Source: Alphaproteobacteria bacterium
Lineage (GTDB): Bacteria > Pseudomonadota > Alphaproteobacteria > RF32 > CAG-239
Direction: 5' to 3'
Assembly: GCA_017484225.1 (NCBI GenBank)
Contig: JAFUTN010000022.1
Coordinates: 2,168 to 66,167, forward strand
Length of the DNA: 64,000 nucleotides
Both the position numbers and the translations under genes were made by a program. This document shows positions 1 through 64,000 of the stretch, piece after piece. Under the pieces are notes generated by a model. That model was given only the letters and a program-made list of their open reading frames with translations. It had not been told where the DNA came from and ran no database searches. The first letter of the stretch is position 1; each line of letters opens with the position of its first letter.

Positions 1-9326: not shown

Positions 9327-10577
9327 ATGGCTGATTTTGTTATAGATAGACCGCAATATATCCAAGAGCTAATGAGTTTTAAGGATACCGATTTAATTAA
9401 AATTGTAACAGGTGTGAGACGTTCGGGCAAGTCAACTGTTTTTGATTTATACGTCCAAGAGCTTTTAAAACAAGGTGTCTCCAAAGAACAGATTCAAATA
9501 ATCAAACTGGAAGAGGTGGAAAATGAGCATCTGCTGGATTATCATAAGTTGCACAAACAGGTGATGGATAATATTGTTGCTGGCAAAAAAAATTATGTCT
9601 TTTTAGATGAAATTCAGAAAGTTACTGATTTTCAAAAAGCTGTCCGCAGTTTATATGAAAAGAAAAACATAGATTTATACTTGACCGGTTCAAACTCAAA
9701 ACTTCAATCCGGGCAGTGGGCAACTTCTATCGCCGGAAGATATGTTGAAATAAAAATGTATCCGCTGTCATTCAAAGAGTTTTATGAAATCTACAAAGAT
9801 AAAGAAAACGATAACAAAGACAAAATATATGATAATTACTTGTTATACAGCTCTTTTCCGTATGCTCAGCACTTTGTAAATATCGGCGCACCTAATTTTC
9901 AGCAACAGATAGATACATATATTCAAGGGATTTATGACACTATCGTTTTAAATGATGTTATGGACAACAAAAATATCAGTGCGGCAGACCGATTACGTCG
10001 TGTTCTAAAGTTTGTCGCTAATTGTATCGGTTCCGAAATTTCCATAAAGAAAATCAGCGACACAATGACTTCGGATGGTATAAAAATATTGCCGTCAACA
10101 ATAGAAACATATCTTGATGCTTTTAAAGACGCTTTTGTGTTATATAAAGCTGACCGATATGATGTTAAGGGCAAAAAAATCTTGAAAACCTTAAACAAAT
10201 ATTATCTTGTAGATATGGGTATAAGACGACATTTGCTTGGCAATAAAGTAACAGATACAGGGCATATCTTAGAAAACATTGTATATCTGGAGTTATTACG
10301 CCGTGGATGTAATGTTTATGTCGGCAAAATAGATTATCGGAATAAAGATGGCAAATTACAAACAGCAGAAGTGGATTTTGTTGCCGAAACACCGAACGGA
10401 TTGGAATATTATCAAGTCAGCGATACAATGAACGAGCCGCAAACACTTAAACGTGAATTGGCTTCGCTGCAGATGATTAAGGATAATTACCCGAAGTTTG
10501 TACTCTCCAGAGATTACGGCACAAAAGACTATGAGGGAATTACGCAATTAAACGTTTTGGAATGGCTTGTTAAATAA
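9327..10577 (+). CDS. AAA_14 family ATPase with C-terminal DUF4143 domain
   Basis: Walker A GVRRSGKS, Walker B FLDEIQ, LTGSNS, KYYLVDMGIR, ENIVYLEL and EVDFV motifs. Confidence 0.9.
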   Translation: MADFVIDRPQYIQELMSFKDTDLIKIVTGVRRSGKSTVFDLYVQELLKQGVSKEQIQIIKLEEVENEHLLDYHKLHKQVMDNIVAGKKNYVFLDEIQKVTDFQKAVRSLYEKKNIDLYLTGSNSKLQSGQWATSIAGRYVEIKMYPLSFKEFYEIYKDKENDNKDKIYDNYLLYSSFPYAQHFVNIGAPNFQQQIDTYIQGIYDTIVLNDVMDNKNISAADRLRRVLKFVANCIGSEISIKKISDTMTSDGIKILPSTIETYLDAFKDAFVLYKADRYDVKGKKILKTLNKYYLVDMGIRRHLLGNKVTDTGHILENIVYLELLRRGCNVYVGKIDYRNKDGKLQTAEVDFVAETPNGLEYYQVSDTMNEPQTLKRELASLQMIKDNYPKFVLSRDYGTKDYEGITQLNVLEWLVK

Positions 10578-10784
10578 AATTCCAAAATCTTGAATTTGCC
10601 ATTGACTTTTGCTGATTTCAATTCAATGATTTACATAGTTTTTGCTACGACTCTTTTTATGTTGCGTAAGGCAAAAAGAATCAAACTTTTTAAAATTATA
10701 ACATGCTGAAATTGCGTTATATTTTTTAGAGTTTTAAAGAGTTGGCTGGTTTGACGTTTTCTCGTCGCTCCCGCCAATAACACA

Positions 10785-10819
10785 AAAAGCTTGATTCCCG
10801 TTTGGGAATCAAGCTCTTT
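10785..10819. terminator. bidirectional intrinsic terminator at the right island junction
   Basis: aaaaagcttgattccc-gttt-gggaatcaagctcttt. Confidence 0.75.
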
Positions 10820-10820
10820 G

Positions 10821-11672
10821 TCAGGCAGCCAGCATCTCTGCTTTCACCTTCTCGGCAACCTTAGATTGGAAGATACCGAAAAACTTAAGGCACTTGCGAA
10901 TCTTCTTGCCGAAGTAGTTCCTACCCTCAAGATCGTAATCCAGACCTTCTTCTCCATCACCCCAGTCAGTGAAGAGGGTTTTGAAGTCTATTTCGCCGGA
11001 ATACTTCTTGAAGAACTCTTTGTGGTTGCGCCAAGTCGGCAACAACCACTGAGCAACCTGCTGAACGCCGAAGGAGCGCACAGCAACTTCCTCAATAAAT
11101 TCATATACCTCCTTCAGACTCTCCTTCACAAGAGCTTCGTTCCAGAGGTAGCCGTTCAGCTCCTCGCCGGAGCAAGAAATGTGCGTGAGCAAGCCGAAGC
11201 AAATCTTCTTGGCATGCTCAGCCCAGAGCTGGTTGTTCAGGCGGTTGATGCAGAAGTAGAGATTCATTTTCAAGAAATTCCACTCCTCTTGCCCCATCAG
11301 CCCCGGCTGGTCATAGCAGGCTGAATACTTGCGATATTCTTCTGGAAGGCTCTCCCAGAAGTTGTAAGGAGCAGCAACACCCTTACCTCCCTTGACAGCA
11401 TGCACAACGGCACCATTGGAGATGCGCTGCATGGCCAGTTCCAACAGGAGCTCGCCGCTCTCACGGTCTCGCTCAACACAAGTCTGACCAAAACGAGCCA
11501 TAAACTCCATGAATGTCGGACTGATTCGCCATCCACGGATATCCTGCCCGCCTCGGACAACAATGCGCGGGAGGATGTAGTTATTCACCAACTCCTTCTG
11601 TGAAGCACAGTTGACATCGTTTTCACTCACACGGCAGAGTTCCATAACTGCCTCTAAATAGTTTACCTTCAT
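10821..11672 (-). CDS. hypothetical protein with atypical (GC-richer) composition
   Basis: 283-aa ORF with RBS-like upstream context; no recognised motif. Confidence 0.65.
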   Translation of the reverse strand: MKVNYLEAVMELCRVSENDVNCASQKELVNNYILPRIVVRGGQDIRGWRISPTFMEFMARFGQTCVERDRESGELLLELAMQRISNGAVVHAVKGGKGVAAPYNFWESLPEEYRKYSACYDQPGLMGQEEWNFLKMNLYFCINRLNNQLWAEHAKKICFGLLTHISCSGEELNGYLWNEALVKESLKEVYEFIEEVAVRSFGVQQVAQWLLPTWRNHKEFFKKYSGEIDFKTLFTDWGDGEEGLDYDLEGRNYFGKKIRKCLKFFGIFQSKVAEKVKAEMLAA

Positions 11673-11799
11673 AATAAAATTAATTTTTAAAGTTAGACAA
11701 TTTTATTCTAACATAATTTTGTCAAATTACAAGAAAAAACAAGCATTTTTCAAACTTTATCGGGCAACAATAACCTGAACAGCCATTACCTTAATCAGA

Positions 11800-14700
11800 T
11801 TAATACGTTTCATCATCACTGAAGTTCTCACTATACCATTCTTTTAAGGAGTTCGGACTAAGCATGGAAAGTGAATTAATATCTATTTCCGGATCAGATA
11901 TATTACCGTCAATATCGTATGTTGCGGCAAAAATTGTGCCGTCTTTGCCGGCTAATACATTACCGACCAAAGGAATTTTACCCAAAAAACGATTAATACT
12001 GTATGCCGGCGCAATAACTCCGCCCAATTTCAAATCATCTGTGGCACGATTTACCGTTCCGCCGACGGTAATTCCTAAAACATTACCTTCGGCTTTTGCC
12101 TTTTTCAATTTTAGTATTTTGCGGTGATATTCAAACGGAGCATTAAAGTGTGTAAAGGTTAATCCGTCGCCTTTCAGTAAATCAATCATACCCGTAAACG
12201 AACCGACCGTCAGCAGTTTGGTGATAACCGGAGCATTCTGAATACTGAAATCACGCACTTGCGCATGGCCGACAAATTTTTTATCGGCAGCACGGCGAGC
12301 TTCAATTTTCATAGTGCCTCCGACCATATTCTCATACAAACGCAACACTTTTAACGTGCTTCCGGCATTATTGCTGTCTATTGTCAACAAATGTTCCTTA
12401 CCGGCAATCGGCTTATATTCCAACTGCACTTTAATTGACTTATTTTTACCATAGTTTCCGAACATATTAACTTCTTCAATACCGATACCGTGCCGAAGTT
12501 TTACACTGCCGGAAAAATTTTGTATCGGAGTCGTATCATTGGTCCACAAGCTGTTCACGGCCAACGAAACATCTGTATTATACGTTTTTTCCAATCCGTC
12601 ATCTTCGTTTTCCTGAAGTACCGGCTGATTATTCTCCCGTTTGGCAGAATCTACCTTATCAAACAACGGGCGCAAATCATAACTGGAGCCTGATATATTT
12701 ACATAAACTTTCGGATTATCGGAATCGGTAATGCTTATCTTTGCCGAAGCCGAAGTTTTTGCTCCGGTTATTTGTTTGATATTAACGGTTTTAACTCTCC
12801 CGCTTTGATGCGTATCCATATCGGCGGACACATCAAAACCTTGTTGGTGATAACTGATATTTTTAACATTTACCAAACGATTATTGCGAATCACAACATC
12901 TGCTTTAATTCCTGCCGGAACGCCGGCTTTTTTATTAAATCCCAAATAGTCGTAATTTAATTCGGAATGCTGCATATCCGCATTAACACTGACAATCACA
13001 TCATCATTATTTTGCACAACAATATCGGCATTAACATCAGAATAACCAAGCATATTAGGTGCGCCGAGCACTTTCCAGTCAACCCCCAGATTTCTTTTCG
13101 CATTATCATCAAATTTGAAAGAAACTTTACACTTGCTCTTGTATTTTTTTTCACTGAAATCTTCATCAATTTTCAAGTTTGCCGGAATATTATCATAAGC
13201 AATATTGCCTTTCAAATGCCATCCTTTTGAATTTACTTTCAAATTCATATCATTTGCTTCAACTTTGTGCTGCGGAATTATTTTTTCTATATTAACCTCA
13301 TGCAAATCAGCATTCACGCTGACTTTAATCTCTTCCGGAAGCAAATCTTGCTTGAGTTCAAAATCAAGTTTAAGCTTAACATCAACATTTCCGCCGACAT
13401 CATTCGGATTTATGCCCATATCTTTGGTAAACTCAAGCGGCGGATTATCTATTAAACGCAACACATCAGAAATTGAGGAATTTCCGATAAGATCAATGGA
13501 AATATAGTTATTATATTTGTCTAAGTCATACAGATTAACGTTTCCTCCGGTAATAATAACACCGTCAGACACCCCTTTATCCAAATCAATACTGATATTA
13601 TGGTCGGTAAATTTTGCCAATCCGTATATATTTTTTACCATCGGCATACCTTCCAGATAAAGCAAGTCTCCGTCTGCCAAGTATGCTTTCCCGTCAAAAT
13701 TCAGCAATCCCCACGTATTATTTTTTTTATCATACCCGAAATTAAAGACAAAATCACCGTTTTGTGCCGTTCCGCCAACCAACCCGTCTTTGCACCATTC
13801 CCATGCCGGTTCGGCAAAATAGCGCGGCCAAAAACGGGACAAATCGGTAAGCGGAAATTCATCTATTTTTGCCTGAAAACGAATAGCCAAATCATTAAGA
13901 GATTTTTCCAACAAATATGTTTCCAAACCGCTTGCTTTTGCGCTGACTTTTGCCGTTTGCCCGCCCAACTTAAACACGGCATCACGAATATTCATTTCAT
14001 CCAATCCGCCGATCAGCTCACCTTCCAGCGAAAATTCATCTATTTCGTAATTATATTTTTTTTCTTCATTAAAAGCTATATGACCGTGTCCGCCGTCAAT
14101 TTCAAATTTTACCTTATCTATTGCGCTATCCAAACAACTTTGGGCATCATCAGGATGTTGCAAAATATCGGATAAAGCAATAACCGTATCTACTTTTCCG
14201 TTGAGCGGAATATTCAAACTCATTGACGAAAATGCACTTTCTTCCGTGGTATTATCAAAGCTGTTCCAAAAATCAGAAATAATCAAGTCCGAGAAAAATA
14301 CTTCCAAATCCAATTTATCGGAAACAGTGTGATATTCACTTTCAAAACCGATTGAAGCTATTTTGTCGTCCAAATTCACCAAGGCATTGGCATTAACTTC
14401 CAAATTAACCACATCACGATTAAATTCAAAATTCAGGTCCGAAAACAACCAACGCCGACCGAGTTCAACTTCATGCAGTTCAATTTCTCCGCCTTTTACG
14501 CTTATGTTGTTTACATAACTTTCCGGATATATTTTGTCTTCAGAGTTATAATTGTTCAAAAATTCCTTAAACTTTTCAATATAAAATTGCATTTTTTTGC
14601 GGCTTATTTCTTCGTCGCTTTTCTCTTCCAATCCGTAATTTGCAAAAAAGTAAATATTCGGATTTTCAACGCTCACATCACTTGGAGCGATAATTCCGTT

Positions 14701-15027
14701 CAATAATGCGCGCAAACTGAAAGACAAATAAATCTTCGGCATATTTAAAGTGAACGTTTCGTCATTTTTTTTGAAACTCAAATCCTTTGCCGTAATTCGT
14801 ATCGGCTGAATGGAACGCACCAGCTCCATGTTAACATCACCGATTGCCACATCATATTCGCTATCGTCAAAATTAAGAGCTTGTATGATATAAGGGCGAA
14901 GATACGGAACGGAAACCGGACCGCGATACAATGTCCAGAAAAACAGCAAAATCACCAAAAAAATACCGACAATAAAATAATCTATTGTTTTTTTCAGAAG
15001 ATATAATCTCGGTGAAAGTTTTTTCAT
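11800..15027 (-). CDS. YhdP/AsmA-like (DUF3971 + AsmA-like C-terminal) envelope protein
   Basis: N-terminal TM segment, LSRFWP..AEPAWEW (DUF3971-like), C-terminal GVIAPAYSINRFLGKIPLVG. Confidence 0.85.
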   Translation of the reverse strand: MKKLSPRLYLLKKTIDYFIVGIFLVILLFFWTLYRGPVSVPYLRPYIIQALNFDDSEYDVAIGDVNMELVRSIQPIRITAKDLSFKKNDETFTLNMPKIYLSFSLRALLNGIIAPSDVSVENPNIYFFANYGLEEKSDEEISRKKMQFYIEKFKEFLNNYNSEDKIYPESYVNNISVKGGEIELHEVELGRRWLFSDLNFEFNRDVVNLEVNANALVNLDDKIASIGFESEYHTVSDKLDLEVFFSDLIISDFWNSFDNTTEESAFSSMSLNIPLNGKVDTVIALSDILQHPDDAQSCLDSAIDKVKFEIDGGHGHIAFNEEKKYNYEIDEFSLEGELIGGLDEMNIRDAVFKLGGQTAKVSAKASGLETYLLEKSLNDLAIRFQAKIDEFPLTDLSRFWPRYFAEPAWEWCKDGLVGGTAQNGDFVFNFGYDKKNNTWGLLNFDGKAYLADGDLLYLEGMPMVKNIYGLAKFTDHNISIDLDKGVSDGVIITGGNVNLYDLDKYNNYISIDLIGNSSISDVLRLIDNPPLEFTKDMGINPNDVGGNVDVKLKLDFELKQDLLPEEIKVSVNADLHEVNIEKIIPQHKVEANDMNLKVNSKGWHLKGNIAYDNIPANLKIDEDFSEKKYKSKCKVSFKFDDNAKRNLGVDWKVLGAPNMLGYSDVNADIVVQNNDDVIVSVNADMQHSELNYDYLGFNKKAGVPAGIKADVVIRNNRLVNVKNISYHQQGFDVSADMDTHQSGRVKTVNIKQITGAKTSASAKISITDSDNPKVYVNISGSSYDLRPLFDKVDSAKRENNQPVLQENEDDGLEKTYNTDVSLAVNSLWTNDTTPIQNFSGSVKLRHGIGIEEVNMFGNYGKNKSIKVQLEYKPIAGKEHLLTIDSNNAGSTLKVLRLYENMVGGTMKIEARRAADKKFVGHAQVRDFSIQNAPVITKLLTVGSFTGMIDLLKGDGLTFTHFNAPFEYHRKILKLKKAKAEGNVLGITVGGTVNRATDDLKLGGVIAPAYSINRFLGKIPLVGNVLAGKDGTIFAATYDIDGNISDPEIDINSLSMLSPNSLKEWYSENFSDDETY

Positions 15028-15036
15028 TTTTTTCTC

Positions 15037-16150
15037 TTATGCTACCGTGTTCGTTTTCAGTTTTTGCGACAAAGCCGAGGCTAAAAACATATCTATATCA
15101 CCATCCAAAACAGCTTTGCAATCCGCAGTTTCCGCTTCTGTTCGCAAATCTTTCACCAAACGATACGGCTGTAAAACATACGAGCGGATTTGATATCCCC
15201 AACCGTTATCTCCCTGATTATCTCTTACTTCCTGCGCTAAATCGGCTTTTTTCTGCATTTCACGTTCATATAAACGTGCTTTCAGCATTTTCCAGCAATT
15301 ATCGCGGTTTTGAAATTGCGAACGCTGCGTTTGACTTGAAACAACTATTCCTGTCGGAATATGGGTAATACGCACGGCCGAATCTGTTTTATTGATATGC
15401 TGTCCGCCGGCACCGGAGGCACGATATGTATCAATACGGCAATCAGCTTCATTTATTACAATATCAATATTATCATCAACAACAGGATACACTCCGACGG
15501 AAGAAAAGCTGGTATGTCTGCGTGCCGCACTGTCAAAAGGAGATATACGAACCAAACGATGAACACCGCTTTCATTTTTCAACCACCCGTAAGCATTGTG
15601 ACCGCTGATTTTAATTGTGGCCGACTTCAAACCGGCAACATCTCCCTCGGTTTCTTCAATATATTCCACCTTGTAATTATGATTTTCTGCCCATCTGACA
15701 TACATTCTCAAAAGCATTTGCGCCCAATCCATAGCCTCGGTTCCGCCGCTTCCGGCATGCACTTCCAGATATGTATCGTTAGCATCAGCCTCACCGCTTA
15801 ACAGCGATTCCAACTCGGCATGTTTGGTATTTTGTTGCAACACATTCAAACTGTCTTGCAGTTCTTTTAACATAGCTTCGTCATTTTCACTCTCGGCAAA
15901 TTCCACCATTTCCGTATAATCTGCCAATGTTTTTTCATAATTTTCATATTGTTCAAGCTTTGCTTCCAGCGTGTTTTTTTCGCTCATCAGCTTTTGCGCT
16001 TTTTCCTGATTGTCCCACAAATTGGGATCTGCCGCTAAGGAATTCAGTTCCTCTCGGCGCATAACCGCATTATCGTAGTCAAAGAAACCTCCTCAGCAAT
16101 AACAAAGATTGCTTAATTTCTTCAATTTGATTAAAAAATTCTGCTCTCAT
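15037..16150 (-). CDS. prfB: peptide chain release factor 2 with programmed +1 frameshift, join(16082..16150,15037..16080)
   Basis: GGQ and SPF motifs. The upstream frame MRAEFFNQIEEIKQSLLLLRRFL ends at CTT TGA C, preceded by the SD-like AGGAGG. Confidence 0.97.
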
Positions 16151-18573
16151 CAGTATTCAGCTCCTATTTGCACACCGCCGTTATCTTGTTCCGGTCCGGC
16201 GATATTATCATCTTCATCACCGATAACCCGTTGGCGATTATTAAATTCAAAATCAGGTTTGAGCGCTTCAATAATAACCGTAGAATCACTCGGTGAAGAA
16301 GGTTTTCCCGTATTCGGATTCACTCTGACCAGTTTAATTCCCTCCGGAATACGAAAAGCCGTATCCGGAACATCTTTCAGCGCATCTTGCATAAAGTCAT
16401 AAAACACCGGAAGTGCGGCCTGCGCACCGGTTTCTACTCTGCCGAGGCTGCGCGGTTCATCAAAACCCAAATATACGCCGGCAACCAAATCCGGTGAAAA
16501 TCCGACAAACCACGCATCTTTTGTTTCATTAGTCGTTCCGGTCTTTCCCGCCAAATGACGATGCAATCCGTTTAATCTGGCTCCGGTTCCTCTGGTTGCC
16601 ACACCTTCCAAAATGGATGTCATTTGATATGCTGACAACGGATCAACTACTTGTTCGCGAATTGCCTTAAAATCAGGCGCTTCTTGATTGGTCCAACTGT
16701 CTGCAACACAAGTATCACAAGGAGTCTGTTCATGTTTATAAATAGTTTTTCCTTTACGGTCTTGAATACGTTCAATCAAATACGGCGGGACTTTTTTTCC
16801 TCCGTTAACAATAACACTATATGCTCCGACCATATCAATCAAGCGAGTATCGGCAGCACCCAACGAAGATGACAAATATGGCGGAAGATGATTGTTAACC
16901 CCTACTCTTTTAGCCATATCAACAATTTTTTCCATACCTATATCCTGTGCCAAACGCACGGTCATCAGGTTTTTAGACAGTTCAACACCGCGGCGCAAGG
17001 TCATTAACCCGTAAAACTTTTTGGAATAATTCACCGGTTTCCATTTCGGCATACCGACACCCTGATCAAGAACAAAAGGAGCATCCAAAATTAAATCTGT
17101 CGGAGAATATCCGAGTTCCAATGCGGTTAAATAAACAAAAGGCTTAAATGTTGAACCTGTTTGACGAAAAGCCTGAGTTGCCCGATTGAATTGCGATTTT
17201 GCAAACGAAAAACCACCGACAAGTGCCAAAACCTTACCTGTGTGCGGGTCCATTACCGCCATGGCTCCTTCCACATCAGGAACTTGACGGAGCAAATACT
17301 CGTTATCCGTTTTTTTATCTTTACTTACTGCTTTTTCAACATAAACAACATCACCTTTTTTCAAAACCTGTTCAACCGATTTCGGCTCCGGTCCCATATT
17401 TTTTCCGCGTTCGGACCACCTCGCCCATTTTAAGGACGAAAGTAAAATTTTGCCGTTATTTTCAGCTTCCGTTTCTATTTCCGCTTCATTTGGCAAAACT
17501 TTCAAAACTACGGCTTTTTCCCATTCCGGTTCAGCACCGGCAACAAGCTTTGTGTTTTTCAATTTTTCTTTATAATCTCCGGATAATTCTATATTTGCCG
17601 TTGCTCCGCGCCAACCATGCCGTGAATCGTAAGCCAGCAAACCTTTGCGAAATGCCTTTGTCGCCATTTCCTGAATTTTCGGATCTATGGTTGTGCGCAC
17701 GATTAATCCGCCTTGATACAAGGCTTCATCACCAAAGTTATGACTGATTGAGCGTCTGACCTCTTCGCTGTAATACTCCGTTCCTTTCAAAAAACCGCTT
17801 TTACGCTCAACAACTTTCAAAGGTTTTTCCTGAGCTTCTTTTGCTTCTTCGGCTGTAATATAACCGTCTTCGGCCATACGTGTCAAAACCCAGTTGCGGC
17901 GTGCAACGGCGGCCTCATATTTTGTTTTCGGATTATAATTGTTAGGTCCTTTCGGCAATGCCGCCAAGTATGCAACCTCCTCAATAGATAATTCATCAAG
18001 TGATTTATCAAAATAATTCATGGCGGCGGCAGCCACACCATAGGCTCTGTTTCCGAGATAAATTTCATTCAAATACAATTCCAAAACATGTTCTTTGGAA
18101 AAAGCTTTACTTATGCGACGAGCCAAAATAGCTTCCTTTATTTTTCTGGTATAGGACAATTCAGATGAAAGCAAAAAGTTTTTAGCCACCTGTTGCGTTA
18201 TGGTTGAAGCGCCGGCCGGACGCCTGCCGCTCCCGTAATTTTTCAGATTGCCTATTATCGCACGTATAATTCCCAAATAATCAACACCTTTATGATAATA
18301 AAAATGTTTATCTTCTGCGGCAATAAATGCTTTTTTAACCTTATCTGGAATCATTTCAACCGGCACAAAAAGACGTTTTTCGGCAGCATATTCCATCATC
18401 AGTTGTCCATCTCCGGCAAACAAACGAGTCGTAACCGGAGGTTCATAATCGGCTAACTGGCGATAATCCGGAATAGATACATTAATTTGTGCCAAACCAT
18501 AAGTAACGGCTATTGCCGCAACAACAATAAACAACAAGGCCGTGCTGACCAAAAATGATAAAAATCTAAGCAT
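16150..18573 (-). CDS. mrcA: penicillin-binding protein 1A
   Basis: Transglycosylase motifs EDKHFYYH and GASTITQQVAKN; transpeptidase motifs STFK, SKN and KTGT. Confidence 0.95.
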   Translation of the reverse strand: MLRFLSFLVSTALLFIVVAAIAVTYGLAQINVSIPDYRQLADYEPPVTTRLFAGDGQLMMEYAAEKRLFVPVEMIPDKVKKAFIAAEDKHFYYHKGVDYLGIIRAIIGNLKNYGSGRRPAGASTITQQVAKNFLLSSELSYTRKIKEAILARRISKAFSKEHVLELYLNEIYLGNRAYGVAAAAMNYFDKSLDELSIEEVAYLAALPKGPNNYNPKTKYEAAVARRNWVLTRMAEDGYITAEEAKEAQEKPLKVVERKSGFLKGTEYYSEEVRRSISHNFGDEALYQGGLIVRTTIDPKIQEMATKAFRKGLLAYDSRHGWRGATANIELSGDYKEKLKNTKLVAGAEPEWEKAVVLKVLPNEAEIETEAENNGKILLSSLKWARWSERGKNMGPEPKSVEQVLKKGDVVYVEKAVSKDKKTDNEYLLRQVPDVEGAMAVMDPHTGKVLALVGGFSFAKSQFNRATQAFRQTGSTFKPFVYLTALELGYSPTDLILDAPFVLDQGVGMPKWKPVNYSKKFYGLMTLRRGVELSKNLMTVRLAQDIGMEKIVDMAKRVGVNNHLPPYLSSSLGAADTRLIDMVGAYSVIVNGGKKVPPYLIERIQDRKGKTIYKHEQTPCDTCVADSWTNQEAPDFKAIREQVVDPLSAYQMTSILEGVATRGTGARLNGLHRHLAGKTGTTNETKDAWFVGFSPDLVAGVYLGFDEPRSLGRVETGAQAALPVFYDFMQDALKDVPDTAFRIPEGIKLVRVNPNTGKPSSPSDSTVIIEALKPDFEFNNRQRVIGDEDDNIAGPEQDNGGVQIGAEY

Positions 18574-18688
18574 TAGTTTAAAGTTCCAAACTTATTATAC
18601 AATTAATCCAAATCTATATAATTTTTCAGAAAATGCAAATACTTTTCTGACTTATATAACAGGTATTTGTTACAAGATAAAAATGCCG

Positions 18689-19930
18689 TCAGTTTGAGGC
18701 AATTTCCGGATCTTTAAAATATTGGTCAATCGCATTAGCGGCTGCATTTGCCAGTTTCAGGCGATATGCAGGCTTACGCAAGTTAGCTTCTTCGGTGCGG
18801 TTAGATAAATATCCCATTTCCAATAAAGATGACGGAATATCCGGTGCTTTCAACACTGCAAATCCGGCAAAGCGATGTGTATTTTTCACTAATTTTACAC
18901 ATTTTGCCATTTCTTTAACCAAATATGTGGCATATTTTGATGACTTGTTACGAGTATCTGTTTGTGACAAAGAAATCAAAATATCATTTACTTCTTTACT
19001 GTTACCGCCCAAATCAACTCCGCCGATAATATCGGCTTTGTTTTCGCGTTCAGCCAGTGCAGCTGCTTCTTTATCCGAAGCCGTATCGGAAAGTGTATAA
19101 ACCGAAAGTCCGGTGGCCTGACGATTTTGTGCGCTGTCGGCATGAATTGACATAAACAAATCGGCTTTATATTTTTGTGCAATTTTAATACGCTGACGAA
19201 GCGGAATAAAAATATCCGTGTTACGTGTCAAATAAACCGTATAGCCTCTTTTTTGCAAAATAGCCTGCAATTCTTTACCCATAGACAGAGTAATATTTTT
19301 TTCATAAGTTCCGCTGCCGCCGATTGCTCCCGGATCTTTTCCGCCGTGTCCGGGGTCAAGCACTATAATTTTTTTGCGGATTGACATATTGGTAGACTCT
19401 CCGGATTTAGAAAAAGAAAACCAACTGCCGCTGCTATTTTCCTGTTCTTTCGGAGAAAACTTACTGTCATTTGTAATAGAATGTTTCGGTCCGGATTTAG
19501 ATGTAAATTCTTTATCTCCGGCAAAACTGAGATCTACAACAAAACGCCATGGCATACCGCTTTGGGGATTGAGCAAAAATGCTTTTTTTACAACCGCCGC
19601 ACGTTTCAAATCCAAAACCACACGTTTGTTATTTCCGTCCAATTTACCGATACGAGTTTTTTCCACCAACTGATTTTTGCTGCCGGCGAGCGCATTGGTT
19701 AAATTTGCATCATCCAAATCAATCACGATACGTTTCGGACCGTCAAGAGAAAAAACACGATATTTTACGCTTTTATCCATATCAAAAACAACCCGAACAC
19801 CGTCTGCCTGATTGCCGATACGCAAGTCTTTGACATTTACGGCAGCAACGGCGGTATTGATACAAAAAAACATCATGCAAAAAACGCACAAAAACAAAGC
19901 ACTTAACTTTTGATTCACAAAACGCAGCAT
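18689..19930 (-). CDS. amiC: N-acetylmuramoyl-L-alanine amidase (AMIN + Amidase_3)
   Basis: VLDPGHGGKDPG, SIHADS and LLEMGYLSN motifs; signal peptide. Confidence 0.9.
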   Translation of the reverse strand: MLRFVNQKLSALFLCVFCMMFFCINTAVAAVNVKDLRIGNQADGVRVVFDMDKSVKYRVFSLDGPKRIVIDLDDANLTNALAGSKNQLVEKTRIGKLDGNNKRVVLDLKRAAVVKKAFLLNPQSGMPWRFVVDLSFAGDKEFTSKSGPKHSITNDSKFSPKEQENSSGSWFSFSKSGESTNMSIRKKIIVLDPGHGGKDPGAIGGSGTYEKNITLSMGKELQAILQKRGYTVYLTRNTDIFIPLRQRIKIAQKYKADLFMSIHADSAQNRQATGLSVYTLSDTASDKEAAALAERENKADIIGGVDLGGNSKEVNDILISLSQTDTRNKSSKYATYLVKEMAKCVKLVKNTHRFAGFAVLKAPDIPSSLLEMGYLSNRTEEANLRKPAYRLKLANAAANAIDQYFKDPEIASN

Positions 19931-20348
19931 TATCTTTACTCATATTCGTATACATTATTTTTTTCGGATTATAATCCTCTACTTCTTACTAATCTCTTAA
20001 AATTTTTCTGCATAAATATTTTTTTTATTGTATTTTTAATTTTATTCTTTATTGTATTGGGTGATTACCGGTCGTTTTTTTCTTCAAAAGGTAAATAAAA
20101 TGTTGGTTAAGAAATAGCGACAAACAACGGTAGCAGAGGGTTTAGACTTGGATAATTATTTGCCTTTGCCGAATAAACAAGAAGAAGAAAGGGCAACGGC
20201 AAATATGTTTCACTGAGGCAAAATCTGTTTTCGTTTGAATACGAAAAGATTTATGCCGCTGACAGTTTTGTAATTGGTTCTGCGATTAGAAAAAGGGCAG
20301 AACGGTTTTGTTTGATTTGTGAATTATCCGAGCCTGTGTTGAAACGCC

Positions 20349-22691
20349 TTGATTAAAGGCTTTATTAGAGGTTTTGATATGGTTAAAAGAATGCTTATTG
20401 ATGACACGCAACCGGAAGAAACTCGTGTTGTGATTGTCAATGGTAACAAGGTTGAAGACGTTGAGTTTGAGTCTTCTTCCCGTAAACAAATAAATGGTAA
20501 TATTTATTGTGCAAAGGTTATAAGAATAGAACCTTCACTGCAGGCTGCTTTTGTGGATTACGGCGGCAATAAACACGGATTTCTGGCATTTAACGAGATT
20601 CATCCGGATTATTACAATGTATCAGATGAAGTAATGAAAGAAGTTGAAGCCGAAGTTGATGAAATTATCAACAAAAAAATTCAATACTTAAAAGACAGAG
20701 ATGAACAACGCGCTCGTTACCGTGCCGAAAAAGAAGCAAAAGAAGCACAAAAACGCCTTGAGTTGCAACAAGCTTTGGAATTGGAAGAATCGCAACTTGA
20801 TCCGGTGGAAACTCTGGCTGATGAAAACGATACGGATGCTCCGATTGAATTTGTTCCTGAGGTGAGTCAATCAGAAACCGATAACAAGAAACGGCAAATC
20901 ACCATTCAAGGTGAATTATCTGAAGAAACAACAGAGTTTACAATTCCGCAAGCAAGCACAGGCATTACCGTTGCCGCCGATATGGAATATGAAAACAATG
21001 AAGAAGATTCTCCTCGCAAAAAAAGACGTCCTTATCGTCGCAGAAGCAACAAAAATACGACGATGGCAAACTCTGACGGATTGAACGACGATTATCTGGA
21101 AGAAGATACCGAATCTGATTTGGATTTAGATGACGAAGATGATGATGAAGATGATGACGGCAAAAAATACAATTTTGACACTCAGCGCAAATTGCTCAAA
21201 TTGCGTAAACTGTTTCATCACTCCGCAATTCAAGACGTCATAAAAGAAGGACAAACAATTTTAATTCAAATTGTTAAAGAAGAACGCGGAAACAAAGGCG
21301 CTGCTTGCACAACATATATTTCTCTGGCCGGAAGATATTGCGTGTTAATGCCTAACCGCATAAAAAGCGGCGGTGTATCACGCAAGATAACCAATTCAGG
21401 CGACAGAAAAAGATTAAAAGCAATAATTCGTGATTTACCGATTAATCCGGATATGTCTTTAATTGTTCGCACTGCCGGTGAAGACAAAACAAAAGCAGAT
21501 ATTGTGCGTGACTACAATTATTTGATTCGCACATGGAATGCCATTCGCTACAGTGCCTTAAAAAATACACCGCCGGCTATGGTATATGAAGAAGGAAATT
21601 TAATTAAGCGAGCACTGCGTGATATGTATTCAAAAGACATTTCCGAAGTTATTATAGACGGTGATGAAGCCTATAAAACAGCCCGCGAGTTTGTGAAAGT
21701 TTTGTCTCCGCATAACGTAAAAAACATTAAATGCCGTAAATCCGGAGAAATTCCGGTATTTCAGCGTTTTCAGATAGAATCTCAGCTGGATAAATTGCAC
21801 AATCCGATTGTTCAGTTGGAATCCGGCGGATATTTGGTAATCAATCCGACTGAAGCGCTTGTTTCCATTGATGTTAACTCAGGTCGTGCCACAAAAGAAA
21901 AAGACATTGAAGAAACTGCACTTAAAACAAACTTGGAAGCAGCCGTTGAAATTGCAAAACAATTAAAAATGCGCGATTTGGCCGGTTTGATTGTTGTTGA
22001 TTTTATTGATATGTATGAGCCGCAAAACAATATCGCGGTTGAAAAGAAGATGAAAGAAGCAATGAAAGATGACAGGGCTCGTATTCAAATAGCCAAGATG
22101 AGTATTTTCGGTCTTTTGGAAATATCACGCCAAAGAATGCACTCGTCATTTATGGAAAGCAATTATGAAACATGCCCTTATTGCCAGGGACACGGTGTGA
22201 TTCGCACTATTGAATCCGGTGCCTCACTTATTTTGCGGGCATTGGAAACGGAATGTGTCCGCAACCGTAATTGCCGTTTGCATATTTCTGCTCCGGTGGA
22301 TACTGCCGCATATTTACTCAATCAAAAACGCAAAAATATTTCGGCATTGGAAGAAGTCTACAACCTTAATATCGTTGTTTCCGGTGACTTCAACATGAAA
22401 AGTGTATCCGATTATAAGATTGAAAAAGAAAAATTGGAAACAGGAAAACCAAAGGCAAAAGACGCCGCAACAACCTGTTATGAGGCCGATAACATTGACG
22501 AAAGTCAAGATGACGAAGATTTTTCCACTGAAGAAGAAAACGATAATTCGGAAAGCCATACAAGATTTCGCCGCAATCGCCGCAATCGTTTCAGACGTGA
22601 TAAAAATTATCACAACGAACAGGAACAAGTTTCCGTTGCCGATACACCTAAACAGGAAAAGAAATCATGGTGGAAAAAATTAATCGGATAA
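20349..22691 (+). CDS. rne: ribonuclease E; likely start 20379
   Basis: IEPSLQAAFVDYG S1 domain, SIDVNSG, LIVVDFIDM, CPYC zinc link, Arg-rich C-terminal region. Confidence 0.95.
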   Translation: MIKGFIRGFDMVKRMLIDDTQPEETRVVIVNGNKVEDVEFESSSRKQINGNIYCAKVIRIEPSLQAAFVDYGGNKHGFLAFNEIHPDYYNVSDEVMKEVEAEVDEIINKKIQYLKDRDEQRARYRAEKEAKEAQKRLELQQALELEESQLDPVETLADENDTDAPIEFVPEVSQSETDNKKRQITIQGELSEETTEFTIPQASTGITVAADMEYENNEEDSPRKKRRPYRRRSNKNTTMANSDGLNDDYLEEDTESDLDLDDEDDDEDDDGKKYNFDTQRKLLKLRKLFHHSAIQDVIKEGQTILIQIVKEERGNKGAACTTYISLAGRYCVLMPNRIKSGGVSRKITNSGDRKRLKAIIRDLPINPDMSLIVRTAGEDKTKADIVRDYNYLIRTWNAIRYSALKNTPPAMVYEEGNLIKRALRDMYSKDISEVIIDGDEAYKTAREFVKVLSPHNVKNIKCRKSGEIPVFQRFQIESQLDKLHNPIVQLESGGYLVINPTEALVSIDVNSGRATKEKDIEETALKTNLEAAVEIAKQLKMRDLAGLIVVDFIDMYEPQNNIAVEKKMKEAMKDDRARIQIAKMSIFGLLEISRQRMHSSFMESNYETCPYCQGHGVIRTIESGASLILRALETECVRNRNCRLHISAPVDTAAYLLNQKRKNISALEEVYNLNIVVSGDFNMKSVSDYKIEKEKLETGKPKAKDAATTCYEADNIDESQDDEDFSTEEENDNSESHTRFRRNRRNRFRRDKNYHNEQEQVSVADTPKQEKKSWWKKLIG

Positions 22692-24004
22692 TATTAAGCT
22701 TTGTATTTTTTATAAGCGTGGCGGTATTTTCCGCCCGCTTATCTTATGCAAACGGGTTAATGCTGATTAATGACACACAAACTCAAAAATATTTGGCTCA
22801 TGTTGTGAAACCGCTGTTTAATGCGGCAAAAATAAATTTTAATGAAAACAAAATTATGATTGTCGGAGACGATTCTCTCAATGCCTTTGTCAGTGAGGGA
22901 AATTATTTGTTTGTTAATACGGGAACTTTAATCAGTATAGACAACACTAACGAATTATCCGGAATTTTGGCGCACGAAACAGGTCACATTATGGGCGGGC
23001 ATATCGTCAGACAAAAATTGAAAATGCAAAAAATTCAGTATGCTATGATAGGTTCAATGTTGGCAGCCGGTGCCGCAGCCGTCACAACCGGCAGAGGAGA
23101 TGCTGCCATGGCCGTAATTTTAGGCTCGCAAAGTTCTGCGCTGAACAGTATGCTGCATCATCAGGTAGAAGAAGAACGCAGTGCAGACGAAAGCGCCGTC
23201 AAATTATTGAATGCCACCAAGCAATCCGCCAAAGGGTTGCAAAGGTTTATGGAGAAAATCCGCAAGCATAATACCCTCAGCGGCATAGAAGAAGACGCTT
23301 ATTTTACGACACACCCGATGACATTTGAGCGAATCAGCCATTTCAAAGAAGTAGCAAAAAGCAATAATTTTTCACAACATAATCCGCTTGATAGTGAATT
23401 AAAGATGGTTAAAGCAAAAATATCGGCCTTTTTGGGTAATCGTGAGCGAGTATGGCGAGTATATCCGAAATCGGCAACAACGGATGATGCCGTTTATGCT
23501 CATGCTGTTTTATATTTTAGAGACGGAGATATCGGAAAAGCAATGCAAAGCATTGATATTTTGTTAAAAAAACATCCTCAAAATCCGTATTTTCATGAAC
23601 TGAAAGGACAATTTCTGTTTGAAACCGGTAAAGTTAAGGCAAGCATTCAATCATACAGAGAATCATTAAAACTCCTTGATGCACCGCTCACAAAGCTATC
23701 TTTAGCTCATGCCGTTTTAGAAAGTTCTCCCGATAAAGCATCACTAAATGAAGCAATTACCTTATTAAAGCAGGCGCAAGTTACCTACCCTACTCCGTTT
23801 GGTTGGGAATTGCTCTCCCGAGCCTACGGAGAAGCAGATAAAACAGCCGAATCTTATTATGCAGCAGCAGAATATAATTATTCCGTTGATAATTTGAAAA
23901 GCGCAAAACAACAACTGATTTATGCCCAAAAGAGCAATCCGGACAAAACCTTATCGCTAAAAATTTCCGACTTAAAAATGCGAATCAAAGAAGAAGAAAA
24001 CTAA
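22667..24004 (+). CDS. M48 family metalloprotease with TPR repeats (BepA-like)
   Basis: LAHETGH zinc motif, EERSAD, THP motif, signal peptide. Confidence 0.9.
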   Translation: MVEKINRIILSFVFFISVAVFSARLSYANGLMLINDTQTQKYLAHVVKPLFNAAKINFNENKIMIVGDDSLNAFVSEGNYLFVNTGTLISIDNTNELSGILAHETGHIMGGHIVRQKLKMQKIQYAMIGSMLAAGAAAVTTGRGDAAMAVILGSQSSALNSMLHHQVEEERSADESAVKLLNATKQSAKGLQRFMEKIRKHNTLSGIEEDAYFTTHPMTFERISHFKEVAKSNNFSQHNPLDSELKMVKAKISAFLGNRERVWRVYPKSATTDDAVYAHAVLYFRDGDIGKAMQSIDILLKKHPQNPYFHELKGQFLFETGKVKASIQSYRESLKLLDAPLTKLSLAHAVLESSPDKASLNEAITLLKQAQVTYPTPFGWELLSRAYGEADKTAESYYAAAEYNYSVDNLKSAKQQLIYAQKSNPDKTLSLKISDLKMRIKEEEN

Positions 24005-24056
24005 CTGTTGCAGATAGGAAAAGTTTGTGTTTTAATATCCGTAAAGGAGAAAAACA

Positions 24057-25238
24057 ATGGTTGCGGCAACTTGTATTCACAATGCTACGGTTTTAAACGG
24101 TTATTCAATGATGCGCAACTGCGCGGTTTTAATCAGGCAAAACAAAATTGTAGATGTTTTTAACGAAGAACGTTTTTCACAGAAAAAATTTAAGGATGAT
24201 ACATTTTTCATTGATGCCAAAGGAGCTTATGTTGTTCCGGGATTTATAGATACGCATATTCACGGTTTCGGGGGATACGGAACGGAAGATTGTCAGGCAA
24301 AATCAATTTTAAAAATGTCGGAAGGATTACTTAAATACGGCGTAACTTCTTTTATTCCGACCATTTATACCGCATCACAAGAAAAAATGTTCGGAGGAAT
24401 TAAAGCCATAGTCAAAGCTATGGGGAAAGAAAAAGGTGCTCGTATTTTGGGAATTCATCTGGAAGGACCGTTTATTTCGCCGCAAAGATTAGGTGTGCAG
24501 GATGAAAGTGCCGTTAAAAATGTTGATTTGGATTTAATGGAAAAAATGTGGGAACTTTCGGAAGGCCGTATTATCAATATGACAGTGGCTCCGGAACTCA
24601 AACACATGAGAGAACTGGCTCTTTATTGCCTATCCAAAGGAATTGTTTTGCAAGCAGGCCACACAAACGCAACCTACAAGCAAATGATTGAAGGTATGCA
24701 GGCACGTATTTTTCATGTCACTCATTTATTTAATGCCATGAGCAGAATGCATCATCGCGATCCGGGAGCCGTCGGTGCCGTATTTATCCATCCGGAGCTT
24801 TCGTGCGAAATTATTGCCGACGGAATACATATTAATCCGGAAATTATCAAATTTTTGCTTACATGTAAACCGATTGACAAGATTGTTTTGGTAACAGATG
24901 CACTAAAGCCGACAAAACAAAAGAAAAAACCTTTAATCGCTAACGGTGATGAAGTATATTTGGATAAATGCTTTTATCGCAAGGAAGACAATGCCATTGC
25001 CGGTTCGGCGTTAACTATGGTAGACAGCGTTCGCAATATCGTCTCTTACGGCATAAGTCTTGAAAATGCCGTCCACATGGCCTCCACCAATCCGGCTCGT
25101 ATAATGAAACAAGACCACCTTGGTGTAATTGCTCCCGGTTATGATGCCGATTTGGTTATTTTATCACCAAAACTCAATGTGTTACACACGATTATTCAAG
25201 GAAAAGTTTATAGTAAAGGAAAAGAAATATGCGGGTAA
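24057..25238 (+). CDS. nagA: N-acetylglucosamine-6-phosphate deacetylase
   Basis: [25 protein letters not shown] and IADGIH motifs. Confidence 0.95.
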
Positions 25239-26020
25239 TTATAAAAGATAATAAAGACATTGTTTCCGAATGGGCTGCTCAGTATGTGGCATACAAAATC
25301 AATCAGTTTCGCCCAAGTGCGACCAAGCCGTTTGTTTTGGGTTTGCCTACAGGTTCAACCCCGCTCGGAATGTATAAAAAGTTGATAGAGCTGAATAAGT
25401 CAGGTAAGGTTTCTTTCGCTCACGTTGTCACTTTTAATATGGATGAATATATCGGTTTGGATGAATCTCATCCGCAAAGCTATCACTATTTTATGTATGA
25501 GAATTTTTTCAACCATATTGATATCAAAAAGAAAAACATCCACATTTTAGACGGCATGACTAAAAATTATGCCAAAGAATGCGGAGATTATGAATTAGCC
25601 ATGCACAATTTGGGTGGTGTTAATTTGTTTATCGGCGGTGTCGGAGAAGACGGACATATTGCTTTTAATGAACCTTTTTCATCACTCACCTCTCGCACAA
25701 GAGTAAAAACATTAACCGAAAGCACAATAAAAGCAAATTCACGTTTTTTTGATAATGATTTAAGTAAAGTTCCGACACAAGCTTTAACCGTTGGCATAGG
25801 AACAATAATGGACGCTGACGAAGTTTTGATTTTGGCTACCGGAAAAAATAAAGCCAATGCTCTGCATCACGGAATAGAAGAAGGAATCAGTCATGTTTGG
25901 ACCGTTTCTGCCTTGCAACAACACCCGCACGGAATTATCTTATGTGATAAAGATGCGGCTTCCGCACTGCATAAAGACACAGTTGACTACTTTATGGATA
26001 TTGAAAAGGACAAATTTTAG
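25229..26020 (+). CDS. nagB: glucosamine-6-phosphate deaminase
   Basis: [16 protein letters not shown] and GHIAFNEP motifs. Confidence 0.97.
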
Positions 26021-26031
26021 AGGTTTAAAGA

Positions 26032-26394
26032 ATGAAAAAATTATCGTTTTTCAAAAAATTGTTGCAAACCATCTCCGCCCCTGCCGATAAGTCTCAAAAT
26101 TCCAATTTATCGGCAAAAGATGCGGCTTCCTTGCAACAAAACTATATAGAAAATTTAAATAAGAAATCTGATTTACTTACTCCTCCTTATGTGGAAATTG
26201 CAAAACAACTGAGCAATCCGAAGGACGAAATTTTCAGAGCTGCCGTATATTATTTGGTGCAAATAGCCTGCAACGAGCCGCGCTACGTTTCATCAATTAA
26301 CAGTATTCTGCAACAATGCCGAAAGAAGAATAAGCTTTCTGCCGAAAATAAATTGTTCTTGGATGAGCAATTAAAAAATCTGTCAGTTAAGTAA
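26032..26394 (+). CDS. hypothetical protein
   Basis: 120-aa ORF directly after nagB, with RBS and ATG. Confidence 0.7.
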   Translation: MKKLSFFKKLLQTISAPADKSQNSNLSAKDAASLQQNYIENLNKKSDLLTPPYVEIAKQLSNPKDEIFRAAVYYLVQIACNEPRYVSSINSILQQCRKKNKLSAENKLFLDEQLKNLSVK

Positions 26395-26425
26395 AAGACC
26401 ACTTGCTTTGGCACGTGGTCTTTTA
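26395..26425. terminator. bidirectional terminator between convergent genes
   Basis: aaaagaccacttgc-tttg-gcacgtggtctttt. Confidence 0.7.
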
Positions 26426-26459
26426 CAATGAATCAAGTGTTTTTTCTTATCTTTAATGA

Positions 26460-27668
26460 TTATTTTTTCATAATCACAACACCCGGAAGTTCTTTACCTT
26501 CCATCCATTCCAAAAATGCTCCGCCTGCCGTTGAAATATATGTAAATTTATCGGCAACACCAGCACTTTCTAACGCGGAAACAGTATCTCCTCCGCCGGC
26601 TACAGTTGACAATTTTCCGGCTTTAGTCAATTCGGCGGCATGTTGCGCTACCAAATTTGTTGCGTTATCAAAAGGTTTTAACTCAAAAGCACCCAATGGA
26701 CCGTTCCATACAAGAGTTTTGCATTCATCCATTTTTGCATTAATAAGAGATACGGTTTTTTCTCCTACATCAAGCAATGTTCCGTCAGAAGGAACATTAT
26801 TTACATCATAGGTTGCGTGAGGTGCATTCGCGGCAAATTCTTTAGCCGAAACCAAATCAAGCGGAAGAATAATTTCGCAATTATTAGCCTTTGCCGTTGC
26901 CAAAATTTCTTTTGCCGTATCAAGCATATCCGGTTGAACAAGAGAATTTTGCTCATTAATGGCTTCAACACCCTGCACTTTCAAAAATGTATGCGCCATA
27001 CCACCGGCAATCACCAATTTATCAACTTTTTTCACTAAATTATTTAACAAATCAAGCTTTGTAGAAACTTTTGAACCACCGACTATAGCCATTAACGGAC
27101 GTTCAGGATTATTCAACCCCGTGGTTAAGGCATTAACTTCTTCAGCCATCAGCAATCCCATGGCAGAAGGAAGATGTTTTGCGGCGGCAACCATTGAAGC
27201 ATGTGCGCGGTGAGCCGTTGAAAATGCGTCAGAAACATAAACATCTGCCGGTTTAATCAACTCTTTAGCCCAGTCCTCATTACCTTTTTTCTCTTCATCA
27301 TAAAAACGTAAGTTTTCAAGGAGCAAAACCTCATCCGTTTTCATATTTTTAACGGCATCAGCAACTTTTTCGCCGATGCAGTCATCAACAAACACAACTT
27401 TTGAACCCAAAGCTTTTTGCAATTCCGGCGCAACGTGGGACAAAGAATTTTTCATATCACCTTTTCCTTCAGGTCTTCCGAAGTGTGAAATAACCACAAC
27501 TTTAGCGCCTTTTTTCATCAACAATTTAATTGTCGGAACCGTGCGATCAATACGTGCAGTGTTAGTAACCTTAAAATTTTCATCCATCGGCACATTCAAA
27601 TCGGCACGAAGCATAACAACTTTACCGTTCAAATCACCCAAATCTTCAATAGTCTTATATTCTTGCAT
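26460..27668 (-). CDS. pgk: phosphoglycerate kinase
   Basis: RADLNVP, LLENLRF, WNGPLG and STAGGAFLEWMEGK motifs. Confidence 0.98.
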   Translation of the reverse strand: MQEYKTIEDLGDLNGKVVMLRADLNVPMDENFKVTNTARIDRTVPTIKLLMKKGAKVVVISHFGRPEGKGDMKNSLSHVAPELQKALGSKVVFVDDCIGEKVADAVKNMKTDEVLLLENLRFYDEEKKGNEDWAKELIKPADVYVSDAFSTAHRAHASMVAAAKHLPSAMGLLMAEEVNALTTGLNNPERPLMAIVGGSKVSTKLDLLNNLVKKVDKLVIAGGMAHTFLKVQGVEAINEQNSLVQPDMLDTAKEILATAKANNCEIILPLDLVSAKEFAANAPHATYDVNNVPSDGTLLDVGEKTVSLINAKMDECKTLVWNGPLGAFELKPFDNATNLVAQHAAELTKAGKLSTVAGGGDTVSALESAGVADKFTYISTAGGAFLEWMEGKELPGVVIMKK

Positions 27669-27733
27669 TATTTTTCCTTATTTTTATTACAAATCCCCAC
27701 CGATTTTGCTCGGTGGGGACTGATTAAAGCATA

Positions 27734-28807
<1,074 letters not shown>

Positions 28808-28898
28808 CTAATTTAGCATTAAAGATAAATTTTTCAAGTAAAATCTGAAAAATTAAACACTTTTAAAATATTCTTGCAGCCGATAACCTGAACCATAT

Positions 28899-29555
28899 TT
28901 ATTTTAAGGCATCAATTAAAGAGCAAACTTTGGCTAAAACTTCTTTAATACCCAATGATGACGTATCAATTATCACCGCATCATCAGCAGGTTTGAGAGG
29001 TGCTGCGGAACGTTTAGAATCTCTCTCATCACGTTCTTTCATGTCAGACAAAACTTTTTCATACGTTGTATTAATTCCCTTTGCCGAAAACTCATCAAAA
29101 CGACGTTTGGCTCTGACTTCGGAACTTGCCGTTATAAAAATTTTCAAATCTGCATCAGGGCAAACAACCGTTCCGGTATCTCTGCCGTCGTAAACGGCAC
29201 CGTTTGCCTTTGTTCCGTCGGCAAAAACCGGATTTAAGGCAAAATTCTGCTGCATTGTCAACAATGCACTTCGCACATCCGGAATCGCCGAAACAATAGA
29301 AGCAGCCTGTCCTCCTATATCTGAACGGAAGTCTTTATGGGCGGATAATTTCATCATCTCCGGAAATGTCAATTTTTTTGCAAATTCGGTTGCTTTCGTT
29401 TGGTCTTGCAAATCAGCACCGGACAAAACCATTTGCAAACCCACGGCACGATATACCATACCGGTGTCAAAATATGCCAATTTATATTTTTCGGCCAAGG
29501 CTCCGGCCAGTGTCCCTTTACCGGCAGCCGCCGGTCCGTCTATTGTTATAATCAT
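28899..29555 (-). CDS. cmk: cytidylate kinase
   Basis: IDGPAAAGKGT, DGRDTGTVV and RDERDSKR motifs. Confidence 0.95.
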   Translation of the reverse strand: MIITIDGPAAAGKGTLAGALAEKYKLAYFDTGMVYRAVGLQMVLSGADLQDQTKATEFAKKLTFPEMMKLSAHKDFRSDIGGQAASIVSAIPDVRSALLTMQQNFALNPVFADGTKANGAVYDGRDTGTVVCPDADLKIFITASSEVRAKRRFDEFSAKGINTTYEKVLSDMKERDERDSKRSAAPLKPADDAVIIDTSSLGIKEVLAKVCSLIDALK

Positions 29556-29661
29556 CCGTTTTTATCCCTTTTTGTTAAACGTTATACTTTCTTTAACACA
29601 TCAGATGTTACAATACCACACACAAAGTTGATTTATGCAATGTTTTTTGGAAGGAAGGGCA

Positions 29662-30384
29662 ATGATTGTCCGAATGTTTTTGAATTGCAGCCTGCAACAA
29701 GGCATTAAAGCGGATTTAGATTCCGGACAAGTTAATTATTTGGCCAACGTTCTCAGAATGAAAAACGGTGATAAACTCGCAGTTTTTGACGGCAGAAGCG
29801 GAGAATATGAAGCTATAACAGAAAATCTTTCCCGTAAATCAGGCTCCTTAAGAATCGGCCGTAAAATTCGCGATTTCTCACCTTCTCCGGATATATGGCT
29901 GTTGTTTGCACCTTTGAAAAAAGATTGCACCGATATGGTAATCCAAAAAGCAACAGAACTTGGTGCGGCAAAAATAATACCGGTTATCACCAAATATACC
30001 AACAATGCAAACATCCGTATTGAAAGGTATGCGGCGCAAGCAATAGAGGCAGCCGAGCAATGCCGGCGTTTAGATGTTCCGCAAATAGAAAAACCGCAGA
30101 CATTGGATGTTATGCTGAAAAATTTTCCTGCTGACCGCACGTTGTTCTTCCTAAACGAAAAAGGCTCCAAACAAGATATTTTGGAAACAATCAAAAATCA
30201 CACCGGAAAAGCGGCACTGCTTATCGGTCCGGAAGGAGGTTTTTCCGAGGACGAAATAAAAAAAATTTTGGCATATCCGAAAGTTTGTGATATATTCTTA
30301 GGAAACAGAATCTTACGTGCCGAAACAGCGGCTCTTGCAGGTTTGGTATGTTGGCAGGCCGTTAACGGAGATTGGAAGGATTAA
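29662..30384 (+). CDS. rsmE: 16S rRNA m3U1498 methyltransferase
   Basis: QKATELG, EAAEQC, IGPEGGFS and ILRAETA motifs. Confidence 0.95.
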   Translation: MIVRMFLNCSLQQGIKADLDSGQVNYLANVLRMKNGDKLAVFDGRSGEYEAITENLSRKSGSLRIGRKIRDFSPSPDIWLLFAPLKKDCTDMVIQKATELGAAKIIPVITKYTNNANIRIERYAAQAIEAAEQCRRLDVPQIEKPQTLDVMLKNFPADRTLFFLNEKGSKQDILETIKNHTGKAALLIGPEGGFSEDEIKKILAYPKVCDIFLGNRILRAETAALAGLVCWQAVNGDWKD

Positions 30385-30386
30385 AT

Positions 30387-31091
30387 ATGAAATTTTTAAT
30401 TGCCGATGACCACGAATTATTTCTTCAGGGATTAGAATTTATCCTGAAAAAAGAGTATCCGAACGCACAAATTAAACTGGCAAACAGTTACAGCGGAATT
30501 ATGGATATTTTAAAAACAGACACAGACTTTGACTTGATTATTACCGATTTGGCAATGCCGGGAGGAAACTGGTTGTCATCTTTGCAAAAAATGCACGAAA
30601 TATGCTCGGAAACACCGATAATTATTATTTCGGCGGTATTTGACAAAGAAGTTTTGCAAAAAACTTATGATATCGGCGTTTCGGGATATATTTCAAAATC
30701 TTTTTCCAATGCAATTATCATCAGTGCCATTAACCTTGTGCTGGCCGGCGGAATGTATATTCCTCCGGACTTATTGAAGATGAGTGAAAGTATGCCGCAA
30801 CAATCGGTAAAAAACCTGCTGAAAAAGATGGAAAAAGAGGAAACTGAAAACGAAGAAGAAACGGTTACATTGACACCAAGACAAACGGAAGTATTAAATT
30901 GTATTGCGGAGGGATTATCCAACAAACAAATTGCCGGAAAACTCGGTTTAAGCGAAGGAACGGTAAAAATCCATATCACTTTGCTTATGCGCTCACTAAA
31001 CGTAACCAATCGCATTGCCGCAATACGAGCCGGCGAAAAATTGGGATTAATTTCTTATAATACGACAAAATCGGAGAATAACCATGCCTAA
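30387..31091 (+). CDS. NarL/LuxR family response regulator
   Basis: LIADDH receiver, TDLAMPG, C-terminal LTPRQTEVL...SNKQIA...TVKIH HTH. Confidence 0.93.
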   Translation: MKFLIADDHELFLQGLEFILKKEYPNAQIKLANSYSGIMDILKTDTDFDLIITDLAMPGGNWLSSLQKMHEICSETPIIIISAVFDKEVLQKTYDIGVSGYISKSFSNAIIISAINLVLAGGMYIPPDLLKMSESMPQQSVKNLLKKMEKEETENEEETVTLTPRQTEVLNCIAEGLSNKQIAGKLGLSEGTVKIHITLLMRSLNVTNRIAAIRAGEKLGLISYNTTKSENNHA

Positions 31092-31803
31092 AAATACATC
31101 TTTGCCTCCTTATATGCAAAGTTTATACAACAAAATTTACTCCAATTCGTTTTGGAGCGGCATAATGGATGACTGCAGGATAGCTAATATAGTTACTCTC
31201 GGTGCCGACAAAAGACTGACCGCAGATGTTGTAAAAGAAATTGCCCGCAATGCCCACGTCTTACAAATAGGACTCACATTCGGAGATGAAATTGAACAAG
31301 TTTACCGTAAGATTTGCAAACAAGGAAAATTTGATATTTTTGACATATCCGAGCTGCAACTCTCTCGGGCTACACAAAAATTCGGTCACTACAACATCAA
31401 CCTGATAAAAAAAGACGCCACTGAATCATGGCAAGAAAAATATGATGTCATAATTTGTTATAATCTTTTGAGTGAAATTCCGGCGCAAAGCCGAAATAAA
31501 ATTATGACCAATGCCCTAAACAGCCTGAGCAACGGCGGTAAAGCTTTATTTATTGATTGCTGTAAACCTGAAAAATATAATCTGCTTCGTTTTCCGCTGA
31601 AATTATTCAATTTGCTATACAAACCTTTTTCTTTGGATTTATGGAATAAACCGATTGAAAATATGACAGATATAAAAAATAATTTCAGATGGCATCACAC
31701 ATACTACTACGGAAAAATGTTCCAAAAAGTTATTGCCATACGCAAGATTTTAAGTTCTGAAGATGTGCGAAAACTGACCAGAATGTTTAAAAACGGAAAA
31801 TAG
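31084..31803 (+). CDS. rquA: RquA-like rhodoquinone biosynthesis protein (class I SAM-MTase fold)
   Basis: LPPYM..LY...Y.N N-terminus, VLQIGLTFGD, YDVIICYNLLSEIP, GGKALFID..KP and LW...I...F.W..TY.GKMFQKVIA match the RquA pattern as I recall it. Confidence 0.7.
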   Translation: MPKNTSLPPYMQSLYNKIYSNSFWSGIMDDCRIANIVTLGADKRLTADVVKEIARNAHVLQIGLTFGDEIEQVYRKICKQGKFDIFDISELQLSRATQKFGHYNINLIKKDATESWQEKYDVIICYNLLSEIPAQSRNKIMTNALNSLSNGGKALFIDCCKPEKYNLLRFPLKLFNLLYKPFSLDLWNKPIENMTDIKNNFRWHHTYYYGKMFQKVIAIRKILSSEDVRKLTRMFKNGK

Positions 31804-31809
31804 CATATT

Positions 31810-33309
31810 TTACCTAACTGGTATTTTCAGTTTTCGGGCGCGCAGAACTTCCTGTTCCACACTAACACGCGAAGGAGATGCAATGTTATCCGTTTTAAGA
31901 GTGTTCCAGTCTTTTTTCTTTGTTAACTTATCAGCCTCATTTTGTTCTTGATATTCTAACTCTTTAACCTGACTCTTAAATTGCAAATAGGCTTCTTCGG
32001 CACCGCCAATTCCCAGAGATGCGGCCTGAAACAGGAAATTTTCCGTTAAAATATTATCACACGGATTTGATTTGTGGTAAAAAGAGAGAAAATTTTTCAA
32101 TCCGCTTTGAGCTCCGGGATGTATACCTTTAAAATTTGCGCCGCCGTTAATAGCACTTTCCACAAACAAAGCCACATCAGCCCATCCGTTTGCCTTAATG
32201 GCCCAGCCTTTTTCTTTAACTTCCTCAGGCGTAACTTTGCGCACACCGTTGCCTGTAGAGGCATTAATTTTTGCAGCAGCTCCGGCATCGGCATTTTCGG
32301 CAGGACGATTACGTAACCCCGACAGCATATAAAAATTCAAGACATATCTTTCTTGCATTTCCGCAATATCGCGCACCAATTTGTCATATTCATTTTGTTT
32401 ATTCAAATCATCAAACTTACGTTCTCCGGTGCAACTGCGCAACAAATCACAAAACTCTTGTGAAAAACAGTTATACTTTCCATATTTTCGGGAAATACCC
32501 TTAACCGGAATTTTATTCATATACCCCAAAACAGACATCCTTTTCTTTACACCGTTTTCCCCTTTTATCATTTTATTATTTTCGTATATCGTATTGATAA
32601 CGGAATCTCTGATTTGTCTGTTTAATTCATTATCTTCAATAAAATGCTCGGCAAATTTGCGCATATTTTCGTTATTGGAACAATAAGCAGAGCGCAAACA
32701 CTGTTTCCATTCGTTTACTCCACCCTGAAAAAATCCCAAACGAACAACAATGGTAGTTCGGCCTTTAGCCCCGCCGAAAGTCTTTTTTCTGGGATTATAA
32801 TAATCTTTTACTACTTCACCGAGAGAATGTTTAGAACTTTTTGCCCAATCCAAATATTCCTGCCGGCTGAACCCTCGTCCTCCGTATGCCTGACAAACAT
32901 TTTCTTCATTAAGCAAAACTTTTGCATTGTGAGTACATTCCCTGCGAAAAACGGCACTTAAGGCATCTCCGGCGGCAACATAACGGCAATCAGTTCTGAA
33001 TACCTCTAAATTACCTTGCTCGTTAAAATGCCCGACATACATTTTATGATTTGTCAATATGGCCTGTCTGACACTCATAACCGGCAAAAGACTTGCTGAC
33101 GTTTCAACATGCGGAACCATAAACGGATCATATTTTTGATGCGAAGAATAATCATCAGCCTTGACTTCGGTTGTATCGGATTCTGCCAATATTTTCGTAT
33201 TCTGTCCTCCGACATGAGCAGAACCGGTCACCATCAGCATAAATAAAGCAATTTTCTTTGCATGTTTTTCAAGCCAATTTCCAAATTCTTTTTTATTCAT
33301 CACACTCAT
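31810..33309 (-). CDS. hypothetical protein, possibly exported
   Basis: 499-aa ORF; hydrophobic stretch IALFMLMVTGSAHVGG near the N-terminus. Confidence 0.75.
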   Translation of the reverse strand: MSVMNKKEFGNWLEKHAKKIALFMLMVTGSAHVGGQNTKILAESDTTEVKADDYSSHQKYDPFMVPHVETSASLLPVMSVRQAILTNHKMYVGHFNEQGNLEVFRTDCRYVAAGDALSAVFRRECTHNAKVLLNEENVCQAYGGRGFSRQEYLDWAKSSKHSLGEVVKDYYNPRKKTFGGAKGRTTIVVRLGFFQGGVNEWKQCLRSAYCSNNENMRKFAEHFIEDNELNRQIRDSVINTIYENNKMIKGENGVKKRMSVLGYMNKIPVKGISRKYGKYNCFSQEFCDLLRSCTGERKFDDLNKQNEYDKLVRDIAEMQERYVLNFYMLSGLRNRPAENADAGAAAKINASTGNGVRKVTPEEVKEKGWAIKANGWADVALFVESAINGGANFKGIHPGAQSGLKNFLSFYHKSNPCDNILTENFLFQAASLGIGGAEEAYLQFKSQVKELEYQEQNEADKLTKKKDWNTLKTDNIASPSRVSVEQEVLRARKLKIPVR

Positions 33310-33431
33310 ATCCTTTTTTTTGTTTATTTTGTCATATTATAGTTCAATTATATGAAATAATCCAGCACTTTTTTATTGAAAAATTATTGCTCCGCGTTTA
33401 TAGTTACAGAAAAATTAATTTATGATAGGAT

Positions 33432-34910
33432 ATGAAAATGGCTAATGAAAATAATATTCACAGAGAATCGCGTTTGGCAAAATTAAACACTTTAAAAGAA
33501 AAAGGTTATAACCCTTATCCGTATAAGTTTTCACCTACTGCTTATTCTTCCGAATTGCAGGAAAAGTATAAGGATTTGCCGGCCGGAACGGACACCGAAG
33601 ACAGAGTAACGGTTGCCGGAAGAGCCATGGCTGTTCGTAACAGCGGTATGTTTGTGGATATTAAAGATAAAGAAGGAAAAATTCAGGCTTTCTGCTACAA
33701 AAAAATTCTTTCCGAAAATGATATGGAAATATTGAAATGCGTTGATGTCGGAGATATTGTCGGTGTTACCGGATTTGTGCGCAGAACACCGCGCGGAGAA
33801 CTGACAATCGCCGCCGAAAAGTTTGATATTATATCAAAGTCGTTACAACCGTTGCCGGAAAAATTTCACGGTTTAACCGACACAGATGCCAGATATCGCC
33901 AACGCTATGTTGATTTTATTATGAATGAGGACAGTAAAGAAATTTTCAAAAAACGCTGCCAAATTACCTCAGCCGTGCGTCGTTATTTTGAAAAAAATCA
34001 ATTTTTGGAAGTGGAAACCCCTATGCTTCACCCGATTATGGGCGGTGCCAATGCCAAACCTTTCATAACACATCACAATGCCTTAGATATGGATTTGTAT
34101 TTACGTATTGCTCCTGAACTGTATTTGAAAAAGTTGGTTGTCGGCGGATTTGATCGTGTTTTTGAAATCGGACGTAATTTCCGTAATGAAGGTATTGATA
34201 AAAATCATAATCCGGAATTTACCGGACTTGAAGCTTATCAAGCCTATGCCGATTACAATGATATGGCCGATTTGATTGAAGATTTGGTGCGTTTTGTTGC
34301 AAAAGAAGTTTTAGGTTCCGCCATGCTCAAAATAGGTGAACATGAGGTTGATTTGAGTAAACCTTTTACCAAAAAATCTATTGTTGATTTAATTAAAGAA
34401 AAAACCGGAATAGATTTGCTGCAGGCTCAAACTTTGGAAGAAGCAAAAGCTATGGCTCAATCCGTCGGAGTTGATGCTTCGGCATGCGCATGTTGGGGAA
34501 AAGTTGTGCAGGAAGTGTTTGATGAAAAAGTAGAGTCCTCACTGATTGAGCCTACTTTTGTAATGGATATGCCGCGAGATATTTCTCCGCTTGCCAAAAC
34601 TCACCGCAATAATCCGCGTTTGGTAGAGCATTTTGATGCTTATCTGGGCGGAATGGAAATCGGATGCGCATATTCCGAACTTTCCAATCCGTTAGAACAA
34701 AGAGAACGTTTTGAAGACGAAGTTGCCGCCAGAGAAAATGGTGATGACGAAGCACAAATGCTTGATGAAGACTTTATTTGCGCTTTGGAAAACGGCTTTC
34801 CTCCTTCCGGAGGTATGGGCATGGGCATTGACCGCTTGGCCATTTTAATGACCGGTGCCGACACAATTCGTGATGTAATCGCCTTCCCTACTTTGAGAAA
34901 GAAAGATTAA
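33432..34910 (+). CDS. lysS: lysyl-tRNA synthetase, class II
   Basis: OB-fold anticodon domain, [24 protein letters not shown] and GMGMGIDRL motifs. Confidence 0.97.
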
Positions 34911-34931
34911 CGTTTAGGTTAGGAAATTCAA

Positions 34932-35945
34932 ATGAAAATATCTAAAGCTATGTGGTTTACTCTTTTTCTGTTGGCCTTTGCGCTGATAGAATTTTTTATT
35001 TTGCTGTATGACTTAACTCATCCGTTTCGCAACGAATTTAAGCTGGCAAATTATGAAACCACAATTTCACAAAGAGCCGTGACGGCATTTCCGTTTTCTT
35101 TTGAAACCAGCTTTTTATATTTTATGAATTACGAAACGGATAATGTGGCTAAAGGGATTCTTTACGGCGCAGTTCCGAATATTTATGCCGAAAATCGCAA
35201 ACTTATGCTTGCAAATACCGAAACCGCAAAACAGCTTGCCGCTATTGAACAAGACGAAAATATTGCCGCCATAGACACTGCTGATGCCAGAATTGCCATA
35301 GTAATTGATGATATGGGTATTAGCTCTAAACACACTAACGAGATTTTGAGTTTAAGGCTGCCTCTTACATTGTCTTATCTGCCGTATGGCAACGTTAACA
35401 AAGAGATGGTAGCCTCGGCAATCAGTCAGGGATATGAAACTATGGCACATATTCCGATGATGCCGCACTCTAAGCAGGACTTGGCTCCGATAACCTTAAG
35501 TCCGGATATGAGCGAAGAAGAAATTACCGAAAAGCTCACAACAATGCTGGAGCGGTTTGATGGTGTTGATATTAAAGGAATAAATAACCACATGGGCAGC
35601 CTGTTCACGGAAGATGAAAAGGCCATGACCGCGGTAATGAAAGTATTGAAAGATAAAAACTTATACTTTTTAGATTCCCGAACAACAAAAAATTCTGTCG
35701 GTAAATGGATGGCTGAGGATAATGGTATAAAAAGTATCGCCAGAGATGTTTTCTTAGATAATGAAGACGATTACGAATACATTATGAAACAACTCAATGA
35801 AGCCCAGAAAATAGCTGTAAAGAAAGGATTTGCCGTAGCTATCGGACACCCGAAGACTCACACTTATGAAGCCATTCGCGACTGGGCGGCAACTCTTGAC
35901 AGAGCGCACACTCAGTTGGTATTCTTGTCAGAGCTGGTTAAATAG
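34932..35945 (+). CDS. divergent polysaccharide deacetylase family protein (YibQ-like)
   Basis: IAIVIDDMG, HIPMMP, GINNHMGS, FLDSRT, RDVFLD and AIGHP motifs. Confidence 0.92.
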   Translation: MKISKAMWFTLFLLAFALIEFFILLYDLTHPFRNEFKLANYETTISQRAVTAFPFSFETSFLYFMNYETDNVAKGILYGAVPNIYAENRKLMLANTETAKQLAAIEQDENIAAIDTADARIAIVIDDMGISSKHTNEILSLRLPLTLSYLPYGNVNKEMVASAISQGYETMAHIPMMPHSKQDLAPITLSPDMSEEEITEKLTTMLERFDGVDIKGINNHMGSLFTEDEKAMTAVMKVLKDKNLYFLDSRTTKNSVGKWMAEDNGIKSIARDVFLDNEDDYEYIMKQLNEAQKIAVKKGFAVAIGHPKTHTYEAIRDWAATLDRAHTQLVFLSELVK

Positions 35946-35970
35946 CTGTTTTAAGCTTAGCTTGAGTTCG

Positions 35971-36468
35971 TTAATATGATTTTGAGGTATGTAAAATCTC
36001 TTCAATCATGTCTTTAACCTGCCATGGAGCAAATACTCGGCGAAAAGCCACTTTAGAAGTGCCGGTTCCGGAAAACCAAATATCACCATAATTCAAAAGT
36101 CTTCCGAAGAAAGATTGTCTGACTTCAACCCCTTCTATCCGACGATTGTCTAATTCCTCGTGCTGAATATTAAAAAAACCGACCTCCAAAATAACTCTGT
36201 GATTTGTAACAATCATTTCCACGGAATAACAGCGCAACCAAATATAAAAAATGCGCAACAGCACAATAATCCCGACAACCGCCTCTGCATGCCAAAAAAA
36301 TCTTTGAAAAACAACCATATTATCTACAAGCGGCCTGATTAAAAAACAAAAAACGGCAAAAATAACGGATAAAACCAAATATGAATCCATATAAACACTC
36401 CAATGAATCCGCGGTTCCAACAACACTTCTTCATTAATTTGCATATTTCGTTCCAAATTACTTTTCAT
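35971..36468 (-). CDS. bacterial PH (bPH_2) domain membrane protein
   Basis: Two TM segments, then VTNHRVI...IEGVEVRQSFFGRLLNYGDI. Confidence 0.8.
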   Translation of the reverse strand: MKSNLERNMQINEEVLLEPRIHWSVYMDSYLVLSVIFAVFCFLIRPLVDNMVVFQRFFWHAEAVVGIIVLLRIFYIWLRCYSVEMIVTNHRVILEVGFFNIQHEELDNRRIEGVEVRQSFFGRLLNYGDIWFSGTGTSKVAFRRVFAPWQVKDMIEEILHTSKSY

Positions 36469-36634
36469 ATTCCCTCCGAAAAATATCGTTATCACGCTTG
36501 TAAAAGTAAAAGATGACAACCGGCTTGTCAAATAAAAAAAATCGGATGGTCGGCAGAGAAAACTAACTTATGTTTGCTGTTATGCAGTGCGTAACAATAA
36601 ACTCCGTTTATGAAACAGGATATCTTTGTTCAAA

Positions 36635-36758
36635 GAGATTGCGACGGTCGTTTCACTCCCTCGCAATGACACTCTATACCTTATGGTCGTTTCACTCCCT
36701 CGCAATGACGTTTCCTACCTTACGGTCATTCCGAGGAGCGTAGCGACGTGGGAATCCC
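36635..36758. repeat. fragmented palindromic interspersed repeat (gtcattccgaggagcgtagcgac...ctcgcaatgac type) with an internal 25-bp duplication
   Basis: ggtcgtttcactccctcgcaatgac at 36646-36670 and 36685-36709, followed by ggtcattccgaggagcgtagcgacgtgggaatccc. Confidence 0.75.
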
Positions 36759-36780
36759 TCAAGATGACGGCGGATATTTT

Positions 36781-37488
36781 TTACTCAAAAATCCACTCAA
36801 TCATATTTTCATTATCATCAGATGTTGCCGCATCCGCTTCCGGTATGGTGTAGCGTAGTTTAATTACTTTGCAATATCCTTTATTCGTCGGATAATATCC
36901 TTCAAAACAGCCACTTACACAACCAACGCCGCTTTGTATATATTCACCTTCACAACTTCCGCAATTTCCGATTGGTGAGCAATCTGGTAAGCTAGACTGT
37001 GAAAAAGGAGTACCATTTATTACAACACTACTGTTAATCCCCACATATTGCAATCCACTTGCTCTATAAAATGCAAGGTTATTTATTTCTTGAATGTTTG
37101 GTAAATCAACACTCTTTAATTTTTTATCACCGTAAAAAGCCCTATCTCCCAGATAAGTAATATTTTCAAGTCCGATTACTGTTTCAAGATTTTCTAATCT
37201 TTTAAATGCACGTGAACCGATACCGGTTACTCCATTTTCAATCACCACTGTTGTTATATCTTTATTTATCCATGGTGTTGTAGCTAAATTACCTTCCTCA
37301 ACATTATCATAATCCCCCATTTTTCCTTCACCGGAAACTGTTAATGTTTTACTTGCCTCATCATAAGTGCATTGAACACTGTCACTGTATACCCCGTAAG
37401 TTGCCGGTCCGCAGTTCCATGTTTCGGCAAAACTTTCACAAGTAAAACATATTACACTTCCCAACATCAACACAATTTTTTTCATCAC
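36781..37488 (-). CDS. BspA-type (LRR_5) leucine-rich repeat exported protein
   Basis: Signal peptide, LTVSGEGKMGDY, VVIENGVTGIGSRAF repeats, Cys-rich segment, C-terminal RYT..EA..ATSDDNENMIEWIFE. Confidence 0.85.
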   Translation of the reverse strand: MMKKIVLMLGSVICFTCESFAETWNCGPATYGVYSDSVQCTYDEASKTLTVSGEGKMGDYDNVEEGNLATTPWINKDITTVVIENGVTGIGSRAFKRLENLETVIGLENITYLGDRAFYGDKKLKSVDLPNIQEINNLAFYRASGLQYVGINSSVVINGTPFSQSSLPDCSPIGNCGSCEGEYIQSGVGCVSGCFEGYYPTNKGYCKVIKLRYTIPEADAATSDDNENMIEWIFE

Positions 37489-37514
37489 TTTTCTCCATTT
37501 AAAAGCCGTTTAAA

Positions 37515-37630
37515 ATCAAAAATACCCGCTTTAAGAAGGCGGGCGGATGTTCGAAAACCGTGTAAAGATTAAAAGACGGCTCGGCGCTTTCGTGCTAAAG
37601 CCTTATTATGACACCGACATCCGTCCGTTA
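37515..37630 (-). promoter_or_regulatory. terminator/antiterminator-like leader upstream of LRR gene 1
   Basis: Minus strand: GGACGGATGT pairs 9/10 with ACATCCGCCC, which overlaps the 5' arm of the hairpin CCCGCC-TTCTTAA-AGCGGG-TATTTTT. Confidence 0.55.
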
Positions 37631-37926
37631 ACAAAATGAACGAAATATCGGTATAAACCAATAAATCGCAACAAATGCGAGTAATCTTTACAAAGGGTTT
37701 CGACGCCCTAAAGTGTATTTTTACCACACTTCAAGATAAGTGTATAACAATGTATTTTGATTGTAAAGAATAAAAAAGCAAACCGCACACCGCCTATATT
37801 ATGAGAGAAAATGGGAAACACGTAAAAAAAACACCGATCCATTCCCGTGGCTGCATTTTGCACAAAAAAATGGGCTGAAAAATTTTCCAGCCCACCACAA
37901 AATAAACGATATTCTCTTTTGTGAGA

Positions 37927-38412
37927 TTAACGCTTTGAGAATTGGTAAGAACGACGAGCTTTTGCTTTACCGTATTTCTTACGTTCAACAACACGGTCAT
38001 CACGTGTCAAGAAACCGGCCTGTTTCAAAACAGTGCGCAATTCCGGTTCATATTCGTTCAAAGCCTTAGAAATACCATGTTTAATGGCACCGGCCTGTCC
38101 GGATAAACCACCGCCTTTTACCGTGCAAACAACATCAAATTCGTTTTCACGATTTGTAACAACAAACGGTTGGTTAATAACCATCTTCAAAACCGGACGA
38201 GCAAAATATTCATCCAAACTTTTTTCATTAACGGTAATATTTCCTTTACCCGGTTTAATCCAAACGCGGGCAACGGCATCTTTTCTTTTACCGGTAGCAT
38301 AAGAGCGACCCATTTTGTCTTTAACAGACTTGCGAGGTGCTTTAACTTCAGATGTTTCTGCAGAAACGGAAGCAGACTTCAACTCTTGCAATGATTCAAT
38401 TTTTTTAGCCAT
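37927..38412 (-). CDS. rpsI: 30S ribosomal protein S9
   Basis: [21 protein letters not shown] and ERKKYG motifs. Confidence 0.99.
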
Positions 38413-38882
38413 TATAAAGCACTCCTTTTATTCTTTTCATTTTGAGATGCAATATCCCATACAACCGGATTCTGTGCTGTATGCGGATGATTTTCTCCGG
38501 CATACACCTTCAATTTTGTCATCATCTGACGACCGAGCGGATTACGAGAAATCATTCTTTCAACAGCTTTAATGATAACTCTTTCCGGAAAACGACTGTT
38601 CAAAATTTTTCCGGCAGTGGTGTCTTTAACGCTTCCGACATAACCGGTGTGTTGATAATAGTGTTTGTCTGTCAATTTTTTACCGGTAAGTTTTACTTTA
38701 TCGGCATTAATAACAACAACGTAATCACCGCAATCCAAACTAGGTGAAAAATAAGGCTTATTTTTTCCGCGCAAAATTTTTGCAATTTCAGCGGACAATC
38801 TGCCCAAAATAACGCCGCTGGCATCTACTACATACCATTTTCTTTCAATGTCTGCAGGCTTTGTTACATGTGTAGAAATCAT
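38412..38882 (-). CDS. rplM: 50S ribosomal protein L13
   Basis: WYVVDA..LGRLS and HPHTAQNP motifs. Confidence 0.99.
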
Positions 38883-39141
38883 ATTAATCTCTTTCTTTGT
38901 TAAAATGTTATCAAATCGGTGTCAATATACATTTTTTTTGTTACTTGTCAACACAAAAAATCAACATTTTTCAATATTTTATTTGCACGGTATCATAATA
39001 CCGTAAATTTAACTTTTTGTTTTTACTGCCATATCCGGTTTTACAATAAGATTTAATCAAACATTACAAACTTGATTTTTTTATTAATCCGTGTAAAATG
39101 TTTTGCAAAATAAACAATTATGAACTTAAAACTATTGAATT

Positions 39142-39543
39142 ATGAAAAAGTCTCTTACTGAATTATTAAAAACATTCGACAGTTTGTCGTTGCAATCAAT
39201 GTCCCGAGAAGATTTATTGTTACTGTATGATGATTTTGCCAATTATCAATTTTCGGCGGAAGATTTTTGTGACGTAATTGATCTTCTTCGTTTCGGCAAA
39301 GCAATGGCTGATATTGAAGAGCGTCTCAACGAACAAACTCTGACATGTCCGTATTTGGAAGAACAGCTCATTGAAAATCCGGCCATTGTGGAATGTGTTT
39401 TGTTACTGCGCTCCTTAAATGATGTTTTAAGGGCAGAAAAGGAATGTGCAAAAATCAAGTCCGCTTCTTTACGAAAGCAATTCAAAAACATGATTGAACG
39501 CCGACTTGAATCCATTTGCGAACAAACCATGCTTGCTAATTAA
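39142..39543 (+). CDS. hypothetical protein
   Basis: 133-aa helical ORF filling the gap between rplM and era. Confidence 0.7.
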   Translation: MKKSLTELLKTFDSLSLQSMSREDLLLLYDDFANYQFSAEDFCDVIDLLRFGKAMADIEERLNEQTLTCPYLEEQLIENPAIVECVLLLRSLNDVLRAEKECAKIKSASLRKQFKNMIERRLESICEQTMLAN

Positions 39544-39571
39544 AAGAGAGAATTTTCATTCTCTCTTTTTT

Positions 39572-40471
39572 TCAGGCCTTAAAATTCAAATTCCAATCAA
39601 CATAACGTGCCGGATCATTTACCCAATTTTCTCGCACTTTTACATATAAAAACAGGTGGATTCTGTCTTCTAACAACTCTTCCAATTCTTCTCTGGCGCT
39701 CTGCCCTATCTTTTTAATCATGGAACCGTTTTTTCCCAGAACAATGGTTTTTTGCCCTTCTCTCGCCACATATATCGTCATTTCCGCACGAACGGAGTTA
39801 TCTGCTCTTCTCTCCCATAATTCAGGTTCTACCGTCAGGGCGTATGGCAATTCCTGTTTTAAATTCAAAAACAATTTTTCTCTGACGATTTCGGCTGCCA
39901 ATAATTTGAGCGGCATATCCGACATCTGGTCTTCAGGATAATACCACGGACTCTCCGGCAGATTATCTGCCAAATACTGATAAAAATCCGTGATATGGTC
40001 ACCGCTGGAAGCCGAAAAAGCAAAAACATCATCAAACGAAAAAATATTTTCAAATTCTTCTTTCAATTCTTCCAAACGTTCCGGTTCAACCAAATCAGAT
40101 TTATTAAAAGCCAAAACGGCATGTGCCTTACGGCGTTCCAATTCGGAAATAATTGCCGAGGTTTCCTCATTCATACCTCGTTTGGCATCAACAACCAAAA
40201 CGTTTATGTCGGCATCATAAAATCCGTTCCATGCCGAGTCTACCATGGCTCTGTCAAGACGGCGTTTCGGAGCAAATATTCCCGGAGTATCCAAAAAAAT
40301 TATTTGAGTATTGTCGTATATTCCGATGCCTTTAACCGTTGTTCTGGTTGTTTGAGCTTTAGGAGAAACAATGGAAACTTTGGAGCCGACAAAATTATTG
40401 GTAATTGTAGACTTTCCGGCATTCGGAGCTCCGATAAGTGCAACAAATCCGCATCTTGTTTTTTTATCCAT
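39572..40471 (-). CDS. era: GTPase Era
   Basis: GAPNAGKST, DTPG and NKSD motifs; KH domain. Confidence 0.97.
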   Translation of the reverse strand: MDKKTRCGFVALIGAPNAGKSTITNNFVGSKVSIVSPKAQTTRTTVKGIGIYDNTQIIFLDTPGIFAPKRRLDRAMVDSAWNGFYDADINVLVVDAKRGMNEETSAIISELERRKAHAVLAFNKSDLVEPERLEELKEEFENIFSFDDVFAFSASSGDHITDFYQYLADNLPESPWYYPEDQMSDMPLKLLAAEIVREKLFLNLKQELPYALTVEPELWERRADNSVRAEMTIYVAREGQKTIVLGKNGSMIKKIGQSAREELEELLEDRIHLFLYVKVRENWVNDPARYVDWNLNFKA

Positions 40472-40472
40472 T

Positions 40473-41168
40473 CTAATTCTCCGTTTTTGAATCCTGCTCC
40501 AGCATTTTTAAGATTTTGGCGGCTGCATCCTGTTCTCCGGACTTTTTACTGTGTCCTTCACCGATAGCTTCCATTCCGTCGGCACATACAACCTTTACAA
40601 CAAATGTAGGTTCGTGTTGAGTTCCGCGTCTTTCAATAACCTCATAAAGCGGAAGTTCAAATTTCATGGCATGCATTTTTTCCTGCAAAGCGGTTTTACT
40701 GTCTTTTTGCGAACCGCGGGCATTTTCTATAAATTCTTTCCAATTTCGCTCCACAAAAAGTTTAACCGTGCTGAAATCAGAATCTAAAAATATTGCACCG
40801 ATAATAGCCTCTCCGACATCACACATAACATTAACAGTCTCCGCTGTTTTAACATCTTGAGTGCGAATATATTGGTCTAATCCCAGCTTTTTCACAATAC
40901 CTGCAACCGTTTCGGCACAAACGAGTTTCACATGACGCTGAGAAAGTTCTCCTTCCTTTTCGTCAGTATAGGTTTTTACCAATAACTCGGCAATTATCAT
41001 ACCTAAAACCCTGTCACCCAAAAACTCCAAACGTTCATAATTTTTGCGTTCGTTTGTAGTAATACTGCTGTGCGTAAGGGCTTGAATTAACAAATTATGA
41101 TTTTGAAATCTGTATTGTAAAATTCTTTCAACTTTTCCGACTTTGTCAAGTTTATCTGTTTTATCCAT
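40473..41168 (-). CDS. rnc: ribonuclease III
   Basis: NYERLEFLGDRVL signature; dsRBD. Confidence 0.97.
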   Translation of the reverse strand: MDKTDKLDKVGKVERILQYRFQNHNLLIQALTHSSITTNERKNYERLEFLGDRVLGMIIAELLVKTYTDEKEGELSQRHVKLVCAETVAGIVKKLGLDQYIRTQDVKTAETVNVMCDVGEAIIGAIFLDSDFSTVKLFVERNWKEFIENARGSQKDSKTALQEKMHAMKFELPLYEVIERRGTQHEPTFVVKVVCADGMEAIGEGHSKKSGEQDAAAKILKMLEQDSKTEN

Positions 41169-41170
41169 AA

Positions 41171-41959
41171 TTAATGTATTCCTTTAAATATACGATTCCA
41201 ACGAATAGATTTTTTCCATGTCCAAGGAGTATAAATTTCCCCTTTATCATTATGAGAGAAGAACAAAAAACGAGCCTTTCCGACCAAATTTTCTTTAGGA
41301 ACAAATCCCACGCTCAACCTGCTGTCATCAGAACGATCACGATTATCTCCCATCACAAAAAACGAATTTTCAGGCACTTCAAACTCTTCTGTATTATCTA
41401 CAATGCGCTCGGCATCAGATATTTCTATTATATTGTGCTTAAAACCGTTTGGAAGAGTTTCTTCATACTGATTATAAAATTCAGGCATCCGAACATATTC
41501 ATCAATAATATATTTTTCGCCCTCTTCACGCTCCACCTTTTGTCCGTTAATATACAAGCGTCCTTTTTTCACCTGAACTTTGTCTCCCGGCAACCCGATA
41601 ACCCGCTTAATATAGTCGGTATGAACATTTTTCGGAAAACGGAAAACGACAACATCTCCTCTTTGCGGTTCACTATACCAAATACGCCCCTTAAACAGTG
41701 GAAATCCGCCGGGAAATGAAAATCTGGAATATCCGTATGAATACTTGCTTACAAATAAATAATCCCCCACTTTCAGTGTAGGATACATAGAGCCTGACGG
41801 AATACGAAACGGCTCAAACAAAAAACTGCGTATCAGTAACGCAATCAGCACTGCCCAAAAAACAGTTTTCAAATTATCCCAAAGCTGTGCCTTAAAAGAA
41901 GGCTTATCTCTTTCGGTTTCAGATATTTTATCCGTGTTTTTTTTATTATCGCGAGTCAC
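41171..41959 (-). CDS. lepB: signal peptidase I
   Basis: IPSGSMYPTL, DYIKRVIG and GDNRDRSDDSR motifs. Confidence 0.97.
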   Translation of the reverse strand: MTRDNKKNTDKISETERDKPSFKAQLWDNLKTVFWAVLIALLIRSFLFEPFRIPSGSMYPTLKVGDYLFVSKYSYGYSRFSFPGGFPLFKGRIWYSEPQRGDVVVFRFPKNVHTDYIKRVIGLPGDKVQVKKGRLYINGQKVEREEGEKYIIDEYVRMPEFYNQYEETLPNGFKHNIIEISDAERIVDNTEEFEVPENSFFVMGDNRDRSDDSRLSVGFVPKENLVGKARFLFFSHNDKGEIYTPWTWKKSIRWNRIFKGIH

Positions 41960-41962
41960 TTT

Positions 41963-42697
41963 TTATTCCTCTTCACCATCCATGGAAATTTCGCTGTTGT
42001 CAGCCTCTATAAAATCTGTTTTTTTGCGACGGGCTCTTTGCTTCGGAGACTGTGAACGTCTTTGCATGGCACTGATAACGTATTGACCGCTGACCTTATA
42101 TAAATCGGCCAAATGATTATTATACATGTGATCACCGTCTTCTATCATGGCAAAATCAATATCCACGTTGCGTTGTTGATTCAAACGACGAGCAAGATTC
42201 TCTACCATGGAAGGATTATCAATTTCATCAACCCCTCCCTGCACAATCAAACCGGATGCCGGACAAGGAGCCAAAAATGAAAAATCCTTTTCGTTAGCCG
42301 GAGGAGAAACGGCAATAAAGTTATTAATATCCGGACGACGCATCAAAAGCTGCATAGCTATCCAAGCTCCGAAAGAATATCCGGCAACCCAACATTGTTT
42401 GGCATCCGGATTCATTGCCTGCAACCAATCAAGTGCTATTGTTGCATCCGAAAGTTCACCCGGACCGTCTTCAAATGAACCCTGTGAACGTCCTACTCCT
42501 CTGAAATTAAAGCGCAAAACGGAAAATCCCAAATCCTTGAAGCAACTGAACATACTGTATACAACTTTGTTATTCATTGTTCCGCCGTATTGCGGATGCG
42601 GGTGTAAAATCAATGCCACCGGAGCATTCGGACGCCCGCTTTTATAATATCTGCCTTCCAATCTTCCGGCATGTCCGTTAAATAAAACTTCTACCAT
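41963..42697 (-). CDS. alpha/beta hydrolase (conserved alphaproteobacterial family)
   Basis: HPHPQYGGTMNN, RFNFRGVGRS and GYSFG motifs. Confidence 0.92.
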   Translation of the reverse strand: MVEVLFNGHAGRLEGRYYKSGRPNAPVALILHPHPQYGGTMNNKVVYSMFSCFKDLGFSVLRFNFRGVGRSQGSFEDGPGELSDATIALDWLQAMNPDAKQCWVAGYSFGAWIAMQLLMRRPDINNFIAVSPPANEKDFSFLAPCPASGLIVQGGVDEIDNPSMVENLARRLNQQRNVDIDFAMIEDGDHMYNNHLADLYKVSGQYVISAMQRRSQSPKQRARRKKTDFIEADNSEISMDGEEE

Positions 42698-42787
42698 TAA
42701 TTACCTCGTTTTTATTATCATTATTTTAACACATCAAACGTAAAATAGTTAAAAAAATTCACCAACTTTGCAGGAATATAGCACACA

Positions 42788-43414
42788 ATGAATTCAAAAT
42801 ACAAGATTTTTTTGCAAGACTTAGATGCAGTAATGCAACGCGACCCTGCTGCACGCAGTAAATTAGAAACAATAATATGTTCTTCCGGCTTGCATGCTAT
42901 TTTGTTCTATCGTTTGGCACACATTTTATGGAAACAAAAATTTTTTCTCTCCGCCCGCATACTATCCCAATTCGCTCGTTTTTTAACCGGAATTGAAATT
43001 CATCCGGCGGCAAAAATCGGTTCCGGTTTTATGATTGATCACGGAATGGGTGTTGTTATCGGTGAAACAACCGAAATCGGCAACAATGTCACATTGTATC
43101 ATGATGTTACACTCGGCGGACGGAAAATGTATGATGAAAACGGCAAAAAATTGGCAAAACGCCATCCGACAATCGGCAATAACGTAACAATCGGTTCGGG
43201 GGCTCAAATTTTAGGACCTATCGTGTTGGGCAACAACGTAAAAATAGGGTCAAATGCCATTGTAATAAAAGATATACCGGCAAACTGCACCGTTGTTAAT
43301 ACTCCGGCATATATTATCAAAAAATCGGATGACAAAGGTAAAACGTTCTGTCCTTACGGTATTGAACAGGAAAACGCACAACCGGCAAAAGCTAAAAAAA
43401 ACAAGACTAAATAA
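42788..43414 (+). CDS. cysE: serine O-acetyltransferase
   Basis: [29 protein letters not shown] and KRHPTIG motifs. Confidence 0.95.
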
Positions 43415-44519
43415 CTGTTTTATCCAGATTAATTAACTCATCAATATTTTTGTCTTGTGCAAAATCTTCAACGATTATGTCGTTATCGGTATTGCCGATT
43501 TCGGAATTATCGTCGTGCATAATATCTAAACTGCTTAAGGTATCTGCCAATTCATCATTAAAAATCGTTTCCAGATTTTTTTGCACTTCATCTTTTGTTT
43601 CTTCAGCTATGTAATCTTTAACACCATTCGGTAAAGTTACGGAAGTAAGGTCAACCGGCTCATCCAAGACAACCGGCTCATCCAAGACAACCGGTTCATC
43701 CGAAACAACCGGCTCATCCAAGACAACCGGCTCATCCAAGACAACCGGCTCATCCAATACAACCGGTTCATCCGAAACAACCGGCTCATCCAAGACAACC
43801 GGATCATCCGAAACAGGCTTATCAAATTCAAATGGTTCATTTTGCGTTGTAAAATCTTGCACAAATTCTGTCTGTTCGCCGCTTTTTTCAATATTATCAT
43901 CAGGTGCAACATCATTATCCGTATAGTGATTAAAATAATCTCCTGAACTGAAATCGTCTGCACTTGCATTAGTATAAGGTGTCGGCATTTCATTTACTTT
44001 TTCAAAGTCAGTTTCTTTTTTGTGATGAGGAATCTGCGAAAAAAGCTGAACAGATGTGCTGGAAAACTGTTTGAAATACTCACTGACATCTTTATTGTAT
44101 TTGTTTATTGAAGATTGCAAAGTATTTACTGTTTCCTGCAAACATCCGATACCGAAATTCAGCCCGCCGACATTTTCCTGAACATTTTTCTGCATTTCGT
44201 CTACGGATTTGGCAACCGCAGTTACATTTGAATATAGACTTTCAAGCTTCAGTGCCGTGTTTGCCACTTCTTCCGACTTCATAACCACTGATTTCATCAT
44301 ACTTTTCATTTTTTTATCATCAGACAAATTTTCGGTATAAACACACAGCAAAGCCGAAAAGCCCAATGAAACAATAAAAATCAGCAAAAGAAGCCAATTC
44401 AAAACTCTGAGATTTATTTCTTGGGCATCATTAATCGAAGCAACATACACAAGCAGACCTAAACTAACCGCAACCAATATAACGGCTACAATTCTGGAAA
44501 CAATAACGGCATATTTCAT
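43407..44519 (-). CDS. hypothetical membrane-anchored protein with coiled coil and acidic repeat tail
   Basis: Two N-terminal TM segments; (PVV[L/S]DE)x8. Confidence 0.8.
43652..43817. repeat. 18-bp tandem repeat, about 9 copies
   Basis: acaaccggctcatccaag and variants. Confidence 0.95.
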
Positions 44520-44592
44520 AATATCATCCCGACAAAATTCTTGTTACTATCACGTAAGAGGATAATATCAGTTTTTTAAGAAATCAAAGGTT

Positions 44593-46182
44593 TTATGCCA
44601 CTTGTTCACGAGTTTTATGCAAAACAATATGCGGAAAGTCCTCATTTACCTTACCGATATGCCAAGCGTTGCGCGCCAAAAACACCTTTTCACCGTCATA
44701 ATCTTGGGCAATATTCATTTGATTCGTTGTCAAAAACTTTTCCATTTGTGCTTTATCATCCGAACTTATCCAACGCGCCGTATAATATTGAGTCGGCTCA
44801 AAAATAACCTCAATATTAAACTCCGTCCGAATACGGTCGGCCATAACTTCAAATTGCAACGCCCCGACAACTCCGACAATATATTCCGAACCGACAATCG
44901 GGCGAAATACGCTGGCTCCGCCCTCTTCGGCTATTTGCTGCAAAGCATTTGCCAAGTGTTTTGATTTTAAAGGGTCTTTCGGACGAACAGACTTAAGCAG
45001 TTCCGGAGCAAAGCTCGGAATACCGGTATAATGAATTTTTTCGCCTTCCGTCAAGGTATCTCCGATTCTGAGTTGTCCGTGATTCGGAATACCTATAATA
45101 TCGCCGGCATACGCATCTTCCGCCAATTCTCGTTCCTGAGCCAAAAACATTACCGGTGTCGGAACTTTGATTTCTTTGTTTGTTCTTACTTGCAAAAGAC
45201 TCATACCTCGCTTAAAGTGTCCGGAGCAGATTCGCATAAAAGCAATACGGTCACGGTGTTTCGGGTCCATATTTGCCTGAATCTTAAAAATAAATCCGGT
45301 AACTTTATTTTCCGATGGTTCCACCGTTCTTTCGGCACTCGGTTGCGGTTGCGGCTGCGGAGCAAATTTGCACAATCCGCTCAAAACTTCTCTGACGCCG
45401 AAATTGTTAACGGCACTCCCGAAAAACACAGGCGTAAGCGCACCGGCAAGATACAATTCCAAATCAAAAGCAGGACAAAGTTCACGCACCATTTCCACAT
45501 CTTCACGCAGTTTTTTTACCGCATGAGGCGGCAATAAAGCATCCAACTTCGGATCATCAAGTCCTTTACAAGTTTCAATCGTGTCATTTATCTGTGATTT
45601 ATCACCGATTTTGTTCATTAAAATAAGCTGATCATTGATTAAATCATAACAGCCCAAAAAATCCTTTCCGCTGCCAATCGGCCAACTTGCCGGAATAACA
45701 TCAAGTGCTAAAGTTTTTTCAATATCATCAAGCAATTCAAACGGATCTAAACCTTCGCGGTCAAGTTTGTTAATAAAAGTAATAATCGGAATATTACGCA
45801 AGCGGCAAACTTCAAACAATTTTTTGGTTTGTGTTTCAATACCTTTAGCCGAGTCCAAAACCATCACCGCTGAATCAACGGCAGTCAGAACACGATATGT
45901 ATCTTCGGAAAAGTCTTCGTGTCCGGGAGTATCCAAAAGATTAAACGTTATGCCGTCATATTCAAAATTCATTACGGATGAAGCAACTGAAATTCCTCTC
46001 TCCTGCTCAACCTTCATCCAGTCGGAATGAGCTTTACGGTTTTCCCCTCTGGCTTTAACGGCACCGGCCTGCGCAATGGCGCCGCCGAACAATAACAATT
46101 TTTCGGTTAATGTTGTTTTACCGGCATCAGGGTGTGAAATAATCGCAAAAGTTTTGCGTGGATTTATTTTATTTTCAGACAT
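44593..46182 (-). CDS. prfC: peptide chain release factor 3
   Basis: ISHPDAGKTTLTEK, DTPGHEDFSEDTYR and FKIQANMDPKHRDR motifs. Confidence 0.98.
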   Translation of the reverse strand: MSENKINPRKTFAIISHPDAGKTTLTEKLLLFGGAIAQAGAVKARGENRKAHSDWMKVEQERGISVASSVMNFEYDGITFNLLDTPGHEDFSEDTYRVLTAVDSAVMVLDSAKGIETQTKKLFEVCRLRNIPIITFINKLDREGLDPFELLDDIEKTLALDVIPASWPIGSGKDFLGCYDLINDQLILMNKIGDKSQINDTIETCKGLDDPKLDALLPPHAVKKLREDVEMVRELCPAFDLELYLAGALTPVFFGSAVNNFGVREVLSGLCKFAPQPQPQPSAERTVEPSENKVTGFIFKIQANMDPKHRDRIAFMRICSGHFKRGMSLLQVRTNKEIKVPTPVMFLAQERELAEDAYAGDIIGIPNHGQLRIGDTLTEGEKIHYTGIPSFAPELLKSVRPKDPLKSKHLANALQQIAEEGGASVFRPIVGSEYIVGVVGALQFEVMADRIRTEFNIEVIFEPTQYYTARWISSDDKAQMEKFLTTNQMNIAQDYDGEKVFLARNAWHIGKVNEDFPHIVLHKTREQVA

Positions 46183-46326
46183 AGCTTCATTCTTTCGTTA
46201 ACTGGTTTTGAGCCTGTTATAAACAAATTTATCCGATTTGCAAGATTTTTTGTGGCAATATATGTAATTTTGCTTGATTTATCAGAAAAAATGTGATGTA
46301 TTCAGCTAAACGCAAAGAAGCCGCAT

Positions 46327-46411
46327 GCGGGTGTGGTGAAATTGGTAGACACGCCAGACTTAGGATCTGGTGCCGCAAGGTTTAAGAGTTCGAGTCTCTT
46401 CACCCGCACCA
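46327..46411 (+). tRNA. tRNA-Leu(TAG)
   Basis: GCGGGTG/CACCCGC acceptor stem, CCAGA-CT-TAG-GA-TCTGG anticodon arm, long variable arm, encoded CCA. Confidence 0.97.
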
Positions 46412-46460
46412 GTATTGATTTGTCGGCTTTTTTGAATTGTCATAAACTGTTTGATAGAGA

Positions 46461-47831
46461 ATGAATACAATGAAAGTAAAAGAAGAAAAATCTAAAGGTT
46501 TGATTAAAAAATACACCGTTACGATTGAAGCAAAAGATTTTGCTCAAGCCGTAGATAAAAAACTCAGTGAAGTAACTAAAAACATTAAACTTCCGGGATT
46601 TAGAGCAGGTAAAGCACCTAAATCCATGATTGAGCAAAAATATCGTCCGTCCGTTTTGGGAGAAGTTCTTGACGACATGATTAAAGATGCTGCCAATACC
46701 GTTATCGGCGAAAACAAACTGCGCCCTGCCACAACTCCGGATATCAATTTGGAAAAATTTGAAGACGGCAAGGATATTGTTTTCACTTTAGAAACAGAAG
46801 TTTTACCGGAAATCAAACTGGGTGATTTTTCTAAAATCAGTCTCAATAAATACACGGCAAAAGTTCCGACTGAAGAAATTGAAAAAGCTGTTAAATATAT
46901 GGCAGATTCCCGCCGCGACAGCGTAAAAGTTGAAACAAAACGCGCCCTGAAAAAAGGTGATATTGCCGTAATTGACTTCACCGGTTCCATTGACGGAGTT
47001 GAATTTGCCGGCGGTAAAGGTTCGGCTTATCCGTTGGAACTCGGTTCAAACTCTTTTATTCCGGGTTATGAAGACCAGCTTATCGGTCATAAAGCAGGTG
47101 ATACGGTTGATGTTAAAACAACATTCCCTGCTGATTATCACGCTAAAGATTTGGCCGGCAAAGAAGCTGTTTTTGTTACTACTATCAAAGAAATCAGAGA
47201 ATTTAAGGCAACCGAAGTTAATGATGATTTTGCAAAATCTGTCGGTGCTAAAGACGTTGCAGATTTGAAAACTCAAATTGAAGCCAGAATTTTGGAAGAT
47301 TACAATACAACTTCCCGCATTAAATTAAAGCGTGACTTGTTAGATGCTTTGGACAAGGAATACAGCTTTGAAGTTCCGCAAAAATTGATTGATGCCGAAT
47401 ATCAGGCTATTGAAAAGCAGTATCAAGATGCCAAGTCTAAAAATCAGTTAGATGAATCCGAGAAAAAACGTGATGAAAAAGATGTTTTGGCTGAATACAA
47501 AGAAATCGCTTTGCGCCGTGTTAAATTAGGTTTGTTGCTTTCTGAAATCGGCAATGAAGAAAAAATTACTCTCACTGCCGATGATGTTAACAAAGCTATC
47601 ATGAACGAGGCTAAAAGATATCCGGGACAAGAAAAAGCCGTTATGGATTTTTACTTAAAAAACAAGCAAGCTGTTGAAGCAATCAAAGCTCCTGCCTATG
47701 AGGAAAAAATCGTTGACTTTGTTTTAAGCAAAGCAAAATTAACGGAAAAAGATGTTTCGGTTGAAGAATTGTATGATTTCAGCGAGGCTTCCGAAAAAAA
47801 GGCTAAAAAAAGCACTAAAAAAGCAAGCTGA
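46461..47831 (+). CDS. tig: trigger factor
   Basis: LPGFRAGKAP signature; FKBP domain FIPGYEDQLIG. Confidence 0.97.
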   Translation: MNTMKVKEEKSKGLIKKYTVTIEAKDFAQAVDKKLSEVTKNIKLPGFRAGKAPKSMIEQKYRPSVLGEVLDDMIKDAANTVIGENKLRPATTPDINLEKFEDGKDIVFTLETEVLPEIKLGDFSKISLNKYTAKVPTEEIEKAVKYMADSRRDSVKVETKRALKKGDIAVIDFTGSIDGVEFAGGKGSAYPLELGSNSFIPGYEDQLIGHKAGDTVDVKTTFPADYHAKDLAGKEAVFVTTIKEIREFKATEVNDDFAKSVGAKDVADLKTQIEARILEDYNTTSRIKLKRDLLDALDKEYSFEVPQKLIDAEYQAIEKQYQDAKSKNQLDESEKKRDEKDVLAEYKEIALRRVKLGLLLSEIGNEEKITLTADDVNKAIMNEAKRYPGQEKAVMDFYLKNKQAVEAIKAPAYEEKIVDFVLSKAKLTEKDVSVEELYDFSEASEKKAKKSTKKAS

Positions 47832-47851
47832 TAGGCTGTTTCGGAATTAGC

Positions 47852-47892
47852 GCAAAAAATCCTTTGCTCTGCCGGCAGAGGATTTTTTTTTG
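47852..47892 (+). terminator. intrinsic terminator after tig
   Basis: aaaaaatcc...ctctgccggcagaggattttttttt. Confidence 0.65.
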
Positions 47893-47951
47893 AAATAAGT
47901 ATTGTTTTTTGTCAAAAAAAATAGTAAAATACAGACAAAAGGAGTAGCAAG

Positions 47952-48569
47952 ATGATGCAACAAGACAAAATAGAAATCTTTTTAAAAGATATTGAACCAA
48001 TATTAAAAGAGTTTTCTCCGGAAGAACAAGAAAGCTTTAAGCAATATGTACGCAATCCGCAAACAAAAATAGAAAAAGATAAAATTGATTTAACTATAAA
48101 GTCAGTAAACAGTGCCCTTGATTTAGAAAATAAAGTTTATGCCGACGGTGAAGTAACAGAGACAGAAAAATATTATCTGAAAACAACAAGAGAACTTATT
48201 TCCGGACAAATTGCTTCAACCTTAAGAGATGCTGTGCGTAAATATGCTGTAAAAAGCAACAAAACAGAAGAAAAAACCGAACCTAAACAAGGTGTTATGC
48301 ATAAAATCAAATCGTTTTTGCAAAAAATAGGTCTTCCGATGGCTATTGCTGCGATTCCAATGGCTGCCGAAGCACATGATACGTCGCCTGACGGAAACAA
48401 ACCCAAAGTATCATTAAGTGTTGTCAGGGAAAATAATGACATGGTTAAAAACCGTGTGCATAAAGGTATTAAACAGGCCAGAGAGAACAGATTAGAAAGT
48501 CAAACCAAAACTCAACCCCGACAAACTACGATTGATTTTGGTAAAATAGATAAATCTAATACAAAATAA
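47952..48569 (+). CDS. hypothetical protein
   Basis: 205-aa ORF with AGGAG RBS; no recognised motif. Confidence 0.7.
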   Translation: MMQQDKIEIFLKDIEPILKEFSPEEQESFKQYVRNPQTKIEKDKIDLTIKSVNSALDLENKVYADGEVTETEKYYLKTTRELISGQIASTLRDAVRKYAVKSNKTEEKTEPKQGVMHKIKSFLQKIGLPMAIAAIPMAAEAHDTSPDGNKPKVSLSVVRENNDMVKNRVHKGIKQARENRLESQTKTQPRQTTIDFGKIDKSNTK

Positions 48570-48693
48570 AATCAAAAATTTTCAGAGCGGATAATTTTTC
48601 CACTCTTTTTTGTTTTAAACACCTGTCCGAACAGACTTATTGACTTTTCCGGCAACATACCGCAATATGCAAAATGATTTTAAGGAGAAAAAG

Positions 48694-49893
48694 ATGTATA
48701 ATATTCGTAAAGTGACTGAAGATTTGTATTGGATTGGTTCCAGTGACCGCCGTCTGGCTTTGTTTGAAAATGTTTATCCGATTCCGCAAGGAGTTGCTTA
48801 CAACTCTTATGTTTTGACCGATAAAAAAACCGTATTGTTTGACACCGTAGATAGTGCCGTCGCCGCCAGATTCTTTGAAAATTTACGGCAAATTTTGAGT
48901 GGTAAACCGCTTGACTACATGGTTATCAATCACATGGAGCCTGATCATTGTTCCCAAATTGCCAACATCATGAGAGAATATCCGAGTGTAAAAATCGTTT
49001 GCAACACCAAAACCAAACAAATGATTGAACAATTTTTTCCGCAAACATACGCCGAAGACACATTTCTTTTGATAAAAGAAGGAGATACACTTTCAACCGG
49101 AAATCATGAATTAACATTTATCTTTGCCCCGATGGTGCATTGGCCTGAAGTAATGCTGACTTTTGATAAAACAACCGGAACATTGTTTTCCGCTGATGCT
49201 TTCGGCACTTTCGGAGCCTTAAACGGCAATATTTTTGCCGACGAAGTTGATTTTGAAAAAGATTATCTTGATGAAGCCAGACGTTATTATACCAATATTG
49301 TCGGAAAATACGGTCAACAAGTTCAAATGTTACTTAAAAAAGCATCCGCACTGAATATTGAAATGATTTGCCCGCTTCATGGTTTTATCTGGCGACAAAA
49401 CCTGCAATTCATCTTAGAAAAATACAACAAATGGTCGGCCTACGAGCCTGAAGAAAAAGGAGTTGTAATTGCCTACGGTTCAATTTACGGCAACACGGAA
49501 AATGCTGCCGAAATATTGGCATCAAAACTTGCCGAGCAAGGTGTAAAAAACATCAAGATGTATGATGTTTCCGTAACTCACCCGTCTTACATAATTTCCG
49601 AATGTTTCAAATATTCTGACTTAATATTTGCCGCTTCCACATATAATGCCGGAATTTTTGTAAATATGGAAAATCTGCTTCACGACATTATTGCGCACAA
49701 TTTGCAAAACCGAAAAATATTCCTGATTGACAACGGAAGCTGGGCTCCGATTGCCGGCAAGCAAATGCGAGAATTGTTGCAAGGACTTAAAAACTGTAAC
49801 GTTTCAGAAAACACAATTTCAATAAAATCCGCACTGCAAGAAAATCAAATTTCTGCATTAGAACAAATGGCAAAAGAAATTGCTTTACCTTAA
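48694..49893 (+). CDS. fprA: flavodiiron protein (FprA family; MBL + flavodoxin domains)
   Basis: NHMEPDH, PMVHWPE, FSADAFG, CPLHG and YGSIYGNT motifs. Confidence 0.93.
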   Translation: MYNIRKVTEDLYWIGSSDRRLALFENVYPIPQGVAYNSYVLTDKKTVLFDTVDSAVAARFFENLRQILSGKPLDYMVINHMEPDHCSQIANIMREYPSVKIVCNTKTKQMIEQFFPQTYAEDTFLLIKEGDTLSTGNHELTFIFAPMVHWPEVMLTFDKTTGTLFSADAFGTFGALNGNIFADEVDFEKDYLDEARRYYTNIVGKYGQQVQMLLKKASALNIEMICPLHGFIWRQNLQFILEKYNKWSAYEPEEKGVVIAYGSIYGNTENAAEILASKLAEQGVKNIKMYDVSVTHPSYIISECFKYSDLIFAASTYNAGIFVNMENLLHDIIAHNLQNRKIFLIDNGSWAPIAGKQMRELLQGLKNCNVSENTISIKSALQENQISALEQMAKEIALP

Positions 49894-49995
49894 AGCAATT
49901 CTTTTCATTGGCCTGACATAAAACAAGGTTATTTTCTGATGTTTTTTATGGCCACTGTCGGCGTTGCACTGCAATAACCGACAGTGGTTGCGAAT

Positions 49996-51147
49996 TCATT
50001 CAAAAATCCACTCAATCATATTTTCATTATCATCAGATGTAGCCTCATTTGCTTCCTGCAAAGTATAGCGCAATTTCACTACTTCCAGACATTCATCCTG
50101 ATAAATCATATTTTTACTGTTTGGACAAAGAATTGAAGCTATTTCATTATCTTTAGCATAATTATTACAATCAGCAATACTTTGGCATACTTCTTTTTTG
50201 TTAGCCATATCAATCAACAACAAGCATCCTTCCTTAGTTGCACATAACGCACCGCCAGCCATATTTTCTGCCTTTTGGTCCTGATATTGTGCAGCCGCAC
50301 TGATACATTCCTGAGAAACGGAATTTCCGCTTCCGCAAGCTTGATTTTGTAACATATCATCAGGCGAAGCATAGTAATTATCGCCGATTTTATACACACC
50401 GTTTGAGTCTTTGGTATATGTTACCACATTTGAATCAACATAAGAATAACAAGGTGTAGTTTCGGCACAATAAAGTGTGCTTCCGCTATTATTCCTGTCA
50501 AATGGTCCTTTTTCATTATCATCTACATTCGTATGTATAAATGTTTCAATATCCGTAACCGACTCAGAAATAAAAACTTTTGCTAAATTAGTATTATTGA
50601 AAAATGCAGCCCAATCAATACCGGTTACCGAATCCGGAATAATCACTGAAGTTAATTTGGTGTTATGGTCAAAAGCACGATTCCCTATATATTTTACGGT
50701 ATCTCCGATATTTACACTTGTTAGTGATGTATCTTCAAAAGCTTCCGCTCCGATATTTTTAACTCCTTGCACTGAAACCGAAGTATAATCTACTCCCCAA
50801 GGTGTTTTGGTGTGATCATACCAACGCCCGGAATAATCGCGCATTTCTCCGGTTCCGGTAATACTTAAGGCTTTATTTGCCGTGTCTAAACGCGCTGTGC
50901 ATAAATCATTTTCTGTTTTCCCGCAATCCCAACAGTTTTGTTCGCCTGCTTCACAATCTGATTGCGCATGGCTTACTGATATGTTGAGAGATATAAAAAA
51001 AGCCAATATATTCAAAGCACTGAATAATACTTTGAACGTTTCCGCTGCCGTAAACGGCGCACCGACACTGCTTTTACTCAAGCATTGATTCTGTTGTTCT
51101 TTTCTGCTGTTTATTGTCTTATCGCCCGTTTTTGCGTGATGTATCAT
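49996..51147 (-). CDS. BspA-type (LRR_5) leucine-rich repeat exported protein
   Basis: LSITGTGEMRDY, IGDTVKYIGNRAF and IPDSVTGIDWAAF repeats, Cys-rich segment, same C-terminal motif as 36781-37488. Confidence 0.85.
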   Translation of the reverse strand: MIHHAKTGDKTINSRKEQQNQCLSKSSVGAPFTAAETFKVLFSALNILAFFISLNISVSHAQSDCEAGEQNCWDCGKTENDLCTARLDTANKALSITGTGEMRDYSGRWYDHTKTPWGVDYTSVSVQGVKNIGAEAFEDTSLTSVNIGDTVKYIGNRAFDHNTKLTSVIIPDSVTGIDWAAFFNNTNLAKVFISESVTDIETFIHTNVDDNEKGPFDRNNSGSTLYCAETTPCYSYVDSNVVTYTKDSNGVYKIGDNYYASPDDMLQNQACGSGNSVSQECISAAAQYQDQKAENMAGGALCATKEGCLLLIDMANKKEVCQSIADCNNYAKDNEIASILCPNSKNMIYQDECLEVVKLRYTLQEANEATSDDNENMIEWIFE

Positions 51148-51177
51148 ATCAAATTCCTTTCTAAAAAGTTTTCGCTA

Positions 51178-51400
51178 TAAAAAAATCGCCTCGAGAATCA
51201 AAAGGCGATCGGGGAGTTGACAAATCATGTTGACAGTAATGACTATTGTGACCTTTAGCTTAAAAAAATTAAGCTTGAACATACGCCACAATCTCCCCGA
51301 ACATACGCGGGGATTTAAAGATACAAAAAAACAGTATCCGAGGGACACTGATTCATGTACCTCTGTCAACAAAGAGCCTGTCACAGCCCCGAACCTCTCG
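51178..51400 (-). promoter_or_regulatory. structured leader with long-range pairings and a terminator, upstream of LRR gene 2
   Basis: Terminator ATCGCCT-N11-AGGCGAT-T7; complementary pairs tcggggag/ctccccga, gttgacag/ctgtcaac and tgtgac/gtcaca. Confidence 0.6.
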
Positions 51401-51573
51401 GTTCTTCAGATGAAAAACTTTTCATCTGTGTTTAAGGGTATCATAGAGTATTTATTTTGTAAAGGAGAATTAGAAATTGTGCGTTAAAGATGTGATATGG
51501 ATAATTTTAAATACCACCGCACAACCTCATTTTTTCAAGATAGACAACATTTAAGGCATAGCAATAGCTTTGT

Positions 51574-51798
51574 GAAAGTGGTATGCCAACAGATACAATC
51601 GCCGAGCATGAACACATCTCCAAACGAACGATTTATAAATACTTAAACCTCGCTTACCTCTCACCAAAACTCGTCAACCAACTCCTTGATGGAGCTATCA
51701 ATATCCCGCTACAGAAGTTGTTCAAAATGGCTTCTAAGAAACAGGAATTTTTTGCTCAGGATTATCATTTTGAGAAATTAAATCATATGATAAACTAG
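51574..51798 (+). pseudogene. C-terminal fragment of a recombinase-associated phage protein (copy 1)
   Basis: ESGMPTDTIAEHEHISKRTIYKYLNLAYLSPKLVNQLLDG; homologous to 59530-59709. Confidence 0.7.
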
Positions 51799-52570
51799 CC
51801 AAAGATAAATAATGTAAAGCTAAATTTTTATCTAAATCGTGTGCCAACATATGAGCTTTTTCATTACGAAGAAATTGAACCGCAAGATGTAAATAACCAA
51901 CGCCACGAAAAAAATCATATTTTGGACTGTCAATCGAAGCATCTTCTCCAAAGAGTTTTTGATAATATTTCCTGTTTTCAGCATTAAGGTTAAAAACTTC
52001 AGATGCCCTTTCTTTAGTTGTGATTTCTTTTAATTTACATCTAACGATTTTATAAGCTTCCTCTATGGCATGAAAATAGTCTTCATTGTCTAGATATCGT
52101 TTAATATGAGTATATATTTCATCTCTGATTTTAATTTTAAGTTCATTACAATAGGTGGATGTTTGTATTTTATATTCTGCTTTTGAAGTATTTTTATTAT
52201 CCAGTAATTTTGAACCAATTTTTTCTACCTGCTGAATTAAAATTCTTTGTTGATCAAAAAAATTTTTTCCAGCTGTTGTCATCCAAACTGCTTTAACGCC
52301 ACTTGATTGAGATAAATTATCTGCCATCATTTTATTAGCCAATTCTACCAACACTTTTCCAACAGTGGTGTTATCTTCAATATTCCAAAAAGTTCTAAGT
52401 CTATTTGCTTTGGAAGTTCCTTCTTCACAATATTTTTTATCATTAATATTTATTCCAAAAGTAGCAAAAAAATCTGAAAAAGTGTTATCTGAAAAATTTA
52501 AAACGTATCCAGTATGCATATTAAAAGCATTTTCAAGAATTGTTTTATCAGAATAAGATAAATCGCTCAT
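51734..52570 (-). CDS. Abi-like N-terminal domain fused to a TIGR02391/Ymh-type (HEPN-like) domain
   Basis: GYVLNFSDNTF...GTSKANRLRTFW N-terminus; YFHAIEEAYK and FLRNEKAH (RxxxxH) C-terminus. Confidence 0.7.
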   Translation of the reverse strand: MSDLSYSDKTILENAFNMHTGYVLNFSDNTFSDFFATFGININDKKYCEEGTSKANRLRTFWNIEDNTTVGKVLVELANKMMADNLSQSSGVKAVWMTTAGKNFFDQQRILIQQVEKIGSKLLDNKNTSKAEYKIQTSTYCNELKIKIRDEIYTHIKRYLDNEDYFHAIEEAYKIVRCKLKEITTKERASEVFNLNAENRKYYQKLFGEDASIDSPKYDFFRGVGYLHLAVQFLRNEKAHMLAHDLDKNLALHYLSLASLSYDLISQNDNPEQKIPVS

Positions 52571-52587
52571 TGTTTTCCTTTCTCAAG

Positions 52588-52731
52588 TGACTCGTCAAAA
52601 TTCCCTAAAGTATGTAACTGCGGGAAATTTTGCGTTTTTGTTGTTAACTGGAGCTTACCATAGTCACTTTGCAAGAGTCAACCCCTGTAAAAGCCCCGAA
52701 ACACCGCGTATACAAAAAAAGACACCACAAT
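52588..52731 (-). repeat. 144-bp promoter cassette, copy 1
   Basis: Near-identical to 60764-60907; contains TTGACT-N18-TAAGCT on the minus strand. Confidence 0.9.
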
Positions 52732-52768
52732 CAGATATCTTCCTCTATAATAGGCATTTGTTACAAAA

Positions 52769-53608
52769 CTATTTCTTCTCAATCTCTGTCTTTTTGTCCT
52801 TCTTCGGCAGGTAGTTTTCATCGGTAACGACGGATTTGCCGGTTTCTTCTTCATATTTTTCTTTAGCAACTCGGGCAACATTACCACCACGACGAGCGGC
52901 CTTTTTATTTTCCGCCATTCCGGTTGCTCCCATATTTTCTGCCACCTGACGCGTTGAAAGTTCTGCCAAAGCAGTAAAGATAAGTTCTGCCTCGCTCATA
53001 TGGTCACGCAAATTTTGCAATTTCAGACCTTTAAGCTGTTTATGCTCTTTAACTGACAATCCCGACCATTCCTGATGGATAATGTTTGTTAAAATCGCAT
53101 ATTCCTCATCTTTGGTAATTTCGTGATCTTTCCAATAATCCGTCAACTTATTACGAGTTTCTTGCCCCATCATACGTTGCTGGATCCATTTTTCGGAATG
53201 TCCGAGTTTTTGCCAATTCTCGCGAGCACGATCAATACTCATAGCCGGATCAACCGTTTCTTTCATCCGCTCGTAGCCGACTCGGGCAAGCCATTGTTTA
53301 ATCGGTTCAGCTTTTGGACTCGGAACGGATTGAACAATACGCAACATTGTTTCAGCATCGGCAGCATCAGTTTCGCGCATTTTTCCGTCTGATGCCAACA
53401 TTTTCAACCGTACGATTTTTTCGTACGGTTGATCAGAATTAGCTTCTTTATTCAGTTTTCGCTTCAAATCCGACCAATAACGTTTCGGCTCGTTGCTCTC
53501 GCTTAAAATTGCAATTACATCAATTACCGAAAAGTACCAAATATCCTTTTCTTCATCATATACCGAACGGATTTTGCTTTGTTCAAATAACTTAATATCA
53601 TTTTTCAT
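52769..53608 (-). CDS. BRO-N domain protein (antirepressor-like)
   Basis: IRSVYDEEKDIWYFSVIDVIAIL...RYWSDLKRKL, PSPKAEPIKQWLA and NLRDHMSEAELIF motifs. Confidence 0.88.
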   Translation of the reverse strand: MKNDIKLFEQSKIRSVYDEEKDIWYFSVIDVIAILSESNEPKRYWSDLKRKLNKEANSDQPYEKIVRLKMLASDGKMRETDAADAETMLRIVQSVPSPKAEPIKQWLARVGYERMKETVDPAMSIDRARENWQKLGHSEKWIQQRMMGQETRNKLTDYWKDHEITKDEEYAILTNIIHQEWSGLSVKEHKQLKGLKLQNLRDHMSEAELIFTALAELSTRQVAENMGATGMAENKKAARRGGNVARVAKEKYEEETGKSVVTDENYLPKKDKKTEIEKK

Positions 53609-53733
53609 GCTTATTTCCTTAAGTTTTCTTTATTCAATTTTACAAGTTTTGCTATAAGAATCAAGGAAACCTTAGGACTCATAAACTAAAAAATCGCAAT
53701 AACCGCTCAAATTCAGAGATAGCAAAATGCTAT

Positions 53734-54231
53734 TTATTTCTTTCGGACTAATTTGCAGTAAACTTGTGACAACAATTCAGCATCAAGCAAAGCTCCATGA
53801 ACATCTCTTTTGTTGGTATTAATGCCAAACCTTTCACATAACGCATCCAAATTACACCGCATGTTAGGAAACGCAGCTTTTGCCAGTTTCAGGGTATCTG
53901 TCATTTTATTTGTCAATTCAAAACCTAACTCGTGATTTAAGAAACTTAAATCAAAGGATATGTTATGTGCAATTAATTCTTTACCATCAATAAACTTTAG
54001 AAAATCATCCTTTATTTCATCAAAAGTCGGAAAATCTTTTAAGTAGTCCGTCGTTAAACCATGTATTTGCACAACCTCATCAGGTACAATTTGTTCCGGA
54101 TTGATATAAGTATGAAAGACGGCTCCGGTCGGTTGATTATTTTCATCAATTTCAATAGCGCCTATTTCAACCAATTTACAATTTTTAGGATCAAATCCCG
54201 TGGTTTCGGTATCAAAAATGACTTTATTCAT
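53734..54231 (-). CDS. DnaQ-like DEDDh 3'-5' exonuclease, catalytic domain only, intact motifs
   Basis: ExoI FDTETTG, ExoII HNISFD, ExoIII HGALLD; 165 aa with no epsilon C-terminal tail. Confidence 0.92.
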   Translation of the reverse strand: MNKVIFDTETTGFDPKNCKLVEIGAIEIDENNQPTGAVFHTYINPEQIVPDEVVQIHGLTTDYLKDFPTFDEIKDDFLKFIDGKELIAHNISFDLSFLNHELGFELTNKMTDTLKLAKAAFPNMRCNLDALCERFGINTNKRDVHGALLDAELLSQVYCKLVRKK

Positions 54232-54271
54232 ATATGCCTCCTATTAAATTATATTAATTATAAAAGACATA

Positions 54272-54290
54272 TCCGACAGATTCGGTCGCA
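54272..54290 (-). promoter_or_regulatory. 19-bp operator-like box A
   Basis: TGCGACCGAATCTGTCGGA, followed 9 nt later by TATAAT; 40 nt from the exonuclease ATG. Confidence 0.7.
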
Positions 54291-54311
54291 ATAAAACAAT
54301 ATACACAGAAA

Positions 54312-54503
54312 TTATTTCAAAGCATCCACGACTTTAATAAGTGTTGAAATTTGGTCATCTGATAATTTTTTAATACTGGAAATCAGTGCAGTTGCTTCAA
54401 CTAAAATATTACAACGCTCTGCTAAAACTTCCTGCGTTATCTTTGCTTTTTGACGTATAGCTTTTATTTTTAACCCGATTTTATGCTTCATGTTTCGCTC
54501 CAT
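54312..54503 (-). pseudogene. internally deleted XRE-family HTH remnant
   Basis: IGLKIKAIRQKAKITQEVLAERCNI start, but the recognition-helix region is missing. Confidence 0.55.
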
Positions 54504-54590
54504 TTATAGAAGTTAAACTTAAAGCTTTAGCTTGAAAATGAAGCAAAACTTTTATAATACTATTGTAAATACAAGTTTCACTTAATAAGA

Positions 54591-54609
54591 TGCGACCGAA
54601 TATGTCGCA
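54591..54609 (+). promoter_or_regulatory. 19-bp palindromic operator-like box B
   Basis: TGCGAC-CGAATAT-GTCGCA, extendable to GATGCGAC-N7-GTCGCATC; 46 nt from the nuclease ATG. Confidence 0.75.
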
Positions 54610-54655
54610 TCAGCATGTTAAATAGAAGTTAATATTCAATTTTAGGAGAAAATTT

Positions 54656-55561
54656 ATGACCAGAGCTTTAGATGAAAAATTTTTCAAACAATTTATAAAA
54701 GACGGCGAATATTATAATATTACATGCCTTATTAGAGATGATAGCAATTTAATGATGTGTTTACGTGGCAGTTACGTTACAATTTATTACAAAAGCCTGC
54801 AAATTTTAAGAATTAACAAAAACGGAACATTTGAAGTTGATAAAAATTATGGTATCAATCCAAATGACTATAAAGGTAATTGGGGTTTATATTTTAAGGA
54901 TGCAAAAAAAGCCATAGATAGCCACAGTCAAATTGAAAAGTTAGAAAAAGAAGTTCAACAAGCATTAGTTAAAGAAAACAATTGCAACTCTATTTGTAAC
55001 GAAACAGATTATTTTATTTTAGACATTGAATACACTCAAAGTGAATTTGATGGACGTTTTGATGCATTAGCGGTTTATTGGCCCAAAAACAAACGAAAAA
55101 ATGGCTCAAACCTCCGTTTAGCATTTGTTGAAGTAAAAGCTGGAGGAAAAGCCATTTCTGGAACAGCAGGCGTATCTGCACACTACGAATCTGTTATCAA
55201 ATTTATGGGTAATCTGAAAAAAGATAATAATAAAGAAATTTTTTTCAAAGATTTGGAAGATGTTATAGATCAACAACGTCAACTCGGTTTATGGAAATAT
55301 GAAAACCCACACAAAATAACTTTTTCGCGCACAGAAAAACCACAACTCATCTTTGTCTTGGTTAATTATAATCCGAATTCTAAACTCATAAATGATGAAA
55401 TTAAAAACATTGGTGAGCTTGTTGAAAAATATAAAAATGAGATACCTTTTGAAACTCTTTTTGCAACATCATCGTTTATGGGATATGGCTTATATGACAG
55501 CTGTATGATGTCCTTAGAATATGTACAAAAAAGATTATGCAGAGGCAATCATGAAGGCTAG
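54656..55561 (+). CDS. predicted PD-(D/E)XK nuclease
   Basis: ILDIEY...GRFDALAV...LAFVEVK pattern. Confidence 0.7.
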   Translation: MTRALDEKFFKQFIKDGEYYNITCLIRDDSNLMMCLRGSYVTIYYKSLQILRINKNGTFEVDKNYGINPNDYKGNWGLYFKDAKKAIDSHSQIEKLEKEVQQALVKENNCNSICNETDYFILDIEYTQSEFDGRFDALAVYWPKNKRKNGSNLRLAFVEVKAGGKAISGTAGVSAHYESVIKFMGNLKKDNNKEIFFKDLEDVIDQQRQLGLWKYENPHKITFSRTEKPQLIFVLVNYNPNSKLINDEIKNIGELVEKYKNEIPFETLFATSSFMGYGLYDSCMMSLEYVQKRLCRGNHEG

Positions 55562-56747
55562 TATTAAAAGAGGGGCAAATCAAATCGGCGGATCGACCGT
55601 GGAATTAACCGCCAACTCCGGTGAGCGTTTGATTATTGATTTAGGACTACCTCTGGATGCCGAAGAAAACACCGCAGATTTATTACCCGATATTAAGGGA
55701 CTAAAAAATAAAACCGATGATTTGCTGGGGATTCTTATTTCTCACCCTCATCAAGACCACTATGGCTTGGGTTTGCACATTGATAACAGCATCCCGATTT
55801 ATATGAGCAAAGCAACGGCCGATATTATGGATGTATGCGTTAAGCACAATCTTCCCAATGCCTTTGCTTTCGGTAATATACATATTTTTGATGATAAATC
55901 TTCTTTTTCCATCGGTCCGTTTACCGTAACACCATATCCGGTTGACCATTCCGCATACGGAGCATACGCCTTTTTGATAGAGGCCGACGGTAAACGCTTG
56001 TTTTACAGCGGGGACTTTCGTGCCCATGGGCGCAAGGGCAAATTATTTGACGGTTTTATCAAAAATCATCCCAAAGATATTGATGTTTTGATGATGGAGG
56101 GATCTTGCCTTGGTCGTGAACAGTCAACAAAATATCCGTCTGAAACATCTCTTGAAACAGAATTTGAAAAGGTCTTTAAGGAAACCAAAGGTGTAGCCTT
56201 TATTCAAAGTTCCTCACAAAATATTGACCGTATCGTTACCATTTACAGGGCAGCAAAGAAAAGCGGCAGGACCTTAGTCATAAGCGGTTATACAGGGCAC
56301 GTCTTAATGGTGCTAAATAACGAGCATTTACCGAGTTTCAAATGGCCGGACGTTAAAAAGTTTGCAACGGACACTACGGCACCGCATCATATAACCAAAG
56401 AGGTAATAGAACAAAATCCGTCTAAATATGTGATTGTGTTCGGCGGAATGATTTTCAATATCTTAAAAAGCAGTTCGCTTGTTAACGAAAATGCTTCCTT
56501 TATCTATTCTATGTGGGACGGCTACAAAGAGCTGTATCAAGAACGCTTAGATTTAATGAAAGAAAAAAATGTGCCGATGTATAATATTCATACTTCCGGC
56601 CACGCGGATATCCCGACATTGCAAAAATTTGCTTTGGCCATAAATCCTAAAAAAATTGTACCGATACATACTTTCTTTCCCGAGCAATTTAAGGAACTGT
56701 TCAACAACGTAGAATTGCATAATGATAACGAAACTTTTGAAATTTAG
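55551..56747 (+). CDS. MBL-fold beta-CASP ribonuclease (RNase J-like)
   Basis: QIGG, HPHQDH, VDHS, SGDFR, MMEG, HTSGHAD and VPIHT motifs; ATG 55551 overlaps the upstream stop by 11 nt. Confidence 0.9.
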   Translation: MKASIKRGANQIGGSTVELTANSGERLIIDLGLPLDAEENTADLLPDIKGLKNKTDDLLGILISHPHQDHYGLGLHIDNSIPIYMSKATADIMDVCVKHNLPNAFAFGNIHIFDDKSSFSIGPFTVTPYPVDHSAYGAYAFLIEADGKRLFYSGDFRAHGRKGKLFDGFIKNHPKDIDVLMMEGSCLGREQSTKYPSETSLETEFEKVFKETKGVAFIQSSSQNIDRIVTIYRAAKKSGRTLVISGYTGHVLMVLNNEHLPSFKWPDVKKFATDTTAPHHITKEVIEQNPSKYVIVFGGMIFNILKSSSLVNENASFIYSMWDGYKELYQERLDLMKEKNVPMYNIHTSGHADIPTLQKFALAINPKKIVPIHTFFPEQFKELFNNVELHNDNETFEI

Positions 56748-56755
56748 GATGTAAT

Positions 56756-57745
56756 ATGCCAGTAAATCATTCCGCCAGACTTGAAAAAGTAGAAAATATA
56801 ATCAGGCTTATCAATCGTATGGCAGGTTCTACCGAAGGTGTAAGCATTAATGACATTATGGTAGAATATAAAGTCTGTCGCCGTACTGCCGAAAGAATGA
56901 TGAATATTATCAGGGCGCTTTATCCAGCACAACTGGAAGAAGTCGATAACGGAGAAAACTATAAATCATATCGTTTGCAAGAGCTTTATCGCCAGGGACC
57001 GATAAAATTAGCGCCTGAAGAAATTTCCTGTCTATCTCAAGCAATAAAATTAGCTCATCGGGGAAAAAGAGAGGAATTAGCTGATGAATTACAGCACCTA
57101 GAATACCGCATAAAATCATTTTGCAAGGAAAAAGACAAGTATAACGTTGAAAATATAGCGGAAATGGAAGATATAAGCATGTCTGCCGGTCCAAAATATA
57201 TAATCAATCAAGAAATTTTAGCAGACCTTCGCAATGCCATCACAAATTGAAATGAAGTAATTATAACCTATAAACTGCGCGCAAATGGCGAAACTAAGCA
57301 CTTTCGGATACAACCTTATGGTATTTTATATGGCTCCAGACCTTATTTAGTAGCTTATTATGAGACAGATAAAGATTACCGTTATTTTTGTCTTTCTAAT
57401 ATTATTGCCATAGAGCTAACCGATATCAAATTCAGCCGCAATGAAAAATTTTCTCTGCAAAAATATGCAGAGCAGTCTTTCGGCAGTTTTCAGGAAAAAC
57501 CTTACAATGTTATTTGGAAAGTCAACAAAAACCGAGCAGATGATGCGGAACATTATTTATTTCATCCGACTCAAACTATAGAAAAGCAAAAAGACGGCAG
57601 TTTAATTGTTCGTTTCACCGCCGGTGGCTTAAAAGAAATGTGCTGGCATCTCTTTACTTGGGAGGGAGATATTGAGATACTGGAGCCGCAAGTATTAAAG
57701 GAAATGATGTGCGATTTGCTAAACAAAGCAAAAAATATGCTATAA
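56756..57745 (+). pseudogene. HTH-WYL-WCX transcriptional regulator interrupted by one in-frame TGA (57248-57250)
   Basis: The same frame continues after the TGA as NEVIITYK...QPYGILYGSRPYLVAY...FHPTQ...GGLKEMCWHLFTWEG to TAA 57745 (330 codons including stops). Confidence 0.9.
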
Positions 57746-58231
57746 TGAATTTAGTTTAGCGTAAAGTTGCACACACATGTCACACTCTTCTTCCTTAAAA
57801 TTGAAAAAATCAGAATCTTTTAATTTAAACACATGCATCAGATGAGTAACATAATTTTCTCTTAAATTTGCTTTTTTATTTACCCAACTCTTCAAATCAA
57901 TAAAATGATTAGACAGCGGTTGTTCCAACTCTCGTTCCAATACTGCTTGGGTAGATAGCGCATCATAACAAACAATTTCTTTATTGCCGATAAAAGCTAA
58001 AAAATCTTCCTTTATTTCGGATATCGTTCTTGATTCATTGATTTCATCTGCCGTGAGTCCATAAAATAATTCTATAGAATCAGGCAATTCCGCTTGCGGA
58101 TTAATAGGCGTATAAAATCGTTTGCCGGTTAAGTGTCCTGGTTCATTAAATTCCGCCGCATGGAGAGATAAAATCTTACCTTGAGTAATATTTTTACCGG
58201 TTGTTTTAATAACTAATGCAATTTCACTCAT
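57740..58231 (-). CDS. DnaQ-like exonuclease-fold protein, catalytic residues lost
   Basis: Aligns with 53734-54231 (TTG...INP...GLT...FL.FI...E.V), but ExoI DTE reads VIK and there is no ExoIII H..D. Confidence 0.75.
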   Translation of the reverse strand: MSEIALVIKTTGKNITQGKILSLHAAEFNEPGHLTGKRFYTPINPQAELPDSIELFYGLTADEINESRTISEIKEDFLAFIGNKEIVCYDALSTQAVLERELEQPLSNHFIDLKSWVNKKANLRENYVTHLMHVFKLKDSDFFNFKEEECDMCVQLYAKLNSL

Positions 58232-58233
58232 GG

Positions 58234-58737
58234 TTATTTCTCCTTTATTGTTAATTCTTTATACATTTTTGCCATCATATGACATCTTGAAAGAGGTCTT
58301 AGGTGCCACATTGTATCAATACCTTTGATATCAAACCTATTTAACAAATCAAAAAATGAAGGAGCTTTAACGTTTGGATTTTTATTTGCCAGCTCAGAAA
58401 TAATCGTTGTTTCATTAGGTAAAGCAAATCCTAACGCCATATATATAAAATTAAGGCTTTGTGCTTCATCAAAAACAACGAGTTCTTTATTCTCTAAAAA
58501 GCAAAGGAAGTTGTTTTCTAATTTGGAGAAAGTCGGCTTATCTTTAACAGTGGCCTGCGTAATACCGGTAATTGTTGAAATTTGTCGCGGTATACGACAT
58601 TGAGGATTAATCAACGAGCAAAACACATTTCCGGTAAGACGGCAATATTCATCTATTTCAATGGCCGAAAGTGATATGATTTTATCTTTTTCAAAATTTT
58701 TCCCTGTTGTTTCAATGTCTATAACAATCTTTCGCAT
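58234..58737 (-). CDS. DnaQ-like exonuclease-fold protein, partly degenerate
   Basis: ExoI IDIETTG retained; HN..FD and H.A..D replaced. Confidence 0.8.
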   Translation of the reverse strand: MRKIVIDIETTGKNFEKDKIISLSAIEIDEYCRLTGNVFCSLINPQCRIPRQISTITGITQATVKDKPTFSKLENNFLCFLENKELVVFDEAQSLNFIYMALGFALPNETTIISELANKNPNVKAPSFFDLLNRFDIKGIDTMWHLRPLSRCHMMAKMYKELTIKEK

Positions 58738-58781
58738 AACTTCTCCTTTTTTGATATATATATCTGGCTATAAAGCAGTGC

Positions 58782-58800
58782 AATGACTGTTTTGGTCGCT
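58782..58800 (-). promoter_or_regulatory. degenerate 19-bp operator-like box C
   Basis: AGCGACCAAAACAGTCATT, followed 9 nt later by TATAGC; 44 nt from the ATG. Confidence 0.5.
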
Positions 58801-58955
58801 AAACTTAAAAATATACATAAAAATATACATATAAGACTTAAAAACACGTCGAGAAAGGAGGTAATAACAGTAAAGTTCAGACAACAAAAAAGAGATAAAG
58901 AAACATAATTTTCTTATCTCCGAAGAAGTGCTAATATAGCACTCTGAACAAGCTA

Positions 58956-59474
58956 ATGGGCGAGTATGCTAATCTGAAATCATTAAAAGCATACACAAAC
59001 AATGCAAAAACGCATAATGAAAAACAGCTGCAAGCACTTGCCGCATCTATCAGACAATTTGGCTTTAACAATCCGGTCTTGATTGATGAAAATAATGAAA
59101 TTATTGCCGAAGCAGAGGAAAATTGGACGATATATGATCCGATTATCGGTACAAACCGCAAAATCATACGTCATATAGGAGATTTACTACATCCGGTGCG
59201 AGAAAATAGAGAAACAGTCTTGGAATTGCAACAATCTCTCGGTGAATTCGCATTTGCCGGACAATATCAACAAAATCCGGCTCCAATCAGCGGTGGCATC
59301 GTAAAAAAAGAATGGTTACATTACTACAATGAAGTACCAAATTTGCAAAAGATCGTTCTTTCTTGGGATACTGCCGGAAAAGAAGGAAGCAACAATGCCT
59401 ATTCGGCCTGTATTGTTGTGGGAACCGAATATGACAAAAGTATCCAGAATGCAAGGAACATCCCTTTTAATTGA
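58956..59474 (+). pseudogene. deletion chimera: ParB-like N-terminus fused to a terminase large-subunit fragment
   Basis: LKAYTNNAKTH...IRQFGFNNPVLIDENNEIIA, then LHPVRE...FAGQYQQNP...SWDTAGK...YSAC. Confidence 0.75.
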
Positions 59475-59709
59475 ACAAGGAAAATTGTTGTTTGCCTTTG
59501 CCTACGCATGGCGATATAAAAAACTTTACGAAAGCGGAATGCCAACCGATGACATTGCCAAACAGGAACATATCTCTAAGCGCACAATTTATAAATACTT
59601 AAATCTTGCCTACCTCTCACCCAAACTTGTTAACCAACTCCTTGATGGAACAATGAGTATTTCCCTGCAGAAATTGTTTGAGATGTCGGCTAAACGTGAT
59701 CAGCTTTAA
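59440..59709 (+). pseudogene. C-terminal fragment of a recombinase-associated phage protein (copy 2)
   Basis: LLFAFAYAWRYKKLYESG...YLNLAYLSPKLVNQLLDG. Confidence 0.7.
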
Positions 59710-59718
59710 GGAAAAACA

Positions 59719-60741
59719 TTACTTTTTTAAATTATTCTGGATTAAAAATAACTTAGTTCTAGCATCATTCACTAAATCTGCAAGTTCACTTTCTCCGACA
59801 TTAACATTATTTTCACATAAAATTGGAAACAAAATTCCTTTAACTCTAGGATTCTTATTGTAAAATGTTTTTAGTCCTTGTAATGACTTAACAATACTAT
59901 CTTTAGCATTTGTACTTGATATATATTTGGCCTCAATTAAAAAATTATTAAAAGATAAATCTGCTACTTTTTTATTTCCATCAATTACTATTATTGCATC
60001 TTGATCTTTTAAAATACTTATAGATGGTATCCAAGGTCTCAAAATGCAGTATATCAAATTTTGAAAATCGTACTCATTTTCAATCTTAATAGTACTTTCA
60101 TTAAAATTTTTAGCTTTTCCTGCTGAGTGAAAAGTACTAAAAAAGGTTTTTTCAAATGGTACTTTGATTATTTTGGCGATTTTTTCTAAAATGGCCGTAT
60201 TCTCTGCTCCCAATAAAGTATTTGGAATATCATAATCTGAACAGTACTTATCAATACATTTTAAATGATTTTTTATACTTGATATTTCGGGCATGGCAGA
60301 CCCCAAAAATATCGCATCGTTATAAACCGCTATGTTCTTAAAATCATTAATATCTTTTGTAAACTTTTTAGACACACCATCCCAAAGAAGCACTGCTTGT
60401 AACTGTTTAACAATATTTTTTTTCCTAAAAATGCCATTAGGTCGAATATTAATATAACCTCCTGTTTTAATACTTTTGGCAAAAGAATTTATTGATTTTG
60501 TTTCAAAAATATCTAAAGGATTGTTGGTATCCTCAACATATTCAGCTTTAGTTGATAAAACTGTTGAAATTTCAGAAACAACAAGGATATCAATATCTGA
60601 GGAACGCGAATCTGTTTTAAATGCTCTAGAGCCAAATATATAAATTTTATTGATTTGAGGTGCAATTTTAATTATTTTATTTATTTCTTCTTCCAAATCA
60701 ATAAGTTTAATATTGCCTAATTTATTGATAGTTCTATTCAT
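59719..60741 (-). CDS. nucleotidyltransferase (MNT/Pol-beta type) fused to a DpnII/MboI-like PD-(D/E)XK nuclease domain
   Basis: IYIFGSRA...SDIDILV N-terminus; NEYDFQNLIYCILRP...ADL...IEAK C-terminus. Confidence 0.72.
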   Translation of the reverse strand: MNRTINKLGNIKLIDLEEEINKIIKIAPQINKIYIFGSRAFKTDSRSSDIDILVVSEISTVLSTKAEYVEDTNNPLDIFETKSINSFAKSIKTGGYINIRPNGIFRKKNIVKQLQAVLLWDGVSKKFTKDINDFKNIAVYNDAIFLGSAMPEISSIKNHLKCIDKYCSDYDIPNTLLGAENTAILEKIAKIIKVPFEKTFFSTFHSAGKAKNFNESTIKIENEYDFQNLIYCILRPWIPSISILKDQDAIIVIDGNKKVADLSFNNFLIEAKYISSTNAKDSIVKSLQGLKTFYNKNPRVKGILFPILCENNVNVGESELADLVNDARTKLFLIQNNLKK

Positions 60742-60763
60742 AATATCGCTTTCCTCTCTCTAT

Positions 60764-60907
60764 TGACTCGTCAAAATTCTCCAAAGTATGTAACTGCCGG
60801 AAATTTTGCGTTTTTGCTGTTAACAGGAGCTTACCATAGTCACTTTTGGCTTGTCAACCCCCGTAGAAGCCCCGAAACACCGCGTATACAAAAAAAGACA
60901 CCACAAT
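60764..60907 (-). repeat. 144-bp promoter cassette, copy 2
   Basis: TTGACA-N18-TAAGCT on the minus strand; near-identical to 52588-52731. Confidence 0.9.
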
Positions 60908-60928
60908 TTGGTGTCTTTTCAATTAAAA

Positions 60929-61121
60929 TGGCGGTGAGATTGAGATAGGGATTGGCTACGCCGCCACTGCGCTCATCGCCTAAAGGCGACCGCGATACTC
61001 TCGTCTCGCTTTCGCTTGTGGTCAAACCCTATTTTCTAGGGTTCAAATTCCAACTCTCCACATCATCAACAAAAAAAACACCCTAACGGGCGTTTTTTTG
61101 TTGTTGGCGGTGAGATAGGGA
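60929..61121 (-). repeat. two orphan tRNA 3'-end copies (probably Ser type; att-like) flanking a palindromic spacer
   Basis: Minus strand TCCCTATCTCACCGCCA (61121-61105) and CCCTATCTCAATCTCACCGCCA (60950-60929), each followed by a terminator; no tRNA 5' half nearby. Confidence 0.7.
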
Positions 61122-61566
61122 AACACACCCAACAATATTTAGAATATATTGTTTTTACACAATAAAAATTTTAGTATTTTTAAACCATATTTTTCTTAAA
61201 ATTACAATATTTTGCTACAAGCGGCAAGAATATTTTTTGAGTTTACCCGAAGATTTTTAAAATGATTTTTTTTTGAATCTTTTTGAATAAATATTTTTGT
61301 AATGAAAAAAAACTCTATGTGAAAAACTTTATGATTAAAAACTCTATTATCAAAAATTTTTAACTTAAAACCCTTGATATTATTATGTTGAAGTAGTTGA
61401 TGATGACTGGGATTAACCATCATCAACTGTTAATCCCAAACAGTACTGTTATGTTTATGAGGCAGTTGAGGTGATTCCCCTGCTGATTAAACATTGAGAT
61501 TAAATACTTAAAAAATACAAGCAGAATAGTTCTGCTATTCTTAATTATTACCAAAAGGATTTAGAA

Positions 61567-62061
61567 ATGAAACTATTTATGACATTTAACCCACATATTG
61601 AAAATTACTCTATGAAGAAGTTATTGAATGATTTTAGATATGCTTTACAAAAGTATTACAGAAAAGAATTGGGAAGAAGATATTACAAGCATATCAATAA
61701 TCAATATACGATAGCAATTTTTGAAGAAAATGGAAAGAAGTTCTTTGAAAAAATGGATGAAGCAACACATCTGATTAAGTACATTGAGAAAGATATTGAG
61801 TACAAGAGAGAACCACACCTCCACATTATTGCTGATATTCCCACACATACAGAAAAAGATTTTTTTAATTCTTTAAAAGATACTTTGAAAATCATTTATC
61901 CGTCATTAACTACCGATTACCAGTTGATTGGTAATGATGTAGATGAAAAAAATGTTTGGAACTACTGCTCAAAAGAAGATGGAAAAATTTTAAGCAAAAA
62001 TGATTTATGCGAAAAAAGTGCTATCAACATTCCTGCTGATAGCACTTTTTCACCCAAATAA
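61567..62061 (+). CDS. small HUH endonuclease (rolling-circle Rep-like)
   Basis: Motif I-like FMTFN, motif II PHLHII, motif III NYCSKE. Confidence 0.7.
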   Translation: MKLFMTFNPHIENYSMKKLLNDFRYALQKYYRKELGRRYYKHINNQYTIAIFEENGKKFFEKMDEATHLIKYIEKDIEYKREPHLHIIADIPTHTEKDFFNSLKDTLKIIYPSLTTDYQLIGNDVDEKNVWNYCSKEDGKILSKNDLCEKSAINIPADSTFSPK

Positions 62062-62303
62062 GTTGGACTACTTCTCATACTGATTGTAGTTGTAGTAACA
62101 CAGCAACGGGAGCAGCATTATCAGCAATTGTCAATTTATTTTATTACAGCATCAGGATAACTAAAATGCTACCGATATTTTTTGTCGGTAGCGTGAGTAT
62201 AAAATCAACATCACCAATAATTACTGGCATTATTATTTATCATAATTTCCAATCCATTATTAGATAAATACTTATAGAAACAAACTATAAGGAGTATGAA
62301 ATT

Positions 62304-62732
62304 ATGCTTAAAAAAAGAAAAATACCTCAAAACACCCGAAGAATAGATGAGTTAAATACAGCCATTGTATTAAGCGATATCAACACTATCAGAGAACTAT
62401 TGATTAACAATATTGATGTGAATATGCCTGACCGTAATGGGGTTTATCCGATTATGTTTGCTGTTGAATATGGCAACGCCAATGCTTTGATATCACTTTT
62501 AAGGCATGGTGCTAATCCTAATGTTATTGATAAACGCAACGGATACACACCTTTGATGAAAGCATTATCAGGCAAATACATTCCGAATAGATATTTGATA
62601 GTTATGTTGTTGTTAAAAAACGGAGCTGATGTAAATATCATTTCCAACCATAACAAAACGGCTTTATATCTGGCGAAAACCAACCAACCTCGCTATGTCC
62701 GCTTGTTAAAAAGATTTGGAGCAGAGTTTTGA
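62304..62732 (+). CDS. ankyrin repeat protein
   Basis: NGVYPIMFAVEYGN, HGANPN, GYTPLMKA and NGADVN repeats. Confidence 0.92.
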   Translation: MLKKRKIPQNTRRIDELNTAIVLSDINTIRELLINNIDVNMPDRNGVYPIMFAVEYGNANALISLLRHGANPNVIDKRNGYTPLMKALSGKYIPNRYLIVMLLLKNGADVNIISNHNKTALYLAKTNQPRYVRLLKRFGAEF

Positions 62733-62740
62733 GAGTGATT

Positions 62741-62920
62741 TTAATCTTTCTTTTTTAATGCCACATATGCCTCGTATAAACGCCCTGCGGCATTTAGGAT
62801 TCTTCGTCCTTGTTCCTTGTTTTCCTCAAATGAATACAGCATGTTCATTAATTTATCGTGTATTCTCTTAATAGAATCGGCATACTTCTGTAATTCTTCT
62901 TCAATAGTATTTTTATTCAT
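62741..62920 (-). CDS. small hypothetical protein (59 aa)
   Basis: My translation MNKNTIEEELQKYADSIKRIHDKL...ALKKKD*; the ATG overlaps the end of the HAD gene. Confidence 0.55.
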   Translation of the reverse strand: MNKNTIEEELQKYADSIKRIHDKLMNMLYSFEENKEQGRRILNAAGRLYEAYVALKKKD

Positions 62921-63422
62921 TGTTAAATCCTTTAATATTGATATTTATCAGTTTTTTCACATCTTTCAGGTTATAAAAAATGTATTTTACTCCGATATTT
63001 TTCAGGCGTTTTATCCAATCTGAATTTTCATAACGCTCACGGCTTAAAAATGAAATCGGCAGACATCCGGCCTTAATTGCTCCTTTCATAGCCGTATAAG
63101 AATTATCTATAACAATCGCATTTTTCGGTAGTTCATTCATTTTTTGTAAGGCAAGCAAAAATATATCCGGAGAACCTTTACCCGAACCGGCCATATCAAT
63201 GGTAAAGATATTTTGCTCGTTAAAAATATCGGTTAACCCGCATAATTTGATTTTCTCAAGAGTTTGTGCCAATGTGCCGTTGGTGGTTATACAGTGTTTC
63301 AAATCAGGCAGAGTTAAAATTTCACGCACACCATCGGTAAGTGGATAACCTTTTTCTGCCCAATCATCGGAAGTTTGTGCCAATACTCCGTCAAAATCCC
63401 ATATTATAAAATTCAAAAACAT
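62913..63422 (-). CDS. HAD-family phosphatase-like protein with little or no cap domain
   Basis: WDFDGVLA motif I, ITTNG, GKGSPDIF, VIDNS. Confidence 0.8.
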   Translation of the reverse strand: MFLNFIIWDFDGVLAQTSDDWAEKGYPLTDGVREILTLPDLKHCITTNGTLAQTLEKIKLCGLTDIFNEQNIFTIDMAGSGKGSPDIFLLALQKMNELPKNAIVIDNSYTAMKGAIKAGCLPISFLSRERYENSDWIKRLKNIGVKYIFYNLKDVKKLININIKGFNNE

Positions 63423-63425
63423 ATT

Positions 63426-64000
63426 TTATTTTACGATATTTTTAATGATATCTCCTGCTGTCGGAACAATATTCCAGCCTGCCGAATTCCATAAATATGT
63501 CGGTGTAATTCCTTTTGGTTCATCCATTACAAAGATGAAAGCATAATTCTTGTCCGCATATTTGAAATGACCTAAAAAAGTGGTAATAACAATCTTTTCA
63601 TTATCTTTCGGAGTGGTCGCCGTGATGCCGTAAACTTCGGCATTTTCAACATTGGCTTTTCTTCCGGTGCTACCGGTTCCTCCGATAACATTTTCTCTCA
63701 ACTTCTGATGTAATCCTTTGCCAGAAGTTTGAACAAGGTTAATATATTTATTCAGCAATTTTTCCGGTGAAGTTTTGTTTTCAAAGTTTATTTTGGGAAA
63801 ATAGGTTTCATAAATAGTATTTTCATCAAATCCAACAGAGGTATTTTCAAGTGTTTCGCCTGTATTTATATCTTTAATGATATACATACCGCCATCGGCA
63901 TAAAATTTTGTTATTCCTTTTTTAAATGACCGAATATTATTTTCACACACAGATTTTGCAAAATTACATTGTTGATTTGTTGTTTTATTCTCTCCGAACA
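63426..64000 (-). CDS. C-terminal part of an FtsI-like transpeptidase-fold protein with a degenerate KTG motif; 5'-truncated by window edge
   Basis: GSTGRKANVENAEVYGITAT, FVMDEPKG and SAGWNIVPTAGDII; frame open to base 64000. Confidence 0.6.
   Translation of the reverse strand, partial: FGENKTTNQQCNFAKSVCENNIRSFKKGITKFYADGGMYIIKDINTGETLENTSVGFDENTIYETYFPKINFENKTSPEKLLNKYINLVQTSGKGLHQKLRENVIGGTGSTGRKANVENAEVYGITATTPKDNEKIVITTFLGHFKYADKNYAFIFVMDEPKGITPTYLWNSAGWNIVPTAGDIIKNIVK

Follow-up and report, generated by a model that had tools for sequence, protein, structure and literature searches.

Two homologous modules with exchangeable, defence-like cargo in a tandem island linked to tRNA-Ser in a gut alphaproteobacterium

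In this study, we analyzed a stretch of 64,000 nucleotides from an alphaproteobacterial genome (hereafter the window) and found two homologous modules in which the same cassette and the same recombinase-gene tail enclose entirely different genes. Probably, this region is a composite island produced by successive site-specific insertions at a single tRNA-Ser gene, and the two modules would be the tRNA-proximal ends of two related large serine recombinase (LSR) elements with a swappable cargo slot.

First, repeat finding in the window paired the cassettes at 52569-52741 and 60745-60917 (173 nt, 87% identity) and the tails at 51558-51737 and 59514-59693 (180 nt, 77% identity); with blastn, the cassettes aligned over 158 nt (90%, E 1e-55) and the tails over 155 nt (79%, E 2e-31). 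The whole 1.48-Mb genome contains only these two cassette copies. The cargo between cassette and tail is unrelated in the two copies (a Hypoth_Ymh protein in one, a Pol-beta nucleotidyltransferase (NTase) with a DpnII/MboI-like nuclease in the other). This confirmed the two modules with a common cassette and swapped cargo that a preliminary description of the region had proposed, whose coordinates fall inside the repeats. The promoter-like box TTGACW-N18-TAAGCT lies on the minus strand, and the cassette is therefore upstream of both minus-strand cargo genes. The features of the two modules are as follows.

51558..51737, plus strand: LSR gene 1 remnant, last ~60 codons only (HTH and ...LSPKLVNQLLDG... 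tail); ORF 51583-51798
51734..52570, minus strand: cargo 1, intact 278-aa Hypoth_Ymh protein with Abi-like C-terminal domain (Pfam PF09509, 4.5e-9)
52569..52741, minus strand: cassette 1, with -35 at 52681-52676, -10 at 52657-52652 and a purine-rich Shine-Dalgarno region
About 52593-52634, minus strand: leader hairpin of cassette 1, loop GTTACATAC at 52618-52610
52714-52731, minus strand: distal half of the terminator hairpin in cassette 1 (attR remnant), only half kept
59514..59693, plus strand: LSR gene 2 remnant, last ~70 codons, inside ORF 59329-59709
59719..60741, minus strand: cargo 2, intact 340-aa Pol-beta NTase fused to a DpnII/MboI-like restriction-endonuclease domain (Pfam PF18765, 1.3e-9; PF18742, 5.8e-15; PADLOC Aga_Helical-REase, 1.4e-6, and also PDC-S09 and PDC-M05A NTase matches)
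60745..60917, minus strand: cassette 2, with -35 at 60857-60852, TGn-extended -10 at 60833-60828 and a Shine-Dalgarno region
About 60769-60811, minus strand: leader hairpin of cassette 2, loop at 60795-60787
60890..60919, minus strand: complete terminator hairpin of tRNA-Ser with T-run (AAAAGACACC-loop-GGTGTCTTTTTT), putative LSR attachment site (attL)

Copy 2 indeed abuts a terminator and a tRNA 3' end (hairpin 60890-60919, tRNA-Ser fragment 60929-60951), and copy 1 retains half of that terminator (52714-52731), as the preliminary description had it. We do not count as a gene the antisense ORF that spans the cassette (60763-60948), since it extends across the terminator and, in relatives, also across the tRNA.

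Second, a single pattern scan, for which a 20-base IUPAC pattern was derived from the leader core, located the cassette core at 79 loci (66 distinct) in uncultured gut or rumen Alphaproteobacteria; one match, in Marinomonas (L077), was a chance hit and was dropped. Blastn with the 173-nt cassette as query, run against the 50 species of the genus, was too insensitive and returned 5 genomes only. The usual order at these loci is tRNA-Ser, terminator hairpin, TTGACW-N18-TAAGCT, a leader of ~75 nt with a stable hairpin, a variable slot and a convergent LSR gene. In the elements, the box reads TTGACW-N18-TGnTAAGCT, and the leader has a Shine-Dalgarno region. The box may act as a promoter; a simple sigma-70 consensus scan did not call it, as the -10 TAAGCT fails, and a search for RNA runs found none holding the region. 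Folding of individual leaders gave a mean z of -3.0, with z < -1.5 in 91% of them. RNAalifold on 35 leaders yielded neither a consensus structure nor covariation support for the hairpin, because two leader subfamilies pair in different registers, and Rfam cmscan (E<=1, 44000-64000) had no match in either cassette. The order of promoter cassette followed by gene, as previously described, holds for both window copies, but of the 27 slot clusters in which one main ORF is clear, 7 (about a quarter of types) have the cargo antisense to the cassette, so that a promoter cannot be the sole reason for cassette conservation.

The slot itself is 0.17-2.5 kb long and falls into 33 clusters over the cassette loci. 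Its cargo includes a retron (RT_VI, 2e-75, with HTH), a PD-T4-6 kinase (7e-56), AbiH (1.7e-48), the methyl-directed restriction enzyme mREase_II (1.9e-19), HNH, Fic, Ymh and NTase-REase families. By plain count, about 10-13 of the 33 clusters (about a third) matched known defence or toxin families, and about 20 cargo types (two thirds without annotation) matched no defence model. The expectation that the cassette would precede diverse genes in relatives was thus borne out, with known defence genes well represented among them. Many of the cargo genes are short enough to synthesise, single-gene cargo being common.

Both edges of the slot are sharp, and more than 25 unrelated types of cargo have them at identical nucleotide positions: on the left, the sequence breaks after AGTCAMTTSAG of the leader, and on the right, within the last few LSR codons, after ...EQEK. 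Such constant edges, together with the conserved promoter-like box ahead of the slot, might suggest integron-like site-specific exchange, in which the LSR or another recombinase cuts both at the leader edge, beside the palindrome TTGACGAGTCAA, and at the 3' end of the LSR gene, placing promoterless gene cassettes behind a fixed promoter. We regard this as improbable, since the boundary sequences inspected contain no common recombination site beyond the left and right edges, cargo occurs in both orientations, and the edges fall where functional constraint on the sequence ends, as would be expected of homologous recombination. Furthermore, the leaders are A/B mosaics of the two subfamilies, which points to crossovers inside the cassette.

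Cargo and backbone are decoupled. The LSR 3' ends of loci L018 and L055 are 99.7% identical and their cargo is different, and Ymh cargo occurs on backbones whose LSRs are just 67% identical. The Ymh cargo of the window is also present in L015, L024 and L054 (dN/dS about 0.1), and its module with the cassette (1006 nt) is 96.6% identical to that of L015, with otherwise unrelated flanks. Conserved flanks, diverse cargo and this decoupling support the view of the slot as a defence hotspot in the P2/P4 sense. It would most likely be an expression site for defence genes that benefit host and element, because many cargo types are recognisable as anti-phage or toxin-like genes; an anti-phage function of the cargo is predicted on the same grounds. 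Cargo made up mainly of addiction or stabilisation modules (toxins) or other morons, serving element maintenance or competition and not anti-phage defence of the host, seems quite improbable. Toxin activity is possible for Fic, HNH, kinase and NTase-nuclease proteins, and such a role would suit the numerous single genes and the types lacking a defence-model match, but retron VI, AbiH, PD-T4-6 and mREase_II matched strongly and belong to anti-phage families that are established or catalogued. In addition, both window copies are decayed relics in which the two cargo genes and cassettes are intact, which argues that the host benefits and not the element.

The tails in the window are the last ~60-70 codons of an LSR gene that is intact in relatives (536-544 aa); remnant 1 aligns with residues 474-537 of the intact LSRs of L009 and L012 at 78-80% identity (tblastn). 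An intact relative of 543 aa matches PF00239 (Resolvase, 2.8e-40), PF07508 (Recombinase, 9.9e-12) and HTH_7, and the relatives have the Resolvase and Recombinase domains, C-terminal extension and length (>450 aa) of the LSR class. The tail had therefore been correctly linked to a recombinase, which proved to be a serine and not a tyrosine enzyme. Where the flank was long enough, 35 of 42 loci had an LSR downstream of the cassette (24 full length), and 59 of 70 had an intact tRNA-Ser at a distance of 134 nt upstream from the leader core. Hence, the proposed association with a tRNA gene held, but the attachment site appears to be the hairpin just downstream of tRNA-Ser and not the tRNA 3' end. 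In G079, G075 and G085, complete elements lie between direct repeats of this hairpin; the repeats are 48-65 bp long, which exceeds typical LSR att sites. At the attR of the window, homology begins in the hairpin loop, compatible with crossover there. A tRNA-Leu (46327-46411) was rejected as the att donor, as the tRNA fragments in the window match tRNA-Ser(cga) on contig C31.

The complete element of G079 comprises 10.2 kb between 48-bp direct repeats (tRNA end and hairpin), with its cassette only inside attL. In both G079 and G075 the sequence past attR has no cassette, and the attR side of G075 resembles tRNA-Ser and hairpin directly before host genes. These observations bear on the alternative that the cassette is host intergenic sequence downstream of tRNA-Ser and the variable genes a chromosomal defence island neighbouring the integrated elements. 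The cassette does adjoin tRNA-Ser, and solo cassettes without an LSR occur beside Cas9 (L017/L023) or housekeeping genes (L063); nevertheless, cassettes of complete elements lie inside the att repeats, tandem arrays (window, G085) duplicate the cassette along with the element, and cassette and LSR occur together at most loci, as counted above. We therefore consider this alternative highly improbable.

The genes of the complete 10.2-kb element include LSR, DUF2924, ParB-methylase (ParB-MTase), DUF5681, TerL, XRE and a TerS-like gene; the TerL of L012 matched a PHROG family at 9e-102. No integrase besides the LSR was noticed among its 12 genes, 10 of which were scanned against Pfam. A full prophage was rejected: virion genes were sought, and no capsid, portal or tail gene was matched by family or recognisable after TerL in any locus or complete element. 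With TerS-like and TerL genes and none for capsid, portal or tail, the element resembles a phage satellite, and, read from genes alone, these elements share the satellite attributes of small size, integration and packaging genes without virion structural genes. Satellite behaviour thus seems plausible. A search of IMG/VR with the LSR gave one distant contig (LSR 58% identical) with no clear virion genes. A broader and rather doubtful possibility is that the 10-14-kb LSR elements are an undescribed phage-satellite family of gut Alphaproteobacteria with their own TerS-like gene and TerL and without virion genes, that the hairpin leader is a regulatory switch (RNA or operator) coupling cargo expression to infection or induction or controlling the convergent LSR, and that the ~20 unannotated cargo families are new anti-phage systems.

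In the window, these elements form part of a tandem array. Its order is tRNA-Ser(cga) (on the adjoining contig), tyrosine-integrase element, mini remnant, decayed LSR element 2 and LSR element 1 remnant, with the following features.

52732..60928, minus strand: LSR element 2, decayed, 8.2 kb (Pfam; synteny with L012)
52769-53608, minus strand: Bro-N, LSR element 2 (Pfam)
53734-54231, minus strand: DnaQ-like exonuclease, LSR element 2 (Pfam)
54312-54503, minus strand: XRE remnant, LSR element 2 (Pfam)
54656-55561, plus strand: 301-aa unknown, LSR element 2
55521-56747, plus strand: MBL/beta-CASP, LSR element 2 (Pfam)
56756-57250: stop-interrupted WYL regulator, LSR element 2 (Pfam)
57740-58737, minus strand: two degenerate DnaQ-like genes, LSR element 2 (Pfam)
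58947-59547: fused ParB-methylase and TerL fragments, LSR element 2 (Pfam)
59494-59706: LSR tail, LSR element 2 (followed in the element by cargo 2 and cassette 2)
60929..60951, minus strand: tRNA-Ser 3'-end fragment with 6-nt duplication
60952..61104, minus strand: mini remnant between two tRNA 3'-end fragments, with a conserved ~115-nt element and a second hairpin-plus-T-run
61105..61121, minus strand: 17 nt identical to the 3' end of tRNA-Ser(cga), distal att of the third element (tyrosine integrase)

Compared with LSR element 2, L012 has 2.6 and 2.3 kb more, corresponding to intact ParB-MTase, TerL and LSR. The third element spans from 61105 past the end of the window to the intact tRNA-Ser on contig C31, whose start overlaps the end of contig C22 and where a tyrosine integrase lies beside tRNA-Ser(cga). 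The mini remnant has relatives at C6:5526-5606, L010 and L011; examination of its ~115-nt element (60952-61062) as a possible disrupted tRNA or noncoding RNA gave no explanation. Similar arrays were observed independently in G085, where two cassettes lie 16 kb apart, and in L048, which has three att copies, and together with the third element at the same tRNA they bear out the tandem accretion suggested earlier. In Logan unitigs from three runs, depth was equal across the region and breaks occurred only at a 41-nt exact repeat (52691-52731 / 60867-60907). This fits the tandem arrangement; unitigs alone would also be compatible with an 8.2-kb circle plus a single-cassette chromosome.

We infer the following course of events, including the mechanism of recombination and the order of insertion. 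LSR elements of about 10-14 kb would integrate into the terminator hairpin that directly follows tRNA-Ser, each bringing at its tRNA-proximal end its own promoter-like box, leader, accessory-gene slot and convergent LSR. Since all family members share both flanks, homologous recombination between co-resident or incoming elements could swap the slot contents, and cargo turnover would thus be much faster than that of the backbone; tandem arrays like that of the window would favour such exchange. Element 1 (cassette 1, Ymh, LSR) was probably resident first, element 2 would then have inserted at the hairpin on the tRNA side, and the tyrosine-integrase element and the small remnant would have been added later beside the tRNA. 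Both LSR elements have decayed: of the LSR only the tail is left, TerL and ParB-MTase persist as fragments and WYL is interrupted.

P2-like prophages and P4-like satellites are known to carry defence hotspots (Rousset et al. 2022, PMC9122126; Moura de Sousa et al. 2026, PMC13586616). The family described here likewise consists of small integrative elements in which conserved genes enclose a fixed locus. There, unrelated anti-phage systems replace one another so rapidly that cargo differs between near-identical backbones; cargo also occurs in other contexts, and many of its genes are uncharacterized. Constant edges, the 33 clusters and the near-identical LSRs with different cargo uphold the earlier analogy of a fixed slot for interchangeable defence genes. 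The P4 hotspot also lies near the integrase. In contrast to P2/P4, the backbone here is unrelated (LSR with DUF2924, ParB-methylase, DUF5681, TerL and XRE, with no P4 marker genes seen), the integrase is a serine and not a tyrosine enzyme and appears to use the hairpin behind tRNA-Ser as its insertion site, the slot follows a promoter-like box and a hairpin leader that are strongly conserved, and the hosts are uncultured gut Alphaproteobacteria. The integron platform, with its fixed Pc promoter and promoterless cassettes, is similar in having interchangeable single genes behind one conserved promoter-like sequence; however, no IntI-type tyrosine integrase or attI/attC-like repeats were noticed in the element genes and boundary sequences inspected, there is one slot and no array, cargo takes either orientation, and homologous recombination in the flanks accounts best for the exchange. 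Tycheposons (Hackl et al.) reportedly integrate repeatedly at one tRNA gene, where mobility genes decay and cargo is left in tandem, and are said to use tyrosine recombinases and to carry mostly nutrient-acquisition cargo. They share tRNA-linked tandem accretion and decay with the island in the window, which differs in its LSR, defence-like cargo and defined slot. Finally, PLE satellites of Vibrio cholerae use a large serine recombinase as integrase. They and TerS-carrying PICI-type satellites (about 10-18 kb, with LSR or other integrase, regulators and packaging genes and without capsid or tail genes) resemble our elements in size and gene content, and here both a TerS-like gene and TerL are present.

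Defence hotspots of mobile elements are among the most productive routes to new anti-phage systems, and most of those mapped come from Enterobacteria, Vibrio, Pseudomonas and a few Firmicutes. Our comparison supports considering this locus a new example of a P2/P4-type defence hotspot, in uncultured gut Alphaproteobacteria. The ~31-nt leader core beside tRNA-Ser, together with the LSR 3' end, provides a sequence handle on a hotspot in a gut lineage with small genomes; one pattern scan gave about 30 cargo types, two thirds of them without annotation and many of them testable single genes. An oddity is an LSR with long, near-identical att copies of the hairpin after a tRNA gene. The locus also traces, stage by stage, how decay of an element leaves its cargo, probably expressed, behind as putative chromosomal defence genes.

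A repeat search of positions 48000-64000 revealed two pairs of direct repeats, 52569-52741 versus 60745-60917 (173 nt, 87% identity) and 51558-51737 versus 59514-59693 (180 nt, 77% identity). By blastn, the first pair, which comprises a promoter-like box (TTGACW-N18-TAAGCT) and a leader and is referred to as the cassette, aligned over 158 nt at 90% identity, and the second, referred to as the tail, over 155 nt at 79%. On the minus strand, the cassettes read TTGACA/T, an 18-nt spacer ending in TGG, TAAGCT, a leader of ~75 nt, a purine-rich ribosome-binding region and ATG. The slot between tail and cassette holds a cargo gene, which in both modules has the cassette on its upstream side:

51734-52570, minus strand: cargo 1, intact, 278 aa, Pfam Hypoth_Ymh (4.5e-9)
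59719-60741, minus strand: cargo 2, intact, 340 aa, Polbeta/NTP_transf_2 N-terminus and DpnII-MboI restriction-endonuclease domain (5.8e-15); Aga_Helical-REase-like and NTase matches in PADLOC

Between tail and cassette, the two cargo genes showed no relation to each other. Thus, the claim of the preliminary description that two modules share one cassette and carry different cargo was borne out, and its coordinates and description were correct. No further cassette copy was found in the genome itself (1.48 Mb, 57 contigs). Each tail codes for the final 60-70 residues (HTH, ...LSPKLVNQLLDG...) of a protein of which the tails alone survive in the window. The intact protein of a relative (L009:6691-8322, 543 aa) contained Resolvase (2.8e-40), Recombinase (9.9e-12) and HTH_7 domains, which identifies it as a large serine recombinase (LSR). 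The tail, previously described as recombinase-associated, is therefore indeed a recombinase 3' end, and its type is corrected to the serine family.

With blastn, the cassette also turned up in four further species of the genus. A search with a 20-base IUPAC pattern of the leader core over metagenome contigs and species-representative MAGs matched 44 metagenome contigs (human gut, rumen and others) and 29 contigs of the MAGs. All matched hosts were uncultured Alphaproteobacteria, with titles such as 'uncultured Azospirillum sp.', 'Rhodospirillales' and 'Alphaproteobacteria bacterium'; a match in Marinomonas was attributed to chance and left out of the set. In total, 79 cassette loci (66 distinct) were collected. 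In 59 of the 70 loci with enough upstream sequence, the leader core was preceded by an intact tRNA-Ser whose end lay 134 nt away; ARAGORN read its anticodon as cga in 30 loci and as gga in 29. Elements of this family may insert at two tRNA-Ser isoacceptor genes with a common downstream hairpin. Of the 42 loci with 3 kb or more of downstream sequence, 35 had an LSR gene convergent on the cassette, full length in 24. The conserved order was tRNA-Ser, terminator hairpin, G+C-rich box, TTGACW-N18-TAAGCT, leader, slot and LSR. In relatives, a type II CRISPR-Cas9 locus is the native neighbour of the tRNA-Ser attachment (att) site: in L017 and L023 a lone cassette has cas9 200 nt downstream, and in G075:C1 the locus lies beyond the distal att.

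Complete elements were delimited by the hairpin repeats. In the relative G079, the element spans 10.2 kb between 48-bp direct repeats. Each repeat comprises the final 4 nt of the tRNA, the hairpin and CGTATC, and host genes lie past the distal one. Since the cassette occurs at the tRNA-proximal end only, inside the repeats, it is element-borne. The G079 element contains:

Genes: cargo AbiH, LSR, DUF2924, ParB-N6/N4 methylase, DUF5681 (TerS-like), TerL
Also: XRE repressor, DUF6150, small membrane protein, EEP-family nuclease, two more genes

Neither in this element nor at any other locus did a family match or a recognisable gene point to a portal, capsid or tail protein; thus, judged by gene content, the family seems closer to a satellite or minimal packaging-competent island than to a prophage. 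A second arrangement, seen in L012 and G075 and shared by element 2 of the window (52732-60928), has an inverted TerL block, an operon (298-aa protein, MBL-fold protein and WYL regulator) and DnaQ-like exonucleases. At the tRNA-distal end in L041 (11430-13326) and G085:C12, a Dcm-type cytosine methyltransferase, recognised by visible motifs, lies beside a large HATPase-like protein, which could represent a second variable, defence-like region.

The att identity extended over 48-65 bp, which is longer than is typical of LSRs. At the distal junction in the window, homology begins in the hairpin loop (GATATCTG/ATTGTGGTGTC...), and the arm on the element side mirrors the hairpin arm imperfectly; this sequence pattern would fit a crossover in the loop. 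The tRNA-linked att site proposed previously does adjoin tRNA-Ser, but it is probably the hairpin after the tRNA.

The slots ranged from 173 bp to 2.5 kb and fell into 33 sequence clusters. Besides the window's own Ymh and NTase-REase genes, the recognised cargo was as follows:

Retron type VI reverse transcriptase (RT_VI 2e-75), plus HTH protein and membrane protein
PD-T4-6 Ser/Thr kinase (7e-56)
AbiH (1.7e-48)
Methyl-directed restriction enzyme (mREase_II 1.9e-19)
HNH endonuclease
Two Fic proteins
Weak matches: LmuA-like, DUF559, HSDR_N

About 20 of the 33 clusters gave no match. Thus, the genes downstream of the cassette in related genomes, which had been suggested as a check, comprise many cargo types, with known defence families among them.

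The slot edges were sharp. On the left, conservation ended after AGTCA(C/A)TT(C/G)AG at the same place in all clusters, and on the right in the final 2-8 LSR codons, after ...EQEK, again in all clusters. L018 and L055 had LSR 3' ends 99.7% identical and different cargo; the Ymh cargo occurred on backbones with LSRs just 67% identical and with both leader subfamilies, and some leaders were A/B mosaics. The Ymh-cassette module of the window was 96.6% identical over 1006 nt to L015, a contig otherwise unrelated, and Ymh was under purifying selection (dN/dS ~0.1). Homologous recombination in the conserved flanks would be the simplest mechanism of cargo exchange. A site-specific mechanism is a less likely alternative; the cargo ends showed no common site. 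The decoupling of cargo from backbone is the pattern described for P2/P4 hotspots (PMC9122126, PMC13586616).

The cassette had no Rfam match. Each leader folded into a hairpin of ~40 nt with loop GTTACATAC; as the search pattern prescribed both this loop and the AGTCA box, their invariance carries no evidential weight. The leader hairpins were much more stable than their dinucleotide shuffles, with a mean z of -3.0 and 91% of 55 distinct leaders below -1.5. RNAalifold found neither a consensus structure nor covariation support, because the two leader subfamilies pair in different registers. Conservation suggests that the cassette holds a promoter; a simple sigma-70 scan did not call one, and a search of RNA runs returned none that contains the region. 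The proposal that this promoter drives the cargo gene suits the 20 clusters with a sense main ORF, starting 15-27 nt past the conserved core, but not the seven with an antisense main ORF, AbiH and the retron among them. With a quarter of the cargo types in antisense, the cassette may serve an additional purpose, and we speculate that it controls the convergent LSR or acts as an operator.

The end of the window's contig (C22) overlaps the start of contig C31 by ~130 nt, and the array reads, from the tRNA:

C31:5636-5727: intact tRNA-Ser(cga)
Window 61122-64000 and beyond (C22:63289-69886 and C31:1-5635): ~12-kb tyrosine-integrase element
150-bp remnant, then second tRNA 3' fragment (60929-60951)
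Down to Bro (52769): complete hairpin, cassette 2, NTase-REase, decayed element 2
Half hairpin, cassette 1, Ymh, LSR tail 1
Host LRR-protein genes

The tyrosine-integrase element, whose distal end is a 17-nt tRNA 3'-end repeat (61105-61121), encodes a 706-aa integrase (Phage_integrase and DUF6538). It also codes for an AAA_21/AAA_15 ATPase and a partner of 207 aa, which may form a defence pair, as well as for two small serine resolvases and an ankyrin protein, and it contains numerous small ORFs. Element 2 no longer has its LSR, its ParB-MTase and TerL fragments are fused and its WYL gene is interrupted; both cargo genes of the array are intact. ORF 58956-59474 (within 58947-59547) joins the ParB-DNA methylase N-terminus to internal TerL fragments and marks where ~2.6 kb was deleted relative to L012. 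Three DnaQ-like exonuclease genes (53734-54231; 57740-58737) bracket the operon at 54656-57742 (301-aa unknown protein, MBL/beta-CASP protein and WYL regulator), which is kept in the element body of L012 and G075; in tblastn, the match of the full-length L012 WYL protein continued beyond the end of ORF 56756-57250.

In Logan unitigs of three runs from a single study, the whole region was covered at equal depth, with breaks only at a 41-nt exact repeat common to both cassettes, across which we infer the tandem links. Given that the element is decayed and without an LSR, and that the depth ratio was 1:1 in three samples, a tandem arrangement is the natural reading. Similar tandem arrays occurred in G085 and L048, with the older cassette and cargo pushed away from the tRNA. 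The cassette, with 79 loci, is not confined to this window, the equal unitig depth would fit a genuine tandem array, and the 33 slot clusters and the two further arrays support the proposed exchangeable cargo slot in tRNA-targeting elements that accrete in tandem.

Other repeated sequences were observed nearby. A conserved G+C-rich element of ~115 nt lies between tRNA 3'-end-like fragments at 60952-61062, and also occurs in L010, L011:17318-17436 and G000 C6:5526-5606, in the last of these after a different tRNA and ending in that tRNA's own 3' sequence. It had no Rfam match; it may be an ncRNA or the minimal remains of another family of tRNA-targeting elements. Beyond tail 1, the 3' end of the LRR (BspA-like) gene 49996-51147 (minus strand) contains a ~76-nt sequence (49995-50070) with ~90 copies across the genome's contigs, and a ~230-nt stretch upstream of the gene (51177-51409) has ~20 copies in the genome; the pattern suggests a large family of surface-protein genes whose ends and leaders are identical at the DNA level.

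Conceptually, the locus adds one more case to the known defence hotspots of mobile elements and would surprise a specialist only moderately. What is new is the element family in an uncultured gut lineage and a simple sequence handle for harvesting its cargo, with ~20 unannotated slot genes as candidate defence genes.

Follow-up and report, generated by a model that had tools for sequence, protein, structure and literature searches.

The locus described here is built around a conserved core of two genes, one encoding a protein of an unannotated family (NUC) and the other a metallo-beta-lactamase/beta-CASP protein (MBL), a widespread pair to which no named system corresponds. In the window, i.e., the whole stretch of 64,000 nucleotides that was analysed, the pair forms part of the accessory cargo of a temperate phage, now defective, in a gut alphaproteobacterium. 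We judge it somewhat probable that this cargo is an unnamed two-nuclease cassette under DriD-type control, whose likely effect is to restrict phage or to kill the cell. Re-examination of the stretch recovered all genes of a preliminary description at the same coordinates, and the three co-directional genes, their 11-nt overlap and 8-nt gap, and the flanking DEDDh exonuclease genes were all confirmed; the overlap is corroborated by MBL homologues, which are also 398 aa long. The genes, in coordinates of the whole stretch, are as follows.

52769-53608, minus strand: Bro-N domain gene (Pfam Bro-N 7e-9; phrog_15286 4e-91; L016 protein 96% identical)
53734-54231, minus strand: intact DEDDh (DnaQ epsilon-like) 3'-5' exonuclease, 165 aa (RNase_T E 1.4e-36)
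54312-54503, minus strand: remnant of an XRE-type HTH repressor gene, 63 aa, between the left DEDDh gene and the operon
54656-55561, plus strand: NUC, 301-aa putative PD-(D/E)XK-like protein (invariant D136, E159, K161)
55551-56747, plus strand: MBL, putative beta-CASP nuclease, 398 aa, overlapping NUC by 11 nt
56756-57745, plus strand: DriD-like wHTH-3HB-WYL-WCX regulator gene, beginning 8 nt past the MBL stop
57740-58231, minus strand: R1, degenerate DEDDh paralogue, 163 aa, ORF intact
58234-58737, minus strand: R2, degenerate DEDDh paralogue, 167 aa, ExoI alone retained
58956-59474, plus strand: deletion scar, a ParB-methyltransferase N-terminus and a large-terminase fragment in one fused ORF

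The XRE remnant was absent from the gene list of the preliminary description. The Bro-N gene lies downstream of the left DEDDh gene and is kept alongside the module in a related prophage.

Motifs and profiles place the MBL protein among the beta-CASP metallo-beta-lactamase nucleases of the RNase J/CPSF73 group. It matches Lactamase_B_2 (6e-14), RMMBL (23.0 bits, cut-off 21.6) and the RNase J subfamily (1e-21), carries the motifs HPHQDH (HxHxDH) and VPIHT (with His in motif C), and aligns to PDB entry 2az4 over residues 50-384 (1e-20) and to RNase J (3e-16). The motif C His and the RMMBL match point to RNA-acting relatives. An assignment to RNase J proper was rejected (TIGR00649, 76.8 versus 400 bits; RnjA, 58.8 versus 820).

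NUC has no match in Pfam, NCBIfam, PADLOC or PHROGs, nor among PDB sequences. Three residues, D136, E159 and K161, are invariant across 25 aligned NUC sequences, and the AF2 model (pLDDT 90.8) displays an order of helices and strands compatible with an alpha-beta-beta-beta-alpha-beta core; these motifs and the predicted topology suggest that NUC is PD-(D/E)XK-like. The best Foldseek matches had E values of 0.08 (PDB) and 0.02 (BFVD), none of them significant and with PD-(D/E)XK proteins only among the weak matches, and the hhalign comparison of NUC with REase-ARP gave a probability of 0.04. That the nuclease fold lacks a significant profile or fold match counts against the favoured explanation. 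The NUC allele has been swapped independently of its flanks: the local allele is 73% identical at the DNA level to that of the related prophage locus L016, versus 96-100% in the flanks, and the alleles of L016 and a second relative, L018, are 89% identical to each other.

The linkage between the nuclease and beta-CASP genes that had been proposed from the single locus proved to be real across homologues. In 48 of the 62 informative genome loci, which span many phyla, MBL and NUC lie next to each other in the same orientation, with either gene first depending on the locus. Natural fusions of 702-723 aa occur (P0050-P0052 and L030), and NUC and MBL are a single fused protein in Melainabacteria. 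The NUC family comprises about 2,047 representative clusters at 50% identity. The proposed association with WYL genes was also borne out, a WYL gene being the most frequent Pfam neighbour and lying within 5 kb of the pair in 20 of 80 loci. The combination had further been said to match no named system, and this held: zero families in PADLOC-DB v2.0.0 matched NUC or MBL, the flanking genes matched there generic DEDDh and WYL accessory models only, and no name for the pair was found in the literature or profile libraries searched.

Defence appears to be the likeliest role of the NUC-MBL module. The fused form adjoins two GmrSD genes, and McrBC, Mrr and REase-ARP are among the neighbours of the pair at other loci, as are HAD_SAK_2 and Metallophos genes. 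Several pairs are chromosomal and lack a defence context, for instance those beside ogt (L009, L012-14) or RtcB/PrfH (L015), so that a repair role fits these as well. It is conceivable, if unlikely, that the module serves DNA-damage repair or tolerance and not immunity, the prophage carrying it as a host fitness factor. A DriD-type regulator would then induce an endonuclease and a 5'-3' beta-CASP exonuclease acting on damaged DNA, with the DEDDh exonuclease aiding end processing; eukaryotic crosslink repair pairs XPF-ERCC1 with SNM1A in a parallel manner. Besides the core-chromosomal pairs next to repair genes and the HAD_SAK_2 and Metallophos neighbours, this alternative draws on the fact that DriD and the related WYL activators PafBC and DdaA are DNA-damage regulators, with regulons including recA, recJ and nucleases. 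It is disfavoured by the GmrSD, McrBC, Mrr and REase-ARP neighbours, by the exchange of NUC alleles between elements, by the RNA-acting relatives of MBL, by the restriction-modification system that fills the phage slot of the module elsewhere (see below), and by a patchy, mobile distribution (139 confirmed matches when a genome collection with a single representative for each of 185,579 species was scanned within the limits of a pattern).

The third gene of the operon encodes a regulator in which Pfam WYL and WCX domains are found. It matches DriD over its full length (phmmer, E 1.8e-45 for 8TP8 and about 2e-45 for 8TP8/9PFQ, residues 6-325), and no sequence match to BrxR or CapW was obtained at E <= 0.01. 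The recognition helix RRTAERM is the same in DriD and in the local protein, including R37, E40 and R41; Arg37, Glu40 and Arg41 are the base-contacting residues of DriD (PMC10853764). The aromatic residues of the ssDNA site of DriD, Y192, W206 and Y240, align with Y, F and F, respectively, one being retained and two conservatively replaced. The preliminary description had cited BrxR, CapW, DriD and PafBC as WYL regulators that sense nucleic-acid ligands; in homology and operators the local protein is specifically of the DriD type, a homologue of this activator, and it does not look like the BrxR/CapW-type repressors.

The DriD operator is a palindrome with the consensus CGAC-N7-GTCG that overlaps the -35 position, at a set distance from the -10 (PMC10853764, PMC13004042). 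Three candidate boxes of this type are located at the module.

54274-54288, minus strand: CGACCGAATCTGTCG, upstream of the left DEDDh gene; 11 nt, then TATAAT
54593-54607, plus strand: CGACCGAATATGTCG, 48 nt before the NUC start codon; 11 nt, then TAAATA
58784-58798, minus strand: CGACCAAAACAGTCA, a weaker box upstream of R2; 11 nt, then TATAGC

The first two are exact, and the third has one mismatch with all four key bases retained. All cover the -35 position, and the hexamers behind them are TA-rich and -10-like. The 11-nt gap between box and hexamer equals the spacing deduced from DriD promoter oligonucleotides, and -35 matches within the boxes are poor (2/6), as at DriD-dependent promoters; this geometry suggests that the local protein activates rather than represses. 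The NUC box shows no change in L016, in L018 or in a third relative, L024, at DNA identity down to 65%, and is missing from relatives that have no WYL gene. The box of the left DEDDh gene is kept in L016 and L018. The R2 box is less well supported because it is identical in L016 but absent in L018.

A sceptical reading would take the arrangement as decaying prophage genes brought together by chance, of which only NUC and MBL form a unit, the DEDDh genes and boxes are unrelated to them, and nothing is functional locally. The local regulators are indeed broken and the prophage deleted, DEDDh linkage is limited to close relatives, and a 15-bp box allowing one mismatch is common by chance, with 8 observed versus 7.7 expected in the window. 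However, two exact 19-bp boxes were found versus 0.13 expected, exact boxes are kept at 65-77% DNA identity with the same spacing to -10-like hexamers, and the boxes co-occur with the WYL gene. The NUC, MBL and DEDDh ORFs are also intact across diverged relatives, and several gut metagenomes of herbivores and pigs contain the module with the WYL codon unbroken. We regard chance juxtaposition as very improbable.

The damage to the regulators concerns the local copy. A strain-specific nonsense codon, the in-frame TGA at 57248-57250 (codon 165), interrupts the WYL gene; the corresponding codon specifies Trp in relatives and in five other metagenomes. In the local genome TGA serves as a regular stop, terminating 11 of the 53 long ORFs. 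The second regulator is the product of the divergent XRE gene, which encodes 106-110 aa in relatives, versus 63 aa locally after a 141-bp in-frame deletion that took the DNA-binding part (most of the HTH). The full-length 110-aa XRE protein of L016 matches phage repressor PHROGs, and metagenome X6 likewise has an undeleted copy. With its own regulator cut at codon 165 and the XRE protein devoid of its HTH, the local copy is probably not inducible by that regulator and may be inert. RNA evidence for the module consists of three short metatranscriptome contigs only.

The DnaQ-like genes had been presented as part of the system. They stand outside the conserved system: beyond the local locus, only its nearest alphaproteobacterial prophage relatives (L016, L018, L024) have them next to the pair. 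In this prophage lineage the left DEDDh gene nevertheless shares the predicted box of the nuclease operon. The alignment shows all five catalytic residues in the left protein (ExoI D and E, ExoII D, ExoIII H and D), which falls just short of the DnaQ equivalog cut-off (194.9 versus 196 bits). Of these residues R2 retains those of ExoI only, and R1 retains none from any of the three motifs; the L018 orthologue of R1 shares 63% identity with it and has an unbroken ORF. L024 contains a DEDDh-DEDDh-MBL2 operon, MBL2 being a second beta-CASP paralogue, with a DriD-type box in front. The confinement of DEDDh genes to one lineage and of WYL genes to a quarter of the loci speaks against the favoured explanation.

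The setting had been described as a decayed integrative island. It is a prophage remnant from which the packaging genes have been deleted, and the ParB-methyltransferase/terminase ORF is a deletion scar. Three prophage lineages have the pair as their first operon divergent from an XRE/CI-like repressor, with the ParB-methyltransferase and terminase genes further downstream. Together with the left DEDDh protein, which matches phage 'DNA polymerase exonuclease subunit' PHROGs, and with the suitability of an ssDNA-sensing activator for prophage induction, this position would fit a module that serves the phage life cycle. In that case the DriD-like protein would sense induction independently of SOS, and NUC, MBL and the exonucleases would act early in the lytic phase, for instance in host nucleic-acid breakdown, recombination or the processing of replication intermediates. 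We consider this quite unlikely, since related phages are entirely without the module (0 of 28 contigs), NUC has no PHROG match and a single match in IMG/VR, and most family members occur in non-phage contexts. The slot, flanked by the conserved recombinase/repressor and ParB-methyltransferase/terminase genes, is empty in L097 and L099, and is occupied in L100 by HsdM/HsdS (type I restriction-modification) and an AAA_21 ATPase.

The favoured explanation, a DriD-controlled two-nuclease cassette, would work as follows. NUC and the RNase J-like beta-CASP protein, which may form a complex and divide DNA and RNA substrates between them, probably operate as one enzyme. By analogy with DriD, ssDNA arising from DNA damage or a replicating invader would bind the WYL domain, and the ssDNA-bound dimer would then bind the CGAC-N7-GTCG boxes in place of the missing -35 elements. 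Binding would switch on the intact DEDDh gene together with the NUC-MBL-driD-like operon, and perhaps the inactive DEDDh pair as well, with the divergent XRE repressor as an extra layer of control. The induced nucleases would degrade nucleic acid, and an ssDNA exonuclease could trim the inducing signal. The most likely outcome would be that the infecting phage is restricted or that the damaged or infected cell is killed in an abortive, BapE-like manner.

A broader proposal, possible although doubtful at present, is that NUC-MBL is a widespread innate immune effector, a single two-nuclease enzyme that one phage lineage has wired to a DriD-type ssDNA alarm. If so, the PD-(D/E)XK-like subunit would be exchanged between elements as a determinant of specificity or escape, active and catalytically dead DEDDh exonucleases would shape the ssDNA signal, and the prophage would carry a self-contained abortive defence triggered by damage or infection.

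Four groups of known systems come closest to the locus. DriD of Caulobacter crescentus is a wHTH-3HB-WYL-WCX activator triggered by ssDNA that targets didA, bapE, recJ, recA and dnaG, and it induces a nuclease gene (bapE) and an ssDNA exonuclease gene (recJ). The local locus has a full-length homologous regulator with identical base-reading residues, and nuclease and ssDNA exonuclease genes among its putative targets. By contrast, it belongs to the cargo of a prophage in a gut alphaproteobacterium of low GC content, its regulator is the truncated final gene of its own target operon, an XRE repressor is added, and the targets are a PD-(D/E)XK-like/beta-CASP pair and DEDDh genes instead of didA, bapE and recJ. 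BrxR-BREX, CapW-CBASS and the systems driven by DdaA, a WYL activator of Moraxellaceae that controls restriction-modification, CRISPR-Cas and Zorya, likewise combine a nucleic-acid-sensing WYL regulator with potentially toxic effectors on mobile islands; BrxR and CapW are, however, repressors, and the local effector pair occurs in none of BREX, CBASS or the DdaA-driven systems.

The phage and satellite defence hotspots of P2/P4 type, which Rousset et al. are said to have described in 2022, share with the local element a fixed slot of variable content between conserved phage genes. They differ in phage group and host, and the hotspot status of the local slot derives from a handful of contigs. 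RNase J, the EF2904 group (2az4) and Cas14 of type VII CRISPR-Cas have HxHxDH, the beta-CASP insert, the motif C His and RMMBL in common with the local MBL. In comparison with RNase J, the local protein is only 398 aa long, lacks the C-terminal RNase J domain and scores far under the equivalog cut-offs, and it has an obligate PD-(D/E)XK-like partner and a context free of CRISPR. Cas14 illustrates that a beta-CASP nuclease is able to serve as an immune effector.

The gene map of the preliminary description was borne out by ORF listing and translation for all of its genes and coordinates, but it had overlooked a short XRE-type HTH gene at 54312-54503(-). The module is organized as follows.

53734-54231 (-), left DEDDh exonuclease, intact; at the threshold of the DnaQ equivalogs in the family scan
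54312-54503 (-), short XRE-type HTH gene, between the left DEDDh gene and the operon, divergent from NUC
54656-55561 (+), NUC, a PD-(D/E)XK-like protein of 301 aa; ORF listing and translation
55551-56747 (+), MBL/beta-CASP nuclease (MBL) of 398 aa; matches to Lactamase_B_2, RMMBL and the RNase J subfamily
56756-57745 (+), HTH-WYL-WCX regulator; WYL and WCX matches, in-frame TGA at 57248-57250
57740-58231 (-) and 58234-58737 (-), R1 and R2, DEDDh paralogues convergent with the operon; family scans

The NUC and MBL genes overlap by 11 nt, and 8 nt separate the MBL stop codon from the WYL gene. The MBL start codon was settled by its homologues, which are 398 aa in length. Despite its match to the RNase J subfamily, MBL scores far under the RNase J cut-offs in the family scan, and NUC found no match in Pfam, NCBIfam, PADLOC or PHROGs.

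The alignment of NUC homologues contains the invariant residues D118, D123, E125, D136, E159, K161, H176 and Q206. An AlphaFold (AF2) model of NUC was obtained with a pLDDT of 90.8 and a pTM of 0.89, and consists of a small N-terminal alpha/beta domain followed by a helix, three strands, helices and more strands, with D136 on the second strand and the E159-x-K161 motif on the third. The topology and the motif positions in this model fit a PD-(D/E)XK core. A Foldseek search with the model returned no significant match (best E-values of 0.08 in the PDB and 0.02 in BFVD), although PD-(D/E)XK, DUF2726, MmcB-like and RecB-like proteins are frequent among the weak ones; a profile search of PDB sequences gave noise alone, and hhalign comparison with two REase-ARP proteins gave nothing. 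Because no search confirms the fold assignment, we name NUC PD-(D/E)XK-like by inference.

A word-indexed search recovered only 35 NUC homologues, and a profile search of 1.84 billion representatives recovered 2,047 clusters at E ≤ 0.001 and 619 at E ≤ 1e-30. Relatives in a scan of one genome per species are found in Alphaproteobacteria, Melainabacteria, Bacteroidales, Clostridia, Planctomycetota, Omnitrophota, Acidobacteriota and others. The linkage between the nuclease and beta-CASP genes on which the preliminary description hinged holds across this family: MBL directly adjoins NUC on the same strand in 48 of the 62 informative loci, defined as those with at least 1.5 kb on both sides (42 in the order NUC-MBL, six in the order MBL-NUC). 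Linkage to a WYL gene stands in part, a WYL-like gene being present within 5 kb in 20 of 80 genome loci by iterated HMM search; WYL/WCX is the commonest Pfam family among the co-directional neighbours. The DEDDh genes, which had been proposed as a further component, are retained for the window's lineage, in which a shared box ties a DEDDh exonuclease to the operon, and were ruled out as members of a conserved system at the family level. In Melainabacteria the pair is fused into single proteins of 702-723 aa, with the NUC half 50% and the MBL half 69% identical, and this natural fusion is strong evidence that the two proteins act together. MBL homologues at 44-55% identity again have an unannotated protein of 307-317 aa directly after them. 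Apart from work on type VII CRISPR, literature searches on the beta-CASP/MBL fold with WYL, defence or prophage returned unrelated papers. None of the libraries and papers searched describes the NUC family or its obligate pairing with this clade of MBL proteins, in agreement with the initial impression that the combination is not a named system.

The element carrying the module is a prophage remnant. Its closest relative, a horse-faeces alphaproteobacterial MAG (L016, contig JAKSVU010000003), has the same block within a prophage, in the order integrase, cargo genes, Bro-N, DEDDh, XRE (106-110 aa), NUC, MBL, intact WYL (329 aa), two DEDDh genes, ParB-methyltransferase, DUF5681 and large terminase. 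The window is collinear with L016 at 92-98% DNA identity, with three differences. The XRE gene lacks 141 bp, in frame, with the consequent loss of its DNA-binding part; a small downstream gene is absent; and the region from the N-terminus of the ParB-methyltransferase through the middle of the terminase is missing, leaving a chimeric ORF at 58956-59474 as the scar of the deletion. The XRE deletion (within 54312-54503) is bordered by an 8-nt microhomology. A full-length XRE gene accompanies the window's NUC allele in metagenome X6, and another deletion, of 157 nt, is found in the XRE gene of a pig-gut metagenome (X8); the XRE repressor has been lost on more than one occasion.

The TGA within the regulator corresponds to a Trp codon in L016 and in contigs of five other runs (sheep gut, faeces, pig gut and unlabelled). 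Recoding of TGA was ruled out, since this codon ends 11 of the 53 long ORFs and relatives carry a Trp codon in its place. The nonsense codon is therefore a peculiarity of this strain, and the regulator also circulates in intact form. Judged from the sequence, the window's copy is degenerate, with both regulators damaged and a phage predicted to be unable to package, and with unbroken nuclease and exonuclease ORFs; a host-encoded DriD could act on its boxes. Three short metatranscriptome contigs cover NUC, MBL and R2 at 97-99% identity, which is weak evidence that the module is transcribed in related populations, at a coverage too thin for promoter mapping.

All three DEDDh ORFs are unbroken in the window and in diverged relatives. 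In the alignment of the paralogues, the left copy retains five of the five catalytic residues, R2 only ExoI and R1 none, a gradient of decay from the left copy through R2 to R1. The orthologue of the left DEDDh gene in the more distant relative L018 (5518-6009(-)) carries Ala where ExoII should have its Asp, so catalytic residues have been lost repeatedly among these genes.

The module occupies a variable slot between the recombinase/DUF2924 and the ParB-methyltransferase. In the three closest phages this slot is empty twice; in the third (L100, 56-7901) it holds HsdM, HsdS, a 629-aa unknown protein, an AAA_21/AAA_15 ATPase and two more unknowns, with no recognisable HsdR beside HsdM and HsdS. 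In Melainabacteria prophages the same slot contains XRE, NUC and MBL, and the other side of the recombinase WYL, PHP and a Schlafen-like helicase. Such prophages (L003-L005, 1953-5269(-)) have, across the serine recombinase from the NUC-MBL pair, a WYL/WCX gene followed by two 232-aa unknown paralogues and a PHP-domain protein, a block that may be the counterpart of the window's WYL and exonuclease arrangement. A role internal to the phage is one rival to defence as the purpose of this prophage-borne module. As a core phage gene it was ruled out: it is present in none of 28 related viral contigs that encode ParB-methyltransferase homologues at 33-66% identity, and NUC lacks a PHROG. IMG/VR contains a single NUC match.

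Elsewhere, the fused NUC-MBL gene adjoins two GmrSD genes, lone NUC genes adjoin McrBC-type or REase-ARP genes, and other copies lie in plain chromosomal settings by ogt or RtcB/PrfH. Two repeat pairs flank the module in the window (51563-51683 with 59484-59693, and 52587-52814 with 60763-60948), and L016 20610-20822 is similar to both members of the first pair. Next to each pair lies a different cargo gene, namely a Hypoth_Ymh/TIGR02391 protein (51734-52570) and a single 340-aa protein (59719-60741(-)) in which a Pol-beta-type nucleotidyltransferase is joined to a DpnII/MboI-like restriction endonuclease domain; the latter has weak PADLOC matches to the PDC-M05A, PDC-S09 and Aga helical-REase models.

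A comparison of the window with L016 reveals a DNA identity of about 73% over NUC (54578-55500) and of 96-100% in both flanks. By comparison, L016 and L018 share a NUC allele that is 89% identical, with MBL genes at 82%. NUC alleles are therefore exchanged among related elements without the genes around them, a pattern typical of specificity or escape determinants.

The read-through regulator matches Caulobacter DriD (PDB codes 8TP8/8TPK and 9PFQ; 8TP8 was confirmed as DriD) over its full length with an E-value of about 2e-45. The recognition-helix segment RRTAERM is identical in both proteins and covers Arg37, Glu40 and Arg41, which in DriD read conserved G and C bases (PMC10853764) of the target ATACGAC(N7)GTCGTAT (PMC10853764, PMC13004042). 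The window contains two exact 19-bp boxes, GCGACCGAATnTGTCGnAT, against 0.13 expected by chance, one located 48 nt 5' of the NUC start codon and the other 42 nt 5' of that of the left DEDDh gene, each pointing towards its own gene. A third box, CGACCAAAACAGTCA, lies 5' of R2 and has one mismatch, with the four key bases all kept. The DriD site lies across the position of an absent -35 element, at a constant distance to the -10, and in the 'optimised -35' oligonucleotide the -35 hexamer corresponds to box positions 4-9 (PMC10853764, PMC13004042); from this layout, the -10 hexamer starts 12 nt past the last G of the box. In all three window promoters, a TA-rich hexamer (TAAATA, TATAAT or TATAGC) starts exactly at that offset, and box positions 4-9 match TTGACA in just two of six positions. 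The predicted geometry of the window's boxes matches that of DriD promoters. The idea that Caulobacter driD might have the same MBL pair in its divergent operon (CCNA_03891/CCNA_01149) proved wrong, as CCNA_01149 is a TonB-dependent transporter according to the paper.

The NUC box is unchanged in L016, in L018 (73-77% DNA identity) and in a further relative, L024 (65%), and the left DEDDh box is retained in L016 and L018. L024 has an operon (17217-19980(-)) in which two DEDDh genes, one without ExoIII and the other enlarged by an internal repeat insertion, come before a co-directional second beta-CASP MBL paralogue (41% identical). A DriD-like box at 19966-19952 precedes this operon, and no NUC-like partner was found for the extra MBL. 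The box is absent from relatives with the pair and no WYL gene (L019-L023). The putative operators are thus conserved and track the WYL gene. A second alphaproteobacterial lineage, of the order MBL-NUC-WYL, contains AGAC-N7-GTCT palindromes, of which one shows the 11-nt offset of the window's boxes, here to TATACT. In this lineage a GGAC-N7-GTCT box with that offset to TATACT (L066, 11983-11997) lies 5' of the gene after WYL.

DriD is activated by ssDNA and induces the nuclease bapE about 100-fold and the ssDNA exonuclease recJ 10-20-fold, among others; R-M, CRISPR-Cas and Zorya are driven by another WYL activator, DdaA. Damage repair is the other rival, and defence, possibly abortive, is the likeliest purpose of the module. 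In the proposed mechanism, ssDNA arising from damage or from an invader would activate the phage-borne DriD-like dimer, which would turn on NUC-MBL, its own gene and the DEDDh exonuclease. NUC and MBL would work as a single enzyme on DNA and/or RNA, RNA or ssDNA being the favoured substrate of MBL given the His in motif C and the RMMBL match. The DEDDh exonuclease may clear the inducer, its dead paralogues may bind ssDNA or 3' ends, and XRE would contribute repression.

Should the pair prove to be an immune effector, it would represent a common system overlooked by current defence catalogues, and a beta-CASP nuclease in immunity beyond type VII CRISPR-Cas. The window's lineage offers a handy entry point: its regulator is close to the structurally solved DriD, its operators are legible in the sequence, and natural intact alleles are available in public metagenomes, so that regulation, toxicity and phage protection are open to standard assays. 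The locus also exemplifies a phage borrowing the host-type, SOS-independent damage sensor, and hints that catalytically dead DnaQ-like proteins may take part in regulation. The regulatory logic of the module is already known from DriD, DdaA, BrxR and CapW, and beta-CASP nucleases as such are likewise known, among them Cas14, an immune effector.

Follow-up and report, generated by a model that had tools for sequence, protein, structure and literature searches.

The 19-bp boxes that precede three transcription units in the 64,000-nucleotide window (the whole stretch of DNA analysed here) are most likely operators of the DriD class of WYL activators, read by the WYL gene of the same operon; we put the probability of this reading, which is drawn from sequence comparison, at roughly 0.8. 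The evidence consists of sequence identities between the boxes and known DriD sites, full-length homology of the regulator, a conserved promoter geometry, and the fact that box and WYL gene occur together in related loci. The mechanism is one already described in the literature, and is less novel than an earlier note on this DNA assumed. The boxes and the hexamers predicted to accompany them are:

54272..54290, minus strand: box A, predicted DriD-type operator upstream of exoA, TGCGACCGAATCTGTCGGA
54257..54262, minus strand: predicted -10 hexamer TATAAT of the exoA promoter, 9 nt past box A
54591..54609, plus strand: box B, predicted DriD-type operator upstream of the PD-(D/E)xK/MBL/WYL operon, TGCGACCGAATATGTCGCA
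54619..54624, plus strand: predicted -10 hexamer TAAATA of the operon promoter, 9 nt past box B, with TGT before the hexamer
58782..58800, minus strand: box C, probable weak DriD-type site upstream of exoC-exoD, AGCGACCAAAACAGTCATT
58767..58772, minus strand: predicted -10 hexamer TATAGC of the exoC-exoD promoter, 9 nt past box C

Re-reading the sequence places the three boxes where the earlier note had them and reproduces its figures: boxes A and C are identical to box B at 17/19 and 11/19 positions, respectively, and the start codons follow at 40 nt from box A (exoA ATG at 54231), 46 nt from box B (ATG of the 301-aa gene at 54656), and 44 nt from box C (exoC ATG at 58737). The inverted arms of box B are 6 bp long and perfect. 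[quoted passage not shown] Three of the 4 sites are boxes A, B, and C; the remaining one, at 38305, was rejected as a fourth operator because it lies inside rpsI (ribosomal protein S9), has one matching half-site only, and looks like chance. A weight matrix built solely from sites outside the window (orthologous loci and Caulobacter DriD sites) scored box B at 28.7 and box A at 26.0, compared with a maximum of 17.9 over 20 shuffles, and these are the only two positions in the 64 kb to exceed the shuffle scores. Box C scores 5.4, rank 44 among ~128,000 window positions; its core is CGAC-N7-GTCA, with one full half-site only and GTCATT as the second. Sequence by itself lends box C no significance, and the case for it is made by position and synteny.

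The experimentally defined DriD operator has the consensus ATACGAC(N7)GTCGTAT, and a natural DriD operator reads ATACGACCGTTTCTGTCGCA (PMC13004042, PMC9186387). Boxes A and B both contain the complete core CGAC-N7-GTCG and agree with the natural DriD site TACGACCGTTTCTGTCGCA at 15/19 positions, and the validated Caulobacter didA and bapE sites are about as degenerate as box C. In DriD-regulated promoters no -35 can be recognised, and the spacing between site and -10 is constant (PMC13004042); in our own alignment of the three printed Caulobacter DriD promoters, the site is followed by 9 nt and CAA. The same arrangement of box, 9 nt, and hexamer is found at all 13 window and orthologue sites, and the hexamer starts with TA at 12 of these (the exception being TTTATT in locus L009). 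The earlier observation that the boxes end 9 nt before a -10-like hexamer (TATAAT, TATAGC, and a weaker TAAATA at box B) thus stands, and the companion claim that each box occupies the -35 region is supported both by this spacing and by promoter prediction, which found no canonical sigma-70 -35/-10 pair at any of the three boxes. TAAATA is extended -10-like, given the preceding TGT. A conserved TATAAT is also present at 54553-54558, upstream of box B; should the operon be transcribed from this hexamer as well, box B would lie inside the leader, where a bound protein could hinder the transcript. The RNA runs yielded short, directionless contigs only; one of these ends at 58761, near the predicted exoC start site at ~58760, too weak an observation to count.

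The genes and other elements of the cluster, several of them encoding nucleases, are:

53734..54231, minus strand: exoA, 165-aa DnaQ/DEDDh 3'-5' exonuclease (Pfam RNase_T, 1.4e-36; NCBIfam Pol III epsilon, 194.9 bits)
54312..54503, minus strand: 63-aa remnant of an XRE-family HTH regulator (in-frame deletion of 141 bp compared with orthologues of 105-110 aa)
54509..54583, no strand assigned: candidate XRE operators GAAGTTAAACTT (54509), GAAGCAAAACTT (54540), and CAAGTTTCACTT (54572) in the divergent control region
54656..55561, plus strand: 301-aa PD-(D/E)xK-like protein, first gene of the operon (invariant D..ExY...ExK pattern)
55521..56747, plus strand: 408-aa metallo-beta-lactamase-fold, beta-CASP/RNase J-like nuclease (Pfam Lactamase_B_2 and RMMBL; NCBIfam RNase J family, 1.2e-21)
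56756..57745, plus strand: DriD-like WYL regulator, wHTH-3HB-WYL-WCX, 329 codons, interrupted by an in-frame TGA
57248..57250, plus strand: the nonsense codon TGA (TGG>TGA), codon 165 of the WYL gene, Trp in orthologues
57740..58231, minus strand: exoD, 163-aa degenerate DEDDh paralogue (Pfam RNase_T, 3e-05)
58234..58737, minus strand: exoC, 167-aa DEDDh exonuclease paralogue (Pfam RNase_T, 1.2e-15)

exoD lies directly downstream of exoC, across a 2-nt gap, and the two form one transcription unit. In the 301-aa protein, D123, E125, E159, and K161 are invariant across 23 homologues, and no match to it was found in Pfam, NCBIfam, or PADLOC. The two-gene core recurs across many phyla (144 genome and 317 metagenome matches); most loci returned by a metagenome scan with the 301-aa family were environmental and distant, and L081 was the only close relative that it added. 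A search of IMG/VR for a phage origin of the module gave 1 weak match only, and a literature search for a system combining WYL, MBL, and DnaQ proteins found nothing specific. The neighbourhood also contains a BRO-N/PDC-S13 gene and an NTase-REase fusion, and other DriD homologues adjoin GmrSD.

DriD of Caulobacter crescentus is a homodimeric wHTH-3HB-WYL-WCX activator that senses ssDNA, and its targets include didA, bapE, recJ, dnaG, recA, and CCNA_03891/01149 (PMC9186387, PMC10853764, PMC13004042). Residues 6-325 of the local WYL protein align with DriD (PDB 8tp8, 9pfq) at E ~1e-45, and a PDB search returned no other solved WYL regulator at E 10; Pfam places a WYL domain at residues 153-220 and a WCX domain at 263-324. 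The recognition helix RRTAERM is identical in the two proteins (R42-R43-T44-A45-E46-R47-M48, corresponding to DriD R36-R37-T38-A39-E40-R41-M42). In DriD, Arg37 and Arg41 read G bases and Glu40 contacts C (PMC10853764), and all three base-reading residues are kept here; in the wing, DriD Lys62 is kept and a Tyr takes the place of Thr61 (our alignment read against PMC10853764). Together with the operator match, the full-length homology and the identical helix support, at the level of sequence, the earlier proposal that the local WYL protein binds the boxes. DriD binds ssDNA through Tyr168, Ser172, Arg178, Tyr192, Lys202, Arg204, and Trp206 of its WYL domain (PMC9186387); mapped through the alignment, Tyr168, Tyr192, and Arg204 are identical here, two residues are changed conservatively (Arg178>Lys, Trp206>Phe), and two are not conserved (Ser172>Ala, Lys202>Asp). 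Because the ssDNA-contact residues are partly changed, the WYL effector could differ from that of DriD.

The WYL gene is interrupted in the present strain. A wider description of the locus had called it frameshifted, but the lesion proves to be a single in-frame nonsense codon, TGA at 57248-57250, where L001, L003, L009, and L081 have Trp; base 57250 is G in contigs of runs X5, X6, and X28, and A in X1 and X4. The W165>stop change falls before the WYL and WCX domains (sensor and dimerisation). An alternative code in which TGA specifies Trp was rejected, since 8 of the 40 ORFs of at least 200 codons terminate in TGA, and prfB is present with its CTTTGAC frameshift site, which indicates that TGA is a true stop in this host. 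The window contains no second WYL gene.

The XRE gene is damaged as well: its deletion removes 47 codons of the HTH domain, leaving positions 1-21 only of the Pfam HTH_3 profile, compared with the full domain in the L001 orthologue. Apart from the three repeats listed above, the window has no exact GAAGYWWWACTT match; the third of these repeats, CAAGTTTCACTT, is invariant in a six-locus alignment, and the repeats are kept in loci that retain the XRE gene, including ones without box or WYL gene. The divergently transcribed XRE protein probably represses via these repeats in the shared intergenic region. Both the WYL and the XRE genes are intact in related, near-identical strains. With the WYL gene cut by a stop and the XRE gene damaged, the boxes are probably orphaned and the regulon non-inducible in the present strain, barring another DriD paralogue elsewhere in the genome.

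Comparison with orthologous loci, a check which the earlier note had proposed, finds half-sites and spacing kept, and the box only where a WYL gene is present. Specifically, i) in six loci with 56-98% protein identity, neither the half-sites nor the TA of the hexamer vary (in the operon promoter, hexamer positions one and two, T and A), and the spacer does; ii) box and WYL gene are both present in L001, L002/3, L009, L081, L162/163, and L035, and both absent in L004-L008 and L010, with XRE gene and repeats retained in L004-L007; iii) box A is identical in L001 and L081, and L003 has TGCGACCGAATGTGTCGCA at the same place; iv) at the box C position L003 has TATGACCGAGTATGGCGCA, whose GGCGCA half-site also occurs in the Caulobacter didA and bapE sites, followed by TATAGC at the same spacing as here; and v) L162 has a third DriD-type box, which precedes an operon of RNase_T - RNase_T - MBL genes (DnaQ-like exonucleases) by 46 nt, 6.5 kb from the WYL gene. 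The shared box geometry, the co-occurrence of box and WYL gene, and the L162 exonuclease-operon box support the idea that the box ties three transcription units together, box C being the weak member. Boxes with a strict core are mostly absent upstream of distant operon homologues (30-45% identity), so that the wiring is either lineage-specific or the operator has diverged. In Melainabacteria, the two-gene core is wired to what look like variant boxes. Metatranscriptome contigs show that the genes of relatives are transcribed.

That boxes A and B are the only functional sites, box C being a chance occurrence and the exoC-exoD promoter independent, is the less probable view, if one deserving some weight: the score of 5.4 (rank 44) and the GTCATT half-site are poor, and six window positions score at least as well and also have TA at +9. 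Against it, the 9-nt spacing to TATAGC and the 44-nt distance to the start codon fit the other boxes; L003 has the differing but DriD-like TATGACCGAGTATGGCGCA at the same position before the same TATAGC; the validated didA and bapE sites are comparably degenerate; and the L162 box likewise precedes DnaQ-like exonuclease genes. It is unlikely that the WYL protein acts at the boxes as a repressor, as BrxR and CapW do, occluding the promoter until a ligand releases it. The locus does resemble a defence or conflict island (nucleases, the BRO-N/PDC-S13 neighbour, the NTase-REase fusion), some DriD homologues are found next to GmrSD, and the boxes overlap the promoter, box B lying downstream of the conserved TATAAT at 54553; yet the three promoters have no -35 hexamer to cover, the box-to--10 spacing is that of DriD-activated promoters solved with RNA polymerase, the sole solved relatives by sequence are the DriD entries, and losing a nuclease repressor would be expected to be harmful, whereas the strain carries the truncation at full depth.

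The XRE-family HTH protein is a very improbable binder of the boxes. Its gene does lie between boxes A and B, divergent from the operon, but we reject it because in L004-L007 the XRE gene and the GAAGYWWWACTT repeats persist without box or WYL gene, and because the operator that the box matches belongs to another family of proteins, one with known structures. We attach still less credence to readings in which the boxes have no protein partner and are chance palindromes, RNA hairpins, or terminators. An 8-bp hairpin is possible in box B RNA (z -3.07), and box A lies 22 nt past the XRE stop codon, but enrichment of the motif is strong, shuffled sequences fold as well as the RNAs of boxes A and C, the half-sites are strictly kept and show no compensatory changes although the spacer differs between loci, and no terminator-like site was called at the boxes, so that the hairpin and terminator readings were rejected.

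If the boxes are operators of a DriD-class activator, the intact locus would work as follows. ssDNA from DNA damage, or possibly from phage or plasmid replication, would bind the WYL domain and free the winged-helix domains; the WYL dimer would bind TGCGAC-N7-GTCGCA in place of a -35, 9 bp upstream of a -10 starting with TA; and the bound dimer would help sigma-70 RNA polymerase open three otherwise weak promoters, co-inducing exoA, the PD-(D/E)xK - beta-CASP - WYL operon, and exoC-exoD. With the WYL gene inside the induced operon, the regulator would be under positive feedback. We infer from DriD that the trigger would be ssDNA, that the effect would be activation and not repression, and that the dimer would contact RNA polymerase.

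The DriD switch would thereby extend from Caulobacter to uncultured gut Alphaproteobacteria with its operator almost unchanged, and would there be predicted to govern a concrete regulon of PD-(D/E)xK-like protein, beta-CASP nuclease, and DnaQ-like exonucleases; an uncharacterised, widespread nuclease pair would be linked to DNA-damage or ssDNA signalling; and the operator enables sequence-only prediction of DriD-type regulons. Given that the core recurs across phyla, is wired to DriD-type boxes in Alphaproteobacteria and to apparent variants of them in Melainabacteria, and matched no PADLOC, Pfam, or NCBIfam system model, a quite tentative idea, with the odds against it, is that the DriD-family regulator might join the PD-(D/E)xK-like protein, the beta-CASP nuclease, and the DnaQ-like exonucleases in an undescribed ssDNA-triggered nuclease system, whether for anti-phage or anti-plasmid defence or for DNA-end processing. 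If so, the joint WYL nonsense mutation and XRE deletion could record selection silencing a self-toxic effector. A strain with both regulators inactive, set beside near-identical intact strains, is a ready-made genetic comparison.

Among known systems, the LexA/SOS box can be set aside: the alphaproteobacterial LexA site is the direct repeat GTTC-N7-GTTC, whereas the boxes are CGAC/GTCG inverted repeats, and inspection of the three control regions found no GTTC-N7-GTTC. The RecA-NDp promoter motif of mycobacteria is TGTCGGTA-N8-TAnnnT, and the promoter-proximal half of box A (TGTCGGAT-N8-TATAAT) is much like it. Mycobacterial PafBC (PMC6789036), which works by sigma adaptation, is also a WYL activator, and its site stands in for the -35, a short and constant distance from the -10, but the protein is a heterodimer or two-WYL fusion whose site is not a 6-N7-6 palindrome, whereas the gene here is a single one of 329 codons with one WYL and one WCX domain; PafBC structures gave no sequence match to the local WYL protein at E 10. 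BrxR and CapW (BREX, CBASS) share with it a position beside conflict-type genes and an inverted repeat bound in the promoter, but they are repressors, whereas the promoters here are of the activator type, and a PDB search detected no similarity to the local protein. DdaA of Acinetobacter (PMC13010146) and SiwR of Mycobacterium smegmatis (PMC10693628) are single WYL regulators that activate damage-response genes, some of them adjacent, a likeness of general logic.

The present locus and the DriD regulon of Caulobacter differ in that i) the regulator here lies inside its own target operon, implying positive feedback, whereas Caulobacter driD is not self-activated; ii) the targets here form a compact local cluster (PD-(D/E)xK-like protein, beta-CASP nuclease, and three DnaQ-like paralogues); iii) an XRE-family second regulator shares the control region; iv) the half-sites here have TG/CA as outer bases, where those of DriD have TA/TA; and v) the regulator is a pseudogene in the present strain. 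The two agree in full-length homology, with identical recognition helix and base-reading residues; in the operator core CGAC-N7-GTCG, with a spacer that partly matches too; in a site at the -35 position of promoters without a -35, 9 nt from the -10 (by our alignment of the printed promoters); in targets that include nucleases and exonucleases; and in an alphaproteobacterial host.

The cluster and its boxes, operator-like 19-bp sites, are arranged in the window as follows.

53734-54231, minus strand: exoA, a DnaQ/DEDDh exonuclease
54272-54290, minus strand: box A, TGCGACCGAATCTGTCGGA
54312-54503, minus strand: remnant of an XRE-type HTH regulator, 63 aa
54591-54609, plus strand, upstream of the plus-strand operon: box B, TGCGACCGAATATGTCGCA, with perfect 6-bp arms
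54656-55561: 301-aa protein, its D..E...E.K residues invariant, as typical for PD-(D/E)xK nucleases
55521-56747: 408-aa metallo-beta-lactamase (MBL)/beta-CASP nuclease
56756-57745: WYL regulator gene
58737-57740, minus strand: exoC and exoD, two more DEDDh paralogues
58782-58800, minus strand: box C, AGCGACCAAAACAGTCATT

No family model matches the 301-aa protein. The closest relatives are labelled alphaproteobacterial MAGs from horse faeces and roe-deer rumen, and sequencing runs containing it come from sheep, pig, bovine, and other gut metagenomes.

Re-reading the window bears out the positions and sequences that the earlier note gave for the boxes, the identities to box B (17/19 for A, 11/19 for C), and the distances to the start codons (40 nt for A, 46 nt for B, 44 nt for C). 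Each box is followed after 9 nt by a hexamer (TATAAT for A; TAAATA, with TGT before it, for B; TATAGC for C), and a simple sigma-70 scan found no -35/-10 pair at box A, B, or C; the spacing and the scan support the placement of the boxes in the -35 region. Transcription is predicted to start near 54250 (minus strand), 54631 (plus strand), and 58760 (minus strand). A single low-depth contig from run X25 (58546-58761), whose RNA label is guessed, ends at 58761, 1 base from the start site predicted for the box C/TATAGC promoter.

The proposal that the box is the binding site of the local WYL protein finds support in homology to DriD (the ssDNA-sensing WYL activator of Caulobacter crescentus), in the operator match, and in the comparison of loci. 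Specifically, i) residues 6-325 of the WYL protein align with DriD (PDB 8tp8, 9pfq; E ~1e-45), and no solved structure other than the DriD entries matches it even at E 10; ii) its recognition helix has the same sequence as DriD residues 36-42 (RRTAERM) and keeps all three base-contacting residues, Arg37 and Arg41 reading both guanines of each half-site and Glu40 contacting a cytosine in the DriD-DNA crystal structure (PMC10853764); iii) PMC13004042 and PMC9186387 give ATACGAC(N7)GTCGTAT as the DriD operator consensus and ATACGACCGTTTCTGTCGCA as a natural site from binding assays, with which boxes A and B agree at 15/19, part of the spacer included; and iv) comparison of orthologous upstream regions, along a line that the earlier note had suggested, shows the box, among close relatives, where the WYL gene is present. 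By our own mapping through the DriD alignment, conservation of the ssDNA-contact residues that PMC9186387 names is only partial.

The comparison covered 166 loci, each fetched through a homologue of either the 301-aa or the WYL protein. The operon-upstream box is present in the close relatives L001, L002/L003, L009, L081, and L162/L163, in all of which a WYL gene follows the MBL gene; no box was found in L004-L008 or L010, where the WYL gene is missing too. L004-L007 nevertheless retain the XRE gene together with a second conserved repeat, GAAGYWWWACTT, so the two regulators are separable and the box is assigned to WYL; for the same reason we rejected the XRE protein as box binder. When six loci are aligned, the 7-nt spacer differs among them but neither the half-sites nor the TA of the -10 changes, a pattern expected of a protein operator; chance matches and RNA hairpins were both rejected as explanations of the boxes. 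The N9 spacing is kept in the orthologous counterparts of boxes A and C. L162 has a DriD-type box, 6.5 kb away from its WYL gene, that stands 46 nt 5′ of an RNase_T - RNase_T - MBL operon; in L035, at 32-34% protein identity, a perfect TACGAC-N7-GTCGTA, then N9, then TAACCT, heads an operon with a WYL gene and a 301-aa-protein homologue; and in L015 a perfect box stands upstream of MBL and 301-aa homologues, the local WYL gene being absent.

Within the 64-kb window, GCGAC-N7-GTC occurs at 4 sites against 0.5 expected, the fourth (38305) falling within the S9 ribosomal protein gene. A weight matrix whose training sites all lay elsewhere than in the window gives box B a score of 28.7 and box A one of 26.0 (shuffle maximum 17.9); box C reaches 5.4, rank 44 among ~128,000 positions in the window. 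Because its sequence score is low, the case for box C is one of position and conservation, and box C may be non-functional; with that qualification, a DriD-type site before each unit supports the claim that the boxes tie the three transcription units together. A repressor mode like that of BrxR/CapW is also possible, but is a poorer fit to the promoter anatomy than activation from the -35 region.

Both regulators are damaged in this strain. The WYL gene reads TGA at 57248-57250 (codon 165), where L001, L003, L009, and L081 have TGG (Trp), which would leave an N-terminal fragment of 164 aa; position 57250 is G in contigs of three other samples (X5, X6, X28) and A in X1 and X4, both from one study, so the nonsense codon is strain-specific. 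The TGA is a genuine stop in this organism, since the window carries prfB (release factor 2; ~15037-16160, minus strand) with a classical AGGAGG..CTTTGAC +1 frameshift site and, of the 40 open reading frames of at least 200 codons, 8 terminate in TGA. In the XRE gene, an in-frame deletion of 141 bp, whose junction (54393-54400, within 54312-54503) shows an 8-bp overlap, has taken out most of the HTH domain (helices 3 onward); the full 105-110-aa form is found in L001, L003, L004, L009, L081, and X6. Given the nonsense codon and the deletion, this lineage has neither regulator in working form, which probably leaves the boxes orphaned.

The divergent control region holds three GAAG(T/C)nnnACTT repeats (54509-54583), conserved in all loci with an XRE gene, including those lacking WYL or the box; these are probably XRE operators, and a conserved TTGAAA-15-TATAAT (54532-54558) overlaps them. 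Across 54312-55561, compared with L001 7507-8894, identity drops to 76% for the 301-aa protein and to 55% for the XRE protein, and the flanking exoA, MBL, WYL, exoD, and exoC are 94-99% identical to L001; such mosaic divergence suggests that the operon's first gene has undergone recombination or diversifying change. Two direct-repeat pairs (51558-51737/59514-59693 and 52569-52741/60745-60917; 77% and 87% identity) flank the nuclease cluster and the adjoining NTase-REase gene, and the region they bracket looks like a cargo-exchange hotspot.

Related parts recur elsewhere among the fetched loci. The minus-strand operon at L162 8700-11335, headed by TATGACCAAAATTGTCGTA, carries a second MBL/beta-CASP and two RNase_T exonuclease genes and adjoins a phage-type integrase, an indication that the same parts are arranged in a modular, mobile way. 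In L009 (6942-7458) and L162 (590-1088) a 158-164-aa helical, weakly TPR-like protein replaces exoA downstream of the XRE gene, and its DriD-like box, AGCGACC.ATTTTGTCTTA, lies only ~25 nt before the ATG, a distance that would make the mRNA nearly leaderless. DriD homologues of ~41% identity in L165 (1183) and L166 (2803 and 5160) sit in operons with AddAB-like PDDEXK_1 + UvrD helicase-nucleases, with a variant box (TACGTC-N7-GACGTA, then N9, then TA); another homologue, in L164, lies 5′ of a GmrSD type IV restriction gene. L012 (unclassified uncultured bacterium), L013, and L016 (labelled Melainabacteria or Gastranaerophilales) share AATGTCCAAA(T/A)CTGAC(G/A)(C/G)A, then 9 nt, then TA(T/A)(A/G)(G/T)T, ~100 nt before the 301-aa homologue of the nuclease pair, possibly a diverged DriD-type box; in L013 and L016 a WYL gene whose product has the helix SRRTAERM lies ~3 kb off.

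In an intact locus the WYL protein would act like DriD: ssDNA on the WYL domain would free the wHTH domains; the dimer would then sit on the box and aid RNA polymerase at three promoters without a -35; exoA, the nuclease operon including the regulator itself, and exoC-exoD would be co-induced; and the XRE protein would probably add repression. The steps beyond DNA recognition we infer from DriD. The locus is of interest for its set of targets, for its dual control by WYL and XRE proteins, and because both regulators have been lost naturally. The switch itself would be of an already known type, and sequence comparison supports a DriD-type regulon: the 2026 cryo-EM study (PMC13004042) describes promoters under DriD without a recognisable -35, the DriD site taking that place at a single fixed distance to the -10, and in our own alignment of the three promoter sequences printed there each reads site, 9 nt, CAA, so that the 9-nt spacing appears common to the Caulobacter promoters and the boxes of the window.

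Follow-up and report, generated by a model that had tools for sequence, protein, structure and literature searches.

Two coupled genes on a prophage-like element probably encode non-catalytic descendants of a DnaQ exonuclease domain, kept as an operon within a prophage-borne regulon of the DriD type, and we propose that their products act as a non-cutting end binder. The genes, A (positions 57740-58231, 163 aa) and B (58234-58737, 167 aa), lie on the minus strand of the window, the 64,000-nt stretch of DNA analysed here, as does a third relative, C (53734-54231, 165 aa). This reading is supported directly by the predicted fold, the loss of catalytic motifs, the sister relationship of A and B, conservation of the cassette, and the operator that its units have in common. 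Evidence from selection adds purifying constraint on B and, for A, an intact frame and constraint at long range.

An earlier note on this DNA had described three uninterrupted frames of 163-167 aa with 2 nt separating A from B, and an ORF check confirmed both points. B is the first gene of the B-A operon. Its TAA stop codon (58234-58236) and the ATG of A (58229-58231) leave the 2-nt gap, and a Shine-Dalgarno sequence (AAGGAG) sits within the end of B. Contigs from RNA runs cover B, the B/A junction, and the 3' end of A; they are few and of low depth, and metatranscriptomes can contain DNA.

Motifs, fold and descent of A, B and C

All three proteins matched the Pfam family RNase_T (PF00929), with 127 (C), 58.9 (B), and 25.1 bits (A) against a cutoff of 24. 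NCBIfam DnaQ models gave 195, 71, and 43 bits in the same order. C is 35% identical to B and 30% identical to A. Judged from their sequences, A, B, and C are true paralogues, not chance ORFs; no further DEDDh ORF was found in the 64-kb window. Against the proteobacterial DnaQ profile PRK05711, C scored 194.9 bits (cutoff 196) and covered profile positions 2-171 of 234. From these profile matches, and since the proteins end at about 165 aa, all three lack the alpha (PHP)-binding C-terminal segment and the clamp-binding motif that mark the replisomal Pol III epsilon subunit.

As motif reference we used E. coli epsilon (D12, E14, D103, H162, and D167), with its motif residues checked. At these positions C reads D/E/D/H/D, B reads D/E/S/L/R, and A reads V/K/T/F/E. 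The motif states given in the earlier note were thus correct: C, an epsilon-like DEDDh exonuclease domain, has all five residues, B keeps ExoI alone (D7 and E9; 2/5), and A has lost ExoI as well as ExoIII (0/5). The full set of C holds in the window and in two other lineages (L014 and L027) but is not universal, as the ExoII Asp is replaced by Ala in L007/L009 (4/5). Neither A nor B has the five DEDDh residues of an active enzyme, so both belong to the DnaQ superfamily through their ancestry and fold but not as active enzymes.

It is very unlikely that B (and possibly A) has kept exonuclease or phosphodiesterase activity by means of a non-canonical active site centred on the surviving ExoI D-x-E. 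Such an enzyme would fit the invariance of D7 and E9 in B across all lineages despite 37% overall divergence, as well as the Cys near the ExoIII position that is conserved in A and B alike (another alignment puts a conserved Cys, instead of R, at the last catalytic position of B). However, B lacks two of the four metal-binding carboxylates, its general-base His is not conserved (Cys in L007), and A keeps none of the five catalytic residues. In DEDD enzymes the loss of any one metal-binding carboxylate cuts activity by orders of magnitude, which also counts against this explanation.

The earlier note had staked its reading on an RNase H-like DEDD fold, and structure prediction returned one for A. 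Among PDB entries, the AF2 model (pLDDT 87) came closest to the exonuclease domain of E. coli epsilon (2gui, 2ido, and 1j53; TM 0.82-0.87). By this model, A still adopts the Pol III epsilon-type (DnaQ) fold, the same as the N-terminal exonuclease domain of epsilon. Isoelectric points (A 5.1, B 6-8, C 5.0) did not separate a binder from a mimic.

In the phylogenetic tree, A and B form a sister clade (support 99/99) against C plus the outgroup, and A sits on a very long branch (3.5 substitutions per site). On this topology A and B are sister duplicates whose ancestor was already inactive. The order of loss read from the tree is a split of A+B from C, then loss of ExoII and ExoIII, and then loss of ExoI in A. 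The gradient of decay that had been proposed therefore stands as a graded loss of motifs but not as a series, A and B being sisters.

The cassette, its regulator and its operators

The three genes sit in a cassette of seven, which comprises an XRE-HTH gene, C, genes for a 301-aa PD-(D/E)xK-like protein, a beta-CASP MBL nuclease, and a WYL regulator, and then A and B. Its carrier is a prophage-like element of uncultured gut Alphaproteobacteria. Gene order is identical in the window and in L014, L027, L007, and L016, which were recovered independently, as MAGs or from metagenomes, from ruminant and horse guts as well as others. More distantly related core cassettes lack the A/B pair, so the core does not depend on it. 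Generality is limited, as the clade comprises no more than a few MAGs of gut Alphaproteobacteria.

The 301-aa protein (54656-55561, plus strand) has invariant D123, D136, and E159-x-K161, residues that suggest a PD-(D/E)xK nuclease. Its structural model is confident, yet yielded no significant match in the PDB or BFVD. The MBL-fold beta-CASP nuclease (55521-56747, plus; 398-408 aa) is RNase J / EF2904-like. The wHTH-WYL-WCX regulator follows (56756-57745, plus); A is convergent with it and overlaps its 3' end.

Searched with PADLOC-DB 2.0, the cassette matched the generic Cas-associated models 'DEDDh' and 'WYL' and PDC-S48 (DEDDh domain) alone. The MBL nuclease and the 301-aa protein had no match there, and the cassette did not qualify as a known anti-phage system. 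Neither the 301-aa protein nor an A/B profile had a match in IMG/VR, the metagenome scan returned generic DnaQ only (L027 excepted), and we found no description of the seven-gene cassette in the literature. Two sets of candidate relatives were rejected. By hhalign and Pfam, the tandem 232-aa proteins that L019-L022 encode beside a WCX regulator are unrelated to DEDDh proteins, as is a 158-aa protein at the position of C in L017 (hhalign probability 0.1; no Pfam match), where the contig tail holds no A-like gene. The prophage cargo region near A and B also contains the defence-like genes Bro-N/PDC-S13 and NTase-REase.

The WYL regulator is a close homologue of Caulobacter DriD. It aligned at full length with the DriD structures 8TP8, 7TZV, and 7U02 (E = 9e-44), covering residues 6-325 of 329 with 8TP8 (E = 8.8e-44), and its orthologues carry Pfam WYL and WCX. 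DriD is a WYL activator that senses ssDNA, with targets that include the nucleases recJ and bapE (PMC9186387, PMC10853764). By homology, the cassette regulator appears to sense ssDNA as well.

The DriD operator consensus is CGxC-N7-GxCG with an AT-rich spacer (PMC10853764), and three boxes in the window fit it. The first (CGAC-CGAATCT-GTCG; 54275-54289, minus) lies 42 nt upstream of the C ATG. The second, a perfect palindrome (CGAC-CGAATAT-GTCG; 54592-54606, plus), lies 48 nt upstream of the 301-aa gene, and the third, with one mismatch (CGAC-CAAAACA-GTCA; 58785-58799, minus), 46 nt upstream of the B ATG. Where 0.05 matches would be expected in 64 kb, the pattern GCGACCNANNNNGTC has four, of which three fall in the three cassette promoters and the fourth at 38305-38319. 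Across three lineages, boxes were found 42-51 nt upstream of the ATG in 9/9 promoters (C, nuclease operon, and B-A). Read by eye, a promoter-like site (TTGCAC-N17-TATATA) adjoins the box upstream of B. In a generic scan for sigma-70 promoters and terminators, sites were no more frequent than in shuffles.

The common operator bears on whether the epsilon-like cargo encodes host-directed effectors of a eukaryote-associated bacterium, outside the nuclease regulon. Epsilon-like relatives in the same element family, with degenerate ExoIII, either stand next to and coupled with a gene for ankyrin repeats (P0086 in L026) or carry such repeats in a fusion (P0084), and ankyrin and LRR proteins are also coded in the window. 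A and B, however, are not paired with an ankyrin gene, neither a signal peptide nor any other secretion signal was noted in them, and the nucleases have the same DriD-type operator. We regard an effector role for A and B as highly improbable.

Selection and frame integrity

Comparison of the window with L007 gave pN/pS ratios of 0.28 (B), 0.34 (A), 0.155 (C), 0.16 (MBL), and 0.25 (WYL), with pS saturated at 0.7-0.83. For B, the comparison with L014 gave an omega of 0.157 (p = 2e-4 against neutrality). By these rates, B is clearly constrained by purifying selection over both short and long range. For A, pN was 0.24 against a saturated pS of 0.70, and the protein is exactly 163 aa, with a gap-free alignment, in every lineage; from such comparisons A is constrained at long range. 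Among close strains its omega was 0.65-0.9 (95% interval about 0.3-4) and was not distinguishable from neutral drift. The dN/dS check proposed in the earlier note was thus borne out for B and for A at long range, but not for A among close strains.

Population data from independent metagenomes spoke to frame integrity. The locus is contained in about 20 gut metagenomes. Within roughly 1 kb of A+B coding sequence there were 29 substitutions, no indels, and no stops, whereas the 160 nt of adjoining intergenic DNA had 5 substitutions and as many indel events (Fisher p = 4e-4). The frequent frameshifts that would have spoken against retention were absent, with one exception: in the sub-lineage L005/L006, a 1-nt deletion in an A6 run frameshifts B. 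In L002 the start codon of A is changed from ATG to ATT; an apparent truncation of A in the same lineage was rejected, as it reflects a run of Ns in the scaffold.

The copy in the window itself has just lost both of its regulators; the earlier note had missed this, as well as the prophage-borne regulon of the DriD type. An in-frame TGA (57248-57250) interrupts the WYL gene where orthologues and other populations have TGG (Trp). The XRE-type HTH regulator is a 63-aa remnant (54312-54503, minus) of a protein that has 106-110 aa in orthologues, having lost about 43 aa, including the recognition-helix region, through an in-frame deletion. The X28 contigs read G at 57250 and carry about 134 extra nt at the HTH gene. 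Reading the TGA as Trp (code 4) was rejected on three grounds: of 33 long ORFs, 8 terminate in TGA; the window has an RF2-like gene with the SPF motif; and the codon is TGG in other populations. The nonsense mutation and the HTH deletion suggest that the cassette in the window may be on its way out and, with the packaging genes of the element also deleted, the local copy may already be non-functional.

These lesions, the near-neutral omega of A among close lineages (0.65-0.89), an excess of non-synonymous over synonymous population changes in A (14 vs 4), the homopolymer frameshift in B, and the ATT start variant would all fit A, and perhaps B, being young or slowly dying pseudogenes whose open frames are accidental and whose cassette decays with a prophage remnant. 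We consider this unlikely. Both genes predate the split of synonymous-saturated lineages and are still full length with a pN of only 0.20-0.24, and the omega of B, significantly below 1, largely refutes the idea for that gene. The coding sequences lack indels and stops while neighbouring intergenic DNA has many indels, and the Shine-Dalgarno sequences and the positioned operator are conserved. The raised rate of A is also seen between L014 and L027, both of which have all seven cassette genes intact.

That same rate could instead reflect diversifying selection rather than relaxation, and we allow a small chance that A is a fast-evolving decoy, inhibitor, or sensor of a rival phage or defence factor. 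High omega with strict frame maintenance, recurrent changes at codons 31 (P/L/S/Q), 103 (E/R/G/Q), and 66 (E/D/N), the long A branch, and a cargo site beside defence-like genes are consistent with an arms race. There is also a precedent for DEDDh proteins in defence: the TONDO / ISG20-like exonucleases are likewise encoded in prophages, and some nuclease-dead mutants of them still defend (bioRxiv 10.64898/2026.06.30.735675). Compared here by description rather than sequence, TONDOs differ from the cassette proteins in naturally having intact active sites, usually with auxiliary domains. Against an arms race, the omega of A never exceeds 1, with sequences too few for a site test, and the PADLOC matches are limited to generic models.

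Taken on these sequence data, retention of A and B for a non-catalytic role, as the earlier note had suggested, is supported; its candidates for that role were an end sensor, a decoy, or a regulatory subunit. The idea passed on fold, selection, and frames; the near-neutral rate of A among close strains and the B frameshift in L005/L006 are the points at which it fell short.

A model for B-A and its relation to known systems

In the history we favour, an epsilon-like cargo gene on the prophage-like element would have lost its ExoII and ExoIII residues and then undergone tandem duplication. Copy A would then also have lost ExoI and diverged rapidly, with B-A kept as a translationally coupled two-gene operon. 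The putative regulon has three transcription units, (1) C, (2) the 301-aa protein, the beta-CASP MBL nuclease, and WYL, and (3) B-A, each headed by a DriD-type operator at equal distance. A build-up of ssDNA during DNA damage, prophage induction, or infection would induce B-A along with the nucleases. An A/B heteromer may then bind 3' ends or ssDNA without cutting, the retained ExoI carboxylates of B perhaps serving metal-dependent end binding, and could modulate the active nucleases or the ssDNA signal by protecting, presenting, or sequestering ends.

A more specific version is possible but doubtful. In it, A and B would form a regulated, standalone heteromer, a 'dead proofreader' capping or sensing the 3' ends of DNA. 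It would serve a mobile DriD-type regulon as its output or feedback arm and would control when the PD-(D/E)xK, beta-CASP, and epsilon-like nucleases attack DNA in defence, abortive infection, or prophage induction. If this were true, loss of the catalytic Asp from C in one lineage would suggest that binding, not cutting, is selected in the epsilon-like trio.

The Caulobacter DriD regulon resembles the cassette in the full-length homology of its regulator, in operators placed just upstream of the promoter, and in its nuclease targets. The cassette differs from it in travelling on a mobile prophage-like element, in having its regulator as third gene of a nuclease operon, and in counting two dead exonucleases among the targets; activation by ssDNA would hold by analogy. 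The DriD paradigm, hitherto a chromosomal DNA-damage response in Caulobacter, would thereby extend to a mobile element with a nuclease cassette. The intact seven-gene version in L014 is a concrete, cloneable system for studying the function of a catalytically dead proofreader domain and a possible role of WYL activators in driving nuclease programmes related to phage.

Unlike Pol III epsilon, A, B, and C are prophage cargo rather than parts of a replisome. Non-catalytic proteins of the DEDD fold include Drosophila Exuperantia and yeast Pop2. Inactivated 3'-5' exonuclease domains are further known in Pol I and PolB group G2 (PMC12926913). These likewise kept the fold after catalytic loss, with binding or scaffold roles presumed or shown, but they are parts of larger proteins or subunits of eukaryotic complexes, whereas A and B are standalone, tandem, and bacterial, with a regulated promoter of their own.

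Bacteria have many standalone DnaQ homologues, the average proteome containing more than 3 (PMC12926913). The usual annotation for them is '3'-5' exonuclease' or 'Pol III epsilon'. The case of A and B suggests that some of them are long-lived dead enzymes, and the recurrent catalytic decay among related epsilon-like cargo genes suggests a broader theme.

Graded motif loss in three DEDDh paralogues

The window encodes three DnaQ/epsilon-like DEDDh paralogues on the reverse strand, C (53734-54231; 165 aa), B (58234-58737; 167 aa), and A (57740-58231; 163 aa), and no other DEDDh ORF was found in its 64 kb. All three exceeded the Pfam RNase_T cutoff of 24 bits, with scores dropping from C (127) to B (58.9) to A (25.1), and all matched NCBIfam DnaQ models. 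C scored 194.9 bits against the proteobacterial epsilon equivalog (cutoff 196), a match confined to the exonuclease domain. The positions and lengths reported in the earlier note were correct, and residue alignments reproduced its motif states: C carries the complete D-E-D-H-D set, B retains only the D-x-E of ExoI, and A has V..K in place of ExoI and lacks ExoII and ExoIII. The proposed coupling of the degenerate pair also held, with 2 nt between the B stop and the A start and an AAGGAG ribosome-binding site lying within the 3' end of B. RNA-run contigs, few and of low depth, span B, its junction with A, and the 3' end of A, hinting that B-A is transcribed as a single unit.

At two compared loci, L007 (14149-14640) and L009 (4216-4707), the ExoII Asp of the C orthologue is replaced by Ala (HNLPFALGF). 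Thus, no paralogue there has a complete active site, despite an otherwise intact cassette. A profile search revealed additional small epsilon-like proteins whose motifs are partly lost: ExoI in P0094, ExoII in P0089, and ExoIII residues in P0084, P0085, and P0086. P0086, from the same element family, has a degenerate ExoIII, and its gene shares 4 nt with an ankyrin-repeat gene (L026 6624-7510); P0084 is a 465-aa ankyrin-DEDDh fusion. Catalytic decay is thus recurrent in the epsilon-like cargo of these elements. Separately, P0083 (611 aa) contains four DnaQ-like stretches, some with degenerate ExoI (LATETTG, LAIETTG), and represents a genuine tandem array or else a chimeric assembly.

Ancestry, fold, and selection on A and B

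Maximum-likelihood analysis separated A and B from C and the outgroup (support 99/99), and the branch leading to A was 3.5 substitutions per site long. Derived states common to A and B are Y/F-D left at ExoII, a Cys conserved close to where the ExoIII Asp would lie, and a GKN/KI(L/I)S motif. Their sister position and shared states place the losses of ExoII and ExoIII before the tandem duplication: a single copy first lost both motifs and then duplicated, with ExoI of A lost last. Structure prediction, proposed as a check on whether A still adopts a DEDD fold, returned an epsilon-type domain (pLDDT 87, pTM 0.83) with 2gui, 2ido, and 1j53 as best PDB matches (TM 0.82-0.87), although active DEDDh relatives in the underlying alignment may favor this fold.

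Between the window and L007, where pS is saturated (0.68-0.83), pN/pS was 0.28 for B, 0.34 for A, 0.155 for C, 0.16 for the beta-CASP MBL nuclease, 0.215 for the 301-aa protein, and 0.25 for the WYL regulator (Bro-N, not available). A aligned without gaps over 163 residues in both. Against L014 (dS about 0.05-0.15), omega was 0.157 for B, 0.65 for A, 0.08 for C, 0.13 for MBL, and 0.055 for both WYL and Bro-N (301-aa, not available). The 7 non-synonymous and 11 synonymous changes in B depart from neutrality (p = 2e-4), while the 11.5 and 4.5 in A are not significant. Omega for A was 0.81 against L013/L027 and 0.89 between L014 and L027, both of which have seven intact cassette genes; its 95% interval is about 0.3-4. 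The non-synonymous to synonymous ratio of A was significantly above that of neighboring genes (p = 2-4e-4). Overall, on the dN/dS check, B is conserved as a protein. A is under long-term constraint on length, frame, and most positions, but it is the fastest-evolving cassette gene, and its short-range evolution (omega 0.65-0.89) is indistinguishable from neutral or diversifying.

Four further metagenomes added 14 non-synonymous and 4 synonymous changes in A and 6 and 5 in B, with no stops or indels over the 998 coding nt of the pair. The 160 nt directly upstream of B contained 5 substitutions and 4 small indels, plus a single insertion or deletion of 407 nt (Fisher p = 4e-4). L005/L006 differ from L007 solely by an A5 rather than A6 homopolymer that frameshifts B, which reflects a very recent change in the strain or else an artefact common to two assemblies. 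The suggestion that the proteins are retained for non-catalytic roles is thus supported for B and, with reservations, for A.

The near-exact locus (99.7-100% identity) occurs in ruminant-gut metagenome assemblies L001-L004, and near-identical sequence in ~20 independent gut or wastewater runs. Diverged copies were present in roe-deer rumen and horse faecal MAGs carrying the label 'Alphaproteobacteria bacterium'. A search of 5.8 billion proteins gave just two relatives for A, sharing 93% and 63% identity, and a single close relative for B; neither an exhaustive HMMER profile search nor a JGI metagenome scan added orthologues. The pair is therefore restricted to a very small clade.

A DriD-like regulator and the surrounding element

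The intact WYL protein matched 8TP8, 9PFQ, 7TZV, and 7U02 over its full length (E = 1e-33 to 1e-44). Structures 8TP8/8TPK and 7TZV/7U02 are of Caulobacter DriD, an ssDNA-activated, SOS-independent DNA-damage activator with recJ and the nuclease bapE among its targets (PMC9186387, PMC10853764). Cassette boxes also fit the published DriD operator, CGxC-N7-GxCG with an AT-rich spacer (PMC10853764); at didA, the site ends 1 nt upstream of the -35 element (PMC9186387, PMC10853764). Boxes lie upstream of C (CGAC-CGAATCT-GTCG), the 301-aa operon (CGAC-CGAATAT-GTCG), and B (CGAC-CAAAACA-GTCA). All nine boxes from three lineages precede the start codon by 42-51 nt, and the extended pattern matches 4 times in 64 kb (0.05 expected). 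From this homology and these boxes, we infer that B-A would be switched on alongside C and the nuclease operon upon ssDNA binding by the WYL protein. The fourth match, outside the cassette at 38305-38319 (GCGACCCATTTTGTC), may be fortuitous or mark a target on the chromosome.

In all lineages with A and B, gene order is B and A on the same strand, WYL, MBL, and 301-aa convergent, and XRE-HTH and C divergent. The cassette is part of a prophage-like element and is bordered on one side by Bro-N-type cargo and on the other by a 120-aa gene, ParB-methyltransferase, DUF5681, and large terminase, with a large serine recombinase and DUF2924 farther along. Neighborhoods of the 35 homologues of the 301-aa protein show HTH, 301-aa, and MBL as a conserved core in a fixed slot of the element family, the DEDDh trio being limited to a single sub-lineage. 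Residues D123, D136, and E159-x-K161 are invariant in the 301-aa protein, which is putatively PD-(D/E)xK-like; its model, although confident (pLDDT 90), had no significant structural match in PDB or BFVD. Among solved structures, the beta-CASP enzyme is closest to EF2904 and RNase J.

Mechanistically, A and B would most likely serve as a coupled pair that binds 3' ends or ssDNA without cutting, within the DriD-type nuclease regulon of a prophage. According to a recent preprint, some prophage DEDDh proteins with a defence function do not need their nuclease activity (bioRxiv 10.64898/2026.06.30.735675), and a survey of polymerases records inactivated DnaQ-like domains within Pol I and PolB (PMC12926913). 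In our literature search, neither the seven-gene cassette nor dead DnaQ proteins that are standalone, in tandem, and regulated had been described.

Several features of the element were observed in passing. The 301-aa gene (54656-55561) is 97.7% identical to that of L027 but 76% identical, with saturated dS, to that of L014 (9995-10897), where flanking genes are 96-99% identical; it looks singly swapped by recombination. Two repeat pairs with near-identical short ORF translations (52587-52814 and 60763-60948; 51583-51798 and 59329-59709) flank differing cargo, a Hypoth_Ymh protein and a Polbeta-NTase/DpnII-MboI fusion, consistent with a duplicated cargo slot. Distant family members (L019 976-4273; L020-L022) encode a WCX-type regulator by the serine recombinase, then a tandem 232-aa pair of unassigned family, rejected as DEDDh relatives, and a standalone PHP-domain protein.

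Lesions in the window strain

In the L002 sample, the A start codon is ATT rather than ATG; an apparently short A there was rejected as a lesion, being a scaffold gap. In the window, the WYL gene carries an in-frame TGG>TGA at 57248-57250, a genuine stop. This codon is TGG (Trp) in L007, L014, L027, and sequencing run X28, and the 164 codons downstream remain open, so the nonsense mutation is very recent and specific to the window lineage. The XRE-type HTH (54312-54503) is 63 aa rather than the 106-110 aa of orthologues, through an in-frame deletion of ~43 aa (about 129-134 nt) that removes the recognition-helix region; other populations keep the extra ~134 nt. Both cassette regulators are thus broken, and the five enzyme-like genes are intact. 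The window also lacks the 120-aa gene, and ParB-methyltransferase and terminase are reduced to fused fragments. ORF 58956-59474 (region 58831-59474) joins a ParB-N fragment to a terminase fragment, indicating deletion of the packaging module. Other populations have ~407 nt extra at 58831-58835, probably the 120-aa gene of L007/L014. With its regulators lost, this local copy of the cassette may be decaying.
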